Source of the DNA: an uncultured virus (IMG/VR IMGVR_UViG_3300032087_004917)
Taxonomy: Duplodnaviria > Heunggongvirae > Uroviricota > Caudoviricetes
Virus record (IMG/VR): IMGVR_UViG_3300032087_004917
DNA length: 64,000 bases
Direction: 5' to 3' (one strand)
Notes under the pieces: generated by a model
Databases searched by the model: none
The model's input: the letters and a program-made list of their open reading frames with translations, nothing else
What the model was told of the DNA's origin: nothing
Made by a program: the position numbers and the translations under genes
Part shown: positions 1-64,000 of the stretch, in pieces
Layout of the letters: every line of letters starts with the position of its first letter
Position numbering within the stretch: position 1 is the first letter of the stretch

Positions 1-9
1 TTTTTGTGC

Positions 10-37
10 TTGACATTGGCGACTGCTTTTGTAGTAT
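10..37 (+). promoter_or_regulatory. sigma70-type early promoter TTGACA-N16-TAGTAT
   Basis: Perfect -35 at 10-15; -10-like hexamer at 32-37; same 16-nt spacer as three other promoters in the window. Confidence 0.6.
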
Positions 38-59
38 GGTATGTAAAGGATAACTCATA

Positions 60-167
60 ATGAATGGAAACGAATACGACATTATCGAAATGATTGACAT
101 CCTTCGTTGGTACTGGCATCCTGCGTTTTTTGTGATGCTGCTTAGGTATCTTTCAAGTATCGGATAA
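60..167 (+). CDS. 35-aa small hydrophobic protein (MNGNEYDIIEMIDILRWYWHPAFFVMLLRYLSSIG)
   Basis: Read by hand; AAGGA SD upstream; lies between the promoter and the next gene; below the ORF-track cutoff. Confidence 0.5.
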   Translation: MNGNEYDIIEMIDILRWYWHPAFFVMLLRYLSSIG

Positions 168-185
168 ACCACAACGGAGTAAAAA

Positions 186-395
186 ATGAATTGTATTGAT
201 TGTGGAAACGTGATTCCCGCTGCTCGTCTTGAGGCTGTTCCCGGCACTCACCATTGTGTGAAGTGTGTGGACAAGCATATTCCTGAGCGTAAGGGTTACA
301 TGATTTACGGTCACAAGACCGCAGGTGAAATCGTCATGGCGACTGGCAGTGAAAACATTCGTCGCCTTGAACGTGAATACTTTCGGAGTCGCTGA
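186..395 (+). CDS. TraR/DksA-like C4 zinc-finger protein
   Basis: CIDCG-x-IPAARLEAVPGTHHCVKC matches the DksA/TraR C4 finger; GGAG SD. Confidence 0.8.
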   Translation: MNCIDCGNVIPAARLEAVPGTHHCVKCVDKHIPERKGYMIYGHKTAGEIVMATGSENIRRLEREYFRSR

Positions 396-622
396 TGGCA
401 TACGGGATCTGGTGCGTCAAACTAAACAAGTGGATGATCGACGGTTACGATCAAAAAAATAAGCCAATCATTTCACTTTTCAAACTTAGAAAAGAAGCCG
501 CCAAAGAGTGTGAGATTCTAAACCGCGACTGGTACAGACATCCACGGGCAGGGATGAAGTTTAAAATTATCGAAGATTATGTGCCGAAGCCTTATCGCAA
601 AGCACGCAGAAAGACTAAATAA
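395..622 (+). CDS. hypothetical basic protein
   Basis: TGATG overlap with the previous gene. Confidence 0.65.
   Translation: MAYGIWCVKLNKWMIDGYDQKNKPIISLFKLRKEAAKECEILNRDWYRHPRAGMKFKIIEDYVPKPYRKARRKTK
614..621 (+). promoter_or_regulatory. T4-type late promoter (ACTAAATA) for hsp20
   Basis: TAAATA core recurring upstream of many genes; gp55 is present. Confidence 0.65.
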
Positions 623-625
623 TAC

Positions 626-679
626 GGAGTTGCCTAAGTTGGGACTCCACAACTACTCGCTTAACATAAGGAGAAAAAT
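626..679 (+). promoter_or_regulatory. ROSE-like RNA thermometer in the hsp20 5' UTR
   Basis: 5' hairpin GGAGU/ACUCC (626-648), then CUCGCUUA (656-663) pairs with UAAGGAG (667-673) leaving a bulged G, the ROSE U(U/C)GCU hallmark. Confidence 0.65.
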
Positions 680-1090
680 ATGATTACGAGTCTAGGTATC
701 GAAAAGTTTTGGGAACACATCAATGAAATTGAAAGAAACATTGACGCTGGCACAAGTTTCCCACCTTACAACATTATTCGTCACGACGATGAAAACGCAA
801 CGATTGAGTTTGCAGTAGCGGGGTACAAGAAAGATGAGATTGAAATTGTTGTTCACCCCCATCCTCAAAACTATAAAGTTTTGGAAGTTAGTTCTGATCG
901 TGAATCTCCAGAGGGAGAGGACGAAAAGTTTGAACATCGAGGAATCGCTCGCCGCAAGTTCCGCTCTCGACTCCCTCTCACCGAAGATTGGAACGTCACC
1001 GGAGCCTTCTGCGAAGACGGAATCCTCTATGTAAATCTACACAAAATTATTCCAGACGAAAAGAAACCAAAAGTTATTGAGATTTCTTAA
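680..1090 (+). CDS. hsp20: small heat shock protein (Hsp20/IbpA family)
   Basis: FPPYNI, IEFAVAGY, HRGIARRKF and DGILYVNL motifs of IbpA-like sHSPs. Confidence 0.95.
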   Translation: MITSLGIEKFWEHINEIERNIDAGTSFPPYNIIRHDDENATIEFAVAGYKKDEIEIVVHPHPQNYKVLEVSSDRESPEGEDEKFEHRGIARRKFRSRLPLTEDWNVTGAFCEDGILYVNLHKIIPDEKKPKVIEIS

Positions 1091-1112
1091 AAAAATATTC
1101 TCTGTTTTGGAC

Positions 1113-1149
1113 GGCAACGGGGGTCGAAAGGCTCCCGTTGTCTTTTTTT
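1113..1149 (+). terminator. Rho-independent terminator after hsp20
   Basis: GGCAACGGGGGTC-GAAA-GGCTCCCGTTGTC stem followed by a T-tract. Confidence 0.9.
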
Positions 1150-1209
1150 ATACATACTATGTCTTTCGGTAAAGACAAAAACCAAAATACAATTATCAGG
1201 GGATATAGT

Positions 1210-1851
1210 ATGCATAGAACACTGGCGTTATTTTTCACCACGGCTGCACTGGGCGATATCATTGGTGATCCAACGGATTATATGTCATTCAATGTTTGGT
1301 CACAGGATGAGGAAGGTTTCTACGAAGCAAACGTGTCCACAGCAGTATACACCGAACCCGAACAACAGGATGTCGTGGGGCTTCCCGATGGTGCGATGTT
1401 GGTTACGCTTACCATTGAAAACGAATGGTATTCAACAATGGCAATCGAAGACCTCGACATCTACGTTGGGGAAAGCACTTCTGAAATCGCCGCTCTTGTG
1501 ATGCCCGGATACTTTTTTGACAATCCTGATAAAGATAGACTCTTCGATCCTTTTTACAATGCCCCAGACTATGTGGATTTTGCTTACGAGACAGGTCTGT
1601 TCTCATGGGACTGGGGTTTCTCAGACGATACGACCACGGACTCCTTGGCTCCGGGCGAATCGGCAACCGTTTGGATCGTGGCTTGGGCAGACGAATATAC
1701 GACAGCCCCCGCAGTCCTTCAAGGCGAGGGTGGCGTAGCGGTTTTTGAAACTTTCATTCCTGATTTAGAAACCATTCCGATCCCTGCTCCCGGTGCGTTG
1801 ATGGTCGGAAGTATGGGTGTTCTGTTCGGTGGGAGAAGACGCAGAGCCTAA
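1210..1851 (+). CDS. PEP-CTERM (PAPG variant) exosortase-target surface protein
   Basis: Signal peptide from ATG1210 (MHRTLALFFTTAALG); acidic body; C-terminal IPAPGA, TM segment and GRRRRA. Confidence 0.85.
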   Translation: MHRTLALFFTTAALGDIIGDPTDYMSFNVWSQDEEGFYEANVSTAVYTEPEQQDVVGLPDGAMLVTLTIENEWYSTMAIEDLDIYVGESTSEIAALVMPGYFFDNPDKDRLFDPFYNAPDYVDFAYETGLFSWDWGFSDDTTTDSLAPGESATVWIVAWADEYTTAPAVLQGEGGVAVFETFIPDLETIPIPAPGALMVGSMGVLFGGRRRRA

Positions 1852-1854
1852 ATA
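1847..1854 (+). promoter_or_regulatory. late promoter CCTAAATA, 5 nt before ATG1860
   Basis: TAAATA core directly ahead of the capsid-targeting-leader gene block. Confidence 0.7.
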
Positions 1855-1859
1855 AAGGC

Positions 1860-2579
1860 ATGAAGTCCTTTCGTAAATTTATAGTTGAAGAATCTAACGA
1901 TTCTGTTGAGCAGTATTTTCGAGAGTTCGAGGATGCTGTTTCTTCAACACATAAAAGATTTGATGAAAACGGACACACTTTCTTTATTCCTTTAAAGTTT
2001 GGTGACAAGCCCAACAAACTCGTTGCCTCAAATCTTCAAGGCGATGAACCAGCCGGACCTGTCGGCTTGTTGAAGTATGTTAAAGAAAATAAACCGACAG
2101 AAGTAAATGTAACATATCTCCCCATCGTTTCCAAAGAGTCTTACCGCTCTGGAAAACACAATGATGACTCAGATATAAACCCAAATAACAATATTCCAAA
2201 CAATCCCTCCCGTGAGATGAAGAGGCTCCTTGACATCCTTGATAGGTGGCTCCCACTCGCCCGTGACGGCTTCGTAGACCTCCACGAAGATCCGAACAGG
2301 GACGAAGGGTATATGTTCGTCTGGAGCGACTCAGAGGGTCTGGGTGACCGTATGGTGAACATCATCGGAAAGAAATATTCACTTTTACATAATCCATTTT
2401 CCCCAAACCATGCATTTAATGGAAAAATTGAAAAAGATCAACAGGGAATGTTGGGTGATTACCTTGCGACTATAGGAGTCAAACCATCAATGACCACAGA
2501 AACGCCAGCCGGGGGTGGGTTTCCACTTGCGGAGAGGGCTGATGTTCAGGTACAATTGTTAAAGGAGTTTTTAAAATGA
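1860..2579 (+). CDS. M14/succinylglutamate desuccinylase-like zinc carboxypeptidase with capsid-targeting leader
   Basis: QGDEP (HGDEP-like, first His replaced by Gln), FVDLHED, TTETP; N-terminus MKSFRKFIVEE. Confidence 0.7.
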   Translation: MKSFRKFIVEESNDSVEQYFREFEDAVSSTHKRFDENGHTFFIPLKFGDKPNKLVASNLQGDEPAGPVGLLKYVKENKPTEVNVTYLPIVSKESYRSGKHNDDSDINPNNNIPNNPSREMKRLLDILDRWLPLARDGFVDLHEDPNRDEGYMFVWSDSEGLGDRMVNIIGKKYSLLHNPFSPNHAFNGKIEKDQQGMLGDYLATIGVKPSMTTETPAGGGFPLAERADVQVQLLKEFLK

Positions 2580-3277
2580 TGAAATTTAAAGATTTCAAAA
2601 ATGCAAAAGTATTACATGAGGGTGCGTCACAAAAACACCGCATTCACATGAAGCGTCCCACGCCATATTTTAAAGATGTCGAAGGGTTAGAACTCCCCAC
2701 ACCCGCTAAACTTTCTTCGAAAGAAACTGAAATTGAACTCCAAGAAGTGATGGACTCGATGATCATGTCTCCCGAACGACTTGCTTATGAAGTCAAACTT
2801 GATGAAGACTATTTGGAGATGATGAAAGATATCGTTGGTCGTGGTGATTTTGATGTTGCACTTGTGGGTGAACTTAAAAGGCAAATTGATACTTTGACCC
2901 TAAGACAAAAATATCATTTCAATAGACTAAGACCACGCGAAACTGCAAAATTTTATGGTAAGGTTTTAGTCCCACACGTTCGTGTTGATACACCAAGTTA
3001 TCCGAGTAATCACACGGCAGTTGGTTTTGTTGTTGCAGAGGTTCTCTCTCGTCGCCATCCAGACAAGAAAGAGGCACTCTACAAAGTCGCAGAGGATAAC
3101 GCACAGTCTCGTATTAGTCTTGGCGTTCATTTTCCAGAGGACATTGACGCTGGAAAGGATTTTTTCAGGCAGTTGATGGATAGATACATCACACAAGAGC
3201 CACCAAAAGAGGAAGAGGTAAAACAACTTCGTTACAAAGATTTACCTGCACCTGTATATGGAATGGAGGGTTATTGA
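2576..3277 (+). CDS. PAP2/vanadium haloperoxidase-type phosphatase
   Basis: KYHFNRLRP, PSYPSNH and SRISLGVHFPED are the three PAP2 motifs. Confidence 0.88.
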   Translation: MMKFKDFKNAKVLHEGASQKHRIHMKRPTPYFKDVEGLELPTPAKLSSKETEIELQEVMDSMIMSPERLAYEVKLDEDYLEMMKDIVGRGDFDVALVGELKRQIDTLTLRQKYHFNRLRPRETAKFYGKVLVPHVRVDTPSYPSNHTAVGFVVAEVLSRRHPDKKEALYKVAEDNAQSRISLGVHFPEDIDAGKDFFRQLMDRYITQEPPKEEEVKQLRYKDLPAPVYGMEGY

Positions 3278-3513
3278 TGAACCTTGATAAAAGACTGGTT
3301 GAATCTGACCTCAAATTCAAAGGTAAAGAAATGAAAGACCATCTCGATAAGGCAAAGAAAAAACTTATTGACAAATATGGATCTTTGGACGATGTTGATT
3401 ATGGTAAAGCAATGAAAGTTGTTGGAGCCACACTTGCCGCTCGTCTTGCCGCGAGGGGAATGATCAAACGATCATCTGGTGAAAAGAAAAAAGGAAAGTT
3501 GGGTAAGAAATGA
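3274..3513 (+). CDS. hypothetical basic protein, possible internal head protein
   Basis: GGAGG SD, coupled overlaps, LVE putative cleavage site. Confidence 0.65.
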   Translation: MMNLDKRLVESDLKFKGKEMKDHLDKAKKKLIDKYGSLDDVDYGKAMKVVGATLAARLAARGMIKRSSGEKKKGKLGKK

Positions 3514-3740
3514 AAACCTTTAAAGAATACATCGTAGAAAACGATCAGGAGTTACAAGAGGTTATGGGACAATTCAAAGACGCTTCAAAAAAAGCAATGG
3601 AACTTGCACAGAAACTTGGTAAAATGATTACAATCATGCAACACACAAAAGAAGGTGATTACAAGTTTGCAGAAAATAGAAATGAAATCCGAAAACTCGA
3701 ACGAAAGGACTACGAAGTAGTAGATACGGTCGCAGCATGA
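3510..3740 (+). CDS. putative internal head protein
   Basis: MKTFKEYIVE is very close to the T4 IP leaders (MKTYQEFIAE / MKTFKEF). Confidence 0.75.
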   Translation: MKTFKEYIVENDQELQEVMGQFKDASKKAMELAQKLGKMITIMQHTKEGDYKFAENRNEIRKLERKDYEVVDTVAA

Positions 3741-4846
3741 AAACCTTTAAACGATTTATTACAGAAGAAACGTTCCCAGTAAACCAAGGACACGCATATG
3801 AGTTTGTCCTTGCTGCCGCGATGGTTGCTCGTTTTACTGATCGTTTCAATGATGGCTCACCACAATCTCTCACACCCGCATCCGTTGAAGATGTAATGAA
3901 ACAATATTTTGCACTAAATCGCATGTGGGAAGTTGAGGAGGGTGACGATGAGATCGATGTTGTGGAGTTTGATGGTGGGGGTCTTCCACCCGAAGTTATG
4001 TCTGCATTGAATGATGCAAGACTTCGTTCTGGTCCGATTGTTCAAAAAATGATCAAAGATGCAATCGCAGCCGTAAATAAAAACCGATCACTCACCGCAC
4101 TTTCCAATGATGTGATTACAAACGGAAAGCGTGATGAGGTTGAGATTCGTTGTGGAGGAACCACGGGTCAAATGGCTACGAAATCAGACGTTGACGTTTT
4201 TGTTAACGACCGAGTTCAGCGAAAAGTGGGTTTCTCTGTGAAGTATGCCGGAACAAAACAAGCCGGTCAGTTTGCCGGTGTTGATGCAAGCAAAAACTTG
4301 ATTGATGCCTTTGCATCTTTTGGCATGGACATCAAAAGTTTTTCTGGCTTGCGAAAAGTTCGTGATGCGTCCGGGGGTCTTTCAGCACCTTATGTGTCAA
4401 GAGATGATCCTAAGATTGCTGGCGACAAAACTCTTATGTTCGGAGCCGTACAAAGTTTGTTCACGGATGTCATCCGAAAGTTTGACAAAAGGTATGTCGC
4501 TAATGCAGCGAACGCAAAGAAAATTCTTGGTGGATTGTTGAAGGCTAATAAAGGCACAGAGGATGACATCGAATTGATTCGCACCGCAGTTTCATTTGAC
4601 AAAAAGACTTTTGACAAAATTTCAGAATTGGTAGTTGACGCGGCAAAAAATGGTAACGTCGAATGGCGACCGATGGGTGGATCGAATCCAAAGATTGGTT
4701 TCTTTGCCAATGGCACTGAACTTTTCTCATTGCGATTCCGTTATGATTCGGACCCAATCAACAGACAAAAAACTGCGTATCGACCACGGTTTAGATTCTA
4801 CGTCGAAAATGGAAAATACCTCGACGATTTGGCGGCATCCGTATGA
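3737..4846 (+). CDS. PD-(D/E)XK restriction-endonuclease-like protein with capsid-targeting leader
   Basis: QGHAYEF ... KSDVDV ... GFSVK catalytic pattern; MKTFKRFITEE leader. Confidence 0.6.
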   Translation: MKTFKRFITEETFPVNQGHAYEFVLAAAMVARFTDRFNDGSPQSLTPASVEDVMKQYFALNRMWEVEEGDDEIDVVEFDGGGLPPEVMSALNDARLRSGPIVQKMIKDAIAAVNKNRSLTALSNDVITNGKRDEVEIRCGGTTGQMATKSDVDVFVNDRVQRKVGFSVKYAGTKQAGQFAGVDASKNLIDAFASFGMDIKSFSGLRKVRDASGGLSAPYVSRDDPKIAGDKTLMFGAVQSLFTDVIRKFDKRYVANAANAKKILGGLLKANKGTEDDIELIRTAVSFDKKTFDKISELVVDAAKNGNVEWRPMGGSNPKIGFFANGTELFSLRFRYDSDPINRQKTAYRPRFRFYVENGKYLDDLAASV

Positions 4847-6039
4847 GAACTTTCACCACCTTTCTAACTGAACAAAAGAACTTACACCTTGAGCATCTTG
4901 AGGATGAGATGTTTAATCGTGGAGAGGCTGGTGTCAAAGAGGCTATCGCATTTGTAAAGTCTCTAGCGGAAATGCTCAAGGGAAACGCAAAGAGTCCGGT
5001 GGATGTCACGGTCAAGTGGGACGGCGCACCCGCTTTGTTCACGGGAATCAATCCAGAAAATGGAAAGTTTTTTGTTGCAACAAAATCATTGTTTAACAAA
5101 ACGCCAAAGATTAATTACACAAACGCAGATATCGATGCTAATCACAGTGGTGGTCTAGCGGAAAAATTAAAAGTCGCCCTAGCAAATTTAAAAGATTTGG
5201 GCATCACTGGTGTTTTACAGGGTGATATGCTTTACACGAAAGGTGATCTGTCTGCACAAACTATCGATGGTGAGTCAATGGTGACGTTCACACCGAACAC
5301 AATCACCTACGCCGTTCCTGCTGGAAGTGATCTTGCAGGCAAAATCAACTCCTCACAAATGGGGATCGTTTTTCACACCACCTACAACGGCGACACAATT
5401 GAAAATCTCAAGGCATCTTTTGGTGCTGATGTTTCTGGGTTGAGAAAAACAAATAAAGTTTGGTATCAAGATGCGTCTTATAAAGATGTTTCTGGTAGGG
5501 CAACGCTTACATCAAACGAAGAGGCAAGGGTAAGAAAATTAATTGACATCACTGAAAAGAATATCGCAAAGTCTAAAAAAACTTTGAGACAGATTGTAAA
5601 CAGTGACTTGAAAGATTTGATAAAAATTTATCTCAATGCAAATGTCCGTGAGGGTGTTGACAGAGGCACGACCAAAAGTTTTGCCGGATTCATTTCAACA
5701 CGATTTGATTTAAAGATCAAAAAACTCAAAACGGAGAAGGCAAAGGAACGAGTCGTAAAAGAAAAAGAAGTTTTGTTGAAAGAGTTAAGAAGCATGAGTC
5801 GTGACTTGGACGGACTGTTCACCGCACACTATGAGTTGGCGAGGGCTAAAATGCTCATACTAAAAAAATTGCAGGCTTTGAATACCATGCCATCATTTAT
5901 CAAAACTAGCACAGGATATAAAGTAACTGACCCCGAAGGGTTTGTTGCAATTGACAGGTCGGGAAAAGCCGTGAAACTCGTAGATCGTATGGAGTTTTCC
6001 CGAGCAAACTTTAATGTAGCAAAGGATTGGACAAAATGA
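4843..6039 (+). CDS. ATP-dependent ligase-fold nucleotidyltransferase (DUF6267-like) with capsid-targeting leader
   Basis: KWDG (motif I), LQGD (III), PEGFV (IV), VKLV (V); MRTFTTFLTEQ leader. Confidence 0.7.
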   Translation: MRTFTTFLTEQKNLHLEHLEDEMFNRGEAGVKEAIAFVKSLAEMLKGNAKSPVDVTVKWDGAPALFTGINPENGKFFVATKSLFNKTPKINYTNADIDANHSGGLAEKLKVALANLKDLGITGVLQGDMLYTKGDLSAQTIDGESMVTFTPNTITYAVPAGSDLAGKINSSQMGIVFHTTYNGDTIENLKASFGADVSGLRKTNKVWYQDASYKDVSGRATLTSNEEARVRKLIDITEKNIAKSKKTLRQIVNSDLKDLIKIYLNANVREGVDRGTTKSFAGFISTRFDLKIKKLKTEKAKERVVKEKEVLLKELRSMSRDLDGLFTAHYELARAKMLILKKLQALNTMPSFIKTSTGYKVTDPEGFVAIDRSGKAVKLVDRMEFSRANFNVAKDWTK

Positions 6040-6272
6040 AAAAAGGTGATGGTAGAAGATTTGAAGAAAAGTTTCAGGATGATTTGAGAGATGCTCTTCT
6101 TCTCATCTGTGGATTTTTAGGGAGGTTTATCGTGAGAGTAGGAAACGCATTTAAACTTGTTTGGAGAGGACTTTGTTGGTTTGTTGAAGAAACTAAGCCT
6201 GCACCAAAGCCACAACCAGTAAGAAAGACTCGTAAAAAAGTCACATCTAAGAAAAAAACATCTACTAAATAA
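6027..6272 (+). CDS. hypothetical membrane-associated protein (start may be ATG6036)
   Basis: Hydrophobic stretch and Lys-rich tail. Confidence 0.55.
   Translation: MDKMKKGDGRRFEEKFQDDLRDALLLICGFLGRFIVRVGNAFKLVWRGLCWFVEETKPAPKPQPVRKTRKKVTSKKKTSTK
6264..6271 (+). promoter_or_regulatory. late promoter ACTAAATA
   Basis: TAAATA core ahead of the small ORF and the 753-aa gene. Confidence 0.65.
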
Positions 6273-6308
6273 AGAGGTCACGCCGACCAAAAGCACAAGG
6301 AGATTTAA

Positions 6309-6431
6309 ATGGATTTTGTAACAACCACTTACGGATTTATCGCTCACACACTTATTAGTTTTACACTTGGTGCTTTGATTGGCAAACCCATGTTTGAATG
6401 GCTCAGAACTTATCTCCCGTGGAATAAGTAA
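6309..6431 (+). CDS. 40-aa single-TM protein (MDFVTTTYGFIAHTLISFTLGALIGKPMFEWLRTYLPWNK)
   Basis: Read by hand; AAGGAG SD; follows a late promoter. Confidence 0.75.
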   Translation: MDFVTTTYGFIAHTLISFTLGALIGKPMFEWLRTYLPWNK

Positions 6432-6499
6432 ACTGTAGTTCATGACCAGATGTGGGTGGTGACCATACACAATAACCAGACCGAGGAGGTGATCGACTT

Positions 6500-8761
6500 A
6501 TGAAACCACACTACAATGGAGTGAGGCGTAATGTCATCGTGGAAGAGCGTCGAAATAAGAAAGCGGTTCTTACGTTCGGACGTTTCAACCCACCCACATC
6601 TGGTCATGAACTACTGATAAACAAAGTTTTACAGGAAGCAAGAAAAAGATCGGCTGACAACTTTATTTTCGCCAGCCATTCTCAAGATAAGAAAAAGAAT
6701 CCTCTAGATTCAAGAACAAAAACAAAGCACATGCGAACCTTTTTCAAAAAGGCTAATATTATGTATAATACCTCGATTCGCACGATTTTTGAGGCTTTGG
6801 GATACCTTGCCGATGAGGGTTATACCGATGTCACTGTCGTTGTTGGTGGCGATAGAACCGACGAGTTTGAAAGAACCGTTAGACCATATATCAATCATCC
6901 CAATCCAGACAAATCTCTGGGTCTTGATTCGTTTGAGGTCGTGAGTGCGGGTAGACGCGATCCCGATGCCGAGGGTATCGTAGGAATGTCGGCATCAAAG
7001 ATGAGAGCAGCAGCCGCCGAGGGCGACTTCAAGTCTTTTCGACAGGGCGTTCCGACCACAGGATCAGACAGACAGGCTCGTAAACTTTTTGATGATGTTC
7101 GCAAGGGAATGGGTGTTGTCGGTGGCACGATTACAGAGGAGGCAGAAGTCTCTAGGGATAAAATTAAGTTACTAGTTTTTTCAGGATATAGTGAAGAAAA
7201 TAAAGATAACTTGATGAGAACCGCAAAACGAATCAAAGAAGAGGCTGATAAAATCGGTGTCGAATGTTTTGTTGCGTTCGTTCCGTTTGCTCGATCTGTA
7301 AAAAATGAAGATGGAACTCGGACTGTTATCAATAAAGATGGCAAGGAGTTTGTGGCAAATAGACATGATACCGTTGTGATTGTCCGTGGTGCTGCACAAG
7401 AAAACAACGCGACACTCGATATGGTTTCGGCGTTTGAAAAGAGTGGATTCTTTGTGATCAACTCTAGAGACTCAATCGAAATTTGTAATGATAAATATCG
7501 CTCCGCACTCACACTCGTCGAGGCAGGTCTTCCAACACCCAGAACCGCTTTGATCACCGATCCAGAGAATGTCATGGATGCACACAAACAGGTCGGTGGA
7601 AAATATCCGGTGGTTGTCAAAACAATCACCGGCTCAAAGGGCAAGGGTGTGTTTATTCTTGAAAGTGAGCAGTCACTTAAATCGACGCTTGATGCAATTC
7701 TTAAAGTTGACGATTCACAAGAGTTGATTATTCAAGAGTATCTTAATATTAATGGTGATCTTCGTATTGTCGTTCTTGACGGAGACATTATTGCAGTTAT
7801 GGAAAGAAGCAAAGTCAAAGGTGATTTCAGAACCAACTTCTCTCTGGGTGGATCTATCAAGCAAGTCAAGATTAGTGATGAAATCAAAAAATTGGCTCTT
7901 AGGACTGCTAAGGCTGTCGGTGGCTATTTTGTCGGTGTGGATATTGCTGTCACTAAAGGTAGTAGAAAACCTTATGTCATTGAAGTGAACGCATCACCGG
8001 GATCAGAGGGCATTGAAAAAGTCTCCTCTGGAAATGTGATGCAGACTTTTGTTAAATACATCACCGACAAAAATAACTGGGACTACCCTCCCACGATTGT
8101 TGGTAGAAAAGAAGTCATCTCAGTCGAGGGTATTGGTCCCATCGCAGCAAAGTTTGACACTGGTAACACGGCGGTAAACTCAATCCACGCCGACACCATG
8201 AAAATTAATGGAAAAACTATTTCATGGACACATGGTGGTAAAAAATTCAAGAACAAAATTGTTGATGAATTTACTATTCTTGAGGGTGGCATCGGCGCAC
8301 ATGAAGAAAAACGATACGTCATTGAGTTGGACATTGAGTTTCTTGATAAAAAATATGCGAAACGAAGATTTACCCTTGATGACAGAAGCAAAAAGGGAAC
8401 TCCTGTTTTGATCGGTGTTCCGTTTATGAAAGAATTTCATATCGTCGTTGACCCCGGTAAGAAGTTTATCAAGACCACAAAACTCAAAGAAGAGGTTTTG
8501 ACAAAACAAGAAATCAAACTTAGAGATAAATTTGCAAAAGATTTGAAAAAACGAGCAAAAGGTTTTAAAGATCGATATGGAGACGATTACGAGGACGTAA
8601 TTTTTGGCACTGCGACCAATATGGCAAAGAAAAAAGCAAGAGAAGAGGAATACACAGATGATAATCTGGAGGGAACGCCTGCTCTTACAAGAAAGCGTAA
8701 GCGAATGACACCCGGACAGGTAAATGAAATCGCAGATACATACTTTAAAGGAGATTCATAA
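6500..8761 (+). CDS. multidomain protein: HxGH cytidylyltransferase-like, RimK ATP-grasp ligase, RimB-like retropepsin protease, basic tail
   Basis: TFGRFNPPTSGH/MSASKMR; CNDK, VVKTITGSKGKGV, QEYL, FRTNFSLGG, GVDI, IEVNASPG; AKFDTGN ... RFTL ... VLIG; SD AGGAGGTGATC. Confidence 0.85.
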   Translation: MKPHYNGVRRNVIVEERRNKKAVLTFGRFNPPTSGHELLINKVLQEARKRSADNFIFASHSQDKKKNPLDSRTKTKHMRTFFKKANIMYNTSIRTIFEALGYLADEGYTDVTVVVGGDRTDEFERTVRPYINHPNPDKSLGLDSFEVVSAGRRDPDAEGIVGMSASKMRAAAAEGDFKSFRQGVPTTGSDRQARKLFDDVRKGMGVVGGTITEEAEVSRDKIKLLVFSGYSEENKDNLMRTAKRIKEEADKIGVECFVAFVPFARSVKNEDGTRTVINKDGKEFVANRHDTVVIVRGAAQENNATLDMVSAFEKSGFFVINSRDSIEICNDKYRSALTLVEAGLPTPRTALITDPENVMDAHKQVGGKYPVVVKTITGSKGKGVFILESEQSLKSTLDAILKVDDSQELIIQEYLNINGDLRIVVLDGDIIAVMERSKVKGDFRTNFSLGGSIKQVKISDEIKKLALRTAKAVGGYFVGVDIAVTKGSRKPYVIEVNASPGSEGIEKVSSGNVMQTFVKYITDKNNWDYPPTIVGRKEVISVEGIGPIAAKFDTGNTAVNSIHADTMKINGKTISWTHGGKKFKNKIVDEFTILEGGIGAHEEKRYVIELDIEFLDKKYAKRRFTLDDRSKKGTPVLIGVPFMKEFHIVVDPGKKFIKTTKLKEEVLTKQEIKLRDKFAKDLKKRAKGFKDRYGDDYEDVIFGTATNMAKKKAREEEYTDDNLEGTPALTRKRKRMTPGQVNEIADTYFKGDS

Positions 8762-9075
8762 TGGAATCAGATAATGTTAGTAGTGGGTTTGACTCCGCCG
8801 GACCTTTTAGTGGTGGTGACTCAGATGGTCTTAAAAATGCGATTGATGCAGTAAATCAAGTGATGAATCGTGGTAATCATAACGCCATGCCAAAAGAAGT
8901 CACTCAAGATATCGTTGACGCGACGGCTCAAGACATTTTGCAAAATGCTAGAACCATTGAGGATAAGAATAAAATTGTAAAAACTCACTTTGACAAAATG
9001 GGTGTCGAAGGAGAGGTAACAAGTCAAAATGTCGCTGCTTTTGAGAAGGCAGTGATGAACAGATTGGGGAAGTAA
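8761..9075 (+). CDS. hypothetical protein
   Basis: AGGAG SD, TAATG coupling. Confidence 0.7.
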   Translation: MESDNVSSGFDSAGPFSGGDSDGLKNAIDAVNQVMNRGNHNAMPKEVTQDIVDATAQDILQNARTIEDKNKIVKTHFDKMGVEGEVTSQNVAAFEKAVMNRLGK

Positions 9076-9597
9076 ATGAAATCTTTTAAGGACATTCGAT
9101 CTAAACTTACCGAAGAATATTACGACGGTCCAACCGCATACGCAGCCGGTGATAGGACTAATGTTGGGGACATCGCTGGAACCGACCTTGGTTCTGTTCA
9201 AAGTGGTGGTGCGAACAAACCGTACCCATCGTCCTCTAATATGGATCTTATGTCCAAGGGTCTTCAAGCCGCACTCGGAGGAGTGTATGAAGATGTCGTT
9301 GATGCTGTCACTAGAGCAAGAGCAAAATTCAACGCAACCGGACTTTCTTTTCACATTGACCCTGCCGCGATGAGAAACGCTGCCATGAACGGAACTGAGT
9401 ATACCACCGAAGTTACTTTTGGTGATCAGCCTCTTGGTGATAATAGAAACGTATCAGATGCGACCAATCAAGAGCCTGATCAGGCTTTGCCCGAAGTTGA
9501 GGGTGTGCCGTTCGAAGCGACACTTCCTAAAACTGACGTTGTGTTCACCTTTGAAAGCAGCGGCACTGGATACAAAATTAATGTAAACTTCGCATGA
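9076..9597 (+). CDS. putative internal head protein
   Basis: MKSFKDIRSKLTEE leader. Confidence 0.7.
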   Translation: MKSFKDIRSKLTEEYYDGPTAYAAGDRTNVGDIAGTDLGSVQSGGANKPYPSSSNMDLMSKGLQAALGGVYEDVVDAVTRARAKFNATGLSFHIDPAAMRNAAMNGTEYTTEVTFGDQPLGDNRNVSDATNQEPDQALPEVEGVPFEATLPKTDVVFTFESSGTGYKINVNFA

Positions 9598-9598
9598 T

Positions 9599-9982
9599 AT
9601 GTCATTTCGTGAACTAACCGACGATAACATCGTCAACTTTGCAATGAAAAACTATAATAATCCCTCTTGTAAAAACATCGAGGAGTTTCAAGAGGATTTT
9701 AATAGAATAAAGTATGTCAAAAGACTGTTTAATCGTTATGAGACAACTGGTGTTCTTCGTGAGCGTTTAATCCTGAATCACATCATTACTTTTTACAATG
9801 TTTTTGGTGTCGTTGCTGGCACTAGAATGTTTTTTAATAGAATCGATAAAAGTCAATACCCAATACTAAAGACATTTTTGACTTACCTTAATTTTTGTCC
9901 AGAAGAAAAGTTCGATGGAATAGATATTATTAGTGTCCCTCTTGACACAAAAATCATTAGTATTTTACGGAGCCTGAAATGA
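9599..9982 (+). CDS. conserved T4-like phage protein (DUF7207-like)
   Basis: FAMKNYNNP..EEFQEDFNRIKYVKRL..ERLILNHII, recalled from marine T4-like phages. Confidence 0.75.
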   Translation: MSFRELTDDNIVNFAMKNYNNPSCKNIEEFQEDFNRIKYVKRLFNRYETTGVLRERLILNHIITFYNVFGVVAGTRMFFNRIDKSQYPILKTFLTYLNFCPEEKFDGIDIISVPLDTKIISILRSLK

Positions 9983-10761
9983 TCTCATACGAACTTTTGA
10001 AACAAAGACTGGTTGTAATGGAAGAGTCAAGGCAACAGCCGATTGACCAAGATTCTTTTACAAAGTCTTTGAATGAATCAAAAGATCTATGTGAGGCTCA
10101 CGACGACTATACAAAACAAGGTGGTATTTTTGAGGAGTTTCCATTTTATGGATACGGTCCTCCTACTTTGTATCCCATGCCAAGAACATATGCTGCATCG
10201 AGTATTGACTCCGACCAAATTGGATTTGAGGGTTCTATCGAGCCAGCGATTAGAGACACAGTGCTACGGCTTAAAAGTGTAAAAAAGCCAGATGAATCTG
10301 TTGTCTACAATCAAATGAAAAAAGAGGCGATCATTATCAAGCGTGAGGAGTTGCCAACTTACGTCGAAAGTGGTTACATGGTCGTTTATGAAGAAACAAG
10401 CGTAGCACCCACTCCGACTGGTGGGCAGTTTACGGATACAGACGGAAGTTTTGACACCGTTGCCGGATTCGATAAACTTCTTTTTGGAAAGAATAGAAAA
10501 GAACTCAAGAAGTATAAAGGTAAAGTTTTTAAAGTCCCTTCTTCTATGTTTAGAAGAATGAAAGAAGGAAGAGAAAGATACTCAAGATGGAGTGACTATA
10601 TCGAGGAAGATGGTGACAGTGATCATATCATTGCCATCAAAAACTATTCTCTGAGAAACACGACAAGCCCTGTTGTTGTTCAAGACGCTGAGACTGGTGA
10701 ACGGGCGATTCTTCGTCGTAGATATAATGACTCTCGCTTGAAACACAACAGGAGCAAGTAA
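9979..10761 (+). CDS. conserved T4-like phage hypothetical protein
   Basis: Coupled ORF; C-terminal FKVPSSMF..RYSRWSDY..VVVQDAETG module. Confidence 0.7.
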   Translation: MISYELLKQRLVVMEESRQQPIDQDSFTKSLNESKDLCEAHDDYTKQGGIFEEFPFYGYGPPTLYPMPRTYAASSIDSDQIGFEGSIEPAIRDTVLRLKSVKKPDESVVYNQMKKEAIIIKREELPTYVESGYMVVYEETSVAPTPTGGQFTDTDGSFDTVAGFDKLLFGKNRKELKKYKGKVFKVPSSMFRRMKEGRERYSRWSDYIEEDGDSDHIIAIKNYSLRNTTSPVVVQDAETGERAILRRRYNDSRLKHNRSK

Positions 10762-11207
10762 TGGAATTTTTATCACCTGACTTTTTATCGTTGCTAACTG
10801 GTTCTGCAACTGGTTTCTTATTCAAAGCAATGGCTGAACGTCGCGCACAGGATCAAGAGCGATTCAAGATGGCGATGGGCGTAGCCGAAAAAGAAAACGA
10901 ACATGCCGATGCTGCCGTCAGCCGTGTGTCAATCGATGCAGGTAAACTGGTTCGTCGATTCATTGTTCTTTGCATTATGTTTGGCACGATCATCGCACCA
11001 TTCATTATTGCCTACAGCGATGGCATCACCACCGTGGTTGAGCATGAAATGACCGTCTACAAGCCATGGGACTTGCTCGGTCTGTTTGGCACTGAAAACG
11101 TAAGAACGTATACCCCGGTGGAGGGATATTTGTATACAGAAGAGAATAGACAAATCCTTGTTACTATTGTAGGATTCTACTTCGGCACTGCCGTGAGAGG
11201 AAAGTAA
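10761..11207 (+). CDS. holin-like membrane protein
   Basis: Hydrophobic N-terminus, central TM, C-terminal IVGFYFG as in 3TM/GTA-type holins. Confidence 0.5.
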   Translation: MEFLSPDFLSLLTGSATGFLFKAMAERRAQDQERFKMAMGVAEKENEHADAAVSRVSIDAGKLVRRFIVLCIMFGTIIAPFIIAYSDGITTVVEHEMTVYKPWDLLGLFGTENVRTYTPVEGYLYTEENRQILVTIVGFYFGTAVRGK

Positions 11208-11441
11208 ATGTCAGAATGTAAACATGAGTGTATTGTTTTGAAAAGAATCTGCATCTTTATTTTGGGTGTGGTGATTGGTTTTGCTGGAGGATACAAGTAT
11301 CACCAGACAAAGGTTCAACATCGTGTTCACGATAGGTTGATGAAGCAAGCCGAAAAGCCTATGTTCAAACGCCAACGTAATAAAGCACCCGAACCAAGAG
11401 ATGAAACTTTCTTTGAAAAGAAAAAGAGAGTCCCCCGATGA
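11208..11441 (+). CDS. single-TM protein with basic soluble tail
   Basis: ICIFILGVVIGFAGG TM segment. Confidence 0.65.
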   Translation: MSECKHECIVLKRICIFILGVVIGFAGGYKYHQTKVQHRVHDRLMKQAEKPMFKRQRNKAPEPRDETFFEKKKRVPR

Positions 11442-11674
11442 GATATCTTTTGATTATGTTTTTAGCGGGATGTGCGAGCGTCAAAAGTGTCAAGCAACCA
11501 TTTGTTGATATTGGCATCGACGGTCAACCAGAAATTATTCACACTTTGGACTCGGCATCAGAACCAGTCACGAACATGATCGGTGCTGGCGATGCCTTGG
11601 GTCTTCAAACACTAGAGGATTTTGAATCCTCAAAAAAACCCTTAGCCCCACACTGGTACTACTTGCTGCACTAG
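11438..11674 (+). CDS. lipoprotein
   Basis: MRYLLIMFLAGC lipobox; ATGA overlap. Confidence 0.7.
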   Translation: MRYLLIMFLAGCASVKSVKQPFVDIGIDGQPEIIHTLDSASEPVTNMIGAGDALGLQTLEDFESSKKPLAPHWYYLLH

Positions 11675-11686
11675 TAGTGGGGTTTC
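11644..11686. terminator. hairpin at the convergent strand-switch point
   Basis: GCCCCAC-ACTGGT...ACTAGT-A-GTGGGGT-TT between converging transcription units. Confidence 0.5.
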
Positions 11687-12259
11687 TTATCTGGTTTGAA
11701 TTTTTGCGTAAGCCTCATAAGCAGCCTTACAAATAAAGTAAGCATCAGCAATATCCGAAACGGGTGACCCAATGGTTGCCCGTTTTGGCGTTATAAGTTT
11801 CTGTAAATTTACACCAGTGTCAAGTTCAAACGCATCGACCATTTTACGTTTATCTGCGTTGCCTTTACCCGTGGCATCTTTCTTTACTTTTGTTGGGGGG
11901 ATTACGTCAACTGCGATACCGGCTTCCCAAAGTTTGTATTTAAGAAGTCCACAGTTCTCTGCAATCTGAAAAATAGCACGACCAGAGGCTCCGTATGCAT
12001 AACCCTCAAGACCAACGTAGTCACATCCTAAAACTTTATCAACCGCCCAGTCAGAAATTGAATTGTATCGTTGGCATTCGTGATTAAACTCATTGAAGAG
12101 TTCACCGTAAAACCTATATTCAAAAACATCGGCAAGGCTTTTGATATTTGTCAAATAGTAAAAAGAGCATTGTTTAAAGTCAAACTTTTTACCTTCTCGA
12201 CTTTGGTAAACACAAACGCAGGGTCCATTCAGGGAATAGTCAATTCCTGCCACGATCAT
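11687..12259 (-). CDS. RuvC-like Holliday junction resolvase
   Basis: AGIDYS, LEGY, VKKDATGKGNADK, DIADAY. Confidence 0.85.
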   Translation of the reverse strand: MIVAGIDYSLNGPCVCVYQSREGKKFDFKQCSFYYLTNIKSLADVFEYRFYGELFNEFNHECQRYNSISDWAVDKVLGCDYVGLEGYAYGASGRAIFQIAENCGLLKYKLWEAGIAVDVIPPTKVKKDATGKGNADKRKMVDAFELDTGVNLQKLITPKRATIGSPVSDIADAYFICKAAYEAYAKIQTR

Positions 12260-12482
12260 CTGAGTTTTTCTCCAAACAATCTAGGCACGGGACTTCACCT
12301 GTTGTTGAAAATCTTGCAATATTATTCAAAAAATCTTTTCGTTTTTGACAACCGCCACATTTGCTACCTTCCATCACACCAAAGGTGACAGTATCGATAG
12401 CCAACTTTACAAAATCACCAAGTCCTTTGTTTGCAAGACGCTTTTTCATCTTGTTGGGCATCCACGACGTATCCATTTTCAT
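12240..12482 (-). CDS. small Cys-containing hypothetical protein
   Basis: GLGD..CGGCQKRKDFLN..CLDC; GGAGG SD; late promoter upstream. Confidence 0.7.
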   Translation of the reverse strand: MKMDTSWMPNKMKKRLANKGLGDFVKLAIDTVTFGVMEGSKCGGCQKRKDFLNNIARFSTTGEVPCLDCLEKNSDDRGRN

Positions 12483-12499
12483 AACAATACCTCCAAGGG

Positions 12500-12507
12500 T
12501 ATTTAGG
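12500..12507 (-). promoter_or_regulatory. late promoter CCTAAATA
   Basis: TAAATA core overlapping the tonB stop codon. Confidence 0.65.
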
Positions 12508-13144
12508 TGTTGTTCTCAAAGGAGAAAGATTGACGCAGGCGACTTGAAACAGAACGACCTTGGACTTTAGCAGGTTCAAACTTCCATTGTTTGATGGCAG
12601 CAATAGCAGAGCGGTCGAAAGATGGATTTGTGGTTCGCTGGACTTTAGGATCTTGCACCCGACCATTTTCATCAACAATAAAAATTACGACCACGGTGGC
12701 TGGAGTCTGACGCAGCAAGGTAGAGGTAAGACGAGGCTGCACCACGCTCAACCGACGAGCCTTTTGGTCAAGTTCCGATGAAGAAAAGATTTCATTCATC
12801 TCTTCGCTGTTGGTCAAAGCAGTTTTCAACTGAACACCAAAGTCACCACCCATAAAATCACCGAAGCCCGGATTGAGCATAACCTCTAACTGGCTGATGT
12901 CCAGTGGTTCGGGGGTGGATTCCATCTGTGGTGGTTCCGGTTCGGGTTCAGGCTCCGGCTCATCCGGTTCGTCCATCGGGGGTGGTGGAGGTGGTGGAAC
13001 GCTAACGATTTCCATCGCCCGACTCACGGAATCACCTTGGAATGGAGAGTTGATTGCTTGAAGCAACGGCAATAGCATAAAGAAGAATGCTGTGCATCCG
13101 AACGCAAGAATATAAGCAACAAATGTTCTGATTAGCCTTCGCAT
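12503..13144 (-). CDS. tonB: TonB family energy transducer
   Basis: N-terminal TM, Pro/Glu-rich linker, C-terminal FIVDENGRV..FDRSAIAAIKQWKFEPA..G. Confidence 0.9.
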   Translation of the reverse strand: MRRLIRTFVAYILAFGCTAFFFMLLPLLQAINSPFQGDSVSRAMEIVSVPPPPPPPMDEPDEPEPEPEPEPPQMESTPEPLDISQLEVMLNPGFGDFMGGDFGVQLKTALTNSEEMNEIFSSSELDQKARRLSVVQPRLTSTLLRQTPATVVVIFIVDENGRVQDPKVQRTTNPSFDRSAIAAIKQWKFEPAKVQGRSVSSRLRQSFSFENNT

Positions 13145-14736
13145 CCCCAGTTTCCAAGAATGGTAGTCAGATCAAGGAAACCAACCACACCATCGGCATT
13201 TGCATCACCAGCACAACCTCCACAATCGCCATCGTCTGTTCCTTCCAAGAAACCAAACTCATCAGCGGCACTCCAACCTGCCAACCAGTTTTCGCCGGGA
13301 GCGAAACCACCACGATAAGTCACGGGTGAGTAGAAACCATTCGCAGGTGCAGGAGCAGGTGTCGTGATGATGTCAGAGTCAATTGGTGTCGGATCAATCG
13401 ACACAACAGCATTCACAGACTTGCCACCGACAATAACACTCGGCGCACGAACCAGTGAGCGAATCGGAAGTTCTGCGGTTTCAATATTTGTCACACGCAT
13501 TGACGCAGGCACGATGTCGTAGTATGGGTCATCGGAGATGTCACCAAAACCGGAAATAATGTTGTTTGACAATTCTGCAAGTTTGCCATCGGTTTGTGCT
13601 TGATACAGGTTGTCCATCATAGACGAAGCACCAGCGTTCACAGGGTCAATGTAGGCAATCCCGTCCGACCCTACTGCGTCAGTCTCAAAGCGTTCAGCGA
13701 GCGTCAGAGTCCCGTTATGACCATATCCCGAAGAGCCGTCTCCGTCATCCCCGTCAGCACGAACGAGTTTGTCTCCCTTACCGATAAAGATATTGTTTCG
13801 GAATTGAACCGATGCGTTGTCTCTCCAAGTGGTCGTGCCGTCACCGGATTCGGTGTTCGCAATTGTTGTAAAATTATAAATTGCAGCACGGGTTCTTGGT
13901 TGAGCGTCAGAGTTTTCTGCACCATCAAACTCAAAGATATTGTCACCGAGTCCAGAACCTTGTGAAGCGTTTCTTGAATAGCCTTGCACGATCAGACCAA
14001 ACTGCGCACGACCTCTCCAACCTTGGTCAACATCAAATGAGTCATCACCGACATTCCAAATGGAAACATATTTGAGGTCAACCGTTCCGCCCCAAATCTC
14101 GATGCCGTCATCGACATTGTTCATTACTTCGATGTGGTGAATCTTCGTATTCCGACCAATAGCACCAAGAGACAGACCATTGAGTTCGTTAGAAAGTCCG
14201 AGGACTCTACCCGCATAGCGAATAGACAGGTAAGAAAGATTTCCTGCATCATAGTCATCGTTACCACCACCATAATTATTTAGAGATGGGTTGCCTGCCG
14301 TTTCAACAAGTCCTTCCATGTTCGCTTGGTTGGAAGCACTCGGAGTCAGGGTATTATTCGGGAATCCACCGGAGTTGGTCGTTCCGTCAAACCCGATGAA
14401 GGCATCACCGCAAAGTGTAAGATTACCCCACTCGTTCGCAGACGCTCTCCATGTTCCATCGTCAAGGGTAGAGGTCATCACGACTGGTGCGTGTCGCTCT
14501 CCGTTCACAAAGATTTGTGCGCCGTTCGTCACACATAAACCACCTGCACCATTCGCAGATGCTTCGGAAGCAATCACTGTTCCTGCTTCAATTGTCAAAG
14601 TTGCCCCCGGCAACACATAAATTTGTTTTGTTAGATTGTAAGTATTGTCCGCAGTCCAAGTTGTTGATGTTGCGATGTCCTCGGTGACATCAATGTTTGC
14701 TGCAAGAGCGACGATAAGTGTAAGATATCCAATCAT
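13132..14736 (-). CDS. secreted beta-helix-type protein with C-terminal planctomycete-type dockerin motif
   Basis: Start ATG14736 after GGAGG; signal peptide; TLTIEAGT, NELNGLSLG, DDGIEIWGG, DDSFD motifs; tail CAGDANADGVVGFLDLTTILGNWGC. Confidence 0.8.
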   Translation of the reverse strand: MIGYLTLIVALAANIDVTEDIATSTTWTADNTYNLTKQIYVLPGATLTIEAGTVIASEASANGAGGLCVTNGAQIFVNGERHAPVVMTSTLDDGTWRASANEWGNLTLCGDAFIGFDGTTNSGGFPNNTLTPSASNQANMEGLVETAGNPSLNNYGGGNDDYDAGNLSYLSIRYAGRVLGLSNELNGLSLGAIGRNTKIHHIEVMNNVDDGIEIWGGTVDLKYVSIWNVGDDSFDVDQGWRGRAQFGLIVQGYSRNASQGSGLGDNIFEFDGAENSDAQPRTRAAIYNFTTIANTESGDGTTTWRDNASVQFRNNIFIGKGDKLVRADGDDGDGSSGYGHNGTLTLAERFETDAVGSDGIAYIDPVNAGASSMMDNLYQAQTDGKLAELSNNIISGFGDISDDPYYDIVPASMRVTNIETAELPIRSLVRAPSVIVGGKSVNAVVSIDPTPIDSDIITTPAPAPANGFYSPVTYRGGFAPGENWLAGWSAADEFGFLEGTDDGDCGGCAGDANADGVVGFLDLTTILGNWGCEG

Positions 14737-14763
14737 GTATTCACCTCCAAATACCAATTACTT

Positions 14764-14814
14764 ATTATAAAAGCGGTTATGAAACCATGTGCGTTGCGTT
14801 ATAGTTTTGTTAAG
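14764..14814 (-). promoter_or_regulatory. TATAAT -10 with upstream 11-bp-phased TAAC direct repeats (PhoB/OmpR-type box)
   Basis: Minus strand reads CTTAACAAAAC TATAACGCAAC GCACATGGTTT CATAACCGCTT T TATAAT. Confidence 0.5.
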
Positions 14815-14819
14815 TCGTA

Positions 14820-14850
14820 TAAAAAAAACACCCCGCCGAAGCGGGGTGTC
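14820..14850 (-). terminator. Rho-independent terminator after the porin
   Basis: GACACCCCGC-TTCG-GCGGGGTGT followed by a long T-tract. Confidence 0.92.
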
Positions 14851-14874
14851 TTCATCAGGATTGTGTGTTATGAA

Positions 14875-15642
14875 TCAAAAGGTAAATCTCAAACCGGCAC
14901 GAATACCTTCGTCCCGATCATCATACTCAACCAGAGCAGAAACGCCCTCTTGGAATTCACACACGCCGCCAACGGCGAACGTCGTTTCATCAAGGTGGTC
15001 ATACTCGACCCGACCGTAGCCGGTGAAAGTATCATCCACGGTGAAGATAGCACCTTGAGCAACGGCAGTCCAATCGCCGTTGTCATCAGTGTAAGAGATG
15101 AAACCATCATCACCGGAAAGATCGACTGTCCAAACGTCCAGTTCTTCTCCGATGAAGCCGAAGCCCAAGGCTCCGAGTTCAACACGACCACCGTAAGTCA
15201 CGGTGTCACCAAAAACATCATCTCCAACGATGTCAAAAGAGAAGGAAGCGTCACCGACGTTTCCTCCGAACGAAACGCCGTCAACGACAACGCCGTTCAA
15301 CCCGAACACGCTGGAGTTGGTCAAACCAATTCCATAGGTGTATTCGGACATTGCGAGTTCAGCACTAAAGTTTCGCTGGAATCGACCAACGGTGACATCA
15401 AGACCACCGAGGTCTGCACCAACGTATGCTTCCCAAAGAGTGGTGTCGCTAAGATTGTCGTTGGTTTCAAAAGCGAAGCCGTAGACAGCACCTTTGGATT
15501 CGCCGTATGCACCAAGCACCAGACGAGTATCCAAAGTTTCGACACCATCGAGGGAGGTCACTACAGTTTGACCTACGCCGCTAAACTCGATGTCTCCTGC
15601 TGCGGCAATGGCAGAAAGACACAATACGCTTGCGGAAAACAT
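14875..15642 (-). CDS. outer-membrane beta-barrel porin
   Basis: Start ATG15642 after GGAGG; signal peptide; alternating amphipathic strands; C-terminal AGLRFTF beta-signal. Confidence 0.8.
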   Translation of the reverse strand: MFSASVLCLSAIAAAGDIEFSGVGQTVVTSLDGVETLDTRLVLGAYGESKGAVYGFAFETNDNLSDTTLWEAYVGADLGGLDVTVGRFQRNFSAELAMSEYTYGIGLTNSSVFGLNGVVVDGVSFGGNVGDASFSFDIVGDDVFGDTVTYGGRVELGALGFGFIGEELDVWTVDLSGDDGFISYTDDNGDWTAVAQGAIFTVDDTFTGYGRVEYDHLDETTFAVGGVCEFQEGVSALVEYDDRDEGIRAGLRFTF

Positions 15643-15643
15643 T

Positions 15644-15838
15644 TTAGCCTCCGACTCCTGCTGCAAGATCAAAGAGCGAACGAATCGCATCGGCGACCCA
15701 AAGCACGCCGTCCCAAGCAAAGGGGACAAGAGCCAAAGTTACGAGAGCAGATCGGGTAATCCCGACGCGGCACAGTGCCTTGCTCACAAAATCGCAGCCA
15801 CCGGAAACGGGGCATTCGTTAGGGGTTTTAGTAGCCAT
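15644..15838 (-). CDS. 64-aa membrane peptide upstream of the porin
   Basis: AAGGAG SD; Cys-containing N-terminus and hydrophobic C-terminal half. Confidence 0.7.
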   Translation of the reverse strand: MATKTPNECPVSGGCDFVSKALCRVGITRSALVTLALVPFAWDGVLWVADAIRSLFDLAAGVGG

Positions 15839-15862
15839 ATAATTTCTCCTTATGTTGGCTTA

Positions 15863-17806
15863 TTACGAAGTCAGATCCACGACTTCGCAACTGTCACCCG
15901 TACACGCAAAAGTTTGTGTGCCGGATGTCTGGTCTTCAACTTCAAAGTTTGCAAGTTCAGACCAGTCGATTTCATTTGGCAGTTTGGAAACCATTTCCTC
16001 GTACTCCTCCTTCGTACAATCCTGATATGGAGCCTGCCTATATGTGTGATCACTAAATGGTAGGAATGAGATTCCTGAAATACTATCTAGGTGATTCCAA
16101 ACCCAAGCACCGACACCAACCCATTCTTCTTCTTTTACAGAGATGGTGACCGATGGCTTGTGTTCACACCAATGGTACTGATATTTCAACCACAAGTCAA
16201 GTTGTTCTTCCGCAGAAAGATCCATTCTAAAAACTGAATTTTCAGGAGCCTTAATTGGAAAAGAAAAAACAGTGACATTATCTGGCTTCATCACGCAAGG
16301 TTCGTATGGAAAACCTTTACTTTTCATAAAAGAACACAGCGGATCTTTATTGTCCGCTCTGACGGTTCGAATATAATACGGGTTATGTCGGGCGTGGATG
16401 CCGGAAGCAGCGTCAACGAGTTGTGAGACTGTTCCAGAGGGCTTCACACAGGTGGTTGCCACAGATTGCTCGACACCGATGTTTTTTGCAAATTTTCTAT
16501 TTACTTCAACGACTTCTTGTCGTAAATCATAAAGTAAAGTTTCAAGTCCTGCTTCCTTGCCGTTGGTAAGTTCGCAGTCCATGATGCCGGTCATCGAAAC
16601 ACCCAGCAATCTTTCATCTTCACAATTTTTCTTCCAAGAAGATGACAAATATCTAAAATCTGTCAGGGTGGATTGCCAAGTTCCAAGAATCGTTGCCAGT
16701 CGTGCCTTACGCATGAGTGACTCACGGGTATCATCGGCTCGCACAACCATCTCGGTAAGGTTGCAGAATTCACAATCACGCAAAACAATTTCAGAGCATG
16801 GATTGGTTCCGAAGTTATGTTCGGTTTCCCTTTGCCGGTCTTCCTTGCCTCTGTGCTGCATGTTACGCTCGATACCCTTTCGGGCTGCGACTCGGTTGAA
16901 GATGCCTCGCTCGCCGCTCTTGGACTTGTAGAGAGCCAGCCACTCCTCCATGAATTGTCCGGGTTCCACGGGTCCGTCATAGACTGCCGAGTTGTTTGCC
17001 AAAGCACGCTGCGGATTGGTCACCCACCACTGCCCGGACTTGGCATCACGCATTCTGTCATCTTGCAAAGACGAAAGCGAAATCAACGCCGAACGACGAA
17101 CACCACCAACCACGACGATTTCTGCAATCTTGCAAACGATGTCGTGACACTCTGCCGTGGTCAGTCTACGACCTGCTGCCTTTTTGAAAGTTTCAATTGT
17201 AAACTCAAAAAGATCAACAAGAGGTTCAGGACCGGACGCACGACCACCGAAAGTTTTGAGTCTTTCTCCGGCTGCACGAACCTTACTCACATCCCAAGTG
17301 GGGACTTGACCGCCAGCCAAAAGTGAAACGAGTTCTTTGTAAGCCTTTGCCCAACCAATCTTGGAGTCCGCAACAACGATGGTTGTTTCGGTGGGATGGA
17401 AGTCCTCTGCAATCATTGGAAGTTGGTCAACCTCTCGACGCTCGACAGAGAAACCAACACCAGTGCCACACATCAGAACATAAAGAATCTCGTCGAAGGC
17501 ACGCAGACGATTCACCGCAACGAACGAGCAGTTGTATCCTGCAACATTGTCACGCTTCAACGCTTCACCTGCGGTCATCAATGCACGCATCGATGGCATA
17601 ATCTCAAGATTCAACACCGCTTCTTCAAGTTCTTTACGATCACTTTTTGAAACTCGATATCCGTGCTTTTCTTTTAGATGATCTTCAAAAAAATCAAAGT
17701 AACGGCGTACAGTTTCCTCCCATGTTTCGCGTCGGTTCTCTTCTGGGAGCCAGCGTGAATAACGGGAGAGGTGAATGAAGTCTTGATACAGTGTTGGTAG
17801 GCTCAT
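15863..17806 (-). CDS. nrdJ: class II (adenosylcobalamin-dependent) ribonucleotide reductase
   Basis: SRYSRW, PSMRALM, YNCSF, GGVRRSALI, GTNPCSEI, TCVKPSGT, C-terminal CTGDSC; no beta subunit gene. Confidence 0.93.
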   Translation of the reverse strand: MSLPTLYQDFIHLSRYSRWLPEENRRETWEETVRRYFDFFEDHLKEKHGYRVSKSDRKELEEAVLNLEIMPSMRALMTAGEALKRDNVAGYNCSFVAVNRLRAFDEILYVLMCGTGVGFSVERREVDQLPMIAEDFHPTETTIVVADSKIGWAKAYKELVSLLAGGQVPTWDVSKVRAAGERLKTFGGRASGPEPLVDLFEFTIETFKKAAGRRLTTAECHDIVCKIAEIVVVGGVRRSALISLSSLQDDRMRDAKSGQWWVTNPQRALANNSAVYDGPVEPGQFMEEWLALYKSKSGERGIFNRVAARKGIERNMQHRGKEDRQRETEHNFGTNPCSEIVLRDCEFCNLTEMVVRADDTRESLMRKARLATILGTWQSTLTDFRYLSSSWKKNCEDERLLGVSMTGIMDCELTNGKEAGLETLLYDLRQEVVEVNRKFAKNIGVEQSVATTCVKPSGTVSQLVDAASGIHARHNPYYIRTVRADNKDPLCSFMKSKGFPYEPCVMKPDNVTVFSFPIKAPENSVFRMDLSAEEQLDLWLKYQYHWCEHKPSVTISVKEEEWVGVGAWVWNHLDSISGISFLPFSDHTYRQAPYQDCTKEEYEEMVSKLPNEIDWSELANFEVEDQTSGTQTFACTGDSCEVVDLTS

Positions 17807-18543
17807 GCAGTTTCCTCTCTAGGGCAAAGATATTTCCAACTCACCGGGAACAACGGCTGGACGATTTCGCCAATCGCCTTTGCATATTGTCTCACTTCCC
17901 ATTGAGCGTGTTCATCTAGACGGAGATTGCATACTCTTGCGAACGCCGCAAGTGATCCCGTCCAATACCACTCTGTGAACATCGCTTGCGGAAGTGCGAA
18001 GCGTGCTTGTTCTGGAGCGATGCCATTATCTATAAGATCTCTATACAAGTCAAAAGAATATCTGCAAAGATTTTGCATTTGTTCGTTATAAAATGTAACT
18101 CTTTCATAATCTTTCATAAAATCTTCGCTACCCTGTTTCGCTCCGCCGACTGGTTGTGTTCTCCAGTGCGGAATGTAAAAGGTTGGATCATCTTTCACAT
18201 AACGACGAGACACTTCATTTTCAGTAAGTCCAACTTTGTGCTTGAACAACTGTGTGCGAATGGACACGGGAGCCTTGACACGAAGAGTAATCTGTGGGTG
18301 AGAGAATGGAGTCCAGTGTTTGTGTTTGGCAAGATACCGAATCAACTTCTCATCTTTTTCTTCAAGTTTGTTGATCATGTCTGGAGTGAAATGACACTCC
18401 GTTTCTTTCAAACGTTTTTCCGCCTCAACATCGATTGTCCATTTTGACTCCTTGTTGAACGACACTCTTGCAGAGTTCACCACCGTCAAGTCAGTTCCCA
18501 TGTAATCGATCAGATCGACTTTACCTTCACCTAATACATTCAT
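17803..18543 (-). CDS. thyX: flavin-dependent thymidylate synthase
   Basis: VNSARVSF, HWTPF, KHK..NEVSRRY, EQARFALP, HAQWE. Confidence 0.95.
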   Translation of the reverse strand: MNVLGEGKVDLIDYMGTDLTVVNSARVSFNKESKWTIDVEAEKRLKETECHFTPDMINKLEEKDEKLIRYLAKHKHWTPFSHPQITLRVKAPVSIRTQLFKHKVGLTENEVSRRYVKDDPTFYIPHWRTQPVGGAKQGSEDFMKDYERVTFYNEQMQNLCRYSFDLYRDLIDNGIAPEQARFALPQAMFTEWYWTGSLAAFARVCNLRLDEHAQWEVRQYAKAIGEIVQPLFPVSWKYLCPREETA

Positions 18544-18602
18544 TTATTTCTTACTCCACATTTTCCTAAACACAAGATCCACCACAAAACTCTTTTGATC
18601 AT
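18540..18602 (-). CDS. 20-aa mini-ORF (MIKRVLWWILCLGKCGVRNK)
   Basis: Read by hand; ATGA overlaps at both ends exactly fill the intergenic gap. Confidence 0.5.
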   Translation of the reverse strand: MIKRVLWWILCLGKCGVRNK

Positions 18603-18982
18603 CGGATCAAACCTTCTTTCCAAAACTCATCCGCGAGTTCGTACTGTTTGTCCTCGGCTTCCCTTTCCCCGTCATCCTCCCACTCACCACGCTCCCACTG
18701 CCAAACGTGAACAAGTTCGTGCATCAGTGTTGCGACGAAATCACGAAGGTATTGGTCGGTGGCGATACTGATAACATAAAAGTTTTCATCCTGCTTGTAT
18801 GATTCACCCCAACAGTTTAACATTTTGTAATCAGTCAGATCAATCTTGATTGTCTTGTCAGAATTTTGCATATGGTATTTGTCCAAAAACCAATCCGTTG
18901 CAACCTCAACAACTTGACGATGAAGAATGGAGTGGTCAACATTGTAGATTCCATGTTCAATGTTTGTTTTCATATGCCCCAT
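18599..18982 (-). CDS. SprT-like HExxH metalloprotease
   Basis: TLMHELVHVWQ ... EREA. Confidence 0.75.
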   Translation of the reverse strand: MGHMKTNIEHGIYNVDHSILHRQVVEVATDWFLDKYHMQNSDKTIKIDLTDYKMLNCWGESYKQDENFYVISIATDQYLRDFVATLMHELVHVWQWERGEWEDDGEREAEDKQYELADEFWKEGLIR

Positions 18983-20004
18983 CTTTCAGATGTCCTTTCC
19001 CATTGACTCATTGCCGCTTGTGCAAGAATACCAGTATAAGTGTGATCGTCAATGTATTCAACAATATTATCACTAGTATTTCCAGATAAAATCATTTCAT
19101 TGATGTCTTTATGTTCAAGACGATCTGGAATAAAAACTGTTTGCCCGTCATCAATCAGACCACGAAGCATGTTAACAATTTCAACACTACGAGGCTCATT
19201 GTCCATGACAAACACCACATTTGAATTGGACAAATTTTCAGGCAGTCGAACAGACTTAGACGCACCCACCATCGCAATCGCATTTGGAAGGAACATTGAA
19301 TCAAACGGACCCTCTGTTACATAAATTGTTTTATTCACATCCACTTTGTGAAGATTGTAAAAAAGTCTTTCGTGACCGTCCGCTTTGATCGTAATGTAAC
19401 GCAAGCCGTTTTTTGAAAGCGATCTACCCTGCACACCGATGATGTTTCCACTTTCGTCGTGAAAAGGTATTACAATTCTAGGCTCTTTTTCAAGATGAAT
19501 TTTTTTGTTGATCTGTTTTGCCACAGATCCAAAGTCATCCGTGTAGAAAAGTTCATCCATCTTTTCTTGTGGCAACATTCTACTTTCTAAATACGCTCTT
19601 GCATGATGACACTTATCCAACGACGTAATTTTACACACACCAGTAAGTGCCTCTGACTTCATACTAACTTTTTGTAGTTTCTCGTTAACGCCAGTCGATG
19701 TGATGCCGGAAACATTTGAGTTTCCATTTTTTTCTTTCAACCACTCAACTCTAAATTCAGAGTGAAGTGCGGGACTGACTTGCTCAAGAAGTCTTGACAG
19801 GGACATTGCCGCACCACAGTTGTGGCACTTATAATAATAGCGACCAGATCTTTCGTAGAAAAACCCACGCTTTTTATTTGGATTCTTCTTTGAGTCACCA
19901 CACAAGGGACATCTACAGTTAGCGAGTGTTGCTCTCTGCCAGCCAAACTTGTCTAATTGTGGTGAAAGAAGATTTATAAATTTTTTATCAAGATAGACGG
20001 TCAT
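18970..20004 (-). CDS. gp61: DNA primase (T4 gp61)
   Basis: CRCPLCGDS..KCHNCG zinc finger; RIVIPF, QGR, TEGPFDS, DNEPR, KDIN. Confidence 0.95.
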   Translation of the reverse strand: MTVYLDKKFINLLSPQLDKFGWQRATLANCRCPLCGDSKKNPNKKRGFFYERSGRYYYKCHNCGAAMSLSRLLEQVSPALHSEFRVEWLKEKNGNSNVSGITSTGVNEKLQKVSMKSEALTGVCKITSLDKCHHARAYLESRMLPQEKMDELFYTDDFGSVAKQINKKIHLEKEPRIVIPFHDESGNIIGVQGRSLSKNGLRYITIKADGHERLFYNLHKVDVNKTIYVTEGPFDSMFLPNAIAMVGASKSVRLPENLSNSNVVFVMDNEPRSVEIVNMLRGLIDDGQTVFIPDRLEHKDINEMILSGNTSDNIVEYIDDHTYTGILAQAAMSQWERTSERWGI

Positions 20005-20176
20005 TTCGTGACTTCTTCACGCTCTCACGAAGAACCTTTCGGCTACCAGAACGCTTCCAGTCATCCGCCCATTTACGCCACTCTTCCAACTCTTCACGAT
20101 CCATGCCGCGAAGGTGATTGCGAGAGTCTTTGAATGGGTCATACTTACGATAATTTTTTCTTTCAGACATCTTCAA
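19988..20176 (-). CDS. hypothetical protein
   Basis: Fills the gap between helicase and primase. Confidence 0.55.
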   Translation of the reverse strand: MKMSERKNYRKYDPFKDSRNHLRGMDREELEEWRKWADDWKRSGSRKVLRESVKKSRNDRLS

Positions 20177-21587
20177 ACCTCAGTTCGTTAAACTTTTTCC
20201 TAGAACCACGAAACTTTTCATCGAAGTTCTTTCCATCATAACCAGCAGAGTCTACCACGACATCTGCCTCTTGTCCAGCATTTTGTAGATTGATATCAGA
20301 GTTACTAACATCAAACAACTTCATCTTTCCTCTATTTATTCCAACGACAAACTTTCGATTTGTCGCAACATCGTTATATCGATTTTTCAATTGTTTTACC
20401 ATAATTTTGCCTTGCTCTTCCAACTCTTCGGTGGAGATAAGACCAAACATCAGGTCGGCTGTCGCAGGCAAACCGAAAGATTCAGAAGTGTCCTCCAACC
20501 CGAAGTCATTGGATGCAAAGCCTGTTCGGTTCGTCTGTGTGGCTGTGAAGATTGGAACATCCCACTCCACGGCAAGCCCACGAAGTTCTTCTGCAATCGA
20601 CTTGATATACATGTATGAGTTCGTGTTGGCTCCAGCCTTGAATCTAGCCGATGAACAAATGTTCAAATAATCAATAAAGATTACATCGGGCTTAAAATTT
20701 TTCTTAAGTTTCAACTCCTCTAGCAAGTGTCGAAAATGATTAACATTCGCAGTCGCGGTTGGATATTCTTTTACCACCATTGTGGATTTGATATCTTTTG
20801 TGATTCTACCTAATTTTTTATCATAACTTACTTTTGGCAAGTGGCGAAGATCATCCATTGTGATGTCCATAAGGTTTGCATCAATTCTTTCTGCGATTCT
20901 TTCCTCTGCCATTTCACATGTGATGTAAAGCACGTTCAGATTGGAAGCATAGCAAGATGCTGCATGGTGACACATGAACAACGACTTACCAACACCCGTG
21001 CCTGCAAGAATCACATTCAGAGTTTTGTTTGGAACTCCACCGTTTGTGATTTGATTAAACAAGTCAAGATCAAACGGAGTTTTGTGTTCTACTTTATGAT
21101 AGAAGTCATACCGCTCATCAGAATCAACAATGTAGTCGTGTCCAATTTGTTCATCAAAGGACACAGCCAAAGCGTCAGACAAAATATTTGGAATGGCATT
21201 TTTTGTTTCATTCTTTGACTTGCCATCAATGATTTCAATGGAGCGAATAATCGCATTGTAAACTGCTTTGTCTTTGCAAAATTTTTCGGTTTGATCATAT
21301 AGCCAATCTTTATCAATATCGGCTGATGGCTCTGTGATAGTCTTGATAATAATTGTGCAATCTTTGTAGCCTTGCTCACTAAGACCACCACGATTTTCAA
21401 GTGCAATGCTAAGTGAGTCTCTGTTTGGTGGTCTATTATATTTGTGGATGTGATCACGAATCAAAGTAAAGATTACTCGTTCGTTTCTATCCTTAAAATA
21501 TTCTTCGTCGAGAAAAGGAACAACCCTACGAGTATAATCGTCAGTCTGTACCAAGTTCCTCAGAATGATTGTCTCTATCGTTTCCAT
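20163..21587 (-). CDS. gp41: replicative helicase (T4 gp41)
   Basis: AGTGVGKS, EMAEERIAERIDAN, IDYLNIC, TATQTNR, SESFGLPATAD, QLKNRY. Confidence 0.96.
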   Translation of the reverse strand: METIETIILRNLVQTDDYTRRVVPFLDEEYFKDRNERVIFTLIRDHIHKYNRPPNRDSLSIALENRGGLSEQGYKDCTIIIKTITEPSADIDKDWLYDQTEKFCKDKAVYNAIIRSIEIIDGKSKNETKNAIPNILSDALAVSFDEQIGHDYIVDSDERYDFYHKVEHKTPFDLDLFNQITNGGVPNKTLNVILAGTGVGKSLFMCHHAASCYASNLNVLYITCEMAEERIAERIDANLMDITMDDLRHLPKVSYDKKLGRITKDIKSTMVVKEYPTATANVNHFRHLLEELKLKKNFKPDVIFIDYLNICSSARFKAGANTNSYMYIKSIAEELRGLAVEWDVPIFTATQTNRTGFASNDFGLEDTSESFGLPATADLMFGLISTEELEEQGKIMVKQLKNRYNDVATNRKFVVGINRGKMKLFDVSNSDINLQNAGQEADVVVDSAGYDGKNFDEKFRGSRKKFNELRFEDV

Positions 21588-21849
21588 CGTCAATACCTTC
21601 ACTCAAATGATTGTCCAACAAGTCAACAAGAACATCACCCGCAACTCGTTTGAAATCTTTTTCGTCTTTGATTAAATTAATGCCATTAAACACATAGTAG
21701 TTGAATGATAACTTTAATTGTTCATTTTCAATTTCGTTAAAATCAACTTCTCCGTACTTAAACACAACTCCTTTATACACTCCCTCGTCGATTCTGCAAG
21801 CGTATTCTCCAGATTCTTTTCCTTCTACGAATGTATACTTAGGAGTCAT
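21541..21849 (-). CDS. conserved hypothetical protein between uvsX and gp41
   Basis: Start ATG21849 (MTPKY); GVYKGVVFKYGEV module in the expected synteny position. Confidence 0.65.
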   Translation of the reverse strand: MTPKYTFVEGKESGEYACRIDEGVYKGVVFKYGEVDFNEIENEQLKLSFNYYVFNGINLIKDEKDFKRVAGDVLVDLLDNHLSEGIDDGNDRDNHSEELGTD

Positions 21850-22894
21850 CTTCGGCGATTCCGATTTCTGGCTCATCATCTTCAACAGCCGAACCATACT
21901 TAAATTCTTTGGCAACCGCCACTTCAAGTTGTTGCATGATTTCATCAGTAAAGAAATCTTCGGGCTTGTCGTTGATGTTCTTTTCAAACACTTTGCGACC
22001 ATCGGGAAGTTCAATGCGAGTCGAGACTTTCTTGAACACGCCATGCTTCACTGCAATCTCTGTCAAACCATAATAAGGTGAAAGACCAGACTCATAGTTC
22101 AACAAAGTTTCTGCCATAGAGTTTTCTTTGGTAACCCGTGACTTCTGCAACTTGCACTTGATGATGTTACCGACCACATCCGTTCCGTCCTTGACTTTCT
22201 TCTTAGACAGGAACACGATTGTGCCTGCGTTGTATTTCAGACCAGAGCCACCGGACATTTCTTTCATCGGCACATAAGACCCGACAACATCGTAGGTGTG
22301 GTTTGTAATCAGCAGCGGAATGCCAGCCGATCCACACTTGACGGTAAGCGTTCGGAAAGTTGCCTTCAACGCTTGTGCTTTGGTCATGTCACGAACATTC
22401 TTACCACTCGCAGTGTCTTCCATTTCTTTGATGGTGGACAGGTTGCCGAGTGAATCAAGAATCACAAGAATAGGCTTCTTGTCTTTTTCTGCACGATAGG
22501 TATCGGCAACTTGAATCATCTGATGCCTAAACTCCTCGATAGTTGAAACGGGGAAGACTGCAACACGGGCAGCATCGATACCACGCTCTTCAAACATTTG
22601 TGAGGTGATCGCTTGCTCTGAATCAAAGTAAAGCACGACACCCTCTGGGTTGTCATCAAGAAAAGTTTTCAGAATGTTGAAACAGAAGAAAGTTTTACCA
22701 GTCGCCTGTTCACCAGCCAGTGCCGTAATCTTGTTGTTCGGAATCCCGCCATACAAAGATCCAGACAGCAGTGCGTTCAGTGTGTATGAACCCGTACTGA
22801 TGAATCCTTTGATATCAGAAACCAAACCACTGTCAACAGAAGTAGCGTCTTCATTACCAGATACCTCAACCAAATTGTTCAAAAAGTTATTCAT
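21839..22894 (-). CDS. uvsX: UvsX RecA-like recombinase
   Basis: TGSYTLNALLSGS, GEQATGKT, FDSE, DSLGNL, RDMTKA, MSGGSG. Confidence 0.95.
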   Translation of the reverse strand: MNNFLNNLVEVSGNEDATSVDSGLVSDIKGFISTGSYTLNALLSGSLYGGIPNNKITALAGEQATGKTFFCFNILKTFLDDNPEGVVLYFDSEQAITSQMFEERGIDAARVAVFPVSTIEEFRHQMIQVADTYRAEKDKKPILVILDSLGNLSTIKEMEDTASGKNVRDMTKAQALKATFRTLTVKCGSAGIPLLITNHTYDVVGSYVPMKEMSGGSGLKYNAGTIVFLSKKKVKDGTDVVGNIIKCKLQKSRVTKENSMAETLLNYESGLSPYYGLTEIAVKHGVFKKVSTRIELPDGRKVFEKNINDKPEDFFTDEIMQQLEVAVAKEFKYGSAVEDDEPEIGIAEDDS

Positions 22895-23073
22895 TAATCA
22901 TTGCTCCATTTCTCAATCAACTCGTCAATATCTTTCAGTTTTGTGATCACTTCACTATGATCATCCGTCGAGGCGGATTTTGTTTTCAAAACTAGTTTTT
23001 CAATACGCTCTGTATCATAGCGAAGACACTTCAATGCTTCAAGAATAAGTTCGGAAGTTTTCCGTTGTTCCAT
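22894..23073 (-). CDS. hypothetical protein
   Basis: Start ATG23073; TAATG coupling to uvsX. Confidence 0.55.
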   Translation of the reverse strand: MEQRKTSELILEALKCLRYDTERIEKLVLKTKSASTDDHSEVITKLKDIDELIEKWSND

Positions 23074-23642
23074 GACTTGTTTTCCTTTTCTTTTTTTGCT
23101 GCCTTGACATAATGACAATTTTCTCTCGGTGTCACATATGCCAAGTTGCTTATATGATTGTTTGTTGGGTTATCGTCCAAGTGATCAATAATAACCATTT
23201 CATTAATAATTTGTTTTGCTTCCTCTGGTGTATTATCCCACACTTCTTTTTCCAAAACTGGATACTGATCATGGGGTTTGAACGAATTCATCACCAACTT
23301 ATGAACCGTTGACGTAATTTTAATTCTATTGCAAGTCCCTCTGCTGTAATCATAATCTTCAAACAAATCTTTATCAATAGCAAAGTCAACTTTCAAACAT
23401 TGGATGTCAACAAATCCTCCTGATTTAATATAATCGTATGGGAAAGGAAAATTATTTTGTATACCTTTAAGACCCATTGGCAATGCCGGAAAAGGTCTTC
23501 TATTAAGAAGTTTTCCACTCGGTCCCTTGACTCGTCCCCACGAAGAAACAAAGTAATTTGGAATCACTTTGTATCTGAAAATCACAGGAGTCCATTGCTC
23601 AACGTCCGTGTAATCAGGATTTTTTATATGTGACATTTCCAT
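23031..23642 (-). CDS. HNH homing endonuclease (NUMOD4/HNH_3 type)
   Basis: YFVSSWGRVK; VHKLVMNSF; IDHLDDNPTNNHISNL..VTPREN. Confidence 0.85.
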   Translation of the reverse strand: MEMSHIKNPDYTDVEQWTPVIFRYKVIPNYFVSSWGRVKGPSGKLLNRRPFPALPMGLKGIQNNFPFPYDYIKSGGFVDIQCLKVDFAIDKDLFEDYDYSRGTCNRIKITSTVHKLVMNSFKPHDQYPVLEKEVWDNTPEEAKQIINEMVIIDHLDDNPTNNHISNLAYVTPRENCHYVKAAKKEKENKSWNNGKLPNLFLKH

Positions 23643-24105
23643 GACGATTTTCCTCTAGTTCTCTCCACTCACGAACCATATTTCTATATGTTTTGTTAGT
23701 TCGTGCTGCGTCATACACACGCTTAAAAATGCGTGCCGACTCTGCTTTGTCACAAGTGAAGTGATCCTCTGCTTGTGGTTTGATTCTTCCTCTGTTGTCA
23801 TATTTTTTACCATCGCGGTGATTGGCATAGCGTCTTGCTCGCGTCCATCCCATCATCAAGAATTTGCGAGCCATGTCCGCACCAACAAAGTCCCCCACGC
23901 GAAGATATTCATCAAACATAGAATATATTTTAGTCGCGGAGTTGAAAGCCACTTCTGGAGTCCTGAATCTCCAGTGTTTACAGATTTCAGATTTGTATGG
24001 TTCAACTAACAATACTCCTTGCTCTCCCCGACCGATGATATACAACTCGGGGTTCTTGCGATAATCAATGTTATCAAAATCTAATGTGTAATCAAATTCA
24101 ATCAA
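23614..24105 (-). CDS. DUF4385 family protein
   Basis: YIIGRGEQGVLLVEPYKSEI..DFVGADMARKFL.MG.TRARRYANH; likely TTG start overlapping the polymerase stop. Confidence 0.8.
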   Translation of the reverse strand: MIEFDYTLDFDNIDYRKNPELYIIGRGEQGVLLVEPYKSEICKHWRFRTPEVAFNSATKIYSMFDEYLRVGDFVGADMARKFLMMGWTRARRYANHRDGKKYDNRGRIKPQAEDHFTCDKAESARIFKRVYDAARTNKTYRNMVREWRELEENRHGNVTYKKS

Positions 24106-26600
24106 AACAGTGTCGCCCTTCGTTCGTGATCCCATCCTACCTTTTCCAGAATATTTTTCAACGGCTCAAGAAAAGAAACTGCAAACTGTTTGTTGTAGTC
24201 GGCAAAATCACTAAGTTCAAACTCTGATGGAGCAGTACCGGGAAAAGATATCACCGTGTTATGAAAAGGATTTGGTGCTTTTAGATACAAAAACTTTACT
24301 TTGTCTCCCTCATTCACTTTGTAATACTTGTTTTCAAGTTTCATGTTTTGAAGAAAGTGATTGTAGATCAAAGCACCCTTCACAGCAATCGGCGTGCCTT
24401 TTCTGTAAATATTTGTTGTGTCTTGATATGTGTGCAAGTTATTACACCCACGGGGAAATGCAATCTCCTCTGGCGAATATGTGGAAAACTCTTTCTTAAA
24501 GTTTGCAATAAAATCAATCACCTGATCTTCTGTTCCCGTCAGCACCAACTTGATTGCATCTTTCAACTTTTGTCGAACGACTTGTGGTGTCGATGATCGC
24601 GTGGTTTCGATGCCCATAATCTTCATCTTGGGTTCATCGTATTGCACACCCTCAGAGTTATGCACGTTGAGCATATATCGTTTCTTGGCAGTCCAAACTC
24701 CAACATCGGCAATGACTTCTCGCTCCATCACCATCTTGTTGGAATATGCGTTCATTTTTGCTGCGAGGGTTTCGTAGCATTTGTTGATGAACGGCTCAAT
24801 GACCTCCGTGCAGGACTTGTCAAGAAATCGTACGATCTCCTCTTTGGTTTTGTTTTGAGCAGTAGCCCCAACAAGGTTCCCAAGGCGAAGATAAACAGAG
24901 TCGGTATCACTTGCGACAACATAATCATAGTCTCCTGTGTTTAGTGTTTTATTCAAAAAAGCATTTAGTTTGTTTGCGATATATTGAATCGATAGTTGAC
25001 CCGAGGTCGTGATCGCCTCCGCCAGATTGATATCAAAGTACCGGAAGTATTGATTGCCCATCGCACCATAGGCTGAGTTCAGTTGAATCTTTCTCACCAG
25101 TTGAAAGTTATGATATTTTGAAATCTCAAAGTCCAGACTTTCATCGTCTGGATTCTGTTGCTTTTTCTTCTGGGCTTCGATCATCAACTTCTTGTAGTGT
25201 TTGCGTTCTGCGTAAAACTTCTCCATGAGTTCCGGCATGAAGCCGAGCCGATCTTTGCGGAAGCAAACGCCATTCGCTGCGACCGAAAAGTTTTGCCCTT
25301 TTAGTTTTGTAAGATTCTTTTCACAAAGATCAGTTTCCCCAAGCACACCATCAACATCAATACACGGATTCCTTGGGAACCCATCTGGTTTCATTTTTGT
25401 ATCAGGAGAGATATTGTATTGCATGATAAGATGCGGATACAGACTATTAAGGTCGAAGGACACAACCCAGTCATGCCGACCAGTAATCGGCTCCTTCACA
25501 TATGCACCAATGATTTGATTCTCTTTCTTGCCGCCATTTCTCTTACGAGGAATCACGATATCTTTCGCACGCAAATGGTGATAGATGATCTGATCCCAAG
25601 TTCGAACCTGAGAAAACACATCGGCAAGATTGACCTTTGCCGTGTACGCCAAGGCAAGTGCCAGTTCAAGAAGACCAAGTTTCTTTTCAAGTTTTTCGAT
25701 CAGACGAACATCTTGAACATTGTATTCAACGAATCTCTGAAAGTCGTTAGTGTAAAAGTCTTTGAAGTGATCAAAGCCACTCTCCAACTTTCTTTCCCCA
25801 AGTTCAACAAAAGCGATGTGATCCAACTTGTAAGACTCTTGGTTCACATAAGTAAATTTTTGATACAAGTCAAAGTAGTCAAGGATGGTGATGCCAACCA
25901 TCTCATACGCGATGCGATCACCCGCTTGTGTTTGGATATCTCTCTTACGAACCCAACGCCACGGAGAAAGTTCCTGCGCACGCCGCTCAATAATTCTGTC
26001 CATGCGACAGAAGAGATATGGGATATCAAAAAACTTTACGTTCCAGCCCGTGACAATATCAGGATCAACCTCTTTCCAGACCTCAAGAAAATCAAGCAAA
26101 AGAGATCTTTCATCATCAAACTTTCGGGCATCAATACTTTCGTCGAGTTCAAACTCACCCAAGCCAAACACATAAGTTTTTCCGTCAACGACTAACGTGA
26201 TCACATTCACTGTTTCGTTTGGATTTGTGACTTGAGGGAAACCATACTCACTGGTGGTTTCAATATCAAGATATGCGACTTTGACAGTTTTCTTATCGTA
26301 GTTTACCTCATCTGGAAACTTGTCACCGATAAACTGGTAAATGTAATCTGTGTTGCCGTAGATCTGGAATCCCGTGACACTTTCATGACGATCAATAAAG
26401 TCTCTACAATCGGACATCAATCCCGGCTTGATTGGCTCGACCGAATGACCGTGAAGAGTGTGATATTTTGATGATTTGTTGGATGAGACAAAAAGAGTGG
26501 GGTGATAATCGATACCACCCTCAACTCTTTTGCCATTCTCATATCCTCGATAGAGGATCTTCTCTCCACGAATATTTACATTTGTGTAGAACCGACTCAT
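24102..26600 (-). CDS. gp43: family B DNA polymerase (T4 gp43)
   Basis: DIET exonuclease motif, FDLNSLYP, KIQLNSAYG, SDTDS, KKRY. Confidence 0.98.
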   Translation of the reverse strand: MSRFYTNVNIRGEKILYRGYENGKRVEGGIDYHPTLFVSSNKSSKYHTLHGHSVEPIKPGLMSDCRDFIDRHESVTGFQIYGNTDYIYQFIGDKFPDEVNYDKKTVKVAYLDIETTSEYGFPQVTNPNETVNVITLVVDGKTYVFGLGEFELDESIDARKFDDERSLLLDFLEVWKEVDPDIVTGWNVKFFDIPYLFCRMDRIIERRAQELSPWRWVRKRDIQTQAGDRIAYEMVGITILDYFDLYQKFTYVNQESYKLDHIAFVELGERKLESGFDHFKDFYTNDFQRFVEYNVQDVRLIEKLEKKLGLLELALALAYTAKVNLADVFSQVRTWDQIIYHHLRAKDIVIPRKRNGGKKENQIIGAYVKEPITGRHDWVVSFDLNSLYPHLIMQYNISPDTKMKPDGFPRNPCIDVDGVLGETDLCEKNLTKLKGQNFSVAANGVCFRKDRLGFMPELMEKFYAERKHYKKLMIEAQKKKQQNPDDESLDFEISKYHNFQLVRKIQLNSAYGAMGNQYFRYFDINLAEAITTSGQLSIQYIANKLNAFLNKTLNTGDYDYVVASDTDSVYLRLGNLVGATAQNKTKEEIVRFLDKSCTEVIEPFINKCYETLAAKMNAYSNKMVMEREVIADVGVWTAKKRYMLNVHNSEGVQYDEPKMKIMGIETTRSSTPQVVRQKLKDAIKLVLTGTEDQVIDFIANFKKEFSTYSPEEIAFPRGCNNLHTYQDTTNIYRKGTPIAVKGALIYNHFLQNMKLENKYYKVNEGDKVKFLYLKAPNPFHNTVISFPGTAPSEFELSDFADYNKQFAVSFLEPLKNILEKVGWDHERRATLF

Positions 26601-26606
26601 ACGAGT

Positions 26607-26634
26607 ATTCTACCTCCACATGGGTCAAAGTCAA
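26607..26634 (-). promoter_or_regulatory. sigma70-type promoter TTGACT-N16-TAGAAT-N6-ATG (leaderless) for gp43
   Basis: -35 at 26629-26634, -10 at 26607-26612, ATG at 26600. Confidence 0.7.
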
Positions 26635-26951
26635 TCAGATTCTTTGTCCCCGACATAAGATGAAAGAAGCACCATGTAATTAATAATATCAACACAGGAG
26701 TCATGAAAAGATTCATTTTCAACATGCATGGTTCCAGATTCAATAAAAGAACTCATTCTTGATAATTTATCAACAATCCGAACAAGGAATCCTTGCTCCG
26801 TAGTGCAGACACCCATTGCCTCACAACGAGTAAAGTTTGCGAAAGGCTCAGTGCCACCATTGCCTGCATAATCTTTATTTTTTAATTCCATGAGATTACG
26901 GGCTTCTTGACAAATAGTTTCATGATTTTTTAGCAATTCATCGCGGGTCAT
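26631..26951 (-). CDS. DUF1599 / nucleotide-modification-associated domain protein
   Basis: KNKDYAG..PFANF..GFLVRIVDKLSR..DSCVDIINY. Confidence 0.7.
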   Translation of the reverse strand: MTRDELLKNHETICQEARNLMELKNKDYAGNGGTEPFANFTRCEAMGVCTTEQGFLVRIVDKLSRMSSFIESGTMHVENESFHDSCVDIINYMVLLSSYVGDKESD

Positions 26952-27994
26952 TTAAGATTCCTTTTTTGTTGTTTCAAGTCACTGTCATACATTTTGTGTG
27001 CCAACTTAGTCACATCAACTTTCGGATACCATCCAAGTTTGATTTCTGCCTTTGAAGAGTCGCCCAAAAGGTAGGGGACTTCATGGGGTCGCATAAAACG
27101 AGGATCAATTTCTAGATACAAATTGTAATCACCCAAGCCAGCGTAGTAAAAAGTTGCTTCCAAAAAGTCTCTGACTGTTGTTGTTTTACCAGTGGCAATC
27201 ACATAATCGTCCGGCTCATCTTGTTGAAGCATCAACCACATTGCCTCAACATAATCACCTGCATATCCCCAATCGCGGTATGCATCAAGATTACCCAATG
27301 CAATCTTTTCTTGAAGACCAAGTTTGATTCTTGCCGCTGCTGTCGTGATTTTTCTTGTCACAAAGGTTTCGCCGCGTCTTTCTGATTCGTGATTGAACAG
27401 GATTCCACAAGAGCCGTGAACACCATAAGAGTGGCGATAGTTTCTAACCAAGTTGTGTGCGAACAACTTTGCACAAGCGTAAGGTGAAGCGGGTGTCATT
27501 CTTGACGTTTCCGTGTAGCCTGTTTTGGGGCAAGGTGCATCACCATACATCTCTGATGATGATGCCTGATAGAAACGACAGTTTGGAACGAGCGAACGAA
27601 TAGCCTCAAGAATGTGCAGTGTGCCAATTGTGATCCCGTGGATCGTATCTTCGGGGACATCAAAAGAAACCTTCACATGAGACTGAGCCGCAAGATTGTA
27701 AAACTCATCTGGCTGATATTTTGAAATAAGTCTCCACGTTGAAGAGGCATCACTAAGGTCGTGATACTCTAGAATGAAGTTTGGATTTGCAGGGAACAGA
27801 TGATCCACGCGATCAGTATTAATCAAACTCGTCCGTCTTTTCAGACCCACAACGGTATAGCCTTTTCTTAGCAATAACTCTGCAAGGTAAGATCCATCTT
27901 GTCCACAAACACCACTAATGATTGCAGTTTTTTGAAGACCTCTTTCTTTTTTCCACAGTTTCCCGCCAACTTTTCCGTGATTAATTTCAACCAT
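26948..27994 (-). CDS. gmd: GDP-mannose 4,6-dehydratase
   Basis: GVCGQDGSYL, NLAAQSHV, QASSSE, SPYACAK, FNHES, FVTRKI, RDWG. Confidence 0.96.
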   Translation of the reverse strand: MVEINHGKVGGKLWKKERGLQKTAIISGVCGQDGSYLAELLLRKGYTVVGLKRRTSLINTDRVDHLFPANPNFILEYHDLSDASSTWRLISKYQPDEFYNLAAQSHVKVSFDVPEDTIHGITIGTLHILEAIRSLVPNCRFYQASSSEMYGDAPCPKTGYTETSRMTPASPYACAKLFAHNLVRNYRHSYGVHGSCGILFNHESERRGETFVTRKITTAAARIKLGLQEKIALGNLDAYRDWGYAGDYVEAMWLMLQQDEPDDYVIATGKTTTVRDFLEATFYYAGLGDYNLYLEIDPRFMRPHEVPYLLGDSSKAEIKLGWYPKVDVTKLAHKMYDSDLKQQKRNLK

Positions 27995-29175
27995 TACTGT
28001 TCACCCCTTTCCCATGCATTTAGTCTTTCAACCAACCAAGTCACATCTCCGACATCAACTGCATGATTGTTTCCAATGTAGAAACCGTTTTGATGAATCA
28101 CCTTTGCATTCTTGTCGTGTCGATATTGATTCACTCGATCCATAAACGGATGTTCATAAAGATTACCCGCGATGATCGGTCGTGTTTCAACACCTTGTGA
28201 CTCAAGATACTTTCTCAGTGCGAGTGTGTCCTCTCGCGTTGACTTGGTGATCACAGGAAAACAGAAACTACTGTTGCCCTCAAGTTTGAAGTCTGTGTAA
28301 AACTTATCTTTGCTCAGACCGTTCGCAAACACATCGAAGTTTTTTCTACGAGTGTCATTGTGTTTGTCGAGTTGCTTCAATTGCATTTGTCCAAGAACTG
28401 CGTTGAAGTCAGTTGACCTCATGTTGTAACCCGGAACCATGAAGGTAAAGTTTTCATCAACCTTTTGATCTTTATACTTTACCTGCATATATGGGGGCAA
28501 CTCTCTTAGCAATCCGTGTGAGCGAATCAAAAGAAGTTTTTCATAAACTTCCTCATCATCCGTGCAAACCATACCACCCTCAATCGTGGTCATATGATGA
28601 CCATAGTAGAAGGAAAAGGATGAAGCCCGCCCGAAGTTGCCAATCTTTTTACCACTGAAAGTTGCACCATGAGATTCACAACAGTCTTCAAGAATCGTGA
28701 TATTGTTTTCATCACAAAGGTGAATGAGTTCATCGCTCATGGAGTTGAAGCCAAGGAGGTGTGCAAGGAAAAGAAACTTGGGTCTTGCTCCAAAGGATCT
28801 TTTGTGTTGATATAAAATTTCCTTGAAACTATCGAGGCAAAGGTTCATGCTTGGGATGGTGACATCACATAGTTGAAGTGCCTGACCTGCCATCATGATT
28901 GGAGAAACGGTGGTTGCCCATGTCGTAGACGGTGCAAGCCAGAGGTGATTCGTATCACTATGCAATTCTTTCATAGCCTGCACGATCAAAAAGTTTGCCG
29001 ATGAGCCAGAGTTACAAAACACAGAATACTTACAGCCTTGCCACTCACTCCATTGCTCTTCGAATCTACGAACTTCATCACCCTGAGAAAAACGATCTGC
29101 CATCAAAACAAAATCTGAAAGACGTTGCCTCTGGGCAGGTGTAATCGCATTGTTCATTAGTTTCCAAGACTTCAT
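27994..29175 (-). CDS. colD: GDP-4-keto-6-deoxymannose 3-dehydratase (ColD-like, DegT/DnrJ fold)
   Basis: CNSGSSAN, EDCCESHGA, SFYYGHHMTTIEGG (His in place of the PLP Lys); no Fe-S Cys cluster; located between gmd and fcl. Confidence 0.8.
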   Translation of the reverse strand: MKSWKLMNNAITPAQRQRLSDFVLMADRFSQGDEVRRFEEQWSEWQGCKYSVFCNSGSSANFLIVQAMKELHSDTNHLWLAPSTTWATTVSPIMMAGQALQLCDVTIPSMNLCLDSFKEILYQHKRSFGARPKFLFLAHLLGFNSMSDELIHLCDENNITILEDCCESHGATFSGKKIGNFGRASSFSFYYGHHMTTIEGGMVCTDDEEVYEKLLLIRSHGLLRELPPYMQVKYKDQKVDENFTFMVPGYNMRSTDFNAVLGQMQLKQLDKHNDTRRKNFDVFANGLSKDKFYTDFKLEGNSSFCFPVITKSTREDTLALRKYLESQGVETRPIIAGNLYEHPFMDRVNQYRHDKNAKVIHQNGFYIGNNHAVDVGDVTWLVERLNAWERGEQ

Positions 29176-30089
29176 TTTCTGACATCTCCGTAATTTTTTC
29201 TAAACCATTCAACCGTTTCCTTGATACCACTTTCAAGCGGTGTAAATTCAAAATCTGGCAAAAGGCTTTTGAACTTTGAGTTATCTGATGGCTTTCTGTG
29301 CTGACCTTTTGGCTTTGATGAATCGTACACGATACTTCCACTTAAGTCAAACGCTTTTGTAATAGACTCAACCGCTTCTGCGATTGAATGTTCTTTGTCA
29401 GGTGAAACAATTAGTGCTTCATCATCGTCGTAGTTTTCCAAAGTCCAATCAATAATTTTACCCAAGTCTTTGTTGTAAATAAACTCACGCAGAGCAAGTC
29501 CATCACCCCAAACTTCAAGATCACCTTCATATTGTTTTGCAATATAGCATTTGTGAATCAAACCGGGAATGACATGTGAACTTTTAAGATTATAGTTGTC
29601 ACCGATACCGTAGACATTACACGGAACGATGTTTACAATTTTCATTCCATATTGATCTCGATAGGAACGTGCATTGATTTCCGTCATACGTTTTGCATAG
29701 CCGTAACCGTAGTTTGACGGATGTGGTTCGCCCATGTGGATTTGATCTGTTGTCAGTGGGTATGTCGCCTTGTCTGGAAAGATGCAGGTGGACAACAAGC
29801 AAACCATTTTTTCAACACCGCACAAACGGGATGCCTCGATAATGTTTAGAGTCATCTGCATGTTTTCGTAGAAAAACTCACCCAACTTGTCCATGTTCTC
29901 TTGGACACCACCGACTCTCGCTGCACAATGAACAACATTTTTAATCTTATTGTCCCTCATGTATTCAAGAGTTTGATCAAAGTTTAGCAAGTCAACTTCG
30001 GATGATCTGGGTCTGTGCTTTCCTTTTACACAAGAACCAACCAAACCATTACCGCCGGTAATAAAAATACTTTCCTCTGGAATACTCAC
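29172..30089 (-). CDS. fcl: GDP-L-fucose/GDP-colitose synthase (Fcl/ColC)
   Basis: TGGNGLVG, AARVGG, STCIFP, YGYAKR, SHVIPGLI, REFIY; likely GTG start. Confidence 0.92.
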   Translation of the reverse strand: MSIPEESIFITGGNGLVGSCVKGKHRPRSSEVDLLNFDQTLEYMRDNKIKNVVHCAARVGGVQENMDKLGEFFYENMQMTLNIIEASRLCGVEKMVCLLSTCIFPDKATYPLTTDQIHMGEPHPSNYGYGYAKRMTEINARSYRDQYGMKIVNIVPCNVYGIGDNYNLKSSHVIPGLIHKCYIAKQYEGDLEVWGDGLALREFIYNKDLGKIIDWTLENYDDDEALIVSPDKEHSIAEAVESITKAFDLSGSIVYDSSKPKGQHRKPSDNSKFKSLLPDFEFTPLESGIKETVEWFRKNYGDVRK

Positions 30090-30889
30090 AGAACCCTCCA
30101 ATCATCTCGATAAATGCTTTCATAATTTACGATAGAGTTTGGCATGAACCACTCTTTTGGTGCAAATGTTTTTTTCTCTTTGCCAAGATATGATCCCCAC
30201 CATGAAAAAGAACTGTTTGCCATGATAACCTCATCACACATTGACATGAGATACATCTCAAATACCTCATCATCGTTTGGGAAAATCATATTTTTTTCTG
30301 GGAAGTTCGACGCGAACCACTCAGTGGCAAAGTCAACGTCATTACTCATCACAAAAAATGTTTCGGCGTTGGACTCATTTACTGCGTCTTGGTAGTAATT
30401 AGTTTCCACTAGATTGACAAAAACATCCTTGTAGTTGAGGTAGTCCCCTCGCCGCATGTGAATAGAGCAACAGGGTTTAGATAACTCCTCTCCATATTTT
30501 TCTTTGATTCTTTTTTCAGTTTGTGGATCAACAGAAAATAATTCTTTGATTTCACTAGCACAATCTTTAAAATAATGCTCAGACTGCCAATATCCATCAA
30601 ACATAAACTGCTCTAGACCATCGGGGATGTCCATCAATTGAAAGTCAGTTTCGTTTTGTTTGACATGCCTTCCTTCAAAATCGGCAATCATTCCAGAGGT
30701 ATCAAGATTCCTAAAAACAGTTTCAAGGTAAGGACCGCAAACATTGGTTTGTCTTAGTTCAGGAAAAACTGGCTTCAAATTGTTTCTCTTGGCATAAGCA
30801 TACGCCATAGAAATTTGAAACATTTGATTCGCCAATCCAAAATGATCTGGATAAACTCCTCTTTTCAATCTTCCCACGATTTTTTTCAT
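30086..30889 (-). CDS. GT11 alpha-1,2-fucosyl/colitosyltransferase
   Basis: GLANQMFQ, GYWQSE.YF, HMRRGDY, ANSSFSWWG. Confidence 0.93.
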   Translation of the reverse strand: MKKIVGRLKRGVYPDHFGLANQMFQISMAYAYAKRNNLKPVFPELRQTNVCGPYLETVFRNLDTSGMIADFEGRHVKQNETDFQLMDIPDGLEQFMFDGYWQSEHYFKDCASEIKELFSVDPQTEKRIKEKYGEELSKPCCSIHMRRGDYLNYKDVFVNLVETNYYQDAVNESNAETFFVMSNDVDFATEWFASNFPEKNMIFPNDDEVFEMYLMSMCDEVIMANSSFSWWGSYLGKEKKTFAPKEWFMPNSIVNYESIYRDDWRVL

Positions 30890-31350
30890 TCGACACCTGT
30901 GCTTCCGAAACCACCTTGTCTATTTGTTTTTTCTTTTGGTGCTTCATCAATTTCAGTAAAGTCGGTGGAAAGGTTTTTCACAAGTTCACACTGGGCAACT
31001 CTTTCACCGTCCCGAATGTGAAAGATTTTATCCGTATTGTTGACCATTGGCACAAAAACTTCTTCGACGTAATCAGAGTCGATGATGCCCTCGGAGACAG
31101 ACAAGCCAATCCCTTTTTTAGCAGCCATTCCAGATCGCGTGTGAATACGAACAGAATAACCATGGGGGATGTCCATGATCAATCCTGTGGGAACAAGCAC
31201 TCGCTCTCTTGGATTCAATTTTAGTGGTTCATCAACGCAGGCATACAGATCGTAGCAAGCCGATCCCGGTGTCGCTTGATGAGGAAGTTTTGCTTTTTCA
31301 AAAACTTTAAAACACCCAACTTTTTGGGGAAATCTAATCGCTGTGTTCAT
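30886..31350 (-). CDS. dut: trimeric dUTPase
   Basis: SACYDL, RSG, GIIDSDY, AQ, RQGGFGSTG. Confidence 0.95.
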   Translation of the reverse strand: MNTAIRFPQKVGCFKVFEKAKLPHQATPGSACYDLYACVDEPLKLNPRERVLVPTGLIMDIPHGYSVRIHTRSGMAAKKGIGLSVSEGIIDSDYVEEVFVPMVNNTDKIFHIRDGERVAQCELVKNLSTDFTEIDEAPKEKTNRQGGFGSTGVE

Positions 31351-31364
31351 AATAAAAATAATCC

Positions 31365-31589
31365 TTAAACTTGAAGAGTTTCTTTTGTGTCAGGACTCTT
31401 CTGAATAATTATAGTCTGTGGTTCCTCTAAGTAAACTGTAATCTTTGAGTGATTTGATTTTTGTATTGTTAGATTTTCTTGATCACCACTCACCACGACA
31501 TCAACAGGATCTTCTATCTCCAAAACATTGTTTGAGTTTAGTCCTGTGATCGTGGGATCAACTGGAGTGTCCACACTCAACAAATTCAT
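31365..31589 (-). CDS. hypothetical protein (virion-associated?)
   Basis: ATGA overlap with the upstream gene. Confidence 0.55.
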   Translation of the reverse strand: MNLLSVDTPVDPTITGLNSNNVLEIEDPVDVVVSGDQENLTIQKSNHSKITVYLEEPQTIIIQKSPDTKETLQV

Positions 31590-32044
31590 CGCGTCACATT
31601 TTCTCTTGCTTGGAAACGACCTTCGATCAACCTCGTAACCGTATCACCCGTGATCAATTCCAAATCATAAAAGTTTCTACCAGACGGAAGATTCGCAGAT
31701 GTCACAGGATCAAATTGAATAAAAATACCACCCGATGTTCCGGTCGCACCTGTAGAGGATGCGTTCAGTTTGATGTCACCTGTGCCTCCAACGCCAGAGC
31801 CGATTGTAAACTCTCCGGTGGAACCACCCCCAGTCACTCCGCCACTATGAACCACTCCACTGACTCCGTTCATGGTCGCACCAGTAATAAAAAGGGCAAC
31901 GCCAGAGTCGTTTGGACTGCGACGAACTTGCATCCTCGCAGTGTAGTTGTTGAGGTCAATCACCGATCCAGATGAATCTTTATACAAAGCAAAAAGTTTA
32001 AAAGTTGTGCCTTTATCGTGACTGATAGTGTATTCGGTAGCCAT
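31586..32044 (-). CDS. BppU-like / virion accessory protein
   Basis: GTTF..IDL..YTARMQVR..YDLEL..VTRLIEG..VTR pattern; late promoter upstream. Confidence 0.6.
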   Translation of the reverse strand: MATEYTISHDKGTTFKLFALYKDSSGSVIDLNNYTARMQVRRSPNDSGVALFITGATMNGVSGVVHSGGVTGGGSTGEFTIGSGVGGTGDIKLNASSTGATGTSGGIFIQFDPVTSANLPSGRNFYDLELITGDTVTRLIEGRFQARENVTR

Positions 32045-32059
32045 GTGATTCTCCTACCC

Positions 32060-32067
32060 TATTTAGG
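32060..32067 (-). promoter_or_regulatory. late promoter CCTAAATA
   Basis: TAAATA core, then AGGAG SD and ATG32044. Confidence 0.65.
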
Positions 32068-33226
32068 AAACTGAAACAAACTCAAAGTCTTCGTTTTGAA
32101 TCGCACCGAGATTCATACTGCCTGCTCCGGCTTTCTTGTAAAGTGCAGAGTCTCTGCGAATCCGATAGTCTTGGTTTGCATAATCTACAAAATCTGTTGT
32201 TGCAACTGCGGTGACTGTAAAAAGATTTTCGTATTCATCAAGGTTCTGAAAGTTTCCAGATGTTGCATCGCCAATACCAATCTGTGAACCGAGCAGTCTA
32301 TCATCATCGTTTGCATTCGCAGTAACGGCAAAGCCACCAACATCGTAAATAATATTATTTTCCACCAACACACCACCTTGAGTTTGAGCAGCGGCATCAG
32401 AGTCAATACCGTTTCCACCCATACGAGTGATTGTGTTACCGAAGAATGTTCCGTTTCTACCCTCTGATGTTGACAAGTCAGCGATGCCGTTGCCGTGTAG
32501 ATTGTCAATCACGCAGTTTATAATGATTGGTGAAATGGTATCGCACTTGACACCGTTTCCGTTTCCACTACCCGATGTTCCTGATCCGTAGAGTCGGCAG
32601 TTGATGAGCGTGCTGTAATGTGTTCCACCATTATTGACCATATTATCTAACTTAGTTCCACCTGCGACAAACTCACACATTACACATTTTGCACCAAAGT
32701 TGGAGTGAACCCGTGCGTTGTTGTTGCTCGCACTTGCATTTGCACCAAACTTCATAAACAATCCGTGATGAAAGTTGCGAAGAGATTCTGCAAAGGTAGA
32801 GTTGAGAACACCACCCTGATTGTATGATGTGCTTGTGTTTTCTAAATACAAACATTTGTAAACCGTGGATGTTCCAGCAGCATCAAAAATCGTGCCGTTA
32901 TTCGTTCGGATGATTTTTGGATAGTCAGTCGTGTCAAGATGTGACTGTGAATCATCGGACCACTTTGGCTCAAGAAGATTACCGCTTGCATCTGCACCGA
33001 CCCAGAAGTGTGGATTGTCTGCGTTCGGGTCGGTGGATGACGGAACCAACTCTGCGGTTACGGTGTAGGTTCCGGCAAGAAAAATCCAACGAGTGTTTTG
33101 TCTTGTCTCTGCAATGATATCGGATGTCCACGAAGTTCCCGTGATTGCTGCTTTTGCGTTTGCAGCAGATGACCCGTCCTGTAAGCCTGCTCCCGATGGT
33201 GAATAGTAAACGTCAGTGAGTGCCAT
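32063..33226 (-). CDS. right-handed beta-helix protein (tail fibre/spike-like)
   Basis: YYSPSGAG..DGSS..NA start; repeating NG-I/NN-I rungs; DYRI..S...AG...GA end motif. Confidence 0.7.
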   Translation of the reverse strand: MALTDVYYSPSGAGLQDGSSAANAKAAITGTSWTSDIIAETRQNTRWIFLAGTYTVTAELVPSSTDPNADNPHFWVGADASGNLLEPKWSDDSQSHLDTTDYPKIIRTNNGTIFDAAGTSTVYKCLYLENTSTSYNQGGVLNSTFAESLRNFHHGLFMKFGANASASNNNARVHSNFGAKCVMCEFVAGGTKLDNMVNNGGTHYSTLINCRLYGSGTSGSGNGNGVKCDTISPIIINCVIDNLHGNGIADLSTSEGRNGTFFGNTITRMGGNGIDSDAAAQTQGGVLVENNIIYDVGGFAVTANANDDDRLLGSQIGIGDATSGNFQNLDEYENLFTVTAVATTDFVDYANQDYRIRRDSALYKKAGAGSMNLGAIQNEDFEFVSVS

Positions 33227-33229
33227 TCA

Positions 33230-34327
33230 TTACCTCGTTTCGTAAGTTACAAACATTTGTGCCTGTGTAGAGCCAGAGGCGTTACTAATAACATCAAAGA
33301 ACAAAAACCCACCAGCCGTGACCGATGTGTTATTGAGTAGGGTGGATGATCCTGTAGTGCCTTCAATTCCTAGCGTTCCACCAGTCAACGAACTTGTGGC
33401 TGGATTCCCAAAATCAGGTCCGGCGATAATTGCACCTGCCGTGAATCCACCAGAGCCATTCACCTTCACATCAATATTTGTAAGTGTTGCGTTATAGGGG
33501 AACCTATGCAATGAATCTGTTTTTTGTCCGGTTGCAATAGCCGACGAAGCAGAGATTGTAAATGTTGCAACACCATTCGCCACACCCAAGACATCACCAG
33601 TGGCTCCGTTGAAAGATTTTACGGTAAATTTACTAAGTTTTATAAACTCCATAGGAGTATCACCTGAAAATACCGTAAGATTGCTTTCATTGACAAGAAG
33701 GGAGGGGTCCGTAGAATCGCCCCCTGCACCGCCAGCCGCCAATATTTCGGTTGGGAATGAATAAGTTAGTGGTTCAAACGGTCCAGAACCAAAGCCCGAT
33801 CCGGGCTTTCCTATCTTAAATGTATTTGTCGTGCTAATGTTGGCAAGACCACCATGTGAAGTAATTCCACCTGACGCAGAGATACCAGCAACTTGTATTG
33901 TGAGATCAGTTGTGCTGACTGCACCAGTAAGACCGTTGAAAGAGTTTACACCTTCAATATTACCAGTGGCTCCATTGAAAGTATTTACACCCTCAACCGC
34001 CCCGGTTGCTCCATTGAAAGATGCAACAAACTCATCAACGGGACCAGTTGCCCCTGTCGCACCAACGGCTCCAGTAGCACCAGTGGCTCCCGTAGATCCA
34101 GTCGATCCTGTCGATCCAGTCGATCCGGTGGCTCCTGTGTCACCAGTAGATCCTGTAGATCCTGTATCACCAGTGGAGCCTGTCGTGCCTGTTGCACCAG
34201 TCAATCCAAGCGGCAAAAGATTAAAGACTGTGCCATTCCACTCCCAAACCTTCGTGCCTACACCAAAGGTGGAGCCGACTGTCGGAGTTGATGCAGTTGT
34301 GCCAGAAGTAGGAAACTTAAAGGACAT
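33230..34327 (-). CDS. collagen-like (G-x-T) fibre protein
   Basis: FP..PTVG..WEWNG N-terminus, ~19 Gly-X-Y (mostly G-x-T) triplets, four VxxFNGxTG repeats. Confidence 0.85.
34037..34207 (-). repeat. 9-bp tandem coding repeat (G-x-T triplets)
   Basis: ccagtcgat/cctgtcgat/ccagtagat/cctgtagat units on the + strand. Confidence 0.85.
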
Positions 34328-35625
34328 TACCTAACCTTTTTCTTTTTGCCTCTCCTTTTATTTATCTTAACTTCTGCCTCTTTTTGTTTCCTAATTTCAG
34401 CCCTACGCATTTTATCTTCGATTTCAGCCTTCGCTTTCAAGGCTTCGTTTTGCTGATGTTTTTGCTGCTGCTCCTCAAGCCAATTTGCATAGTGTCGGAA
34501 ATTGTTTACGATTCTCTCTTCTTGTTCTTTTGCAAATTTCTTTTCAGAAAGGAGTTTGTTGCTAGCCTCAAGACCAGCCATCATGTCTCCAGCATAAAAA
34601 GCCACAGAGGCAAGTTCGTCCCAACACATCCATCCGTAGATATCAGCGTTCAAGAAAAGAATATCTTGATGGGGATACGGAATCTTCACAGCCTGTTGTG
34701 CAAACATATACGCCAACCTTGGGTTTCCATTTTCTCTATGGATTCTGGCAAGTTGATACAAAGGTTCAGATCTATGTGGTCGCATGTTCCACGCTTGGAG
34801 GAAGTGGTCTTGAGCCTGCTCCCACGGCTTATTGAGAAGACATTTGCAGATTGCCACTCGATAGACTGAATACCAAACTTCTTCTTCCCATCCACCCATC
34901 TCAGCACGCTTTTGATACCACTCTAGTGCTTTTTCAAATTCCTGTGCGTCAAACCAAGATTGAGCGGCGTAAAAAGTGTAACGATGATTTTCGGGTTCGT
35001 AGTTTTCGTTTTCTGGATTTGTCAAACAATCAATCAAAGTTTCGGCATCTTTTGAATATTTTGCCTTTTGATCGTCCTTGAATTCTTTGGTTCGATTACC
35101 CATCGTTCTGGCTTCGATATGATAATCGCCACCAATTTTATCGAGTGTAGCCTCACCCAAGCCTTGATCTCGTTTGCCTACGCAGTCTGCGTATTCGTGA
35201 ATAACACCTTTGTATTCCCAGCCAAGACCCGTTTTAAACATTTGATGTCTCCACCAGTTGAAGTCGCCTCGGTGAATCCAAAGTGCATACGCATCATGCT
35301 CTCCAAAATTTTCTGGGTATTTAAAATTACCCTCGACTATATCATCAGCGTCGATGACCCAAGCGTAGTCTGCCTTGCCATCACAGTTTCTTAGAGACTG
35401 AGTTCTTGACTTACCAAAACCTTGCCATGGAATATCGTGTACCTCACCCGGAATACCTTTCTCTTCAAAGAATTCCTTGATGATTTCTTTTGTTTTGTCG
35501 GTTGATCCGGTGTCAGAGATGTCGTACCGATCAATATACGGAGCCATTGACTCAAGGCATTCACGAATGATATGCTCTTCATCTTTAACAATCATACACA
35601 AAGTTACAGTAGGTCTTTTACTCAT
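34327..35625 (-). CDS. GT2 glycosyltransferase with TPR repeats (protein O-glycosyltransferase type)
   Basis: [27 protein letters not shown] helices (FYAAQS..A..WY.KR, P.R.E). Confidence 0.9.
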
Positions 35626-35635
35626 AATATTCCTT

Positions 35636-36376
35636 TCAAAGTGACCACAAGTTGTCGCTTAGGTATTTATCTAAAACAATTCGGTCTTTATGACACTCAT
35701 AGATTTTTTGAAAATGTTTGATTTGTGGAATTTGTTTGTGTTGCTCATTTTCATTTAGACCGTATCTTTTGAATTTCTCTGCCGATCCGCCTTTTGTGTA
35801 CCAACTTTCGTGATAAGATCTTACCCACTTTCCCATGTCATAAAATGTCATGCCCGTCATAAAGATTTCTTTGACCTCGTACATTAACATAAGAAGAACA
35901 CCGTTGTACCCTGTATTTGGTAGACACGTTTCCTCGCCGCCCTGACTTGCTATGAACTTCCTAAGACCATTTTCTCCCTCAAAAACTTCTGATGAAACTT
36001 GATGATATGGAACACCAACATCCTTCAAAAAATCACCAGTTTTTTCGTAGAGATCTCCGGGTGTTTGTGCGCAAATCAAACACTCACATTTTTTCATATC
36101 ATAGTAATCGTCTTCTGTGAACGAGTTCATGTCGTGATCGTTATAACTATGCACGATTATATCAGTTCTGCTACCGTAGTCTTTTGCGACATCATCTCCA
36201 CGAAGAATGTCACCAGTTCGAACCACCAAATCATAAGAGTCAATTTTTTCCCCGTAACCAGTGTCAACATTTTGGGGTGCAGGACCGACGTACGCGATTC
36301 TTTTATCTTTCAGAAGACTAGCAAGGTTTTCGTCTTTAACATAGTTTTCTCCAAGTGGTTTTTCAATCCAATCCAT
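35636..36376 (-). CDS. GT29 sialyltransferase-like protein
   Basis: Sialylmotif L-like IAYVGPA..GEKIDSYDLVVR..DYGSRTD; S-like PNTG..MTGMTFY; C-terminal His. Confidence 0.75.
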   Translation of the reverse strand: MDWIEKPLGENYVKDENLASLLKDKRIAYVGPAPQNVDTGYGEKIDSYDLVVRTGDILRGDDVAKDYGSRTDIIVHSYNDHDMNSFTEDDYYDMKKCECLICAQTPGDLYEKTGDFLKDVGVPYHQVSSEVFEGENGLRKFIASQGGEETCLPNTGYNGVLLMLMYEVKEIFMTGMTFYDMGKWVRSYHESWYTKGGSAEKFKRYGLNENEQHKQIPQIKHFQKIYECHKDRIVLDKYLSDNLWSL

Positions 36377-37427
36377 GTTTAATTAGTTCCTTCCACTCAG
36401 TGATGAGATTTTTTACGGTGTCATCTTTAGTCATGTTTTTAACGAACATAACCCCTGCCCTTTCGCAGAAGATAAATCTGTAATCAGTTTTAGTGTTCTT
36501 TTTGTCCTTTTTCAGATAGGTAATCATATCATCAATGCTTAAATTTTCAATACAAAAAGTTTTATAAATTTTAGACATAATCTTATTATACTTTTTGTAA
36601 TCATCCTCACTCATAAAGCCCTGAGTGTATGAGATATAATTAGCACAGTCCATGCCATATGCCACTGCGATCCCATGAGGAATTGCGTTGTTCAACGCAC
36701 CCTCTATCGCATGACCAAATGAGTGACCATAATTCAAAATGATTCTTTCTCCCGTGTCAAACTCATCATTCTCAATGAATTTTTCTTTGATTGATAAGCA
36801 TCTTGAGATCAACTTTAAGATTGGTGTCTCACCCGAAAAGCATTTTTTAAATAAAGACAAACTATCATCACCAGCGATCATCACATAATGAAGTAGTTCA
36901 CCAAACCCAGACATTCTTTGTTCTTCTGACAAGGTGTCAAGGAATGTAACATCAATATAAACGGCACTCGGTGGATAAAAATTACCTAAAGTATTTTTGT
37001 ATCCCGCAAAGTTAATAGATGTTTTTGATCCAATGCAACTATCCCCTTGGGACAATAAGGTTGTGGGGATAAATACCCATTCAATCCCACGGAACAAAAT
37101 CGAGGAAACAAAAGAGGTGACATCTTGTGTGACACCACCACCCATGGCAACAAGTTTTGTTCGCCTTGTTACACCGAGATCCAAAAGTTTTTCAATAAGT
37201 TCTTTTGCACCATCATATGACTTTTGCCATTCAGACGCGGATAACTTTACAAAATTGACTGCATCAAAAAAGTCTTTTCGTGAGTCGTAAAGATAATCAT
37301 CAATTACAAAAATGACCTCTTCATCTCGATACTTCTCAATGACTTTTTTATGATCACAAAAATTAACAAAGTAATCTTTGATTGAAGAGTTGATTTCAAT
37401 ATCACTCACAGAGAAATCCTCCATCAA
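36363..37427 (-). CDS. AroB/3-dehydroquinate synthase-like sugar-phosphate cyclase
   Basis: GGGVTQD, RGI..IPTTLLSQGDSCIGSKTSIN, LNYGHSFGHAIE, HGIAV, DKK. Confidence 0.9.
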   Translation of the reverse strand: MMEDFSVSDIEINSSIKDYFVNFCDHKKVIEKYRDEEVIFVIDDYLYDSRKDFFDAVNFVKLSASEWQKSYDGAKELIEKLLDLGVTRRTKLVAMGGGVTQDVTSFVSSILFRGIEWVFIPTTLLSQGDSCIGSKTSINFAGYKNTLGNFYPPSAVYIDVTFLDTLSEEQRMSGFGELLHYVMIAGDDSLSLFKKCFSGETPILKLISRCLSIKEKFIENDEFDTGERIILNYGHSFGHAIEGALNNAIPHGIAVAYGMDCANYISYTQGFMSEDDYKKYNKIMSKIYKTFCIENLSIDDMITYLKKDKKNTKTDYRFIFCERAGVMFVKNMTKDDTVKNLITEWKELIKHGLD

Positions 37428-38106
37428 CGACTATGTTCTGTCCGGTGATGTAGGTATTTTGATCGCCACACAAGAACATGACAGCGTTTGCCATCTCCTC
37501 AGTAGCACCAAGTCTACCCATTGGCACTCTACCTTCAACTTCACAAATGCCCTCTTCACCTAAAACTTTTTGGGTCAAGTCTGTTTTTGTAAATCCGGGT
37601 GAAACTGCATTCACCAAAACACCATGCTTCGCTAGTTCAAGAGAAAGAGTTTTTGTCATGCCGATAAGACAAGACTTTGACATGGTATAAAGAAGTCTAT
37701 GCTCTCTTGAAACGACCCCGTAGATAGACGATATGTTTACGATTCGTCCATAGCCTCTTTGACGCATATTTTTCGCAACAATTTGACTAATTTTGAATGG
37801 TGCTTTGACATTCACCGACATGAGTGTTTCATAGTCCTCATCGGTAAATTCATCAAACGGTTTTACGATGTTAATGCCTGCGTTGTTGATGCAAATGTCA
37901 AAGTCCATGTCACGAATTTTTTCATAAAAACGCTCACAAGAATTTTTGTTTGTAAAATCAACCTGAAAAAACTCATTCGACTCACCTGTTGTGCAAGTGC
38001 CAAAAACGTAAGCACCTTTACGTTTCATCATATCGAAAATCTTTTTACCGATGCCTCTTGATGCACCTGTTACCAAGACCGCTTTTCCATTCAAGTTCAT
38101 CGCCAC
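37402..38106 (-). CDS. short-chain dehydrogenase/reductase
   Basis: TGASRGIG, NNAG, YTMSK, NAVSPG, ITGQNIVVDGG. Confidence 0.93.
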   Translation of the reverse strand: MAMNLNGKAVLVTGASRGIGKKIFDMMKRKGAYVFGTCTTGESNEFFQVDFTNKNSCERFYEKIRDMDFDICINNAGINIVKPFDEFTDEDYETLMSVNVKAPFKISQIVAKNMRQRGYGRIVNISSIYGVVSREHRLLYTMSKSCLIGMTKTLSLELAKHGVLVNAVSPGFTKTDLTQKVLGEEGICEVEGRVPMGRLGATEEMANAVMFLCGDQNTYITGQNIVVDGGFLCE

Positions 38107-38109
38107 CTC

Positions 38110-38421
38110 TTACACACAATTTTCAAAGTAGTTGTCAGCGTTATCGGCTTTATCATCAATATAGACATCTGCGGAAAACTTCACTCCGACTCGGAGATCG
38201 TGATAATGAACGCCCCACGCTTCTAATTGTTTCAATGTGATATCAGTCCAATCTTTACCCCGTGTCGCACCGCTACCTCTAGCGGTATCAATGATAATAG
38301 TATGACCAGCATCATACAAATCATTCACATGTTTGATTCTTTTCACAAAAGGCTTTGCGTTTTCGTAATCCAAATCTTGTTGGGAACACAAAGTCCCATC
38401 GAGGTCAAAACAATAAATCAC
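38110..38421 (-). CDS. small HAD phosphatase (capsule-biosynthesis type)
   Basis: FDLDGTL, TARG, YIDDK. Confidence 0.88.
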   Translation of the reverse strand: MIYCFDLDGTLCSQQDLDYENAKPFVKRIKHVNDLYDAGHTIIIDTARGSGATRGKDWTDITLKQLEAWGVHYHDLRVGVKFSADVYIDDKADNADNYFENCV

Positions 38422-38984
38422 GCAGTGCCATACTTTCTCACAAGTTCAGCCTTGATAGTTGGACACTTGTGACCAAGATTGTAGACCATTTCGTAGAAAC
38501 ACATGACAGAAAGAATTTCGTGCGTATGGAAGTAATCAGTCTCAAAGTTAACCTCTGGGATGTTTGGATCGAGGCAGTTTGATTGTGATCCCGAAATCAA
38601 ACCTGCGTTCCAATTATGTCTTTCATTTGCCCAATGCAAAGCAGAGATGACATTCTTAGAGTTTCCCGATCCAGAAAATCCTACCACCATACCCTTTTCG
38701 TTGGGATTAACATAGTGTTCAAGCCAATTGGTAAAGATGTTTTCATAACCAAAATCGTTTGCGATTGAGGTGAGAAGTGATGGGCTGTCAAGACAATAAA
38801 CTCGTTTGTCTGTCAATCTTGTAATATCAGCGGCGGCGTGACTTGCCACTGCCATGTTGCCACCATTACCAAGGACATACACGGCTTCTGCATCTTTGAT
38901 GCCCTGAATAATTTTAGACCACTCTTTAGTAGAAATACCTTTCTTAAATTTTTCTTCAAGATTTTCAAATGGTGCATTTTTCAT
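38418..38984 (-). CDS. SIS-domain sugar-phosphate isomerase (GmhA-like)
   Basis: GNGG..ASH, TSIANDFGY, SGSGNSKNV. Confidence 0.88.
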   Translation of the reverse strand: MKNAPFENLEEKFKKGISTKEWSKIIQGIKDAEAVYVLGNGGNMAVASHAAADITRLTDKRVYCLDSPSLLTSIANDFGYENIFTNWLEHYVNPNEKGMVVGFSGSGNSKNVISALHWANERHNWNAGLISGSQSNCLDPNIPEVNFETDYFHTHEILSVMCFYEMVYNLGHKCPTIKAELVRKYGTA

Positions 38985-40147
38985 TTCATGTTCCCTTTCG
39001 TTTGTTGCATGGAAATATTTAGAATTTTCAAAAAGGTGTTGATTTCATTTCTATCAACGGCAAGATTTGGTCTAACCCTCAATGTCCTTTCGCCAGCCAT
39101 ATTACAGATGGCTCCGTTGTCTTTAAGTCGTTGTAGTAGTTTACCTCTAAACTCATTACTTTCAACATCAAAAGCGATCATTAGTCCTTTTCCTCTTGCA
39201 TTTTCTACGCCATCAATTGATCGAAGTTCTCCGATCAAAATTTCACCCATGTCCTTTGCATTTTCCAAGAGGTTTCCTCTTCTATACGCTTTCATAATGT
39301 AAGTGCCGCGAAGCATATCAACTAAGTCACCGTCAAAAGTTACACAAAGTCTGTGATCCAAGCCAGATGAATATTTTTCTGATGTCATCACACCAGATAC
39401 CTGTGTTTTTTTACCAAAGGCAACGATGTCAGGTTTAATATCAAAGTGTTCAAAACACCAAACTTTTCCAGTTGTCCCGAATCCTGTTTGCACCTCATCA
39501 TAAATCACAGGGACATCAAATTCCTTTGACACCTTACTAACGTCCTGCAAAAAATCTTTTGGCAAATGATTATCACCGAAGGTTGATTGAATAGGCTCAA
39601 CCAAGACACCAGCGATGTCACCTCTTGACAACTCTGCCTTGAGTTCTTCAATGGTGCTTACCTTTGCCCAATCAAAGTCAGGAAATCCTGATAATCTTTC
39701 TGCGACAATACCAAAATGACTGGTCGCAAAATTTCCATATCCAGCGGTTCCGTGAAAACTATTATCAATAGCAATCATACGTTGTTTTTTGGTGTGATAC
39801 ATCGCAAGTTTACATGCACTCTCAACGGCTAAGGAGCCTGTGCAAGTAAAGTGATACTTATCAAACAATCCCACCCCCGCAAGGTCATGAAAGTGTTGAC
39901 AGAAATTTTGTCGAACATCACTATCAAACTCACAGTTTGTTGTTTTGACTGATGCCAAGTATTTCAGTTGTTTGTAAAAAGACTCATCGAACACTGGGTG
40001 GTTATATCCGAGTGGAAGAGAGGAATACATTCCAAAAAAATCTAGAATGTTTTTATTTGTGTTTTTATCAAACAAAAAAGAACCATGACTTTTTTCAAAG
40101 TCTAGGCAAATGTTCCAGAATGTCGCATCATTAAATTTTGTAGACAT
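38981..40147 (-). CDS. class III PLP aminotransferase (lysine 6-aminotransferase-like)
   Basis: LGYNHP, SFHG, EPIQ, DEVQTGFG, FGKKTQ, RGKGLM. Confidence 0.9.
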   Translation of the reverse strand: MSTKFNDATFWNICLDFEKSHGSFLFDKNTNKNILDFFGMYSSLPLGYNHPVFDESFYKQLKYLASVKTTNCEFDSDVRQNFCQHFHDLAGVGLFDKYHFTCTGSLAVESACKLAMYHTKKQRMIAIDNSFHGTAGYGNFATSHFGIVAERLSGFPDFDWAKVSTIEELKAELSRGDIAGVLVEPIQSTFGDNHLPKDFLQDVSKVSKEFDVPVIYDEVQTGFGTTGKVWCFEHFDIKPDIVAFGKKTQVSGVMTSEKYSSGLDHRLCVTFDGDLVDMLRGTYIMKAYRRGNLLENAKDMGEILIGELRSIDGVENARGKGLMIAFDVESNEFRGKLLQRLKDNGAICNMAGERTLRVRPNLAVDRNEINTFLKILNISMQQTKGNMK

Positions 40148-41264
40148 GTGCTACATCCGCTCTACTCACTGCAAGACGGGCGGCAGGTTTATCGCCAATA
40201 CAAGTGATTTTGTGCCACTTGTTTTTTGGAATGTAAACAATGTCGCCTTGCTTCACCGTGTGGTCAACACCTTCGATTTCAAAGTTCCATTTACCCTTTA
40301 GAATATACCACCATTCATTCCAAGAGTGATGGTAGTGCCTTCTGTTTCCCTCTCCGGGTTTCTGATGGATGACACAACAACTGTTACTTTCACTATTCAC
40401 AATTCTCTTGATCCAAGATGAATCATCACCCTCTCTTTCAAGAAGTTCAGGAATGTTTGTAATCAGATTATTTTCATCGTCATAGTTTTCATTTTTCACA
40501 CCATCATCTCTAATGATTGTAGGGACATCTCTTTCTTCGTGGATGCCGCTATGAAGTCTTGGGTCATAGTATTCTGGATCAACATAAGACTGCATGTGCC
40601 GACTACCCATGATTTGCTCCGCGAGGGAAAAGTCATCTACGGTGTCAATGTCAACTGTTGCAAATCCAGAAAGTGTGTAAAACCCTGTTTTCCCACTACC
40701 ACCGTGATATCCAGAGTCATACTCGGAAATATTTTCTTTAAACTTTTCAGACTTCCATGCCATCAAGCCACACGCATATGCCTTTACGGGGGTCAGTGAT
40801 TGTGATGGCGGTGTTTTTTCTTTTTGCTTGAAGTTTAGTGGTTTATTTTCATACATGCACTCGATCTGCACATCGGTGGTTGAAATCAGCGTGTCATAAT
40901 CACCGTCGTTCATCATTTCAAAAAATTCAATAATGTGTGCTGCCTCGATAAATGGTGACGTTGCCAAAAATTGATACAAAGTATCACACTTTACGTTATT
41001 GATAAAGTCAAGAACAAAGTCATCATTCGTGGCTTCGTCTGTTGAAAGAGCGTCAGGTCTTTTGTAAAACTTGATACCATAGTCATCAGCGATAGTTTTC
41101 ATGATGTCTGACTCTGAGTTCAAATAGATCTCATCAAAAACGCCAGACCGCTTAACGGCATCGATGATGTAACCGATCAATGGTTTGCCATTGATCAATC
41201 TAAGATTTTTATTGTGGACTCTTTTACTTCCAAGCCTCGCTGGGATCATCGCAACATTTTTCAT
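40131..41264 (-). CDS. CMP-ulosonate (NeuA/KdsB-like) cytidylyltransferase fused to a cupin
   Basis: IPARLGSKRVHNKN, TSPF, DIDT; C-terminal HYH..E..H cupin. Confidence 0.88.
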   Translation of the reverse strand: MKNVAMIPARLGSKRVHNKNLRLINGKPLIGYIIDAVKRSGVFDEIYLNSESDIMKTIADDYGIKFYKRPDALSTDEATNDDFVLDFINNVKCDTLYQFLATSPFIEAAHIIEFFEMMNDGDYDTLISTTDVQIECMYENKPLNFKQKEKTPPSQSLTPVKAYACGLMAWKSEKFKENISEYDSGYHGGSGKTGFYTLSGFATVDIDTVDDFSLAEQIMGSRHMQSYVDPEYYDPRLHSGIHEERDVPTIIRDDGVKNENYDDENNLITNIPELLEREGDDSSWIKRIVNSESNSCCVIHQKPGEGNRRHYHHSWNEWWYILKGKWNFEIEGVDHTVKQGDIVYIPKNKWHKITCIGDKPAARLAVSRADVAHVYKI

Positions 41265-42520
41265 AAAATATTCTCCAAAGAATTTATAAATCTATTTCGT
41301 TTTTCATAATCAGTCGTATATCTCAACCAGACTGACATTATAGTTGGAACAAACATATTGTCAACATCACAGTAACCAACAGGATGCCACATGTGAAGTG
41401 CCTCTGCCTTTTCATCATGACAATATAATGCACCGTTTCCAGCATGATGAACATTTTGTTGTTTTAGATTTGGATTATTTTTTAGTTCAAGTTTACTCCA
41501 AAAAATTGAATCTTCTGGTGCGTAGCCATAAACAATTTGTGGATCAAACCCACCAACCGAAAGCATGTTCTCTCTTCTAATCGCAAGAGATCCACCGGGG
41601 GCTTTTAGATCAGCCATTGGTGGAATATGACTACCACCCTGTGTTTTGGGAACATAATCCAACAAATCCACCTGTTCCCCCTTTGAGTATTGTGTCACAA
41701 GTTTTGTGGTTTTTTTCTCCGACATGTAAATCACACGCCCACCGTAAAATGGTTGATACCAAGTTGGGCTATTTTGGTTTTCGATTCCACTAATGAACTC
41801 CTCGGTCACAAGAAGGTCAACATCGTGATTCACTTGCCATTCAAAATTCATCTCACGAAGAACGTGATTGAAGCATAGTGATTTATTCATGAACATGTCA
41901 GTGTTGTAAATCGGGTGGCGTTTCGGTGTTCTATACGCAGAGAAATTTTTGAAACCTAACTTTTTACTTAATGAAACGGTGCTTTCGTAAATCGGATCGT
42001 CCGAGTTTTCTTGAATATAAAAAGTCAGATTCCAGTCGGGTCTATCTTTGAGTAATCTGTATAAATTTACCAAAAGAGTATTAGCGTGATTTAATCTAAT
42101 CTTTTGATTGTCATTTTCCCTGATAGGAACAACAATATTATATTTTCCAGTGACGTTGGTGTTGTAACGATCCGCTTTGATCAAATCATAATTTATTGGT
42201 TTACGACGAAGGCTAAGAACTCTATCAATGTAATTTCTATCATTGACTTCAATGTGTTTGAAAAAAGATAGAGGATCAATGTTTCCCCATAAGATCCCGG
42301 TCAATACACCGAACATCGAAAACTCACGGTCGCCTTTTTCTAATAGCCTACCTTTTGATTTTGAGTACCACCTTTGAGAATCACCAATAATTGGCGCACT
42401 AGAAAGAAAGCGTTGCAAATCCTCTTGATTTGCATTCATAAACATATGGTGCATGAAAGTTTTTAAATGTTCATGTCCCTGCCTGTTTAGAGTCTCAATC
42501 TCATTGAGATTTTGCGTCAT
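41261..42520 (-). CDS. GT-A glycosyltransferase (GT7/GT2 galactosyltransferase-like)
   Basis: IVVPIR, NKSLCFN, HDVDL, GGFD..GYAPED, HMWH. Confidence 0.75.
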   Translation of the reverse strand: MTQNLNEIETLNRQGHEHLKTFMHHMFMNANQEDLQRFLSSAPIIGDSQRWYSKSKGRLLEKGDREFSMFGVLTGILWGNIDPLSFFKHIEVNDRNYIDRVLSLRRKPINYDLIKADRYNTNVTGKYNIVVPIRENDNQKIRLNHANTLLVNLYRLLKDRPDWNLTFYIQENSDDPIYESTVSLSKKLGFKNFSAYRTPKRHPIYNTDMFMNKSLCFNHVLREMNFEWQVNHDVDLLVTEEFISGIENQNSPTWYQPFYGGRVIYMSEKKTTKLVTQYSKGEQVDLLDYVPKTQGGSHIPPMADLKAPGGSLAIRRENMLSVGGFDPQIVYGYAPEDSIFWSKLELKNNPNLKQQNVHHAGNGALYCHDEKAEALHMWHPVGYCDVDNMFVPTIMSVWLRYTTDYEKRNRFINSLENIL

Positions 42521-43412
42521 TCACTGCCTCACTGATCCAATCTTCAAATTTCACCTTTGGCTCCCAACCCAAAAACCTTTTGATTTTTTCATTGTTTGCC
42601 CGTGTAAATCGTGCCTCGCCCAAACGTGGCTCGATCATTATTGTATTATCAGAAATCATTTTTGCAAGTTCGTTTACCGAAAAATTTGTTCCAGTCCCGA
42701 CATTGAAAACTTGTCCGTATTTCTCTAGTTTTACGGTTGACGCAAGGATGTTTGCACTTACCACATCAGAGACATGAGTAAAGTCTCTTCTTTGTTCACC
42801 ATCGGGGACGATAGTAAGTGGCTCTCCTTTTTTCATTTGTTCTAAAAACAAACCGACTACAGGAGCATACTGTCCACGAAGTGGTTGACGCTCTCCATAA
42901 ACGTTGAAGTATCTGAAAATCACAGTTTCAAGACCAAACAAATCAGAATACATTTTACACAACTTTTCGCCGGAGACTTTTGAAACGGAGTAAGGATTTA
43001 GACAATCATCGGGTTGTGTTTCAACTTGGGGGACTTCGTTGATTAATCCATATGCTGATGAGGTGGATGAATACACAACTCGTCTAACACCCATATCTCT
43101 TGCTGCCTGTAAAACTGAGCAGGTTCCATATGAATTGGTTTTCACGGCAAGTAAAGGATTTTTGATCGCTGGTTGTATTCTTGCCTCGGCAGCACAATGA
43201 AAAACGGTATCGACACCTTTAAACAAATGTTTAATTTTGTCATGATCGCAAATGTCGTGCTTGTAATACTTTGCTTTATCATTGTAGTAAAAATAATCAT
43301 GAGCATCAGATGATTCATTGTCGATAACAACAACACCATGTCCGGCACTCACTAGTCTGTCAACGATGTTTGACCCAATAAAACCCGCACCACCAGTAAC
43401 CAAGTATTTCAT
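42501..43412 (-). CDS. NAD-dependent epimerase (UDP-Glc/GlcNAc 4-epimerase type)
   Basis: TGGAGFIGS, PYSVSK, RYFNVYG, RDFTHV. Confidence 0.92.
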   Translation of the reverse strand: MKYLVTGGAGFIGSNIVDRLVSAGHGVVVIDNESSDAHDYFYYNDKAKYYKHDICDHDKIKHLFKGVDTVFHCAAEARIQPAIKNPLLAVKTNSYGTCSVLQAARDMGVRRVVYSSTSSAYGLINEVPQVETQPDDCLNPYSVSKVSGEKLCKMYSDLFGLETVIFRYFNVYGERQPLRGQYAPVVGLFLEQMKKGEPLTIVPDGEQRRDFTHVSDVVSANILASTVKLEKYGQVFNVGTGTNFSVNELAKMISDNTIMIEPRLGEARFTRANNEKIKRFLGWEPKVKFEDWISEAVNDAKSQ

Positions 43413-44212
43413 TGATTCACCTCCTCAAGAGGATATGGAAGGCAGTCTAGTTTAGAGTATCTTTTACTTTGCCTAACTCTGTCGGCAGTTTGCTCTTGTC
43501 TGACCACACCTTTTTGCTCTGTTTGTAAATGATCAACTTTGTCCTCTGCCAAAATATTGGTTCTGTTGTAAACGTACATTACGTCTGGAACGTATTCAAA
43601 TCTATCGCCTGCCATTTCAAGCATCGGGAACATAAAAGCAAAGTCTCCAGCCATGCTATAGTATTCACCATCAGTATCTCTCAAGTCATTGTCATCGATG
43701 GACAAAAACAATTCTCTTCTAAACGTTCTAAGGTGTGATGCAAGCCATCGATATGATCTAAAATCATTACTTTCCACGATTTCGTCAGGGTATCTGTGAA
43801 AGAATCCTTTTTCGAAAACTCGATATCTGTCCTCACCGTGATACTCACAATATGTCCCGTAAGACATCCACACATCTTCCGTGTAAACCTCATTGAGTCT
43901 TGTAAGTGTATCTGCATCGGGGAGCCAGTCATCAAAATCAAGTGTAACAACAATAGAGTTTGGCTTTGAATTTTTTACACCAAACAAAGTGTTTTCAACT
44001 TGAAATGATCTTTTGGGGCTTCTAAACAACTTGAAATTATCGAGATGCTCGTATTCTTGAAGAGCCTCATATGTTCCATCATCAGTCAGTGCATCAACGG
44101 CAACAATTTCAAAATTTTTGTAATTTTGTGCAAGAACAGATTCAACGGCTCTATTGATCCACTCTTTTGAATTATAACCAACCATCACAATAGAAAAGAA
44201 ATTTTCACTCAC
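43409..44212 (-). CDS. GT2 glycosyltransferase
   Basis: YN..WI..AVESV..QNY, TDDGT, LDFDDW; likely GTG start. Confidence 0.85.
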   Translation of the reverse strand: MSENFFSIVMVGYNSKEWINRAVESVLAQNYKNFEIVAVDALTDDGTYEALQEYEHLDNFKLFRSPKRSFQVENTLFGVKNSKPNSIVVTLDFDDWLPDADTLTRLNEVYTEDVWMSYGTYCEYHGEDRYRVFEKGFFHRYPDEIVESNDFRSYRWLASHLRTFRRELFLSIDDNDLRDTDGEYYSMAGDFAFMFPMLEMAGDRFEYVPDVMYVYNRTNILAEDKVDHLQTEQKGVVRQEQTADRVRQSKRYSKLDCLPYPLEEVNQ

Positions 44213-45056
44213 TCTCAAACTGCCTTTCATTTTCAATCATTTCATGCACAACACGATGTGGCATGTTGTTGTATTTCATAGCACGATCAAAGTTGTCTTT
44301 TACATGAGGTAGCATTTCTTGGTAGAGATCCTCATTTAGACTATTTAGGATGTCATCAAGAATGTCCCCCTCTTTCAGAAAAAGCATACCATCCGTGTTA
44401 AACTTGTCGCCGATGCAAGGATCGCCAACATAGATTGGAACTGTTCCCGTTCTATAGCAATCCAAAATCTTTTCAGTGTGCCAGCCGGGAATCACTGCAT
44501 TTTCAATCACGATACAAAATCTATGTGAAGCAAGAGCGTCCACTTTGTTGTCGATCTCATTGTATCCGCGACCAAACACATGAAGAGTATCTGTGCCTTT
44601 ATAGTGTTCTGCAATTTGAACTCTTGTTTCCTGCACGGGAGTAAATGCTTTGTTTGATGTTATGAAACACACACTATCTGTTTTATCATAAATTTTTGAA
44701 TCTTCATCACCCACCCAAGACGGAAATGGAGGATCTGTTATGATGGCATTATCAAACTCTGCAAATCTTTTATCCCATGTATAAATTCGTTTAGATTTCA
44801 ATGCATTTTGTTTGATGTGATTAATTAATACACTTTCAAAGTTGACATTAGCATTCTGATCAAACATCATTTCACCATAGTGATTAAGCACCGGCATACT
44901 TTCAGTGAGCCACGCGACAGAATTTTCTGCCTCGGGATTTTCGTTATTCAATAAGATAGATGCGTCGATTAGGATATTACGATCCATTGGATCGTCAGCA
45001 TATTTTTCAAAAATAGGCAAAAAAGATTGATCGAATCTATTGAATGCTTTAATCAT
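44205..45056 (-). CDS. GT10-like fucosyltransferase
   Basis: RFCIVIEN....WHTEKILDC...GTVPIY.G alpha-1,3-FucT-like motif. Confidence 0.8.
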   Translation of the reverse strand: MIKAFNRFDQSFLPIFEKYADDPMDRNILIDASILLNNENPEAENSVAWLTESMPVLNHYGEMMFDQNANVNFESVLINHIKQNALKSKRIYTWDKRFAEFDNAIITDPPFPSWVGDEDSKIYDKTDSVCFITSNKAFTPVQETRVQIAEHYKGTDTLHVFGRGYNEIDNKVDALASHRFCIVIENAVIPGWHTEKILDCYRTGTVPIYVGDPCIGDKFNTDGMLFLKEGDILDDILNSLNEDLYQEMLPHVKDNFDRAMKYNNMPHRVVHEMIENERQFESE

Positions 45057-45820
45057 TTTCTAATCCATCCTTCACAGTATACGTCCTCCCACTCAGTCGG
45101 TCCTTGCTCTCCGGTGAACCATTGCTTTGGTGCAATAGTCTCTCCTTGCCCCAACCATGATCCCCACCAACTGAAACTACTATTGGCGATTACATGAGCA
45201 TTACACATTGTCATCACACACATATCAACATATTCAGATTCACTCTCCACAAAAACAGCGTCTTGAACATTTGAAAACTCATCTTTACACCAATCGATAT
45301 CATCAGAGATAAAAACTGGCGTGTAACCCTCAAAATGATCAAGGGAATTTTTATAATACTCAGCCCCCAAATTAGTATGAATGTGAGAAAGATTAACGTA
45401 GTCGCCTCTCCTTACATGGACAGAAACACAAACATTTTGTGGGAGAATAGCAGCAGCCTTTTCTCTTATTTCTTTCTTGAAAAAGAATTCTTGTCTTATT
45501 TCATTTTCAATGTGCTTAAAGTATTTTTCAGATTGATAGTAACCATGAAGATTTACATTATCGGGAAGATCATAATCAACGGGGATTTCTTCAAGAGTTG
45601 TTTCATGAAGCCCACCCTTTGTGTCCTCACATGATAATTCAAAACAGTCTAAAAGTTGTAGTCTTTCTTTATGAATTGAAAAACCACCGTAAACATTTGA
45701 GTGATTAAAACAAATACCATATTGATAGTCATGTTTTTTAGCGAATCCCATGAGGGCTGCATACTGAAACATTTGGTTGCCCAACCTACCCCAATATCCT
45801 AAAAGCGGAAAGGTAATCAA
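45053..45820 (-). CDS. GT11 alpha-1,2-fucosyltransferase (second copy)
   Basis: GRLGNQMFQYA, GYYQSEKYF, HVRRGDY, ANSSFSWWG. Confidence 0.93.
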   Translation of the reverse strand: MITFPLLGYWGRLGNQMFQYAALMGFAKKHDYQYGICFNHSNVYGGFSIHKERLQLLDCFELSCEDTKGGLHETTLEEIPVDYDLPDNVNLHGYYQSEKYFKHIENEIRQEFFFKKEIREKAAAILPQNVCVSVHVRRGDYVNLSHIHTNLGAEYYKNSLDHFEGYTPVFISDDIDWCKDEFSNVQDAVFVESESEYVDMCVMTMCNAHVIANSSFSWWGSWLGQGETIAPKQWFTGEQGPTEWEDVYCEGWIRK

Positions 45821-46482
45821 TTAATCGTTCCTAGACTAAATGGTTTTTTTGTTCTAAGTGGAGTTTTTGTAAGATGCTCCCACTTGTTTACGGTGTTTTT
45901 TGAATCGGCTTGATAAAAGAATGGAATCTTTGGGGCGTATACCACGCAATGTGGTTGTAGATCATACGCAACGCCCACATCAAACGGTCGATTAATTTCG
46001 TATATCCATCTCTTACCCACATCGACCATTCCCTGAGCAAACTTTTCGGAAAGGTGTAGAATGGCGTGTGTGGAAAAAACTCTTTGAATTTTTGTCCAAC
46101 CGTTTCTTAAATCGATAGCCTCATAGTTTCCGTCACCGTGTGACGTTCCTAAATAAACCGCGTCGGCATCATCGGGGATTGGTAGATTATCTTGAAAGAC
46201 ACCAGCGTTGATTTCAACATCATCCTCAAGAATCAGGACTGGCTTACCATCTTTAAGAATAGTTTCCTCTAGAATTTTGAAGTGAGACTCTGCACAATTA
46301 CGGTAGTGTTCCTCGCCACGGATAACACCCTCATGAGGCTCGATACCTGTAACGGCTGAAAATCTCTGATGGTCGGTAAACTCTTTTGCTTCAAAAAGTT
46401 TGACCATTTCTTTTGCTTTTTGTTCGTCTTTATCGACGTTAATCCAACGAGTTCTTACATTACGAATATCCAGTTGCATCAC
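45817..46482 (-). CDS. GT25-like glycosyltransferase
   Basis: WIN..., RFSA, CAESH, LILEDD, THAI. Confidence 0.75.
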   Translation of the reverse strand: MMQLDIRNVRTRWINVDKDEQKAKEMVKLFEAKEFTDHQRFSAVTGIEPHEGVIRGEEHYRNCAESHFKILEETILKDGKPVLILEDDVEINAGVFQDNLPIPDDADAVYLGTSHGDGNYEAIDLRNGWTKIQRVFSTHAILHLSEKFAQGMVDVGKRWIYEINRPFDVGVAYDLQPHCVVYAPKIPFFYQADSKNTVNKWEHLTKTPLRTKKPFSLGTIN

Positions 46483-46489
46483 AAACCTT

Positions 46490-46927
46490 TCACGCCAAGT
46501 TTCGAATCTCCCTCAACTCTTGGAAATTCTTATTTTTAGTTCCACCATCATACTCCCACGCATAGCCCTCTGCAATCATTTTTTCATTAATCGATACAGT
46601 TTCATCGCCGATGTAAAGCCAGCCGAGAAGTCTACCGTATTTACCAAAGCCACCATCAAGTTCAGTTCGAATCACCAAGTCATCCTCACCAGAGATAGCA
46701 GAGTCCAGTTGATCTTTGAGCCAGTTTGTGGCATCAATACCCAGTTTCTTTTCTTCAAGATCTCTAGTTCTTTTTTCAGGTGTGTCTACGCCAGCGATAC
46801 GAACACGCTCCTTTTTATACAAGTCAAACCCCAAGTCAATCACAACATCAATCGTGTCACCATCAATAACACGGGCTACCTCTGTGACTCTGAAATTGTA
46901 ACACGATTTTCTGCTCGGTGGTTTCAT
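46490..46927 (-). CDS. thermonuclease (SNase-like)
   Basis: VIDGDT, RVRIAGVDTPE, GKYGRLLG, GYA. Confidence 0.9.
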   Translation of the reverse strand: MKPPSRKSCYNFRVTEVARVIDGDTIDVVIDLGFDLYKKERVRIAGVDTPEKRTRDLEEKKLGIDATNWLKDQLDSAISGEDDLVIRTELDGGFGKYGRLLGWLYIGDETVSINEKMIAEGYAWEYDGGTKNKNFQELREIRNLA

Positions 46928-47343
46928 TCTTCTTCCTTTGCTGGCTTTTTACCAATGTGGTATTTAGGGATCAGTTCCCACTCGTTTTTGTTTTTATGGG
47001 ATAGAATTTTGATTCGTCGAAGTGATGTTACAGGATCGTCACATGAGGACGGTTCTACAATTTCACAGAGTCCCCACTCTGAAAGAAGACCCACGATTGC
47101 ATTTCGTCTGCCAACATCCTCTTCGCACATTTTTGATGGAAGACCATCAAGGGCAAAAAGTTCTTTGAAATGTGTGATGTAATATTTTCCTCTTTTATGT
47201 AAAATATGGCAAGACTGATAAAGTTTATTGCCTACTCTAGAGGACACACCGATTCTCGTTAATGTTTCTTTGATTTTTAGGAAGTCTTGAGGGTCAGAAA
47301 GACGCACCTCGACCAGACTCTCCACTATTTTATCTGTGTCCAT
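46924..47343 (-). CDS. regA: RegA translational repressor
   Basis: DFLKIKETLTRIG..LYQSCHILHKRGKYYITHFKEL. Confidence 0.95.
   Translation of the reverse strand: MDTDKIVESLVEVRLSDPQDFLKIKETLTRIGVSSRVGNKLYQSCHILHKRGKYYITHFKELFALDGLPSKMCEEDVGRRNAIVGLLSEWGLCEIVEPSSCDDPVTSLRRIKILSHKNKNEWELIPKYHIGKKPAKEEE
46961..46968 (-). promoter_or_regulatory. late promoter CCTAAATA upstream of the SNase gene and glycan island
   Basis: TAAATA core inside the regA 3' end. Confidence 0.5.
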
Positions 47344-47387
47344 TTCAACTCCATAATACTAATGACAGATCACATCGCTGTCACAAG

Positions 47388-47395
47388 TATTTAGG
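47388..47395 (-). promoter_or_regulatory. late promoter CCTAAATA upstream of regA
   Basis: TAAATA core overlapping the gp62 stop codon. Confidence 0.6.
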
Positions 47396-47768
47396 AGACA
47401 GTCATTTTCAGAATATTCTCATGGATTTCATCAATTTGTTCGTCTGAAAGAACAGCGATAATCTCCAATGCCTTTTTTGACCCACAATTGTAAAATAATT
47501 TTATTGAATCGAGTCGAGGATCGGTTTCATTTTTTAGCCATTTGCTAAATCGCTTGCGTTTTCGAACAGAGTGTCGAAGATAATCAAACTGCATCTTTTT
47601 TTCTGCATTCGGCAACATATTCATTTCGTTCGCCTGCATGATCGTATCAGGAAAGTATGACAGACAACGATTCACCACAAAAGGGACATACTTTTTTTCA
47701 GCATGTTCATCAACAAGGAGATCGTCCTTGGAGTGATTAATCGCGTTCAAATACTCAGATAGTTTCAT
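47391..47768 (-). CDS. gp62: clamp loader small subunit (T4 gp62)
   Basis: YLNAIN..Y.PFVVNRCLS..D...ANEMN..RKRKRFSKW; synteny. Confidence 0.9.
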   Translation of the reverse strand: MKLSEYLNAINHSKDDLLVDEHAEKKYVPFVVNRCLSYFPDTIMQANEMNMLPNAEKKMQFDYLRHSVRKRKRFSKWLKNETDPRLDSIKLFYNCGSKKALEIIAVLSDEQIDEIHENILKMTVS

Positions 47769-48612
47769 TTGCCTTTACCGCCGAGGCGTTCTTTGCCCAG
47801 TCCCAGTTGTTTCTGTATTGCATATTGTCCTTCCAGACAGATTCCAAAATACTAGGAGACACACCATGATCTTGCAAACTTTTAATCATCGCGTTTACGT
47901 CCTTTGGAAAACATGTGCCACCAAATCCATAGTCTCCGTCAGGACCGGGAACAGCCGTGTGTGATTTGCTGATTCTAGGATCAGACAAGACTCCCTCAAG
48001 AACACGATTGTAGTCCAAACCCAACTTTTCGCCAAGCATAAAAATCATATTGAAAAAACCAACTTTAGTCGCAAGGAAACAGTTAGCCGTATACTTCACC
48101 ATCTCTGACTCACATGATGTCATGGTATAAACGGGAATGTCGGGAAAAACTCTCAAGAACAGTTTTTTTGCCATTTCGGAATATTTTTCTTCAATGTTAT
48201 CTCTAAGATATGGTGATCCAATCACAGTCCTATCAGCGTTCACAAAATCATGCTTTGCATTTGCAGCGGTCAAGAACTCAGGACAGTGAACTAAGTTTCT
48301 CAAACGAAACTTTTTAGCCAGTCTTTTAGTCGTGCCAACCGGAACGGTAGACTTGAGCAGGATTACTTGATCTTTGTTTTGATATAATCTTTCCAAGCAC
48401 TCTTCAACAATGCTGGTGTTTGCCTCACCACCAGTTTCACTTACCATCGGTGTGGGCAGGCAAATGAAAAGATATTTACAGTTTGCAACCTCATCAAAAC
48501 TGTGTGTGGATGCGTCAGGATTGATATCATAGATCAAGGGTTTTTGATCACGGAAACCATAAGCCACCGCTCCACCAACAAAACCATTTCCAATAATTCC
48601 AATGTCACTCAT
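47755..48612 (-). CDS. UDP-glucose/GDP-mannose 6-dehydrogenase family (short form)
   Basis: GNGFVG, CLPTP, KSTVPVGT, PEFL, EMVKY..N, GFGGTCFPKD. Confidence 0.9.
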   Translation of the reverse strand: MSDIGIIGNGFVGGAVAYGFRDQKPLIYDINPDASTHSFDEVANCKYLFICLPTPMVSETGGEANTSIVEECLERLYQNKDQVILLKSTVPVGTTKRLAKKFRLRNLVHCPEFLTAANAKHDFVNADRTVIGSPYLRDNIEEKYSEMAKKLFLRVFPDIPVYTMTSCESEMVKYTANCFLATKVGFFNMIFMLGEKLGLDYNRVLEGVLSDPRISKSHTAVPGPDGDYGFGGTCFPKDVNAMIKSLQDHGVSPSILESVWKDNMQYRNNWDWAKNASAVKANETI

Positions 48613-49559
48613 TCAACACACTCTCTTTTCATTGACTCGTAGATACTATCATCATAGCCGCCACCAGTCCACATCTTTTTACCTTCATTCACACCAGTAA
48701 GTTCTGAGTAAACTGCTTCGTCAGGACAAGAAACCTCTTCATCAAATAAAAGTTTTGAGTAAAGTGACCATCTTCCCAAAGCCCATTTGAGGTATCCTAA
48801 ATTATGATTTACCAGTGGAGAGGATCTACCTTTTTCGAAAGCAAGACCACTGCCTACGCCAGCAAAATGAACGATTTTGTTTCCGACGTTAAAGTGAACA
48901 TTATTTTCAAATCCGTTGTCTAAAGACCCTTCGTGGGTTGTGCTGCCCCAATCCTTTTCACAAAGATATTTTACTTTTCCTCCTGCGTCAATGATAGAGA
49001 AAGTGACTGGATCAAAAAAGTCAAGAACTTCTCTGCCTGTTGGATCAACTCGTCCGTGACACATTTGTATAAAAAGTGAAAACTCTTGTTCTGGAATCTT
49101 TGTTGAATCCACACCAAAGGCGTAAGTTGAAATGGCATCAGGATGATTAGCATACTGTTTGTGACCACCTAAATTATGTTTATAGGCTCTCATCGGACCT
49201 GCGGCAGCATAACCATTATTTAAATGTTCGACGATTTCATCAATGCAGTTTTGTTTAAACAAAACGTCAGAGTCAAAGTGAATTATCTTTTTACCTGCAC
49301 CCCAAAATCGAATGGCAGAGGCAAACGCAAGAGCCGTTCCTGCATGACCATGCTCCCAAAATCTATTGAAGTTTTGATCATCGGTGACATCAATCACCAC
49401 GACCTTTGGATTCTCCAAGACAGATCCCGCCTCTTCGATATCCTTTTTTGACATTACAATATGGATTGTTTCGTCGTGGTGTTGGAAGTATGAATCTAAA
49501 AATGGGATCAGTAGTCTACCACAATTGAAAGCCTCGGTAAAAACAAAGAGGTCGCTCAT
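48609..49559 (-). CDS. putative GT-A glycosyltransferase
   Basis: HFDSDVLF DxD motif, late HFAG; sugar-gene context. Confidence 0.55.
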   Translation of the reverse strand: MSDLFVFTEAFNCGRLLIPFLDSYFQHHDETIHIVMSKKDIEEAGSVLENPKVVVIDVTDDQNFNRFWEHGHAGTALAFASAIRFWGAGKKIIHFDSDVLFKQNCIDEIVEHLNNGYAAAGPMRAYKHNLGGHKQYANHPDAISTYAFGVDSTKIPEQEFSLFIQMCHGRVDPTGREVLDFFDPVTFSIIDAGGKVKYLCEKDWGSTTHEGSLDNGFENNVHFNVGNKIVHFAGVGSGLAFEKGRSSPLVNHNLGYLKWALGRWSLYSKLLFDEEVSCPDEAVYSELTGVNEGKKMWTGGGYDDSIYESMKRECVE

Positions 49560-50497
49560 TTAAACATCGCCTCCATCATGATCTCGGTTAGACATGCCAT
49601 CATGTTGATCTCTGAATCAGCGACGAAAGCAGCCTTGTATTGATAGTTTGCCAAAATCAAGATGACCGCAGGGACAGACTGGGGCTTCAAGTAATCACTC
49701 AAGCCGTCATAAATTTTTCGATAGATTTCAGACTCATCATTGTTTGAGTTATCCACTACCCATCGACGCAACTTCGTGAACTCTTTGTTCTTCAAAATTT
49801 CCATCAAGGAATGAACACCCACATCACCAATCTCAGACAAGATGCCCGTATCGATGATTCCAGTCGCAGAATATCTCTGACACTCATTCAAGATTCGTCG
49901 CCAGTCGGGGCTGTGACGCATGATCAGTCTTGCGATAACTCTACCATCATACTCCACATTTTCGTCCGTTAGGATTTTCTCAAGTCTTTGCAAAAACTTG
50001 GAACCCATTTTCATTTGCTCTTCTTTGCTAAACTTGAAGTCAATACAAGTGCATCGGGAGTGTAGAGGCTCAATGATTCTGTTCTTAAAATTACAAGTCA
50101 GGACAAATCTACAGGTTGCAGAAAACTCTTCGATAAACCCACGAAGTGCTGGCTGAAAACTATTTGCGTTGGCATAGTCAAACTCATCAAGGATCACCAC
50201 CTTTTTCCCTGCAATCAACGATTGTGTTGAGGCAAAGTCACGAATCCTTGTTCGTAGAGTGTCGATGTTGCCATCCTCCGAGCAGTTGATTTTGATGGAA
50301 TCGATACCCATCTCCTCACACATCGCCAGTGCCGCAGTCGTTTTTCCACAACCCGGACCACCAGATAGCATAAGATTTTGCATCTCACCAGAGTCAACAA
50401 TCGCTTGTAGTGTCTCCTTCAATTCCGGCGGCAAAATACAATCTTTGATTGTTTTTGGGCGATACTTTTCCACCCAAAGATATTGTTCTTTCATCAT
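49556..50497 (-). CDS. gp44: clamp loader large subunit (T4 gp44)
   Basis: WVEKYRP, GGPGCGKT, LDEFD, PLHSRC. Confidence 0.96.
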   Translation of the reverse strand: MMKEQYLWVEKYRPKTIKDCILPPELKETLQAIVDSGEMQNLMLSGGPGCGKTTAALAMCEEMGIDSIKINCSEDGNIDTLRTRIRDFASTQSLIAGKKVVILDEFDYANANSFQPALRGFIEEFSATCRFVLTCNFKNRIIEPLHSRCTCIDFKFSKEEQMKMGSKFLQRLEKILTDENVEYDGRVIARLIMRHSPDWRRILNECQRYSATGIIDTGILSEIGDVGVHSLMEILKNKEFTKLRRWVVDNSNNDESEIYRKIYDGLSDYLKPQSVPAVILILANYQYKAAFVADSEINMMACLTEIMMEAMFK

Positions 50498-51204
50498 AAC
50501 AGTCCATTGTAAACAGAGTCACTGGTCACGGCAAGAATATAATTTGCCTCAATATCGGCGTGATTCATCTGAATCGCCAGAGTTTCATGGAGCAAGATTT
50601 CGTAGTCGCCCGGAAGAATCTTCAAGTTTTCTGATTTGATAAAAATCTTGAAGTTACAATTTTGCAACATTTCTTTCGGAGTCACTTCAATTTCATACTT
50701 GTTGGTCGTGTTTGCCTTCTCCTTATCAAATGCCACGATCTTCACCACGCCCTCGTCATTGGTAAACATGATGTCTGGGAGTTGAAGGACGGCAGAGGCT
50801 CTCAGAAGATCTGTGAGTTCTTGCTGTGGCAGATCAAAGGCAACCTTGACCTCTGGCATGGAGAGTTTAGAGGGGGGTCTACAGCCGTCTACGAGCCTCG
50901 TATCAGCATAGTGGTATTTACAAGACTGGCGACCGGACGTAATCACACAATGATTTTCACCAAACACCACTTCTGCATCACTCAGGAGCGAATATGTGGA
51001 CAAAAATTGATTCAAATCATAGATTGCAAATTCTGTCGGGAAAGTTTCGTCAACTTTTGCTGTGAACATGATGTTTTTCTGTGGGGAAACTGTCACAAGT
51101 TCATTTCCCGGCATCACATGAACATTTGAGTTGATGCCTGCCATGCTTTTCAGAATGGCAACAGTTTGTTTTGTCAAATTCAATCCTTTATCCGTGATCG
51201 TCAT
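50494..51204 (-). CDS. gp45: sliding clamp (T4 gp45)
   Basis: T.AILK..AGIN, FAIYDLNQFL, ENLKILPGDY. Confidence 0.93.
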   Translation of the reverse strand: MTITDKGLNLTKQTVAILKSMAGINSNVHVMPGNELVTVSPQKNIMFTAKVDETFPTEFAIYDLNQFLSTYSLLSDAEVVFGENHCVITSGRQSCKYHYADTRLVDGCRPPSKLSMPEVKVAFDLPQQELTDLLRASAVLQLPDIMFTNDEGVVKIVAFDKEKANTTNKYEIEVTPKEMLQNCNFKIFIKSENLKILPGDYEILLHETLAIQMNHADIEANYILAVTSDSVYNGLL

Positions 51205-51370
51205 AATATTCCTCTAAGTCTTCGGCTTTGATTTTGCCTGAGTTGATGTTTCGAATCATTTGTTGATCGGTGTTTCTCATTGATCGTTTAGCACTAAATT
51301 TTTCTCCACGATCCCGACCACCAAAGTTTTTACGGTCATTGTTTCTTTTATTGTGCTTCTTCTTTTTCAT
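51188..51370 (-). CDS. small basic hypothetical protein
   Basis: Coupled overlaps on both sides. Confidence 0.55.
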   Translation of the reverse strand: MKKKKHNKRNNDRKNFGGRDRGEKFSAKRSMRNTDQQMIRNINSGKIKAEDLEEYYDDHG

Positions 51371-51749
51371 CTTTCGCTAACTTTCTAATATTCTCCTTCA
51401 AATCCTGAAAATCAGGTTGTGTGTCAGTATACACCGATAGGCAAGAGTTCACAAGGGCATCTAGCACACTTACGATACTTTTTCTTTTTTCGGTGGATAG
51501 GAAAGAATATTTTTTTTCTAATTCTTCATTTCCCTCAATCAAGTCATGCATTTCATTGAATGGTTGGGAAAAAGCAGAACAAACCATTTCACATTCTTTT
51601 TCTGTAATATCTCTTTTTTTAATAATTGATTCAAAGTCTGGCATCACAAATTCTTCATCATTTAGAATCCTCTGGTAAGCAGACTCAATATTCTCAGAAA
51701 TTTCTTCAATCAAATCAATGAGATATACTTCTCTTTGTTTTTCATTCAT
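51348..51749 (-). CDS. acidic hypothetical protein
   Basis: TAATG coupling to galE. Confidence 0.6.
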   Translation of the reverse strand: MNEKQREVYLIDLIEEISENIESAYQRILNDEEFVMPDFESIIKKRDITEKECEMVCSAFSQPFNEMHDLIEGNEELEKKYSFLSTEKRKSIVSVLDALVNSCLSVYTDTQPDFQDLKENIRKLAKDEKEEAQ

Positions 51750-52765
51750 TACTTAACCTTTTTGTATGCTTTGTATGCGGTCATTACAATTTCATCAAGA
51801 CTGTAAATAGGTTCCCAGCCTGTGGCTTCCCTAAACCTTGTCGAGTCTGCCAAAAGAATAGGCGGATCTCCTTTTCTTGCTCGCCCGTTCAAAATTTCCA
51901 TCTCAAACTCTGTGATACTTACGGCGGCTTTTACGACATCCCACACTGACGATCCTTTTGATGAACCTAAGTTGTAAGTTCCGATGATCTTCTCCTCTTT
52001 CAAGGCAATCATATGAGCGGATGCAATATCATATGGATGAACATAATCTCTAACACACGAACCATCTTTCGTGTCGTAATTAGTTCCGTACACCTCAAAA
52101 TCATTTTTTTCATCAATCACGCTGGCGAACAATTTTGGAACCAAGTTATGTTTTTTTCTCCATCTAACGTCTTGGATTTTGTTTCCAATATCGTTACCAG
52201 CGACGTTGAAAAATCTAAACGAAACATATCTAAAATTTGGATTCCGAAGCGAGTGCTTTCGAAGAATGGTTTCAACCATCAACTTTGATTCGCCGTACGG
52301 GCTGATAGGTCGGCAGGGTGTTTGCTCAGTCAGTTCAAGAATGTCCGCTTCTTTTGTGGTTCCGTAAACGGCAGCGGATGAAGAGAAGACAAACAAATTG
52401 ATATTGTGTTTTCTCATTCGTTCTAAAAGGATAAGAGTTTTGCCTACGTTGTTTTCATAATATTTCAACGGGTTGTCCATGGACTCTGGAACAGAGATAT
52501 CAGCGGCACAATGAACGACGGCTTTGACATCGTTGTTTGTCATGATGCCATCCATATACACATCGTTTGAAATATCAGCGTTATAGACCTTAAGTTTTTT
52601 TCTTCGACTCAAACACTTTTGCAGATGTTTACACGCAGTGTCATCTCTATCAACGACGATCACTTCATGTCCAGAGTCAAGCAAGGAAAGTGTAATATGG
52701 CTACCAATATATCCTGCACCACCAGTAACCAAAACGGTATCACCTTTGTTTAGTTTCATTGCCAC
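51749..52765 (-). CDS. galE: UDP-glucose 4-epimerase
   Basis: TGGAGYIGSH, V.ES...PLKYY.NN, FSSSAAVYG, PYGESK, DGSCVRDY, RKGDP. Confidence 0.93.
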   Translation of the reverse strand: MAMKLNKGDTVLVTGGAGYIGSHITLSLLDSGHEVIVVDRDDTACKHLQKCLSRRKKLKVYNADISNDVYMDGIMTNNDVKAVVHCAADISVPESMDNPLKYYENNVGKTLILLERMRKHNINLFVFSSSAAVYGTTKEADILELTEQTPCRPISPYGESKLMVETILRKHSLRNPNFRYVSFRFFNVAGNDIGNKIQDVRWRKKHNLVPKLFASVIDEKNDFEVYGTNYDTKDGSCVRDYVHPYDIASAHMIALKEEKIIGTYNLGSSKGSSVWDVVKAAVSITEFEMEILNGRARKGDPPILLADSTRFREATGWEPIYSLDEIVMTAYKAYKKVK

Positions 52766-53289
52766 CAGTCCGGCACTTCACGGTTTTTCCATTTTGCGAA
52801 GTAAGCCTTTTCTCCTCTGTAGTAGTTTCGATAAGATTCGACAGGACACTCTACCTTATATTGATCCGGCATTGCAATAGCAAACTTTGTTTGTTCTTTC
52901 GAAGCAATATTGATAGGCTCACGATTAAAAAGATATTCAATCAGTGGTTGTGCTTTGTGCGTTTTTTCGTATCGGTGTGTGTATTCTCGACACAATGCCA
53001 GAGCGTGTGTCGCGTGCCATCGATAGTTCATGCGACTTTCCATCGTCCAGCGTGTGCATGGGTGATTGACAAACGATGCTTTCCAAAGTTTATCCTCACG
53101 TTCATCACTCAAACTCCATCGCTTGATTCGCCGTCCATTTTTAGTTTTATCGTAGTATTCGTCGCCGTCAAGAACACGATGGGAAGTGGATAGCATTTGA
53201 CCCGCTTCCAGAATCATTTTGACAACGTGCTTGTCCACCATTTGGTGTGCGGCACGAATGGGATGTTCGTCTACTGCGAAAATGTTCAT
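52756..53289 (-). CDS. pyrimidine-dimer DNA glycosylase/endonuclease V-like protein
   Basis: MNIF..DKHVVKMILE..QMLST..NHPC..AMPD..YRNYY. Confidence 0.8.
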   Translation of the reverse strand: MNIFAVDEHPIRAAHQMVDKHVVKMILEAGQMLSTSHRVLDGDEYYDKTKNGRRIKRWSLSDEREDKLWKASFVNHPCTRWTMESRMNYRWHATHALALCREYTHRYEKTHKAQPLIEYLFNREPINIASKEQTKFAIAMPDQYKVECPVESYRNYYRGEKAYFAKWKNREVPDWWQ

Positions 53290-53295
53290 AGAAGC

Positions 53296-53323
53296 ACTCT
53301 ACCATTCGTTTCCTTCCTGTCAA
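53296..53323 (-). promoter_or_regulatory. sigma70-type promoter TTGACA-N16-TAGAGT-N6-ATG (leaderless)
   Basis: -35 at 53318-53323, -10 at 53296-53301, ATG at 53289. Confidence 0.7.
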
Positions 53324-53922
53324 GGGTTTTCCACCCGAACACCTTTAGGATTTCCTAAAATAATCTTAAGAAGTTTTTTACCGCCAATGTTTCTTGTATA
53401 CCACCCTGTATAGTTTGGATATTTACCATCAGGATGTTTACCAATAAACGTAAATGATTTGCCCGGAAGAAGTTTTTGAATACTTTCCTCATCTCCGACA
53501 AACGGAACATTTTTTCTAGTCATGAGAACATGAGCGAGAGCGTCACTGGCTTCTGCGTAGTTACCGGGAGTTTTCATCAACTTACCAAGTTTATTGATAA
53601 GAAATGCTTTTGCCGGTTCAGACCCATCGGACGCTGCACCAGTAAGTTTGTAGTTTCCTGCTTTAGTCTTACCAAACGTAGTGATGTCTGCGTCTGGGTC
53701 TTTGTCCACATTAGCGGCGAACCAGTCTGTGTGATTATCAGGAAGATCGGTTGACTTTTTAAAGTCTGGATAGCCTCCGATGTTTCTGTATGTTTTATCG
53801 ATCATGTTAAAGATATCATTTGTGATATCGTTGTTTTGTCCAAGCACGTTTGTAGGGATCTTGACAAACTTTCTGTTTGGTAGTGTGATCTCTTCATTTA
53901 CAAACTGTTTAAAAGATTTCAT
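53320..53922 (-). CDS. putative internal head protein
   Basis: MKSFKQFVNEE leader; CATAAATA late promoter at 53944-53951. Confidence 0.75.
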   Translation of the reverse strand: MKSFKQFVNEEITLPNRKFVKIPTNVLGQNNDITNDIFNMIDKTYRNIGGYPDFKKSTDLPDNHTDWFAANVDKDPDADITTFGKTKAGNYKLTGAASDGSEPAKAFLINKLGKLMKTPGNYAEASDALAHVLMTRKNVPFVGDEESIQKLLPGKSFTFIGKHPDGKYPNYTGWYTRNIGGKKLLKIILGNPKGVRVENP

Positions 53923-54881
53923 ACTCTTGGTGGTCCGTATCGATATTTATGAGTGGATGCCAGTTTGTTCTGTCTGCCGTACTTATGTGCAAGATATCCC
54001 TCACAAAGAATCCGAGTAGTCGCATCATCGTTGTTGAAACAAATAGTCTCTGCCATTCTGTGACCACCGTTGTCAGCCCCGTAAATAAATCCAGTCGCTT
54101 GGGCTGACACCAGACCGAAAATATTTCTAGGTCCGGTGTCTGCCATATCTGCGTCATGACCTGTACCTGTGGCGAGAGAAACACCATTGTTGAAGAGTTC
54201 GGCATTACCGCTACCATCTCTGTCATACGCAAACATAAAAGAATCTTCGTCAAAGATTTGAGAATTTCCTGCTTTAGACTCAACCGTGTTTGATAAGGTG
54301 CTGCTTCCGCATTTTGCACTAATCACCAGTGTGCTTGGGTCACTGCTGCCGTTTGAAGAGACTGTGAGTTTATACTCAAAGTTACTCGCTGATGATGAAC
54401 CATTGCCATCGGAGGCGATTGTTAGTTTTGTTCCAGAGTAGGGGACAGACGCACTTTCAGATCTTGTGAGTCTACATACACCAATGATTGTGAATGCACC
54501 AGTGCCGGGGTCGATTCTTGGAGCATTAGAGTCAGAAAAAGACAAACAACCGCCATGTTGTGATCCATTTGACGATCTATAAGTCGGGAAAGTCTTTGCG
54601 TTTTGTGTTCCAAATGATATTCCAGCACTCTGAAACTGACAAGTATTAATGCTAGAAAACTGTTGGTTAGTAGGTGTTCCTGCTTCGTAACCATTGAAAC
54701 TTGAGTCAATCCATTTATTCTGTGCGAGGTCTGATGTGGAGGTTGACTCACCGTTGTGTGGACGAATCATCTCTGGTCGCATCCAGTAAACGAGATCGTT
54801 GCCAATGTTTGCCGGTGTCCATAAGCGACTACCGGCAGGTATCGCTTGATTATTTTGTTTTCTAATTGCTGAACTTTTCAT
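53919..54881 (-). CDS. LamG/concanavalin-like virion protein
   Basis: WTPA..LVYW, W.D.S.NG, EGYLAHKYG..L...H.Y signature. Confidence 0.65.
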   Translation of the reverse strand: MKSSAIRKQNNQAIPAGSRLWTPANIGNDLVYWMRPEMIRPHNGESTSTSDLAQNKWIDSSFNGYEAGTPTNQQFSSINTCQFQSAGISFGTQNAKTFPTYRSSNGSQHGGCLSFSDSNAPRIDPGTGAFTIIGVCRLTRSESASVPYSGTKLTIASDGNGSSSASNFEYKLTVSSNGSSDPSTLVISAKCGSSTLSNTVESKAGNSQIFDEDSFMFAYDRDGSGNAELFNNGVSLATGTGHDADMADTGPRNIFGLVSAQATGFIYGADNGGHRMAETICFNNDDATTRILCEGYLAHKYGRQNKLASTHKYRYGPPRV

Positions 54882-54882
54882 T

Positions 54883-55623
54883 TTACACCTTTGCGTATGG
54901 GGGTCTTACGTCAAGACTACCTCGTTTGAGAAGCGTTGCCGCAGTTTTGTCTTCACCTGAGTCTGCATCGATCACAGGCATTTGATTTCTTGGCGGTGCG
55001 CCAGTTGGTGGTTTCTTGGATTGAATAAACTTAAGTCTTTTTGCAAGTTCGGCTTCTCCGCCAATACTTTCCAACCAAGCCACTGCTTTGTTTCTATCGT
55101 AAAATTTAGGATTCATATTTTTACCGCTCATTATCGCATCCATCGCATCTTGAATGGTCGCGTTATAAATGTTGACATCGCCACCTGCTGGCTCACCTCT
55201 TCTTTTATTACCAAATGCATCACCCAACGAGCGAAGCACAGGGACTAGATCACCAATACCAAGATCGACCTCTGTTCCAAAAATCTTTGCCTTTGGCTCG
55301 GCAAAAAGAGTGGCAGCCCAACGATGGTGTCCATCAAGAATATGATCATCGCCAGAAACCATCGAACCTAAGTTTCCACCCTTAACTCCACCGACAGCCA
55401 TACCGAGCGACTTACCAAGATAGATTGCAGACTGTGATGGTTTGAGTTGATTCGCACTCCAACTTCTAAACTTTGTGTTTACTTTATCATCTGCATCTGA
55501 TCCGTCCATCTCACCCTTTTTCTGAAAGATATTTTTGATCCTTCCGCGAAGTGGATTAGGAAACTCAGAGACATCAATCTCTTTAGCCGCCATTTCTGTA
55601 ACAAAACTTTTGAAAGATTTCAT
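54883..55623 (-). CDS. ParB/sulfiredoxin-like domain protein with capsid-targeting leader
   Basis: LKPSQ ... ILDGHHRWAA; MKSFKSFVTEM leader. Confidence 0.75.
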   Translation of the reverse strand: MKSFKSFVTEMAAKEIDVSEFPNPLRGRIKNIFQKKGEMDGSDADDKVNTKFRSWSANQLKPSQSAIYLGKSLGMAVGGVKGGNLGSMVSGDDHILDGHHRWAATLFAEPKAKIFGTEVDLGIGDLVPVLRSLGDAFGNKRRGEPAGGDVNIYNATIQDAMDAIMSGKNMNPKFYDRNKAVAWLESIGGEAELAKRLKFIQSKKPPTGAPPRNQMPVIDADSGEDKTAATLLKRGSLDVRPPYAKV

Positions 55624-55853
55624 CCGCCACCCTTTGCTATCATAATTGCTGCCATATAATCATTGGCATCTTTTTCGTTCTTGTAAACTTTCTTTAACTC
55701 TTTTGCGTGTTGTCCACCCGGAGTCATGATACGCTGACGTTTTGTTTTGCCGCCCTTTGTTTTAACAGTTTTGAATTTGTCTGCATAAACACCAAATCCA
55801 CCATCTGGCATTTTACGAACATCCTCATCAATAAACTGCTTGAACGACATCAT
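55620..55853 (-). CDS. small putative internal head protein
   Basis: MMSFKQFIDED leader. Confidence 0.7.
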   Translation of the reverse strand: MMSFKQFIDEDVRKMPDGGFGVYADKFKTVKTKGGKTKRQRIMTPGGQHAKELKKVYKNEKDANDYMAAIMIAKGGG

Positions 55854-58204
55854 TACTTTTTACTCCAAGTCCCGCCTTTGCTCTTGTACCACTTAGATGC
55901 CCAAGCGTTGGCATAGGCTGATGGATAAACATCAAACTTTGCTTTTGCTTTTGCAATGGCTTTTTTCCACAGGGCTGGGTTGTTTGGCTTGTTCTCACCC
56001 TCTGAGATAAAGTCTGTGAATGACATGTACGATTCGTTTTTCTTGTCCAAACCTTTTGCTCCTGTTTTCACCATGACTGGTTTTTGTCCTTTTTTAGACT
56101 CCCCACCCTTGGCTTTGTCTCCGGCTTTCTTTTGTGCATCGCGTTTACGTCTGACAAAATCTGCGATGCCTTTTTTTCCAAGTTGCTTTGCTTTTTCGGC
56201 AGAGAGACACGCCGAGTATGCTGCACCTTTCTTTGCATCACCACACTTGCCGATACGTTCACCTGCCGTGTTAAACCTATCCCAACCACCACTTTCTTTG
56301 CCGCCGCCTCCGCCTTTGCCGAACCAGTCGCCAAGTCCAGAGTCTTTGTAGACCTCCTCGTTCACATCTTCTGCGATAATTTTATAGTTCTCTCGTCGAA
56401 GTTGGTTTTTTGCCATGTGCATTCTGACATATTTCTTACTGAAATAGTCGTCCACAATCTCTGTGGCTCTCTTCAAGTCTTTCTTTGCAACCACGAAGGT
56501 ATCCGATGAACCTTTTTGTCTAACATCGGCTGGTTGATTCAAGACTTGAATGCCATTGAGAATCAAATGATCAAGCACCGCCGCACGATTCTTTCTTTGT
56601 CTTGACATCCTCGGACCCGGCTTACCACCACGACCACTTTTACCTCCGTGAGATGTGGTAGCCTGACCGGGAAGGTAGGCTTCCTCTTTCAGTTTAGCCT
56701 TGATACCTGATTTGACACCTTCTGGAACCTTTGCCCACAAGTCTTTGTCTGTGGTCTTTTGTGTTTTACCACCTGTCAAGAAAGAGTTGATTCTTGCGAA
56801 AGCCCACTGTTGTTGAGCGATGCCGGGACGATGACCAGTTCTCCATGCCGCCATGCCTCTATCATAAACTTGTTTCAAGATTCCATAAGACACGCCAGTT
56901 TTCTTTGCTTTGTTTTCAATACCCTTAATTTTTTTCTCTTCAATATATTCTATGAAAGACTCACCAAACGCTTTCTGAAACTTGGCAGTGGCTTTTGATT
57001 TTTGTTGTGATTTCTTTTTATCGATGATAGATGGATCTTCTACGTCATCAACTGGCTTGTAGGCATCGGGATGATCCTTTGGCAATTCCATTCTTTTCTC
57101 GATTTCTTTTGCTTTTTGTTTTGCCTCTTTGTCGCTCAGTCCGCTCACATACTTTTTAGGAAGACCACTACCCTTGTCTCTCGGGGCTTTTCGTTCTTCT
57201 TGCATCTCTTTCGTTTTCTTTTTCATCTGCTCGATATACTTTCGATACACCGCAGCCTCAGCAGTTTTCTTCATCACCTTGGCTCGTTGCTCCATTGCAA
57301 TCGCAGCCTGAATCTTGTGAGCGTGCGTCCGGTCAGACGCTTTGATTTTTCGAACCGATGCCTCGGCAGTCTCTACATCCTTGAAACCAAGTCCGTGAAT
57401 TGTGCCTCTTGGGTCTTCGTCTGTATACAAATCTGAATGAGTATCAGGGTCTTGATTCTTTCGTGTTTTTGGAATCCGCTTTTCTTCTTTCAAAAGTTCC
57501 AGACCATTCTTTTTGCGTAGAGCATTCATTTGTTGAATAATCTTTTTCTGATTTGGCGATCCCGGCATGGTCTTCAACGACTTCATAAACAACTTGTTGT
57601 GTTCACGCTCATCTTTTTCGTCTTTCCACTCACCCTCGGTCATTTCGGCATACTCACGAAACATAAGGTGCTTTCTCAAACTTGGATCGATCAAAACTTG
57701 CACCATGATCTCTCCCTTAGTTCCCTTGACAACTTTACCTTTGATAGACTCTGCTTTCTTCTGTGCAGACTCTTCTGAGTCGTATACAAAAGGCTCTCCA
57801 TCTTTATTTTGAACAACAGAGATTTCTTTATCGGATGCGATACGAACTTTTACAGCCTCTTCGATTGATTTACAATCACACCCACAATCACATCCCTCTT
57901 CCTCCACTTTGCCTTGTTTAAGAAGTTTTGAGACAGGATTACCCTTTTCCCAAAACTTACAAGACCAGTAACCCGGAGTGGTTTTGTCTTTTTTCTGATC
58001 ACAGTTATGCCTAGCCCTAAAGTTTTTCAATCTTTCTGGATCATCACGTTTGATCGACAAATTGGGGTCACCATACTCAACTTTAATAATATTACCCGTA
58101 TCAGGATTTTTTACATAGACACCAAACTTCTTGCTAGACCCTTGTGGGAGCCTAAACGGATCATCTAATTTAACCTTTTTGCCTTTGTATTCGCCTGTAG
58201 CCAT
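55853..58204 (-). CDS. modular basic polyprotein (putative head-internal, protease-processed)
   Basis: String of short basic modules separated by [ILVM]xEE linkers and internal leader-like motifs (MFREYAEMTE, SFIEYIEE, MSFTDFISE). Confidence 0.75.
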   Translation of the reverse strand: MATGEYKGKKVKLDDPFRLPQGSSKKFGVYVKNPDTGNIIKVEYGDPNLSIKRDDPERLKNFRARHNCDQKKDKTTPGYWSCKFWEKGNPVSKLLKQGKVEEEGCDCGCDCKSIEEAVKVRIASDKEISVVQNKDGEPFVYDSEESAQKKAESIKGKVVKGTKGEIMVQVLIDPSLRKHLMFREYAEMTEGEWKDEKDEREHNKLFMKSLKTMPGSPNQKKIIQQMNALRKKNGLELLKEEKRIPKTRKNQDPDTHSDLYTDEDPRGTIHGLGFKDVETAEASVRKIKASDRTHAHKIQAAIAMEQRAKVMKKTAEAAVYRKYIEQMKKKTKEMQEERKAPRDKGSGLPKKYVSGLSDKEAKQKAKEIEKRMELPKDHPDAYKPVDDVEDPSIIDKKKSQQKSKATAKFQKAFGESFIEYIEEKKIKGIENKAKKTGVSYGILKQVYDRGMAAWRTGHRPGIAQQQWAFARINSFLTGGKTQKTTDKDLWAKVPEGVKSGIKAKLKEEAYLPGQATTSHGGKSGRGGKPGPRMSRQRKNRAAVLDHLILNGIQVLNQPADVRQKGSSDTFVVAKKDLKRATEIVDDYFSKKYVRMHMAKNQLRRENYKIIAEDVNEEVYKDSGLGDWFGKGGGGGKESGGWDRFNTAGERIGKCGDAKKGAAYSACLSAEKAKQLGKKGIADFVRRKRDAQKKAGDKAKGGESKKGQKPVMVKTGAKGLDKKNESYMSFTDFISEGENKPNNPALWKKAIAKAKAKFDVYPSAYANAWASKWYKSKGGTWSKK

Positions 58205-58222
58205 AGCACGCTCCTGCTAGGT

Positions 58223-58230
58223 TATTTAGG
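58223..58230 (-). promoter_or_regulatory. late promoter CCTAAATA
   Basis: TAAATA core, then AGGAG SD and ATG58204. Confidence 0.7.
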
Positions 58231-58233
58231 CAT

Positions 58234-59952
58234 TTATTTCAGGCGGGAAAAGTTTCCGTGCTTCTGAAAGGTGATTTGATTCGCAAATTTATCAACCAGT
58301 TGGTCTGACTTGTGTGAAATCACAAAAATGTGGTTCTTTTCTGACAATTTATTTAAAAGTTTCAAGAAATCATCCGATCCCATTGCATCTAGAGATGCAT
58401 CAAACACCTCATCTAGAATCAAAAGGTTCGTATTCGCAGAGTTCTTGAGCCTTGAAATTTCACGCCACGCCAGCAGGATCGCAAGGTCAATACGCATCTT
58501 CTCACCCTCTGAAAACGACATGTATGAGAATGTATCACGATGCCGACTCTTGATAGTTTCGTTGAAGTTTTCGTCCAACTCAAAAGACACAAAAAACTCC
58601 ATGTCTTTGAGATACTTGTTGATGAGTGTGTTGATTACTGGAAGATAGTATTTGATAACCTTTGCCTTGATACCACTATCCTTGAGCATATCGGCAGCGT
58701 TAGAGTATGTGTTTTTCTTGACGAGCAGATCATCTTTTCTGCCGATGCACTTCTCACGATCCTCTTTCGCTCTTTCAAGTTTATCTTTTGCGTCATCTAG
58801 GTCCGTAGTGTCTTCTGCCCTTGCTTCGCTCAGTTTACGCTCAAGTTTTTCCCCTGCCTTAACGGCATTTTTTCTTGAGGTGTTTTCACGAATACGATCA
58901 TCCGAAAGTTGTCTCACAATTTTTCTAACATCGGCGATTTCGTTTGAACGGTCAACTTGCTTTTGTTCAATTTTCTCCAGATCGACAATAGCCTCTTTCA
59001 ACTGTTCGAGAGTGCCGGATGCTTTTTTAGTTTCAGACTCTTTCATCTCATGAGTGATCTCAGAGTTACACATAGGGCAAGAGTCATGATCATGGAAAAA
59101 GTTAATATTTTTCTTTAGATTTGACAACTCTCGCTCAAGTTTAGACTTTGCCGTTTCATATTTTTTAATCTTTGTCTCAACATCTTTTTCGTCACTAATA
59201 CTAGCCAGTGCCTTTTCAATTTCTTGATCCAGCCTCTCAATCTCTTGCGTGTGTTGATCTTGCTCTTCTCTGTTTAGTTTGATCTCTTCCTCAAGACTTT
59301 CAATCTGTTGACTGTTTTTCTTTTGTAGTGACTCAATCAAAGTGATCACACCTGTCGCTCGCTCTTTGTTAATCTGGAGTGTTTTGTTGATATCGGTAAT
59401 CTCACCCTTAACAAGTGAGGTCTTGTCCCGAAGAACAACGTTCATGTTTGAAAACACTTGAATATCAAGAATGTCTTCGATGACCGCTCTTCGATCAGCG
59501 GCAGAAAGTTGCATGAACGGAACAAACGAGGATGAGCCTAGAATCACAACCTGAGTGAAAGACTTGTAGTTCATGCGAAGAATCTGCTCTTCCAACATGC
59601 GTTGATAATCTTTTGATTTTGCTGCGATGTTCACCAAATCATCATTTTTGAACACTTCAAATACTTTTGGCTTCAAACCTCTTCGAATCAGATAACTATC
59701 ATCCCCAACAGAAAACTCAACTTCAACGAGGCAGTCTTTTTCGTTTAGTGAGTTAACGAGTTGTGGGATATTGATTTTACGAAAAGGCTTGCCGAATAAA
59801 GCGAAGGTGATGGAATCAAGCAAGGCAAATGACTTACCGTGTCCGTTCAAGCCTGTGATCAGACTTGTCTGATGTCGATCTAGTTCAACCTCTGTGAAGT
59901 TGTTTCCGAAAGAACCAAAATTTTTGAAACGCACTTTCTTAAAATTAATCAT
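58234..59952 (-). CDS. gp46: recombination exonuclease ATPase subunit (T4 gp46, Rad50-like)
   Basis: GLNGHGKS, CPMC hook, FSEGEKMRID, LILDEVFD, ISH. Confidence 0.96.
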   Translation of the reverse strand: MINFKKVRFKNFGSFGNNFTEVELDRHQTSLITGLNGHGKSFALLDSITFALFGKPFRKINIPQLVNSLNEKDCLVEVEFSVGDDSYLIRRGLKPKVFEVFKNDDLVNIAAKSKDYQRMLEEQILRMNYKSFTQVVILGSSSFVPFMQLSAADRRAVIEDILDIQVFSNMNVVLRDKTSLVKGEITDINKTLQINKERATGVITLIESLQKKNSQQIESLEEEIKLNREEQDQHTQEIERLDQEIEKALASISDEKDVETKIKKYETAKSKLERELSNLKKNINFFHDHDSCPMCNSEITHEMKESETKKASGTLEQLKEAIVDLEKIEQKQVDRSNEIADVRKIVRQLSDDRIRENTSRKNAVKAGEKLERKLSEARAEDTTDLDDAKDKLERAKEDREKCIGRKDDLLVKKNTYSNAADMLKDSGIKAKVIKYYLPVINTLINKYLKDMEFFVSFELDENFNETIKSRHRDTFSYMSFSEGEKMRIDLAILLAWREISRLKNSANTNLLILDEVFDASLDAMGSDDFLKLLNKLSEKNHIFVISHKSDQLVDKFANQITFQKHGNFSRLK

Positions 59953-60998
59953 ATATCAAACGACTCAAGGAAAAGTTCCTTGAACACCTCTTTCAATCTT
60001 TTACACTCTTCCGGGTCATCGGAAAATACATCATCAACATAAGAGTTAATTAATGTCATCGTATCAGTCGCAAGATCCTCTTGCTCAACTTCGACATTTT
60101 GACTCGTCGGTGTTTCATTTTCTAGAATTGTGACGCTCTCTGCTTTGCTATCGTATAATCGCTCGATGAGCCTATCAAACTTTTTAGCGTCTTTCTTTTC
60201 GTGAACAAAAACTTTGATATATCGCCCGGCGTATTGACGGAAATCAATCATCGCAAGGTCGATATCATCGTCATACTTTATCGCATGAAAAAGATTGTCG
60301 GGATTTGGTACAAACTCAATTTCATCTGTCTCGGTATCGTAAATGTGAAAACCTTTCTTTTCAAAAAGGTCTGCAAATGTCATCTGATACGCAGTGCCAA
60401 AATAACAAATATTATTTTCTTCATGTTTGATATGAAAATGACCCGACCAAACTTTGTCAAATCTTTGCAGCATATCTGGCTTCATGCCGTCTGTATGTTT
60501 CACACCACGCATGACTTGATATCCCTCTAGTTCAAAGTGTCCTGCAAGGATAGTCGCGTCTGTTTGGTTGATAAAGTCAATCGACTCTTGTTCGTTGCCT
60601 TTGTTGATCCACGGAACCATCGCAATCTTTGTGTTATCGAAGGTCAGTTCAACGGGGCTGTCGTAAATGTGAAAGTCTGGGTAACGAGAGCCAAATAACT
60701 CTTTTGGTGAGTTGACTTCGTTTGTATTTTTGAAGTAGGTGTCGTGGTTGCCGACAATGCAGTGGACTTCCATGCCTTGAAGTCGATCCATAAATCGCTC
60801 ACGAACCTGAGCAAGCGTATTGAAGTTGACAAACTTCCGGCGATCCATTAGGTCGCCCAAGTGTAATACAGTTTTTACACCACGTTCTTCGCAGGCGGGA
60901 AAGAATACATCATCAAAAAATTTGAAGTAGTAATCTAGAAAAATTTGCCCATCGTTTCTTGCCCCGAAGTGTGTGTCACACAGGATGGCTATTTTCAA
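59949..60998 (-). CDS. gp47: recombination endonuclease subunit (T4 gp47, Mre11-like)
   Basis: DTHFG, LGD..DRRK, GNHD, GHFE, SGHFH. Confidence 0.96.
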   Translation of the reverse strand: MKIAILCDTHFGARNDGQIFLDYYFKFFDDVFFPACEERGVKTVLHLGDLMDRRKFVNFNTLAQVRERFMDRLQGMEVHCIVGNHDTYFKNTNEVNSPKELFGSRYPDFHIYDSPVELTFDNTKIAMVPWINKGNEQESIDFINQTDATILAGHFELEGYQVMRGVKHTDGMKPDMLQRFDKVWSGHFHIKHEENNICYFGTAYQMTFADLFEKKGFHIYDTETDEIEFVPNPDNLFHAIKYDDDIDLAMIDFRQYAGRYIKVFVHEKKDAKKFDRLIERLYDSKAESVTILENETPTSQNVEVEQEDLATDTMTLINSYVDDVFSDDPEECKRLKEVFKELFLESFDI

Positions 60999-61525
60999 AA
61001 GAGTTCTCCGTCACCATTTTTCTTCTTCTTTTTCTTACGACCTTTTTTCTTCGGCTCTATATTTACGATATCGTTTTCAGTGAGTCTAAGATAATCGGCA
61101 TAAGGATCTTTTGATACTTTCTCTGGATCTAGCATAGCCGCCAGTTCACCTTTTGCATCGGCGGCTTCCATCAGTTTGTATTTGATGGTGTCTTGTTTTT
61201 TCTCACGCTGGATTCTTCTTAGAAATGCATAGTAAGTAATCTGTGTAAAATACGCGAAAGGATTCTTTGACTTTTCGGGATCAAAGTTTGCGGCGTACAT
61301 CAAACAGTTTTCAATTGCATCTCCAACCATCTCATCACGGAAAGGATAATTTACAAAGTTGGGTCGCGTAGACAGTCGCTCGGCAATCAAAAGAAAACAT
61401 TCACCGATATACTCAGTAACAGGTGGCTTAGGATCATCAGTTTCCTGAGCGTCCTTTACCTGTTCTTTCCATTTCACCATTTCGGCAAAAAAGTGTTTGT
61501 TATCGATGTAGTGAGAGTCCGACAT
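60995..61525 (-). CDS. gp55: late-transcription sigma factor (T4 gp55)
   Basis: HYIDNK, YIGECF..IA, PNF.NY, DAIENC, NPFAYFTQI..AFLRRIQREKKQ. Confidence 0.96.
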   Translation of the reverse strand: MSDSHYIDNKHFFAEMVKWKEQVKDAQETDDPKPPVTEYIGECFLLIAERLSTRPNFVNYPFRDEMVGDAIENCLMYAANFDPEKSKNPFAYFTQITYYAFLRRIQREKKQDTIKYKLMEAADAKGELAAMLDPEKVSKDPYADYLRLTENDIVNIEPKKKGRKKKKKKNGDGELF

Positions 61526-61531
61526 GATGTA

Positions 61532-61559
61532 AGTTTACCTCAAAAAAGTATCAAGTCAA
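61532..61559 (-). promoter_or_regulatory. sigma70-type promoter TTGACT-N16-TAAACT-N6-ATG (leaderless) for gp55
   Basis: -35 at 61554-61559, -10 at 61532-61537, ATG at 61525. Confidence 0.7.
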
Positions 61560-62150
61560 GTAATCATCTACATTTGGTGACCAGTCCCAATAACGTGTCC
61601 CGTAATCGGGGGAGTCCTTGTCATCTTTGATAATTTTGACATCTGGATCGTCCTCATCGAAATCAATACCCATTCTTTCGAACATTGACTCGATTGCGTC
61701 CTCAGTGTCCTCTTCAACTTGTTCTCTCATAGAATCAATTTTTGCTGCAACAATTTTAAGAATATTATCAATATTTGGTTTTTGTTGCTCTGGCTCATTC
61801 ATAAATGGAAAATTCATCTGACCAGTTCTCTTGAGATGGTTCATCATATCTTGTGGATTATCGTCCATTCTTTTTTGCAGATCATATGCCTTTGCAATAT
61901 CGGGGTCTGGATCAAAAATACCAAGAATATGATCCTTTGGGATTTCAATATGATTTGAGGTTGTTGTTTTCAACCAGTCAACAAGAACCAGTGTCTCTCT
62001 TTTCATTCCACTGGAGTTATCAACGAAATGCATGAATTTAAGATACATCGGTCTTTCGAGTTTGATACTCTCTTTGCTATTTGCAATAAGTCGTGCGATG
62101 ACATCATCACCACTCTTTAGTTTCAAAATCCTAAAGGGGGTTTTCTTCAT
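61551..62150 (-). CDS. conserved hypothetical protein (Sm-like N-terminus) between uvsW and gp55
   Basis: ILKLKSGDDVIA..LERPM..W pattern; synteny. Confidence 0.7.
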   Translation of the reverse strand: MKKTPFRILKLKSGDDVIARLIANSKESIKLERPMYLKFMHFVDNSSGMKRETLVLVDWLKTTTSNHIEIPKDHILGIFDPDPDIAKAYDLQKRMDDNPQDMMNHLKRTGQMNFPFMNEPEQQKPNIDNILKIVAAKIDSMREQVEEDTEDAIESMFERMGIDFDEDDPDVKIIKDDKDSPDYGTRYWDWSPNVDDYLT

Positions 62151-63645
62151 TTCGTTCTCCTTGTAGTGGAATTGCGATTACCTTGTAATCAAATTTTTCT
62201 GCGTCATATATCTTTCGTCGCTCAAAAAAGTGACGTAGTGTGTGATTCTGATATTTTTTCCATGATAAATCGTCAACTATATCATAGAGTCGTGCGGTGC
62301 TTTTGTGAACAGACTTTCTAAGTTGTCTTCCAATACTCTGTAGCACCCTGACCCGACTCTTTGACGGTGACGCGAACACAATATTATTTAGGCGACGGAT
62401 GTTTATACCAGTGCTAAATGTTCCATATGATGCCAAAATGATACCGTCATCAATTTTTTCTGCAATATTTCTTGCGTGTTCGCGTTGTTCTACATCTGTT
62501 CCTCCGTGAATGAAAAACACAGGTTTACCACAATTTTTTAACATTTCGTGAAGAACCTTTCCGTGTTTCTCAACAAACTGAAACAGAATCAGAGTGTTTC
62601 CTTTTGTGCTTTTTGCCAGATCACAAATAAATTTATTTCGCCTACTATCAGTTATCAGCCACTCAATCTCATCTTGATATGGCGTTCTTCTCATCAGTTG
62701 CCTATTAGAACCTGTGTAGTTTAGCACCAAACAGTCGATAGTCAAGTTAGATAGAAGATCTTGCTCCATAAGTTTCTTGGTGGTGATTACCTTTTTAGTT
62801 GGACCAAACAAACCTTCAATCACAAGTTTGTGAGTCAACATCCCGTCTAGTGTTCCCGTCATCGCAATCCGATAGGGACACCGTGTGAGTTGAGTCATAA
62901 TTGAACTCAGCGACTTCGATTTGAACAAGTGTGCTTCGTCGCCAAAAACTGTTCCAAATTGCTGAAAGTATTCTTTTGGCATTTTGTGTAATGATTGCCA
63001 TGTTGATATCACGACTCTCTTTCTTGTATTTTTTTCCTTGCCTGCATACATGATGTGACAGTTTTCTACAGGGTTCCAGTTTGAGTCCATACCGGCGTAG
63101 TCACGAATGTCTGAAAACATTTGTGATACCAGTCCGATGGTCGGGACAATGATCAAGACTTTTTGATCTTTTGGTAGTAAATTTAAATAGTGCCTTAGAA
63201 GCGTATAGATGACCAGTGACTTACCAGAGCCAGTGGGTGATAGCATCAGACACCTATTTTTATTCATAGCGTGTAAGATGGCTTCTTTTTGGTGTTCGTG
63301 TGGATCTACTCTTTTACCACCAATGCTAATCTTGATGGATTCTAAGAATGTCTCTAGATATTTTTCTGTAACAGGTGAGGGAGATCCTCTATTCGGAACC
63401 TCAAGACTGTAATTACGATCCTCACAGAATTTGTGAATGTATGCCTCTAGACCTGCATAGATCTTTTGTGAATATAAGTTGTAGAGTTTGATCTGCCCGT
63501 CCCATCTTTTTTGTCGATAGGCAGGCATGAATTCTCTTCCCGGCACTTTGAAAGTAAAGTGATCTGAGAGTTCTTTTGCTAAGTGCTTTTCACAACGAAC
63601 ACGGATTTGAGAAGAATCCAAGTCCTCAATAGTAAAATCGGGCAT
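62131..63645 (-). CDS. uvsW: UvsW DNA helicase
   Basis: WDGQIKL, SPTGSGKS, DEAH, TGT, LQSIGR. Confidence 0.96.
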   Translation of the reverse strand: MPDFTIEDLDSSQIRVRCEKHLAKELSDHFTFKVPGREFMPAYRQKRWDGQIKLYNLYSQKIYAGLEAYIHKFCEDRNYSLEVPNRGSPSPVTEKYLETFLESIKISIGGKRVDPHEHQKEAILHAMNKNRCLMLSPTGSGKSLVIYTLLRHYLNLLPKDQKVLIIVPTIGLVSQMFSDIRDYAGMDSNWNPVENCHIMYAGKEKNTRKRVVISTWQSLHKMPKEYFQQFGTVFGDEAHLFKSKSLSSIMTQLTRCPYRIAMTGTLDGMLTHKLVIEGLFGPTKKVITTKKLMEQDLLSNLTIDCLVLNYTGSNRQLMRRTPYQDEIEWLITDSRRNKFICDLAKSTKGNTLILFQFVEKHGKVLHEMLKNCGKPVFFIHGGTDVEQREHARNIAEKIDDGIILASYGTFSTGINIRRLNNIVFASPSKSRVRVLQSIGRQLRKSVHKSTARLYDIVDDLSWKKYQNHTLRHFFERRKIYDAEKFDYKVIAIPLQGERNEENPL

Positions 63646-63651
63646 ACATTA

Positions 63652-63659
63652 TATTTATG
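63652..63659 (-). promoter_or_regulatory. late promoter CATAAATA, 6 nt before the uvsW ATG
   Basis: TAAATA core; no SD between it and ATG63645. Confidence 0.55.
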
Positions 63660-64000
63660 CACCGCCTAAGAACTTCCTCCAGTCAATAGCCGCTTTGATC
63701 TTCATGTGTCGGAAGGAGACTTCTTTGACAACCTCTTCAAGATAATCCACGATTGACTTGATATAAACAATCACTTCTTTTCTTTTACACAGATCCTCAT
63801 CACCATTGAGATAAATCCCAATATCATTACGAAGAATCTTGTGATCAAAAGGCTCCCATCCACGCTCACGCAATGTCTGTTCGTCCATTTTCCCACTGTA
63901 ATATTCCCACTTCAAGCGGTATAGGCGATTGTATTCATTTGTTGCTTTTTCTAGCCTCAACTTCGCATCATGATAAAAATTAAGATACTTGCTGTGAAGT
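63655..64000 (-). CDS. uvsY: UvsY recombination mediator (5' end outside the window)
   Basis: LHSKYL..WEYYSGK..PFD.K..IK.AIDWRKF..G. Confidence 0.9.
   Translation of the reverse strand, partial: LHSKYLNFYHDAKLRLEKATNEYNRLYRLKWEYYSGKMDEQTLRERGWEPFDHKILRNDIGIYLNGDEDLCKRKEVIVYIKSIVDYLEEVVKEVSFRHMKIKAAIDWRKFLGGA

Follow-up and report, generated by a model that had tools for sequence, protein, structure and literature searches.

The window, the whole analysed stretch of 64,000 nucleotides (64 kb) from an uncultured marine T4-like phage (a myovirus), contains seven co-directional ORFs that occupy positions 35636-41264 on the minus strand. The initial annotation had described a contiguous run of seven genes here, and all seven ORFs were recovered at these positions. 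Six of the seven genes overlap a neighbour by 4-26 nt, and the only gap, of 3 nt, is at the HAD/SDR junction. A sigma-70 consensus promoter-like site (TTGACA-16 nt-TATAAT, 12/12, minus strand, 41337-41364) is located 73 nt 5' of the first gene, within the 3' end of the preceding ORF; it is the sole 12/12 match of the 38 promoter-like sites in 31000-48000, a total not above that of shuffled sequence (mean 41.1). With all the ORFs on one strand behind this site, overlapping or almost touching, the best reading of the arrangement is that the seven genes form one putative transcription unit and one pathway unit. The cassette sits in a glycosyltransferase island.

Proteins encoded by the cassette

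The first gene (40131-41264, minus strand, as for all the genes below) encodes a cytidylyltransferase-cupin fusion, where the cytidylyltransferase domain (Pfam CTP_transf_3, 82.9 bits) comprises residues 1-230 and a metal-type cupin (Cupin_2, 63.3 bits) comprises residues about 285-377, with H310, H312, E317 and H351 invariant in the alignment. The cytidylyltransferase scores 93.5 bits with the PseF model (cut-off 205.7); the top PDB folds for its predicted structure are CMP-Kdn, CMP-Neu5Ac and CMP-Pse synthetases (1e-18 to 1e-15), and the KdsB fold follows at 1e-13. In structure, the cupin most resembles Sll1358 and the C-terminal domain of oxalate decarboxylase (4e-12). At the other end of the cassette, the product of 35636-36376 was initially annotated as GT29-like; the Pfam GT29 match is weak (E 0.0077, 16.1 bits, below the cut-off of 23), but the AlphaFold model (pLDDT 84.8) confirms a predicted sialyltransferase fold, as GT29 or GT42 sialyltransferases make up nearly all of its 30 PDB matches at E<=0.001, with ST8SiaIII (7.7e-7), ST3Gal, ST6GalNAc2, ST6Gal1, CstII and CstI being the top Foldseek matches.

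The class-III (omega-type) aminotransferase (38981-40147; Aminotran_3, 210.8 bits) has the L-lysine 6-transaminase family as its best NCBIfam model (260.8 bits, under the cut-off of 520.8) and lysine epsilon-aminotransferase as its best PDB match (8.8e-47). The GmhA-like SIS-domain protein, a putative sugar-phosphate isomerase (38418-38984), scores barely above the SIS_2 cut-off (28.3 bits; cut-off 27) and reaches 55.2 bits with the gmhA model (cut-off 209); it is 74-76% identical to the SIS proteins of the sister loci L138, L178 and L168, and in two further sister loci (L163, L198) SIS is fused to a small HAD. The minimal HAD phosphatase HAD1 (38110-38421, 103 aa) was recognised by sequence inspection (DLDGT as motif I, YIDDK close to the C-terminus) and by the NCBIfam EcbF-BcbF capsule phosphatase model (E 1e-6), and its orthologues, 67-69% identical, are found in L178 and L168, both without the AroB-like and SDR genes. 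The FabG-like short-chain dehydrogenase/reductase (SDR; 37402-38106; adh_short_C2, 166 bits) constantly accompanies the AroB-like gene; in the locus table, its start is mostly on the same strand, no more than about 1 kb upstream of that gene.

The AroB-like protein (36363-37427) shares the fold and the domains DHQ_synthase and DHQS_C (PF01761 + PF24621) with true AroB (EC 4.2.3.4; TIGR01357) and with TIGR04425, but falls under both curated cut-offs: TIGR04425 is the best NCBIfam model (367 bits, cut-off 400), and the score with the aroB model is 260 bits (cut-off 305). TIGR04425, named 'AroB-related putative sugar phosphate phospholyase (cyclizing)', a putative function, was the best model for 16/16 homologues, of which 12 exceeded its cut-off. 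The conserved catalytic, metal and phosphate residues all agree with true AroB: R113, D129, K135, N145, E177, K214, R228, N232, H235, H239, H251 and K309/K310 are conserved in 115/115 rows of the family and identical in 5/5 true AroB proteins. Their spacing matches what we take to be the active-site residues of A. nidulans DHQS, and K214 and R228 are presumably the carboxylate binders, the residue roles and numbering of DHQS being likewise assumed. At position 180, a substrate-site Lys of AroB is replaced by His, and this replacement is associated with CMP-type cassettes. PDB similarity is highest to DHQS (3e-44), compared with 2e-34, 7e-23 and 3e-16 to chains that we take to be DOIS, EEVS and DDGS, respectively.

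Five of five bacterial genomes with the paralogue contain a true aroB above the cut-off elsewhere; no shikimate genes adjoin the AroB-like gene in the loci annotated, and no close homologue was found among the cultured phage records searched. Unlike aroB, the gene is coupled to an SDR gene, usually together with a cytidylyltransferase gene. Given the score below the aroB cut-off, TIGR04425 as the best model and the separate true aroB, the gene is, as far as can be judged from its sequence and context, not housekeeping aroB, in line with the initial annotation; most likely, it is a repurposed copy of dehydroquinate synthase that serves an acidic-sugar pathway.

Distribution of the cassette and of its variants

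The survey of the AroB-like gene covered 134 loci (54 viral and 80 bacterial/archaeal, near-duplicates included) and neighbours within 8 kb; the AroB-like tree is unrooted. SDR genes were found in 117 loci, CTP_transf_3 in 72, SIS in 65, the aminotransferase in 31 (29 of the 54 viral loci) and the GT29-like gene in 27 (26 of the 54). The recurrence of these neighbours argues against a chance grouping and, along with the overlapping ORFs, agrees with the single pathway unit of the initial annotation. About 30 viral contigs contain all six of the larger genes, in an order that differs between contigs, and variants are present across many bacterial phyla; the gene set is a recurrent cassette of at least 30 viral contigs and not unique to the window's phage. 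A literature search found no paper on the cassette or its gene set, consistent with the earlier remark that no described pathway has this set.

Of the viral loci centred on the cytidylyltransferase (72), 34 contain AroB-like+SDR and 23 contain another type of small HAD (HAD type 2), and no locus contains both. A tree of 46 distinct cytidylyltransferase rows requires the AroB state to change 9 times, and well-supported branches make at least 8 of these changes unavoidable. Only one contig besides the window combines AroB-like+SDR with a HAD; HAD type 1 also accompanies the AroB-like gene in L175 and HAD type 2 in L200 and L201. As the window has both AroB-like+SDR and a HAD, these two are not simple alternatives, or at any rate not where the HAD is of type 1. 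The nearest relatives illustrate the exchange of AroB-like+SDR for a HAD: L178 comprises cytidylyltransferase, aminotransferase, SIS and HAD genes, and L138 comprises cytidylyltransferase, aminotransferase, SIS, SDR and AroB-like genes. Bacterial versions contain MptE-like proteins and, in 12 loci (11 of the His subtype), a YhcH gene of the sialate-anomerase family; split transketolase subunits are encoded in about 20 viral loci.

The absence of a PEP-condensing synthase (NeuB/KdsA) or another shikimate gene, noted in the initial annotation, holds for the entire 64 kb: Pfam searches on 29+26 ORFs, PHROGs searches on 42 ORFs and six-frame tblastn with a DAHP-synthase-like protein, a NeuB, two HpcH aldolases, transketolase subunits and other queries gave no match better than E 0.07. 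One sister cassette (L144/L145), and no other, includes a PEP-condensing synthase; DAHP-synthase models give it 258 and 231 bits, under both cut-offs (335 and 268, respectively), and Kdo8P-synthase models 90-95 bits. The synthase reads KPCT where we take KPRT/S to be the DAHP-synthase motif; because of this replacement and the scores below the cut-offs, its aldehyde substrate is uncertain. The alternation of AroB-like+SDR with HAD type 2, the AroB-state changes, the rarity of contigs with both AroB-like+SDR and a HAD, the DAHP-synthase-like sister synthase, the retained catalytic residues and the link of the His change to CMP-type cassettes are new here.

Putative pathway and alternative explanations

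The cassette most likely builds, CMP-activates and transfers an unusual sialic-acid-like acidic sugar. As to substrate, order of steps, product and acceptor, we infer, with a probability of roughly 0.4, that elimination and reduction strip the phosphate from a DAHP-like C7 keto-acid phosphate, which is then aminated, CMP-activated and transferred. The starting compound would be a 3-deoxy-2-keto acid sugar phosphate shaped like DAHP (seven carbons, C1 carboxylate, C7 phosphate), as suggested by the active-site residues shared with true AroB and by DHQS as the closest PDB match; seven carbons are suggested by the sister synthase, which is DAHP-synthase-like rather than Kdo8P-synthase-like, and by the transketolase subunits in viral loci. 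It may be supplied by the host in the window's phage and by the phage's own DAHP-synthase-like enzyme in one sister phage; a DAHP-like host metabolite appears to be the most plausible entry point, in keeping with the host DAHP proposed initially. The AroB-like enzyme would remove the phosphate through NAD+/metal-dependent oxidation and beta-elimination, as DHQS does, and the coupled SDR would reduce the keto product, the net result being a terminal-deoxy acid sugar; in sister cassettes, the small HAD phosphatase would remove the phosphate by hydrolysis. This role of AroB-like+SDR is suggested by their never occurring with HAD type 2 and by the repeated swaps on the cytidylyltransferase tree. 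The class-III aminotransferase may install an amino group, and the cytidylyltransferase may form the CMP donor, with the fused metal cupin perhaps providing some further step; the sialyltransferase-fold enzyme would then move the sugar onto a glycan that the glycosyltransferase island around the cassette builds and that is carried by the host surface or by a virion protein. Both the CMP donor and the sialyl-type transfer are consistent with the cytidylyltransferase fold, the GT29/GT42 fold and the YhcH genes of bacterial versions. Against this route, no enzyme of HAD-type cassettes was recognised as the source of the aminotransferase's carbonyl, and a route from DAHP assigns no role to the GmhA-like SIS protein.

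The DHQS enol-pyranose intermediate cyclises spontaneously, so a carbocycle rather than a deoxy sugar would be expected if an enzyme that has all the DHQS catalytic residues used DAHP itself as its substrate. Cyclisation to a dehydroquinate-type ring, close to the quinate-like product proposed initially, would lead to a CMP-activated carba-analogue of an ulosonic acid: the ring ketone would be a substrate for both the SDR (reduction) and the aminotransferase (amination), the cytidylyltransferase would esterify the tertiary C1-OH beside the carboxylate, and the product would be transferred as a pseudo-sugar or act as a mimic or inhibitor. The NCBIfam name '(cyclizing)' fits this scheme, and host DAHP synthase would suffice for it with no further PEP synthase. 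We nevertheless regard a carbocyclic product as rather unlikely: HAD-type cassettes, in which cyclisation is impossible, rely on orthologous cytidylyltransferases (45-70% identical) and sialyltransferase-fold enzymes; a carbocycle has no ring oxygen, which, in established glycosyltransferase chemistry, stabilises the sialyltransferase-type transition state; the YhcH gene in His-subtype cassettes implies an anomeric centre; and the Lys-to-His change at position 180 could alter the reaction outcome. A seven-carbon cyclitol or aminocyclitol derived from sedoheptulose-7-P, as in validamycin- or mycosporine-type pathways, which the initial annotation had also put forward, is very improbable. DOIS, EEVS, DDGS and aminoDHQ synthase belong to the same superfamily and use the same NAD+/metal oxidation-elimination mechanism, sedoheptulose-7-P is the GmhA substrate, related loci encode split transketolase, and class-III aminotransferases are known in aminocyclitol pathways; the AroB paralogue, however, is much more similar to DHQS than to these enzymes and matches no EEVS- or DOIS-type NCBIfam model. 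Their substrates (aminoDHQ synthase excepted) are neutral sugar phosphates, whereas K214 and R228 are invariant and common to true AroB, and a CMP-ulosonate-type cytidylyltransferase with a sialyltransferase fold is ill-suited to a neutral cyclitol. What stands of the earlier interpretation is the single unit, the non-aroB cyclase and the DAHP-like entry.

An eight-carbon, Kdo-type sugar, for which the SIS protein would act as KdsD, host KdsA would yield Kdo-8-P, and the HAD and the cytidylyltransferase would replace KdsC and KdsB, seems still less probable than a carbocycle. HAD-type sister cassettes do run isomerase, phosphatase and CTP_transf_3 as in the CMP-Kdo pathway, SIS-HAD fusions exist, and every Gram-negative host has KdsA; the aminotransferase would give a Kdo8N-like amino sugar and AroB-like+SDR an 8-deoxy variant. 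Yet the window has no synthase, and the sister synthase resembles DAHP synthase (258 bits versus 90-95); the SIS protein is GmhA-like rather than KdsD-like, and in fold the cytidylyltransferase matches NeuA and PseF (1e-18) better than KdsB (1e-13). The cassette also adds the aminotransferase, the cupin and AroB-like+SDR, and a sialyltransferase-fold enzyme replaces the Kdo transferase. The AroB-like active site has the residues of an enzyme that binds DAHP and, judging from the DHQS mechanism, in Kdo-8-P pyranose the carbon needing oxidation would bear the ring oxygen. Ordinary functions, i.e., a plain DHQS boosting host aromatics, a cytidylyltransferase and transferase handling host Kdo or Neu5Ac, and otherwise unrelated genes, could be argued from the complete catalytic set and from the frequency of auxiliary metabolic genes in phages; this explanation is largely refuted by the model scores, the separate true aroB and the tight linkage of the AroB-like gene to SDR, cytidylyltransferase and SIS genes in >100 loci, never next to shikimate genes in the annotated ones, and is hardly credible.

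The proposed amination and CMP activation of a DAHP-derived deoxy sugar resembles two known systems. The Kdo8N branch of Shewanella reportedly employs the KdnB oxidase (Fe-ADH/DHQS superfamily) and the KdnA aminotransferase, so that in both cases a DHQS-superfamily oxidation of a keto-acid sugar and a transamination would precede CMP activation; unlike KdnB, the cassette enzyme is no Fe-ADH but a close paralogue of AroB that retains the phosphate-binding residues, its SDR is obligatorily coupled, and the aminotransferase is kept also in cassettes without the AroB-like gene. With the CMP-nonulosonic systems (NeuA/PseF/LegF + GT29/GT42 or Maf/MptE-like), the cassette shares the cytidylyltransferase and transferase folds and, in bacterial versions, the MptE-like and YhcH genes. 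Unlike these systems, it has neither a NeuB-type synthase nor the nucleotide-sugar 4,6-dehydratase route, its aminotransferase is of class III, not DegT-type, and its sugar probably has seven carbons, not nine.

The seven-gene cassette and its encoded proteins

The region 35636-41264 is filled by seven minus-strand ORFs; the coordinates proposed for this run in the initial annotation proved exact and the family assignments were upheld. Six of the seven ORFs overlap their neighbours by 4-26 nt, and the HAD and SDR genes are separated by a gap of 3 nt. The first gene encodes a cytidylyltransferase-cupin fusion (40131-41264; CTP_transf_3, PF02348, 82.9 bits against a gathering score of 22.6; Cupin_2 63.3 bits), followed by genes for a class-III aminotransferase (38981-40147; Aminotran_3 210.8 bits), a weakly GmhA-like SIS protein (38418-38984; SIS_2 28.3 bits against 27), a 103-aa HAD protein, further called HAD1 (38110-38421), a FabG-like SDR (37402-38106; adh_short_C2 166 bits), an AroB-like protein (36363-37427; DHQ_synthase 117.5 bits, DHQS_C 104.3 bits) and a GT29-like transferase (35636-36376; Pfam GT29 E-value 0.0077). 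Genes for a PEP-condensing synthase, including NeuB and KdsA, for an aldolase and for shikimate enzymes are all absent from the 64-kb window; the initial annotation had likewise noted no NeuB, KdsA or shikimate gene. A perfect sigma-70 consensus (TTGACA-16 nt-TATAAT) is located 73 nt upstream of the first cassette gene, within the 3' end of a 419-aa ORF (41261-42520), and is the sole 12/12 site in 17 kb; the motif TATAAATA, which we take to be the T4 late-promoter motif, has no matches in the window.

The predicted structure of the cytidylyltransferase is closest to CMP-Kdn synthetase (foldseek E-value 1.9e-18, TM 0.77-0.79 on target); the nearest folds are those of CMP-Kdn, CMP-Neu5Ac and CMP-Pse synthetases (1e-18 to 1e-15), with KdsB next (1e-13). 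The protein scored 93.5 bits with the PseF model TIGR03584, below the equivalog cut-off of 205.7. Likewise, the SIS protein scored 55.2 bits with the GmhA model TIGR00441 (cut-off 209), and the transferase scored 16.1 bits with the GT29 family PF00777, where the gathering score is 23. Modelling of the latter with 23 relatives (pLDDT 84.8) yielded 30 PDB matches at E ≤ 0.001, nearly all of them GT29 or GT42 sialyltransferases, with ST8SiaIII, ST3Gal, ST6GalNAc2, ST6Gal1, CstII and CstI at the top (TM 0.46-0.57); the model thus predicts a GT29/GT42 sialyltransferase fold. The nearest relative of the aminotransferase is lysine epsilon-aminotransferase (8.8e-47), an omega-type enzyme for substrates with a distant carboxylate. 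HAD1 contains motif I, DLDGT, at residues 6-10 and an acidic DD at residues 89-90, corresponding to the DxDxT and acidic motif IV of HAD phosphatases, while its matches to family models are weak. The cupin domain has four conserved residues, His, His, Glu and His, and is nearest to Mn cupins of the oxalate-decarboxylase type (4e-12). Between it and the bacterial protein YhcH (DUF386), considered as a possible counterpart, no homology was detected (hhalign probability 0.08%); the link between the two is positional alone, both being encoded beside a cytidylyltransferase.

A paralogue of dehydroquinate synthase in viral and bacterial loci

Dehydroquinate synthase (DHQS, AroB) is the textbook enzyme of aromatic amino-acid synthesis; the cyclase of the window is a paralogue of AroB and not aroB itself. 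The best model for it is the sister family TIGR04425 (367 bits, still below the cut-off of 400), named by NCBIfam 'AroB-related putative sugar phosphate phospholyase (cyclizing)', and the aroB model TIGR01357 (EC 4.2.3.4) gave 107 bits less (260 bits, cut-off 305). TIGR04425 was also the best model for all 16 homologues tested, its cut-off being passed by 12 of them (42-49% identity) and failed by the four closest (49-71% identity). Five bacterial genomes that encode the paralogue were inspected, and every one has a true aroB elsewhere (331-373 bits, against 238-275 bits for the paralogues). An ordinary aroB lying among unrelated genes is therefore hardly credible for the window. Comparison with PDB sequences using phmmer placed DHQS (2.8e-44) much closer than DOIS (2.4e-34), chain 4p53, presumably EEVS (7e-23), or chain 5tpr, which we take to be DDGS (3.3e-16), and the protein was not assigned to any of the latter three groups.

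The residues R113, D129, K135, N145, E177, K214, R228, N232, H235, H239, H251 and K309/310 are invariant in 115 rows of the family alignment and identical in all five true AroB proteins aligned with it. Judging by spacing, we take them to be the active-site residues of A. nidulans DHQS, presumably with catalytic, metal-binding and phosphate/carboxylate-binding roles, two of them being carboxylate binders. Since this set is common to true AroB and fits the spacing in the A. nidulans enzyme, the substrate bound by the AroB-like enzyme is most likely DAHP-shaped. The unrooted family tree, used for local placement of the phage protein alone, groups it with proteins of the viral loci L083-L085, adjoining a member from Pelagibacteraceae (SH-like support 95-99). 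The tblastn search of GenBank phages found 16 records, all with 28-34% identity and several annotated as aroB or dehydroquinate synthase, and no close homologue among these cultured phage records.

The neighbours of AroB-like genes within 8 kb were examined in 134 loci, 80 of them from bacteria or archaea and 54 from viruses, with near-duplicates counted. Of these loci, 117 have an SDR gene, in most cases shortly upstream and on the same strand; a cytidylyltransferase gene occurs in 72, SIS in 65, an aminotransferase gene in 31 (29 viral) and a GT29-like gene in 27 (26 viral). The family is divided by position 180, presumably equivalent to Lys197 of DHQS, where Lys is found in all five true AroB proteins and 62 family members, and His in 53 members, including this phage. 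The neighbourhoods follow this division. Loci of the His subtype (n = 53) contain a cytidylyltransferase in 47 cases, SIS in 43, a class-III aminotransferase in 26, a GT29-like gene in 24, a ThDP enzyme in one and an FGGY kinase in none; the respective counts for the Lys subtype (n = 62) are 18, 16, 1, 0, 37 and 12. Bacterial cassettes of the His subtype lack the aminotransferase and the cupin, and have in addition a GFO-type oxidoreductase, a 2-hydroxyacid dehydrogenase, an MptE/Maf-like transferase and YhcH, which belongs to the sialate-anomerase family. Marine phages and bacteria of many phyla commonly carry the cassette, and a role in shaping the recognition between phage and host in the ocean is therefore probable.

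We regard the cassette as a genuine, conserved pathway module that has so far gone unstudied and that varies the CMP-ulosonic-acid donor pathways in a new way. The view that no described pathway has this gene set agrees with our literature search, conducted at the level of listings and abstracts, which returned none; listings and abstracts also contained nothing relevant on TIGR04425 or on dehydroquinate synthase with CMP-sugar genes. In the viral loci L119-L131, L134 and L135, some of them on contigs labelled as giant-virus MAGs, a Lys-180 AroB-like protein is accompanied by a ThDP enzyme and weakly HpcH-like proteins; this is a different cassette, equally unstudied. Locus L036, from a MAG labelled Thaumarchaeota, has a cassette of the viral type and split transketolase genes. 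Its AroB-like protein differs very little from the one in viral locus L112 (branch lengths 0.12-0.14); L036 might belong to a virus that infects this host, or a contig of viral origin might have been binned into the MAG. Viral loci of the L086/L087, L180 and L163 types share the same core and have extra sulfotransferases, FkbM- and NanM-type methyltransferases, MptE/CstI-like transferases and second cytidylyltransferases, an indication that the sugar comes in many decorated forms.

Exchange with a phosphatase and the proposed route

Around the cytidylyltransferase-cupin gene 72 viral loci were collected, two of which represent this phage itself. The AroB-like gene with the SDR gene is present in 34 of them, whereas a second small HAD type (HAD2, motifs DFDGV and DDKA, at times fused to a SIS domain) is present in 23, none of which has the AroB-like gene; 13 loci, some incomplete, have neither a HAD nor an AroB-like gene. 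HAD1 occurs in six loci: together with the AroB-like gene in this phage and L175, alone in L178 and L168, both of which keep the two HAD1 motifs, and with HAD2 in two. Mapping onto a tree built from 46 distinct cytidylyltransferase-cupin proteins showed that presence or absence of the AroB-like gene requires nine changes, at least eight of which are forced by well-supported branches. The exchange is seen in the closest relatives: locus L178 encodes the cytidylyltransferase, aminotransferase, SIS and HAD1, locus L138 the cytidylyltransferase, aminotransferase, SIS, SDR and AroB-like protein, and this phage all of these and the GT29-like protein. Relatives of the two types are 68-70% identical to this phage in the cytidylyltransferase, 56-57% in the aminotransferase and 74-76% in SIS, and 69% in HAD1. 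Therefore, on the evidence of gene content, the AroB-like protein with the SDR and the phosphatase appear to take one and the same pathway position, HAD1 being not strictly redundant with the former pair. In the AroB-less loci L163 (17057-18034) and L198 (11758-12738) SIS is fused to HAD2 (~325 aa), which places isomerase and phosphatase in a single pathway.

The sole synthase found within sister cassettes is encoded in loci L144/L145 (L144:7957-8817), in the order synthase, aminotransferase, cytidylyltransferase-cupin, SIS, HAD2 and a clear GT29 transferase (63.6 bits), the latter belonging in L144 to another cluster than the GT29-like protein of the window. The synthase scored 258 and 231 bits with the DAHP-synthase type I-beta models, below both cut-offs, and 90-95 bits with Kdo-8-P synthase models; it has the motif KPCT at the position of KPRT/S, which we take to be the phosphate-binding motif of DAHP synthases, and its substrate may be an unusual aldehyde. 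Split transketolase subunits are encoded in about 20 viral loci, and transketolase can supply erythrose-4-P or sedoheptulose-7-P. The sister synthase, the transketolases and the DAHP-type active site, taken together, point to a seven-carbon 3-deoxy-2-keto acid phosphate as the putative substrate. HpcH-type aldolases were found in nine viral loci, all of them AroB-less.

The best reading, tentative and with a probability of about 0.4, is a route in which the host DAHP synthase would supply the seven-carbon keto acid phosphate to this phage; the AroB-like enzyme would oxidise it, eliminate the phosphate and re-reduce it in the manner of DHQS, the SDR would reduce the keto product to a terminal-deoxy acid sugar, the aminotransferase would add an amine, and the sugar would then be activated with CMP and transferred. 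The main rival, cyclisation by the AroB-like enzyme to a CMP-activated carba-analogue, is consistent with the intact catalytic set and with the chemistry of the intermediate in the DHQS reaction, but it is rather unlikely, since orthologous cytidylyltransferases and sialyltransferase-fold enzymes serve the HAD-type cassettes, sialyltransferase-type chemistry needs the ring oxygen and bacterial cassettes contain an anomerase-family gene; we consider it doubtful, then, that the phage makes a CMP-activated carbocyclic mimic of an ulosonic acid, of the quinate or aminoquinate type. An eight-carbon Kdo-type route would match the logic of isomerase, phosphatase and cytidylyltransferase, yet the synthase, the SIS type, the cytidylyltransferase fold and the AroB active site all fit it poorly; a KdsA of the CMP-Kdo pathway is lacking in the window, the sister-cassette synthase being DAHP-synthase-like, and such a route seems improbable. 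A neutral C7 cyclitol as the product is very improbable. Thus, where the initial annotation proposed an (amino)cyclitol or a modified ulosonate, the modified ulosonate is favoured and the (amino)cyclitol less so, with some room left for a carbocycle.

If the elimination route is true, the synthesis of cell-surface sugars would have taken up dehydroquinate synthase on many occasions, and removal of the sugar phosphate by elimination, not hydrolysis, would yield CMP-activated acid sugars of a new class, or their carbocyclic mimics. The product of cyclisation would be the first CMP-linked carba-sugar, possibly forming a glycan linkage that glycosidases could not cut or, alternatively, serving as a dead-end mimic that jams the Kdo- or sialyl-type transferases of the host during infection. 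The repeated swaps between HAD and the AroB-like protein with SDR offer a ready-made comparison for the chemistry, and this phage has both.

The phage and its glycan-gene island

The source of the window is a T4-like myovirus. It encodes a DNA polymerase (24102-26600), RegA (46924-47343), UvsX, a gp41-type helicase, primase, ribonucleotide reductase, clamp loader subunits, a gp45 clamp, gp46/47-type nuclease subunits and a late sigma factor. The best GenBank phage relative of the polymerase is that of Synechococcus phage S-T4 (51% identity). Megablast found no nucleotide match of the cassette region in GenBank phages; the nearest record is a 35.5-kb viral-contig fragment (G001), 100% identical to the queried 5.6-kb cassette region.

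The cassette sits inside a glycan-gene island extending for ~20 kb from the polymerase to regA; counted up to the clamp genes, this very large island comprises 26948-46482, 47755-48612 and 51749-52765. It encodes GDP-mannose 4,6-dehydratase, a DegT aminotransferase, at least three NAD epimerases/dehydratases and glycosyltransferases of the GT11 (two), GT10 (one), GT25-like (one) and GT2 (two) families, and the phage probably makes a whole oligosaccharide rather than a single sugar from these genes. The island also encodes a 285-aa UDP-glucose-dehydrogenase-like protein with no match for the C-terminal domain. The 419-aa ORF 41261-42520 has no family match and shows 27-31% identity to proteins of related viral loci; it is probably another glycosyltransferase, because its relative in L087 (3269-4441) has weak matches to GT7 N- and C-domains.

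The sugar might be transferred to a virion fibre. A collagen-repeat, tail-fibre-like protein (33230-34327) is encoded directly downstream of the cassette, and the segment 31586-35625 also encodes a 387-aa protein without assignment, a protein weakly matching tail-fibre assembly proteins and, adjoining the cassette, a GT2-TPR protein (34327-35625) that resembles SunS-type peptide glycosyltransferases weakly (E-value 1.8e-5). Elsewhere in the window, the segment 12000-18000 has a G+C content of 0.47-0.49 against about 0.40 and contains genes for a TonB C-terminal domain protein (12503-13144) and ribonucleotide reductase, as well as two ORFs with no family match (13132-14757 and 14875-15729). A 753-aa fusion protein (6500-8761), adjoined by a DUF6267 protein (4843-6039), combines a cytidylyltransferase-like N-terminus with a RimK-type ATP-grasp and a putative ATP-dependent zinc protease domain.
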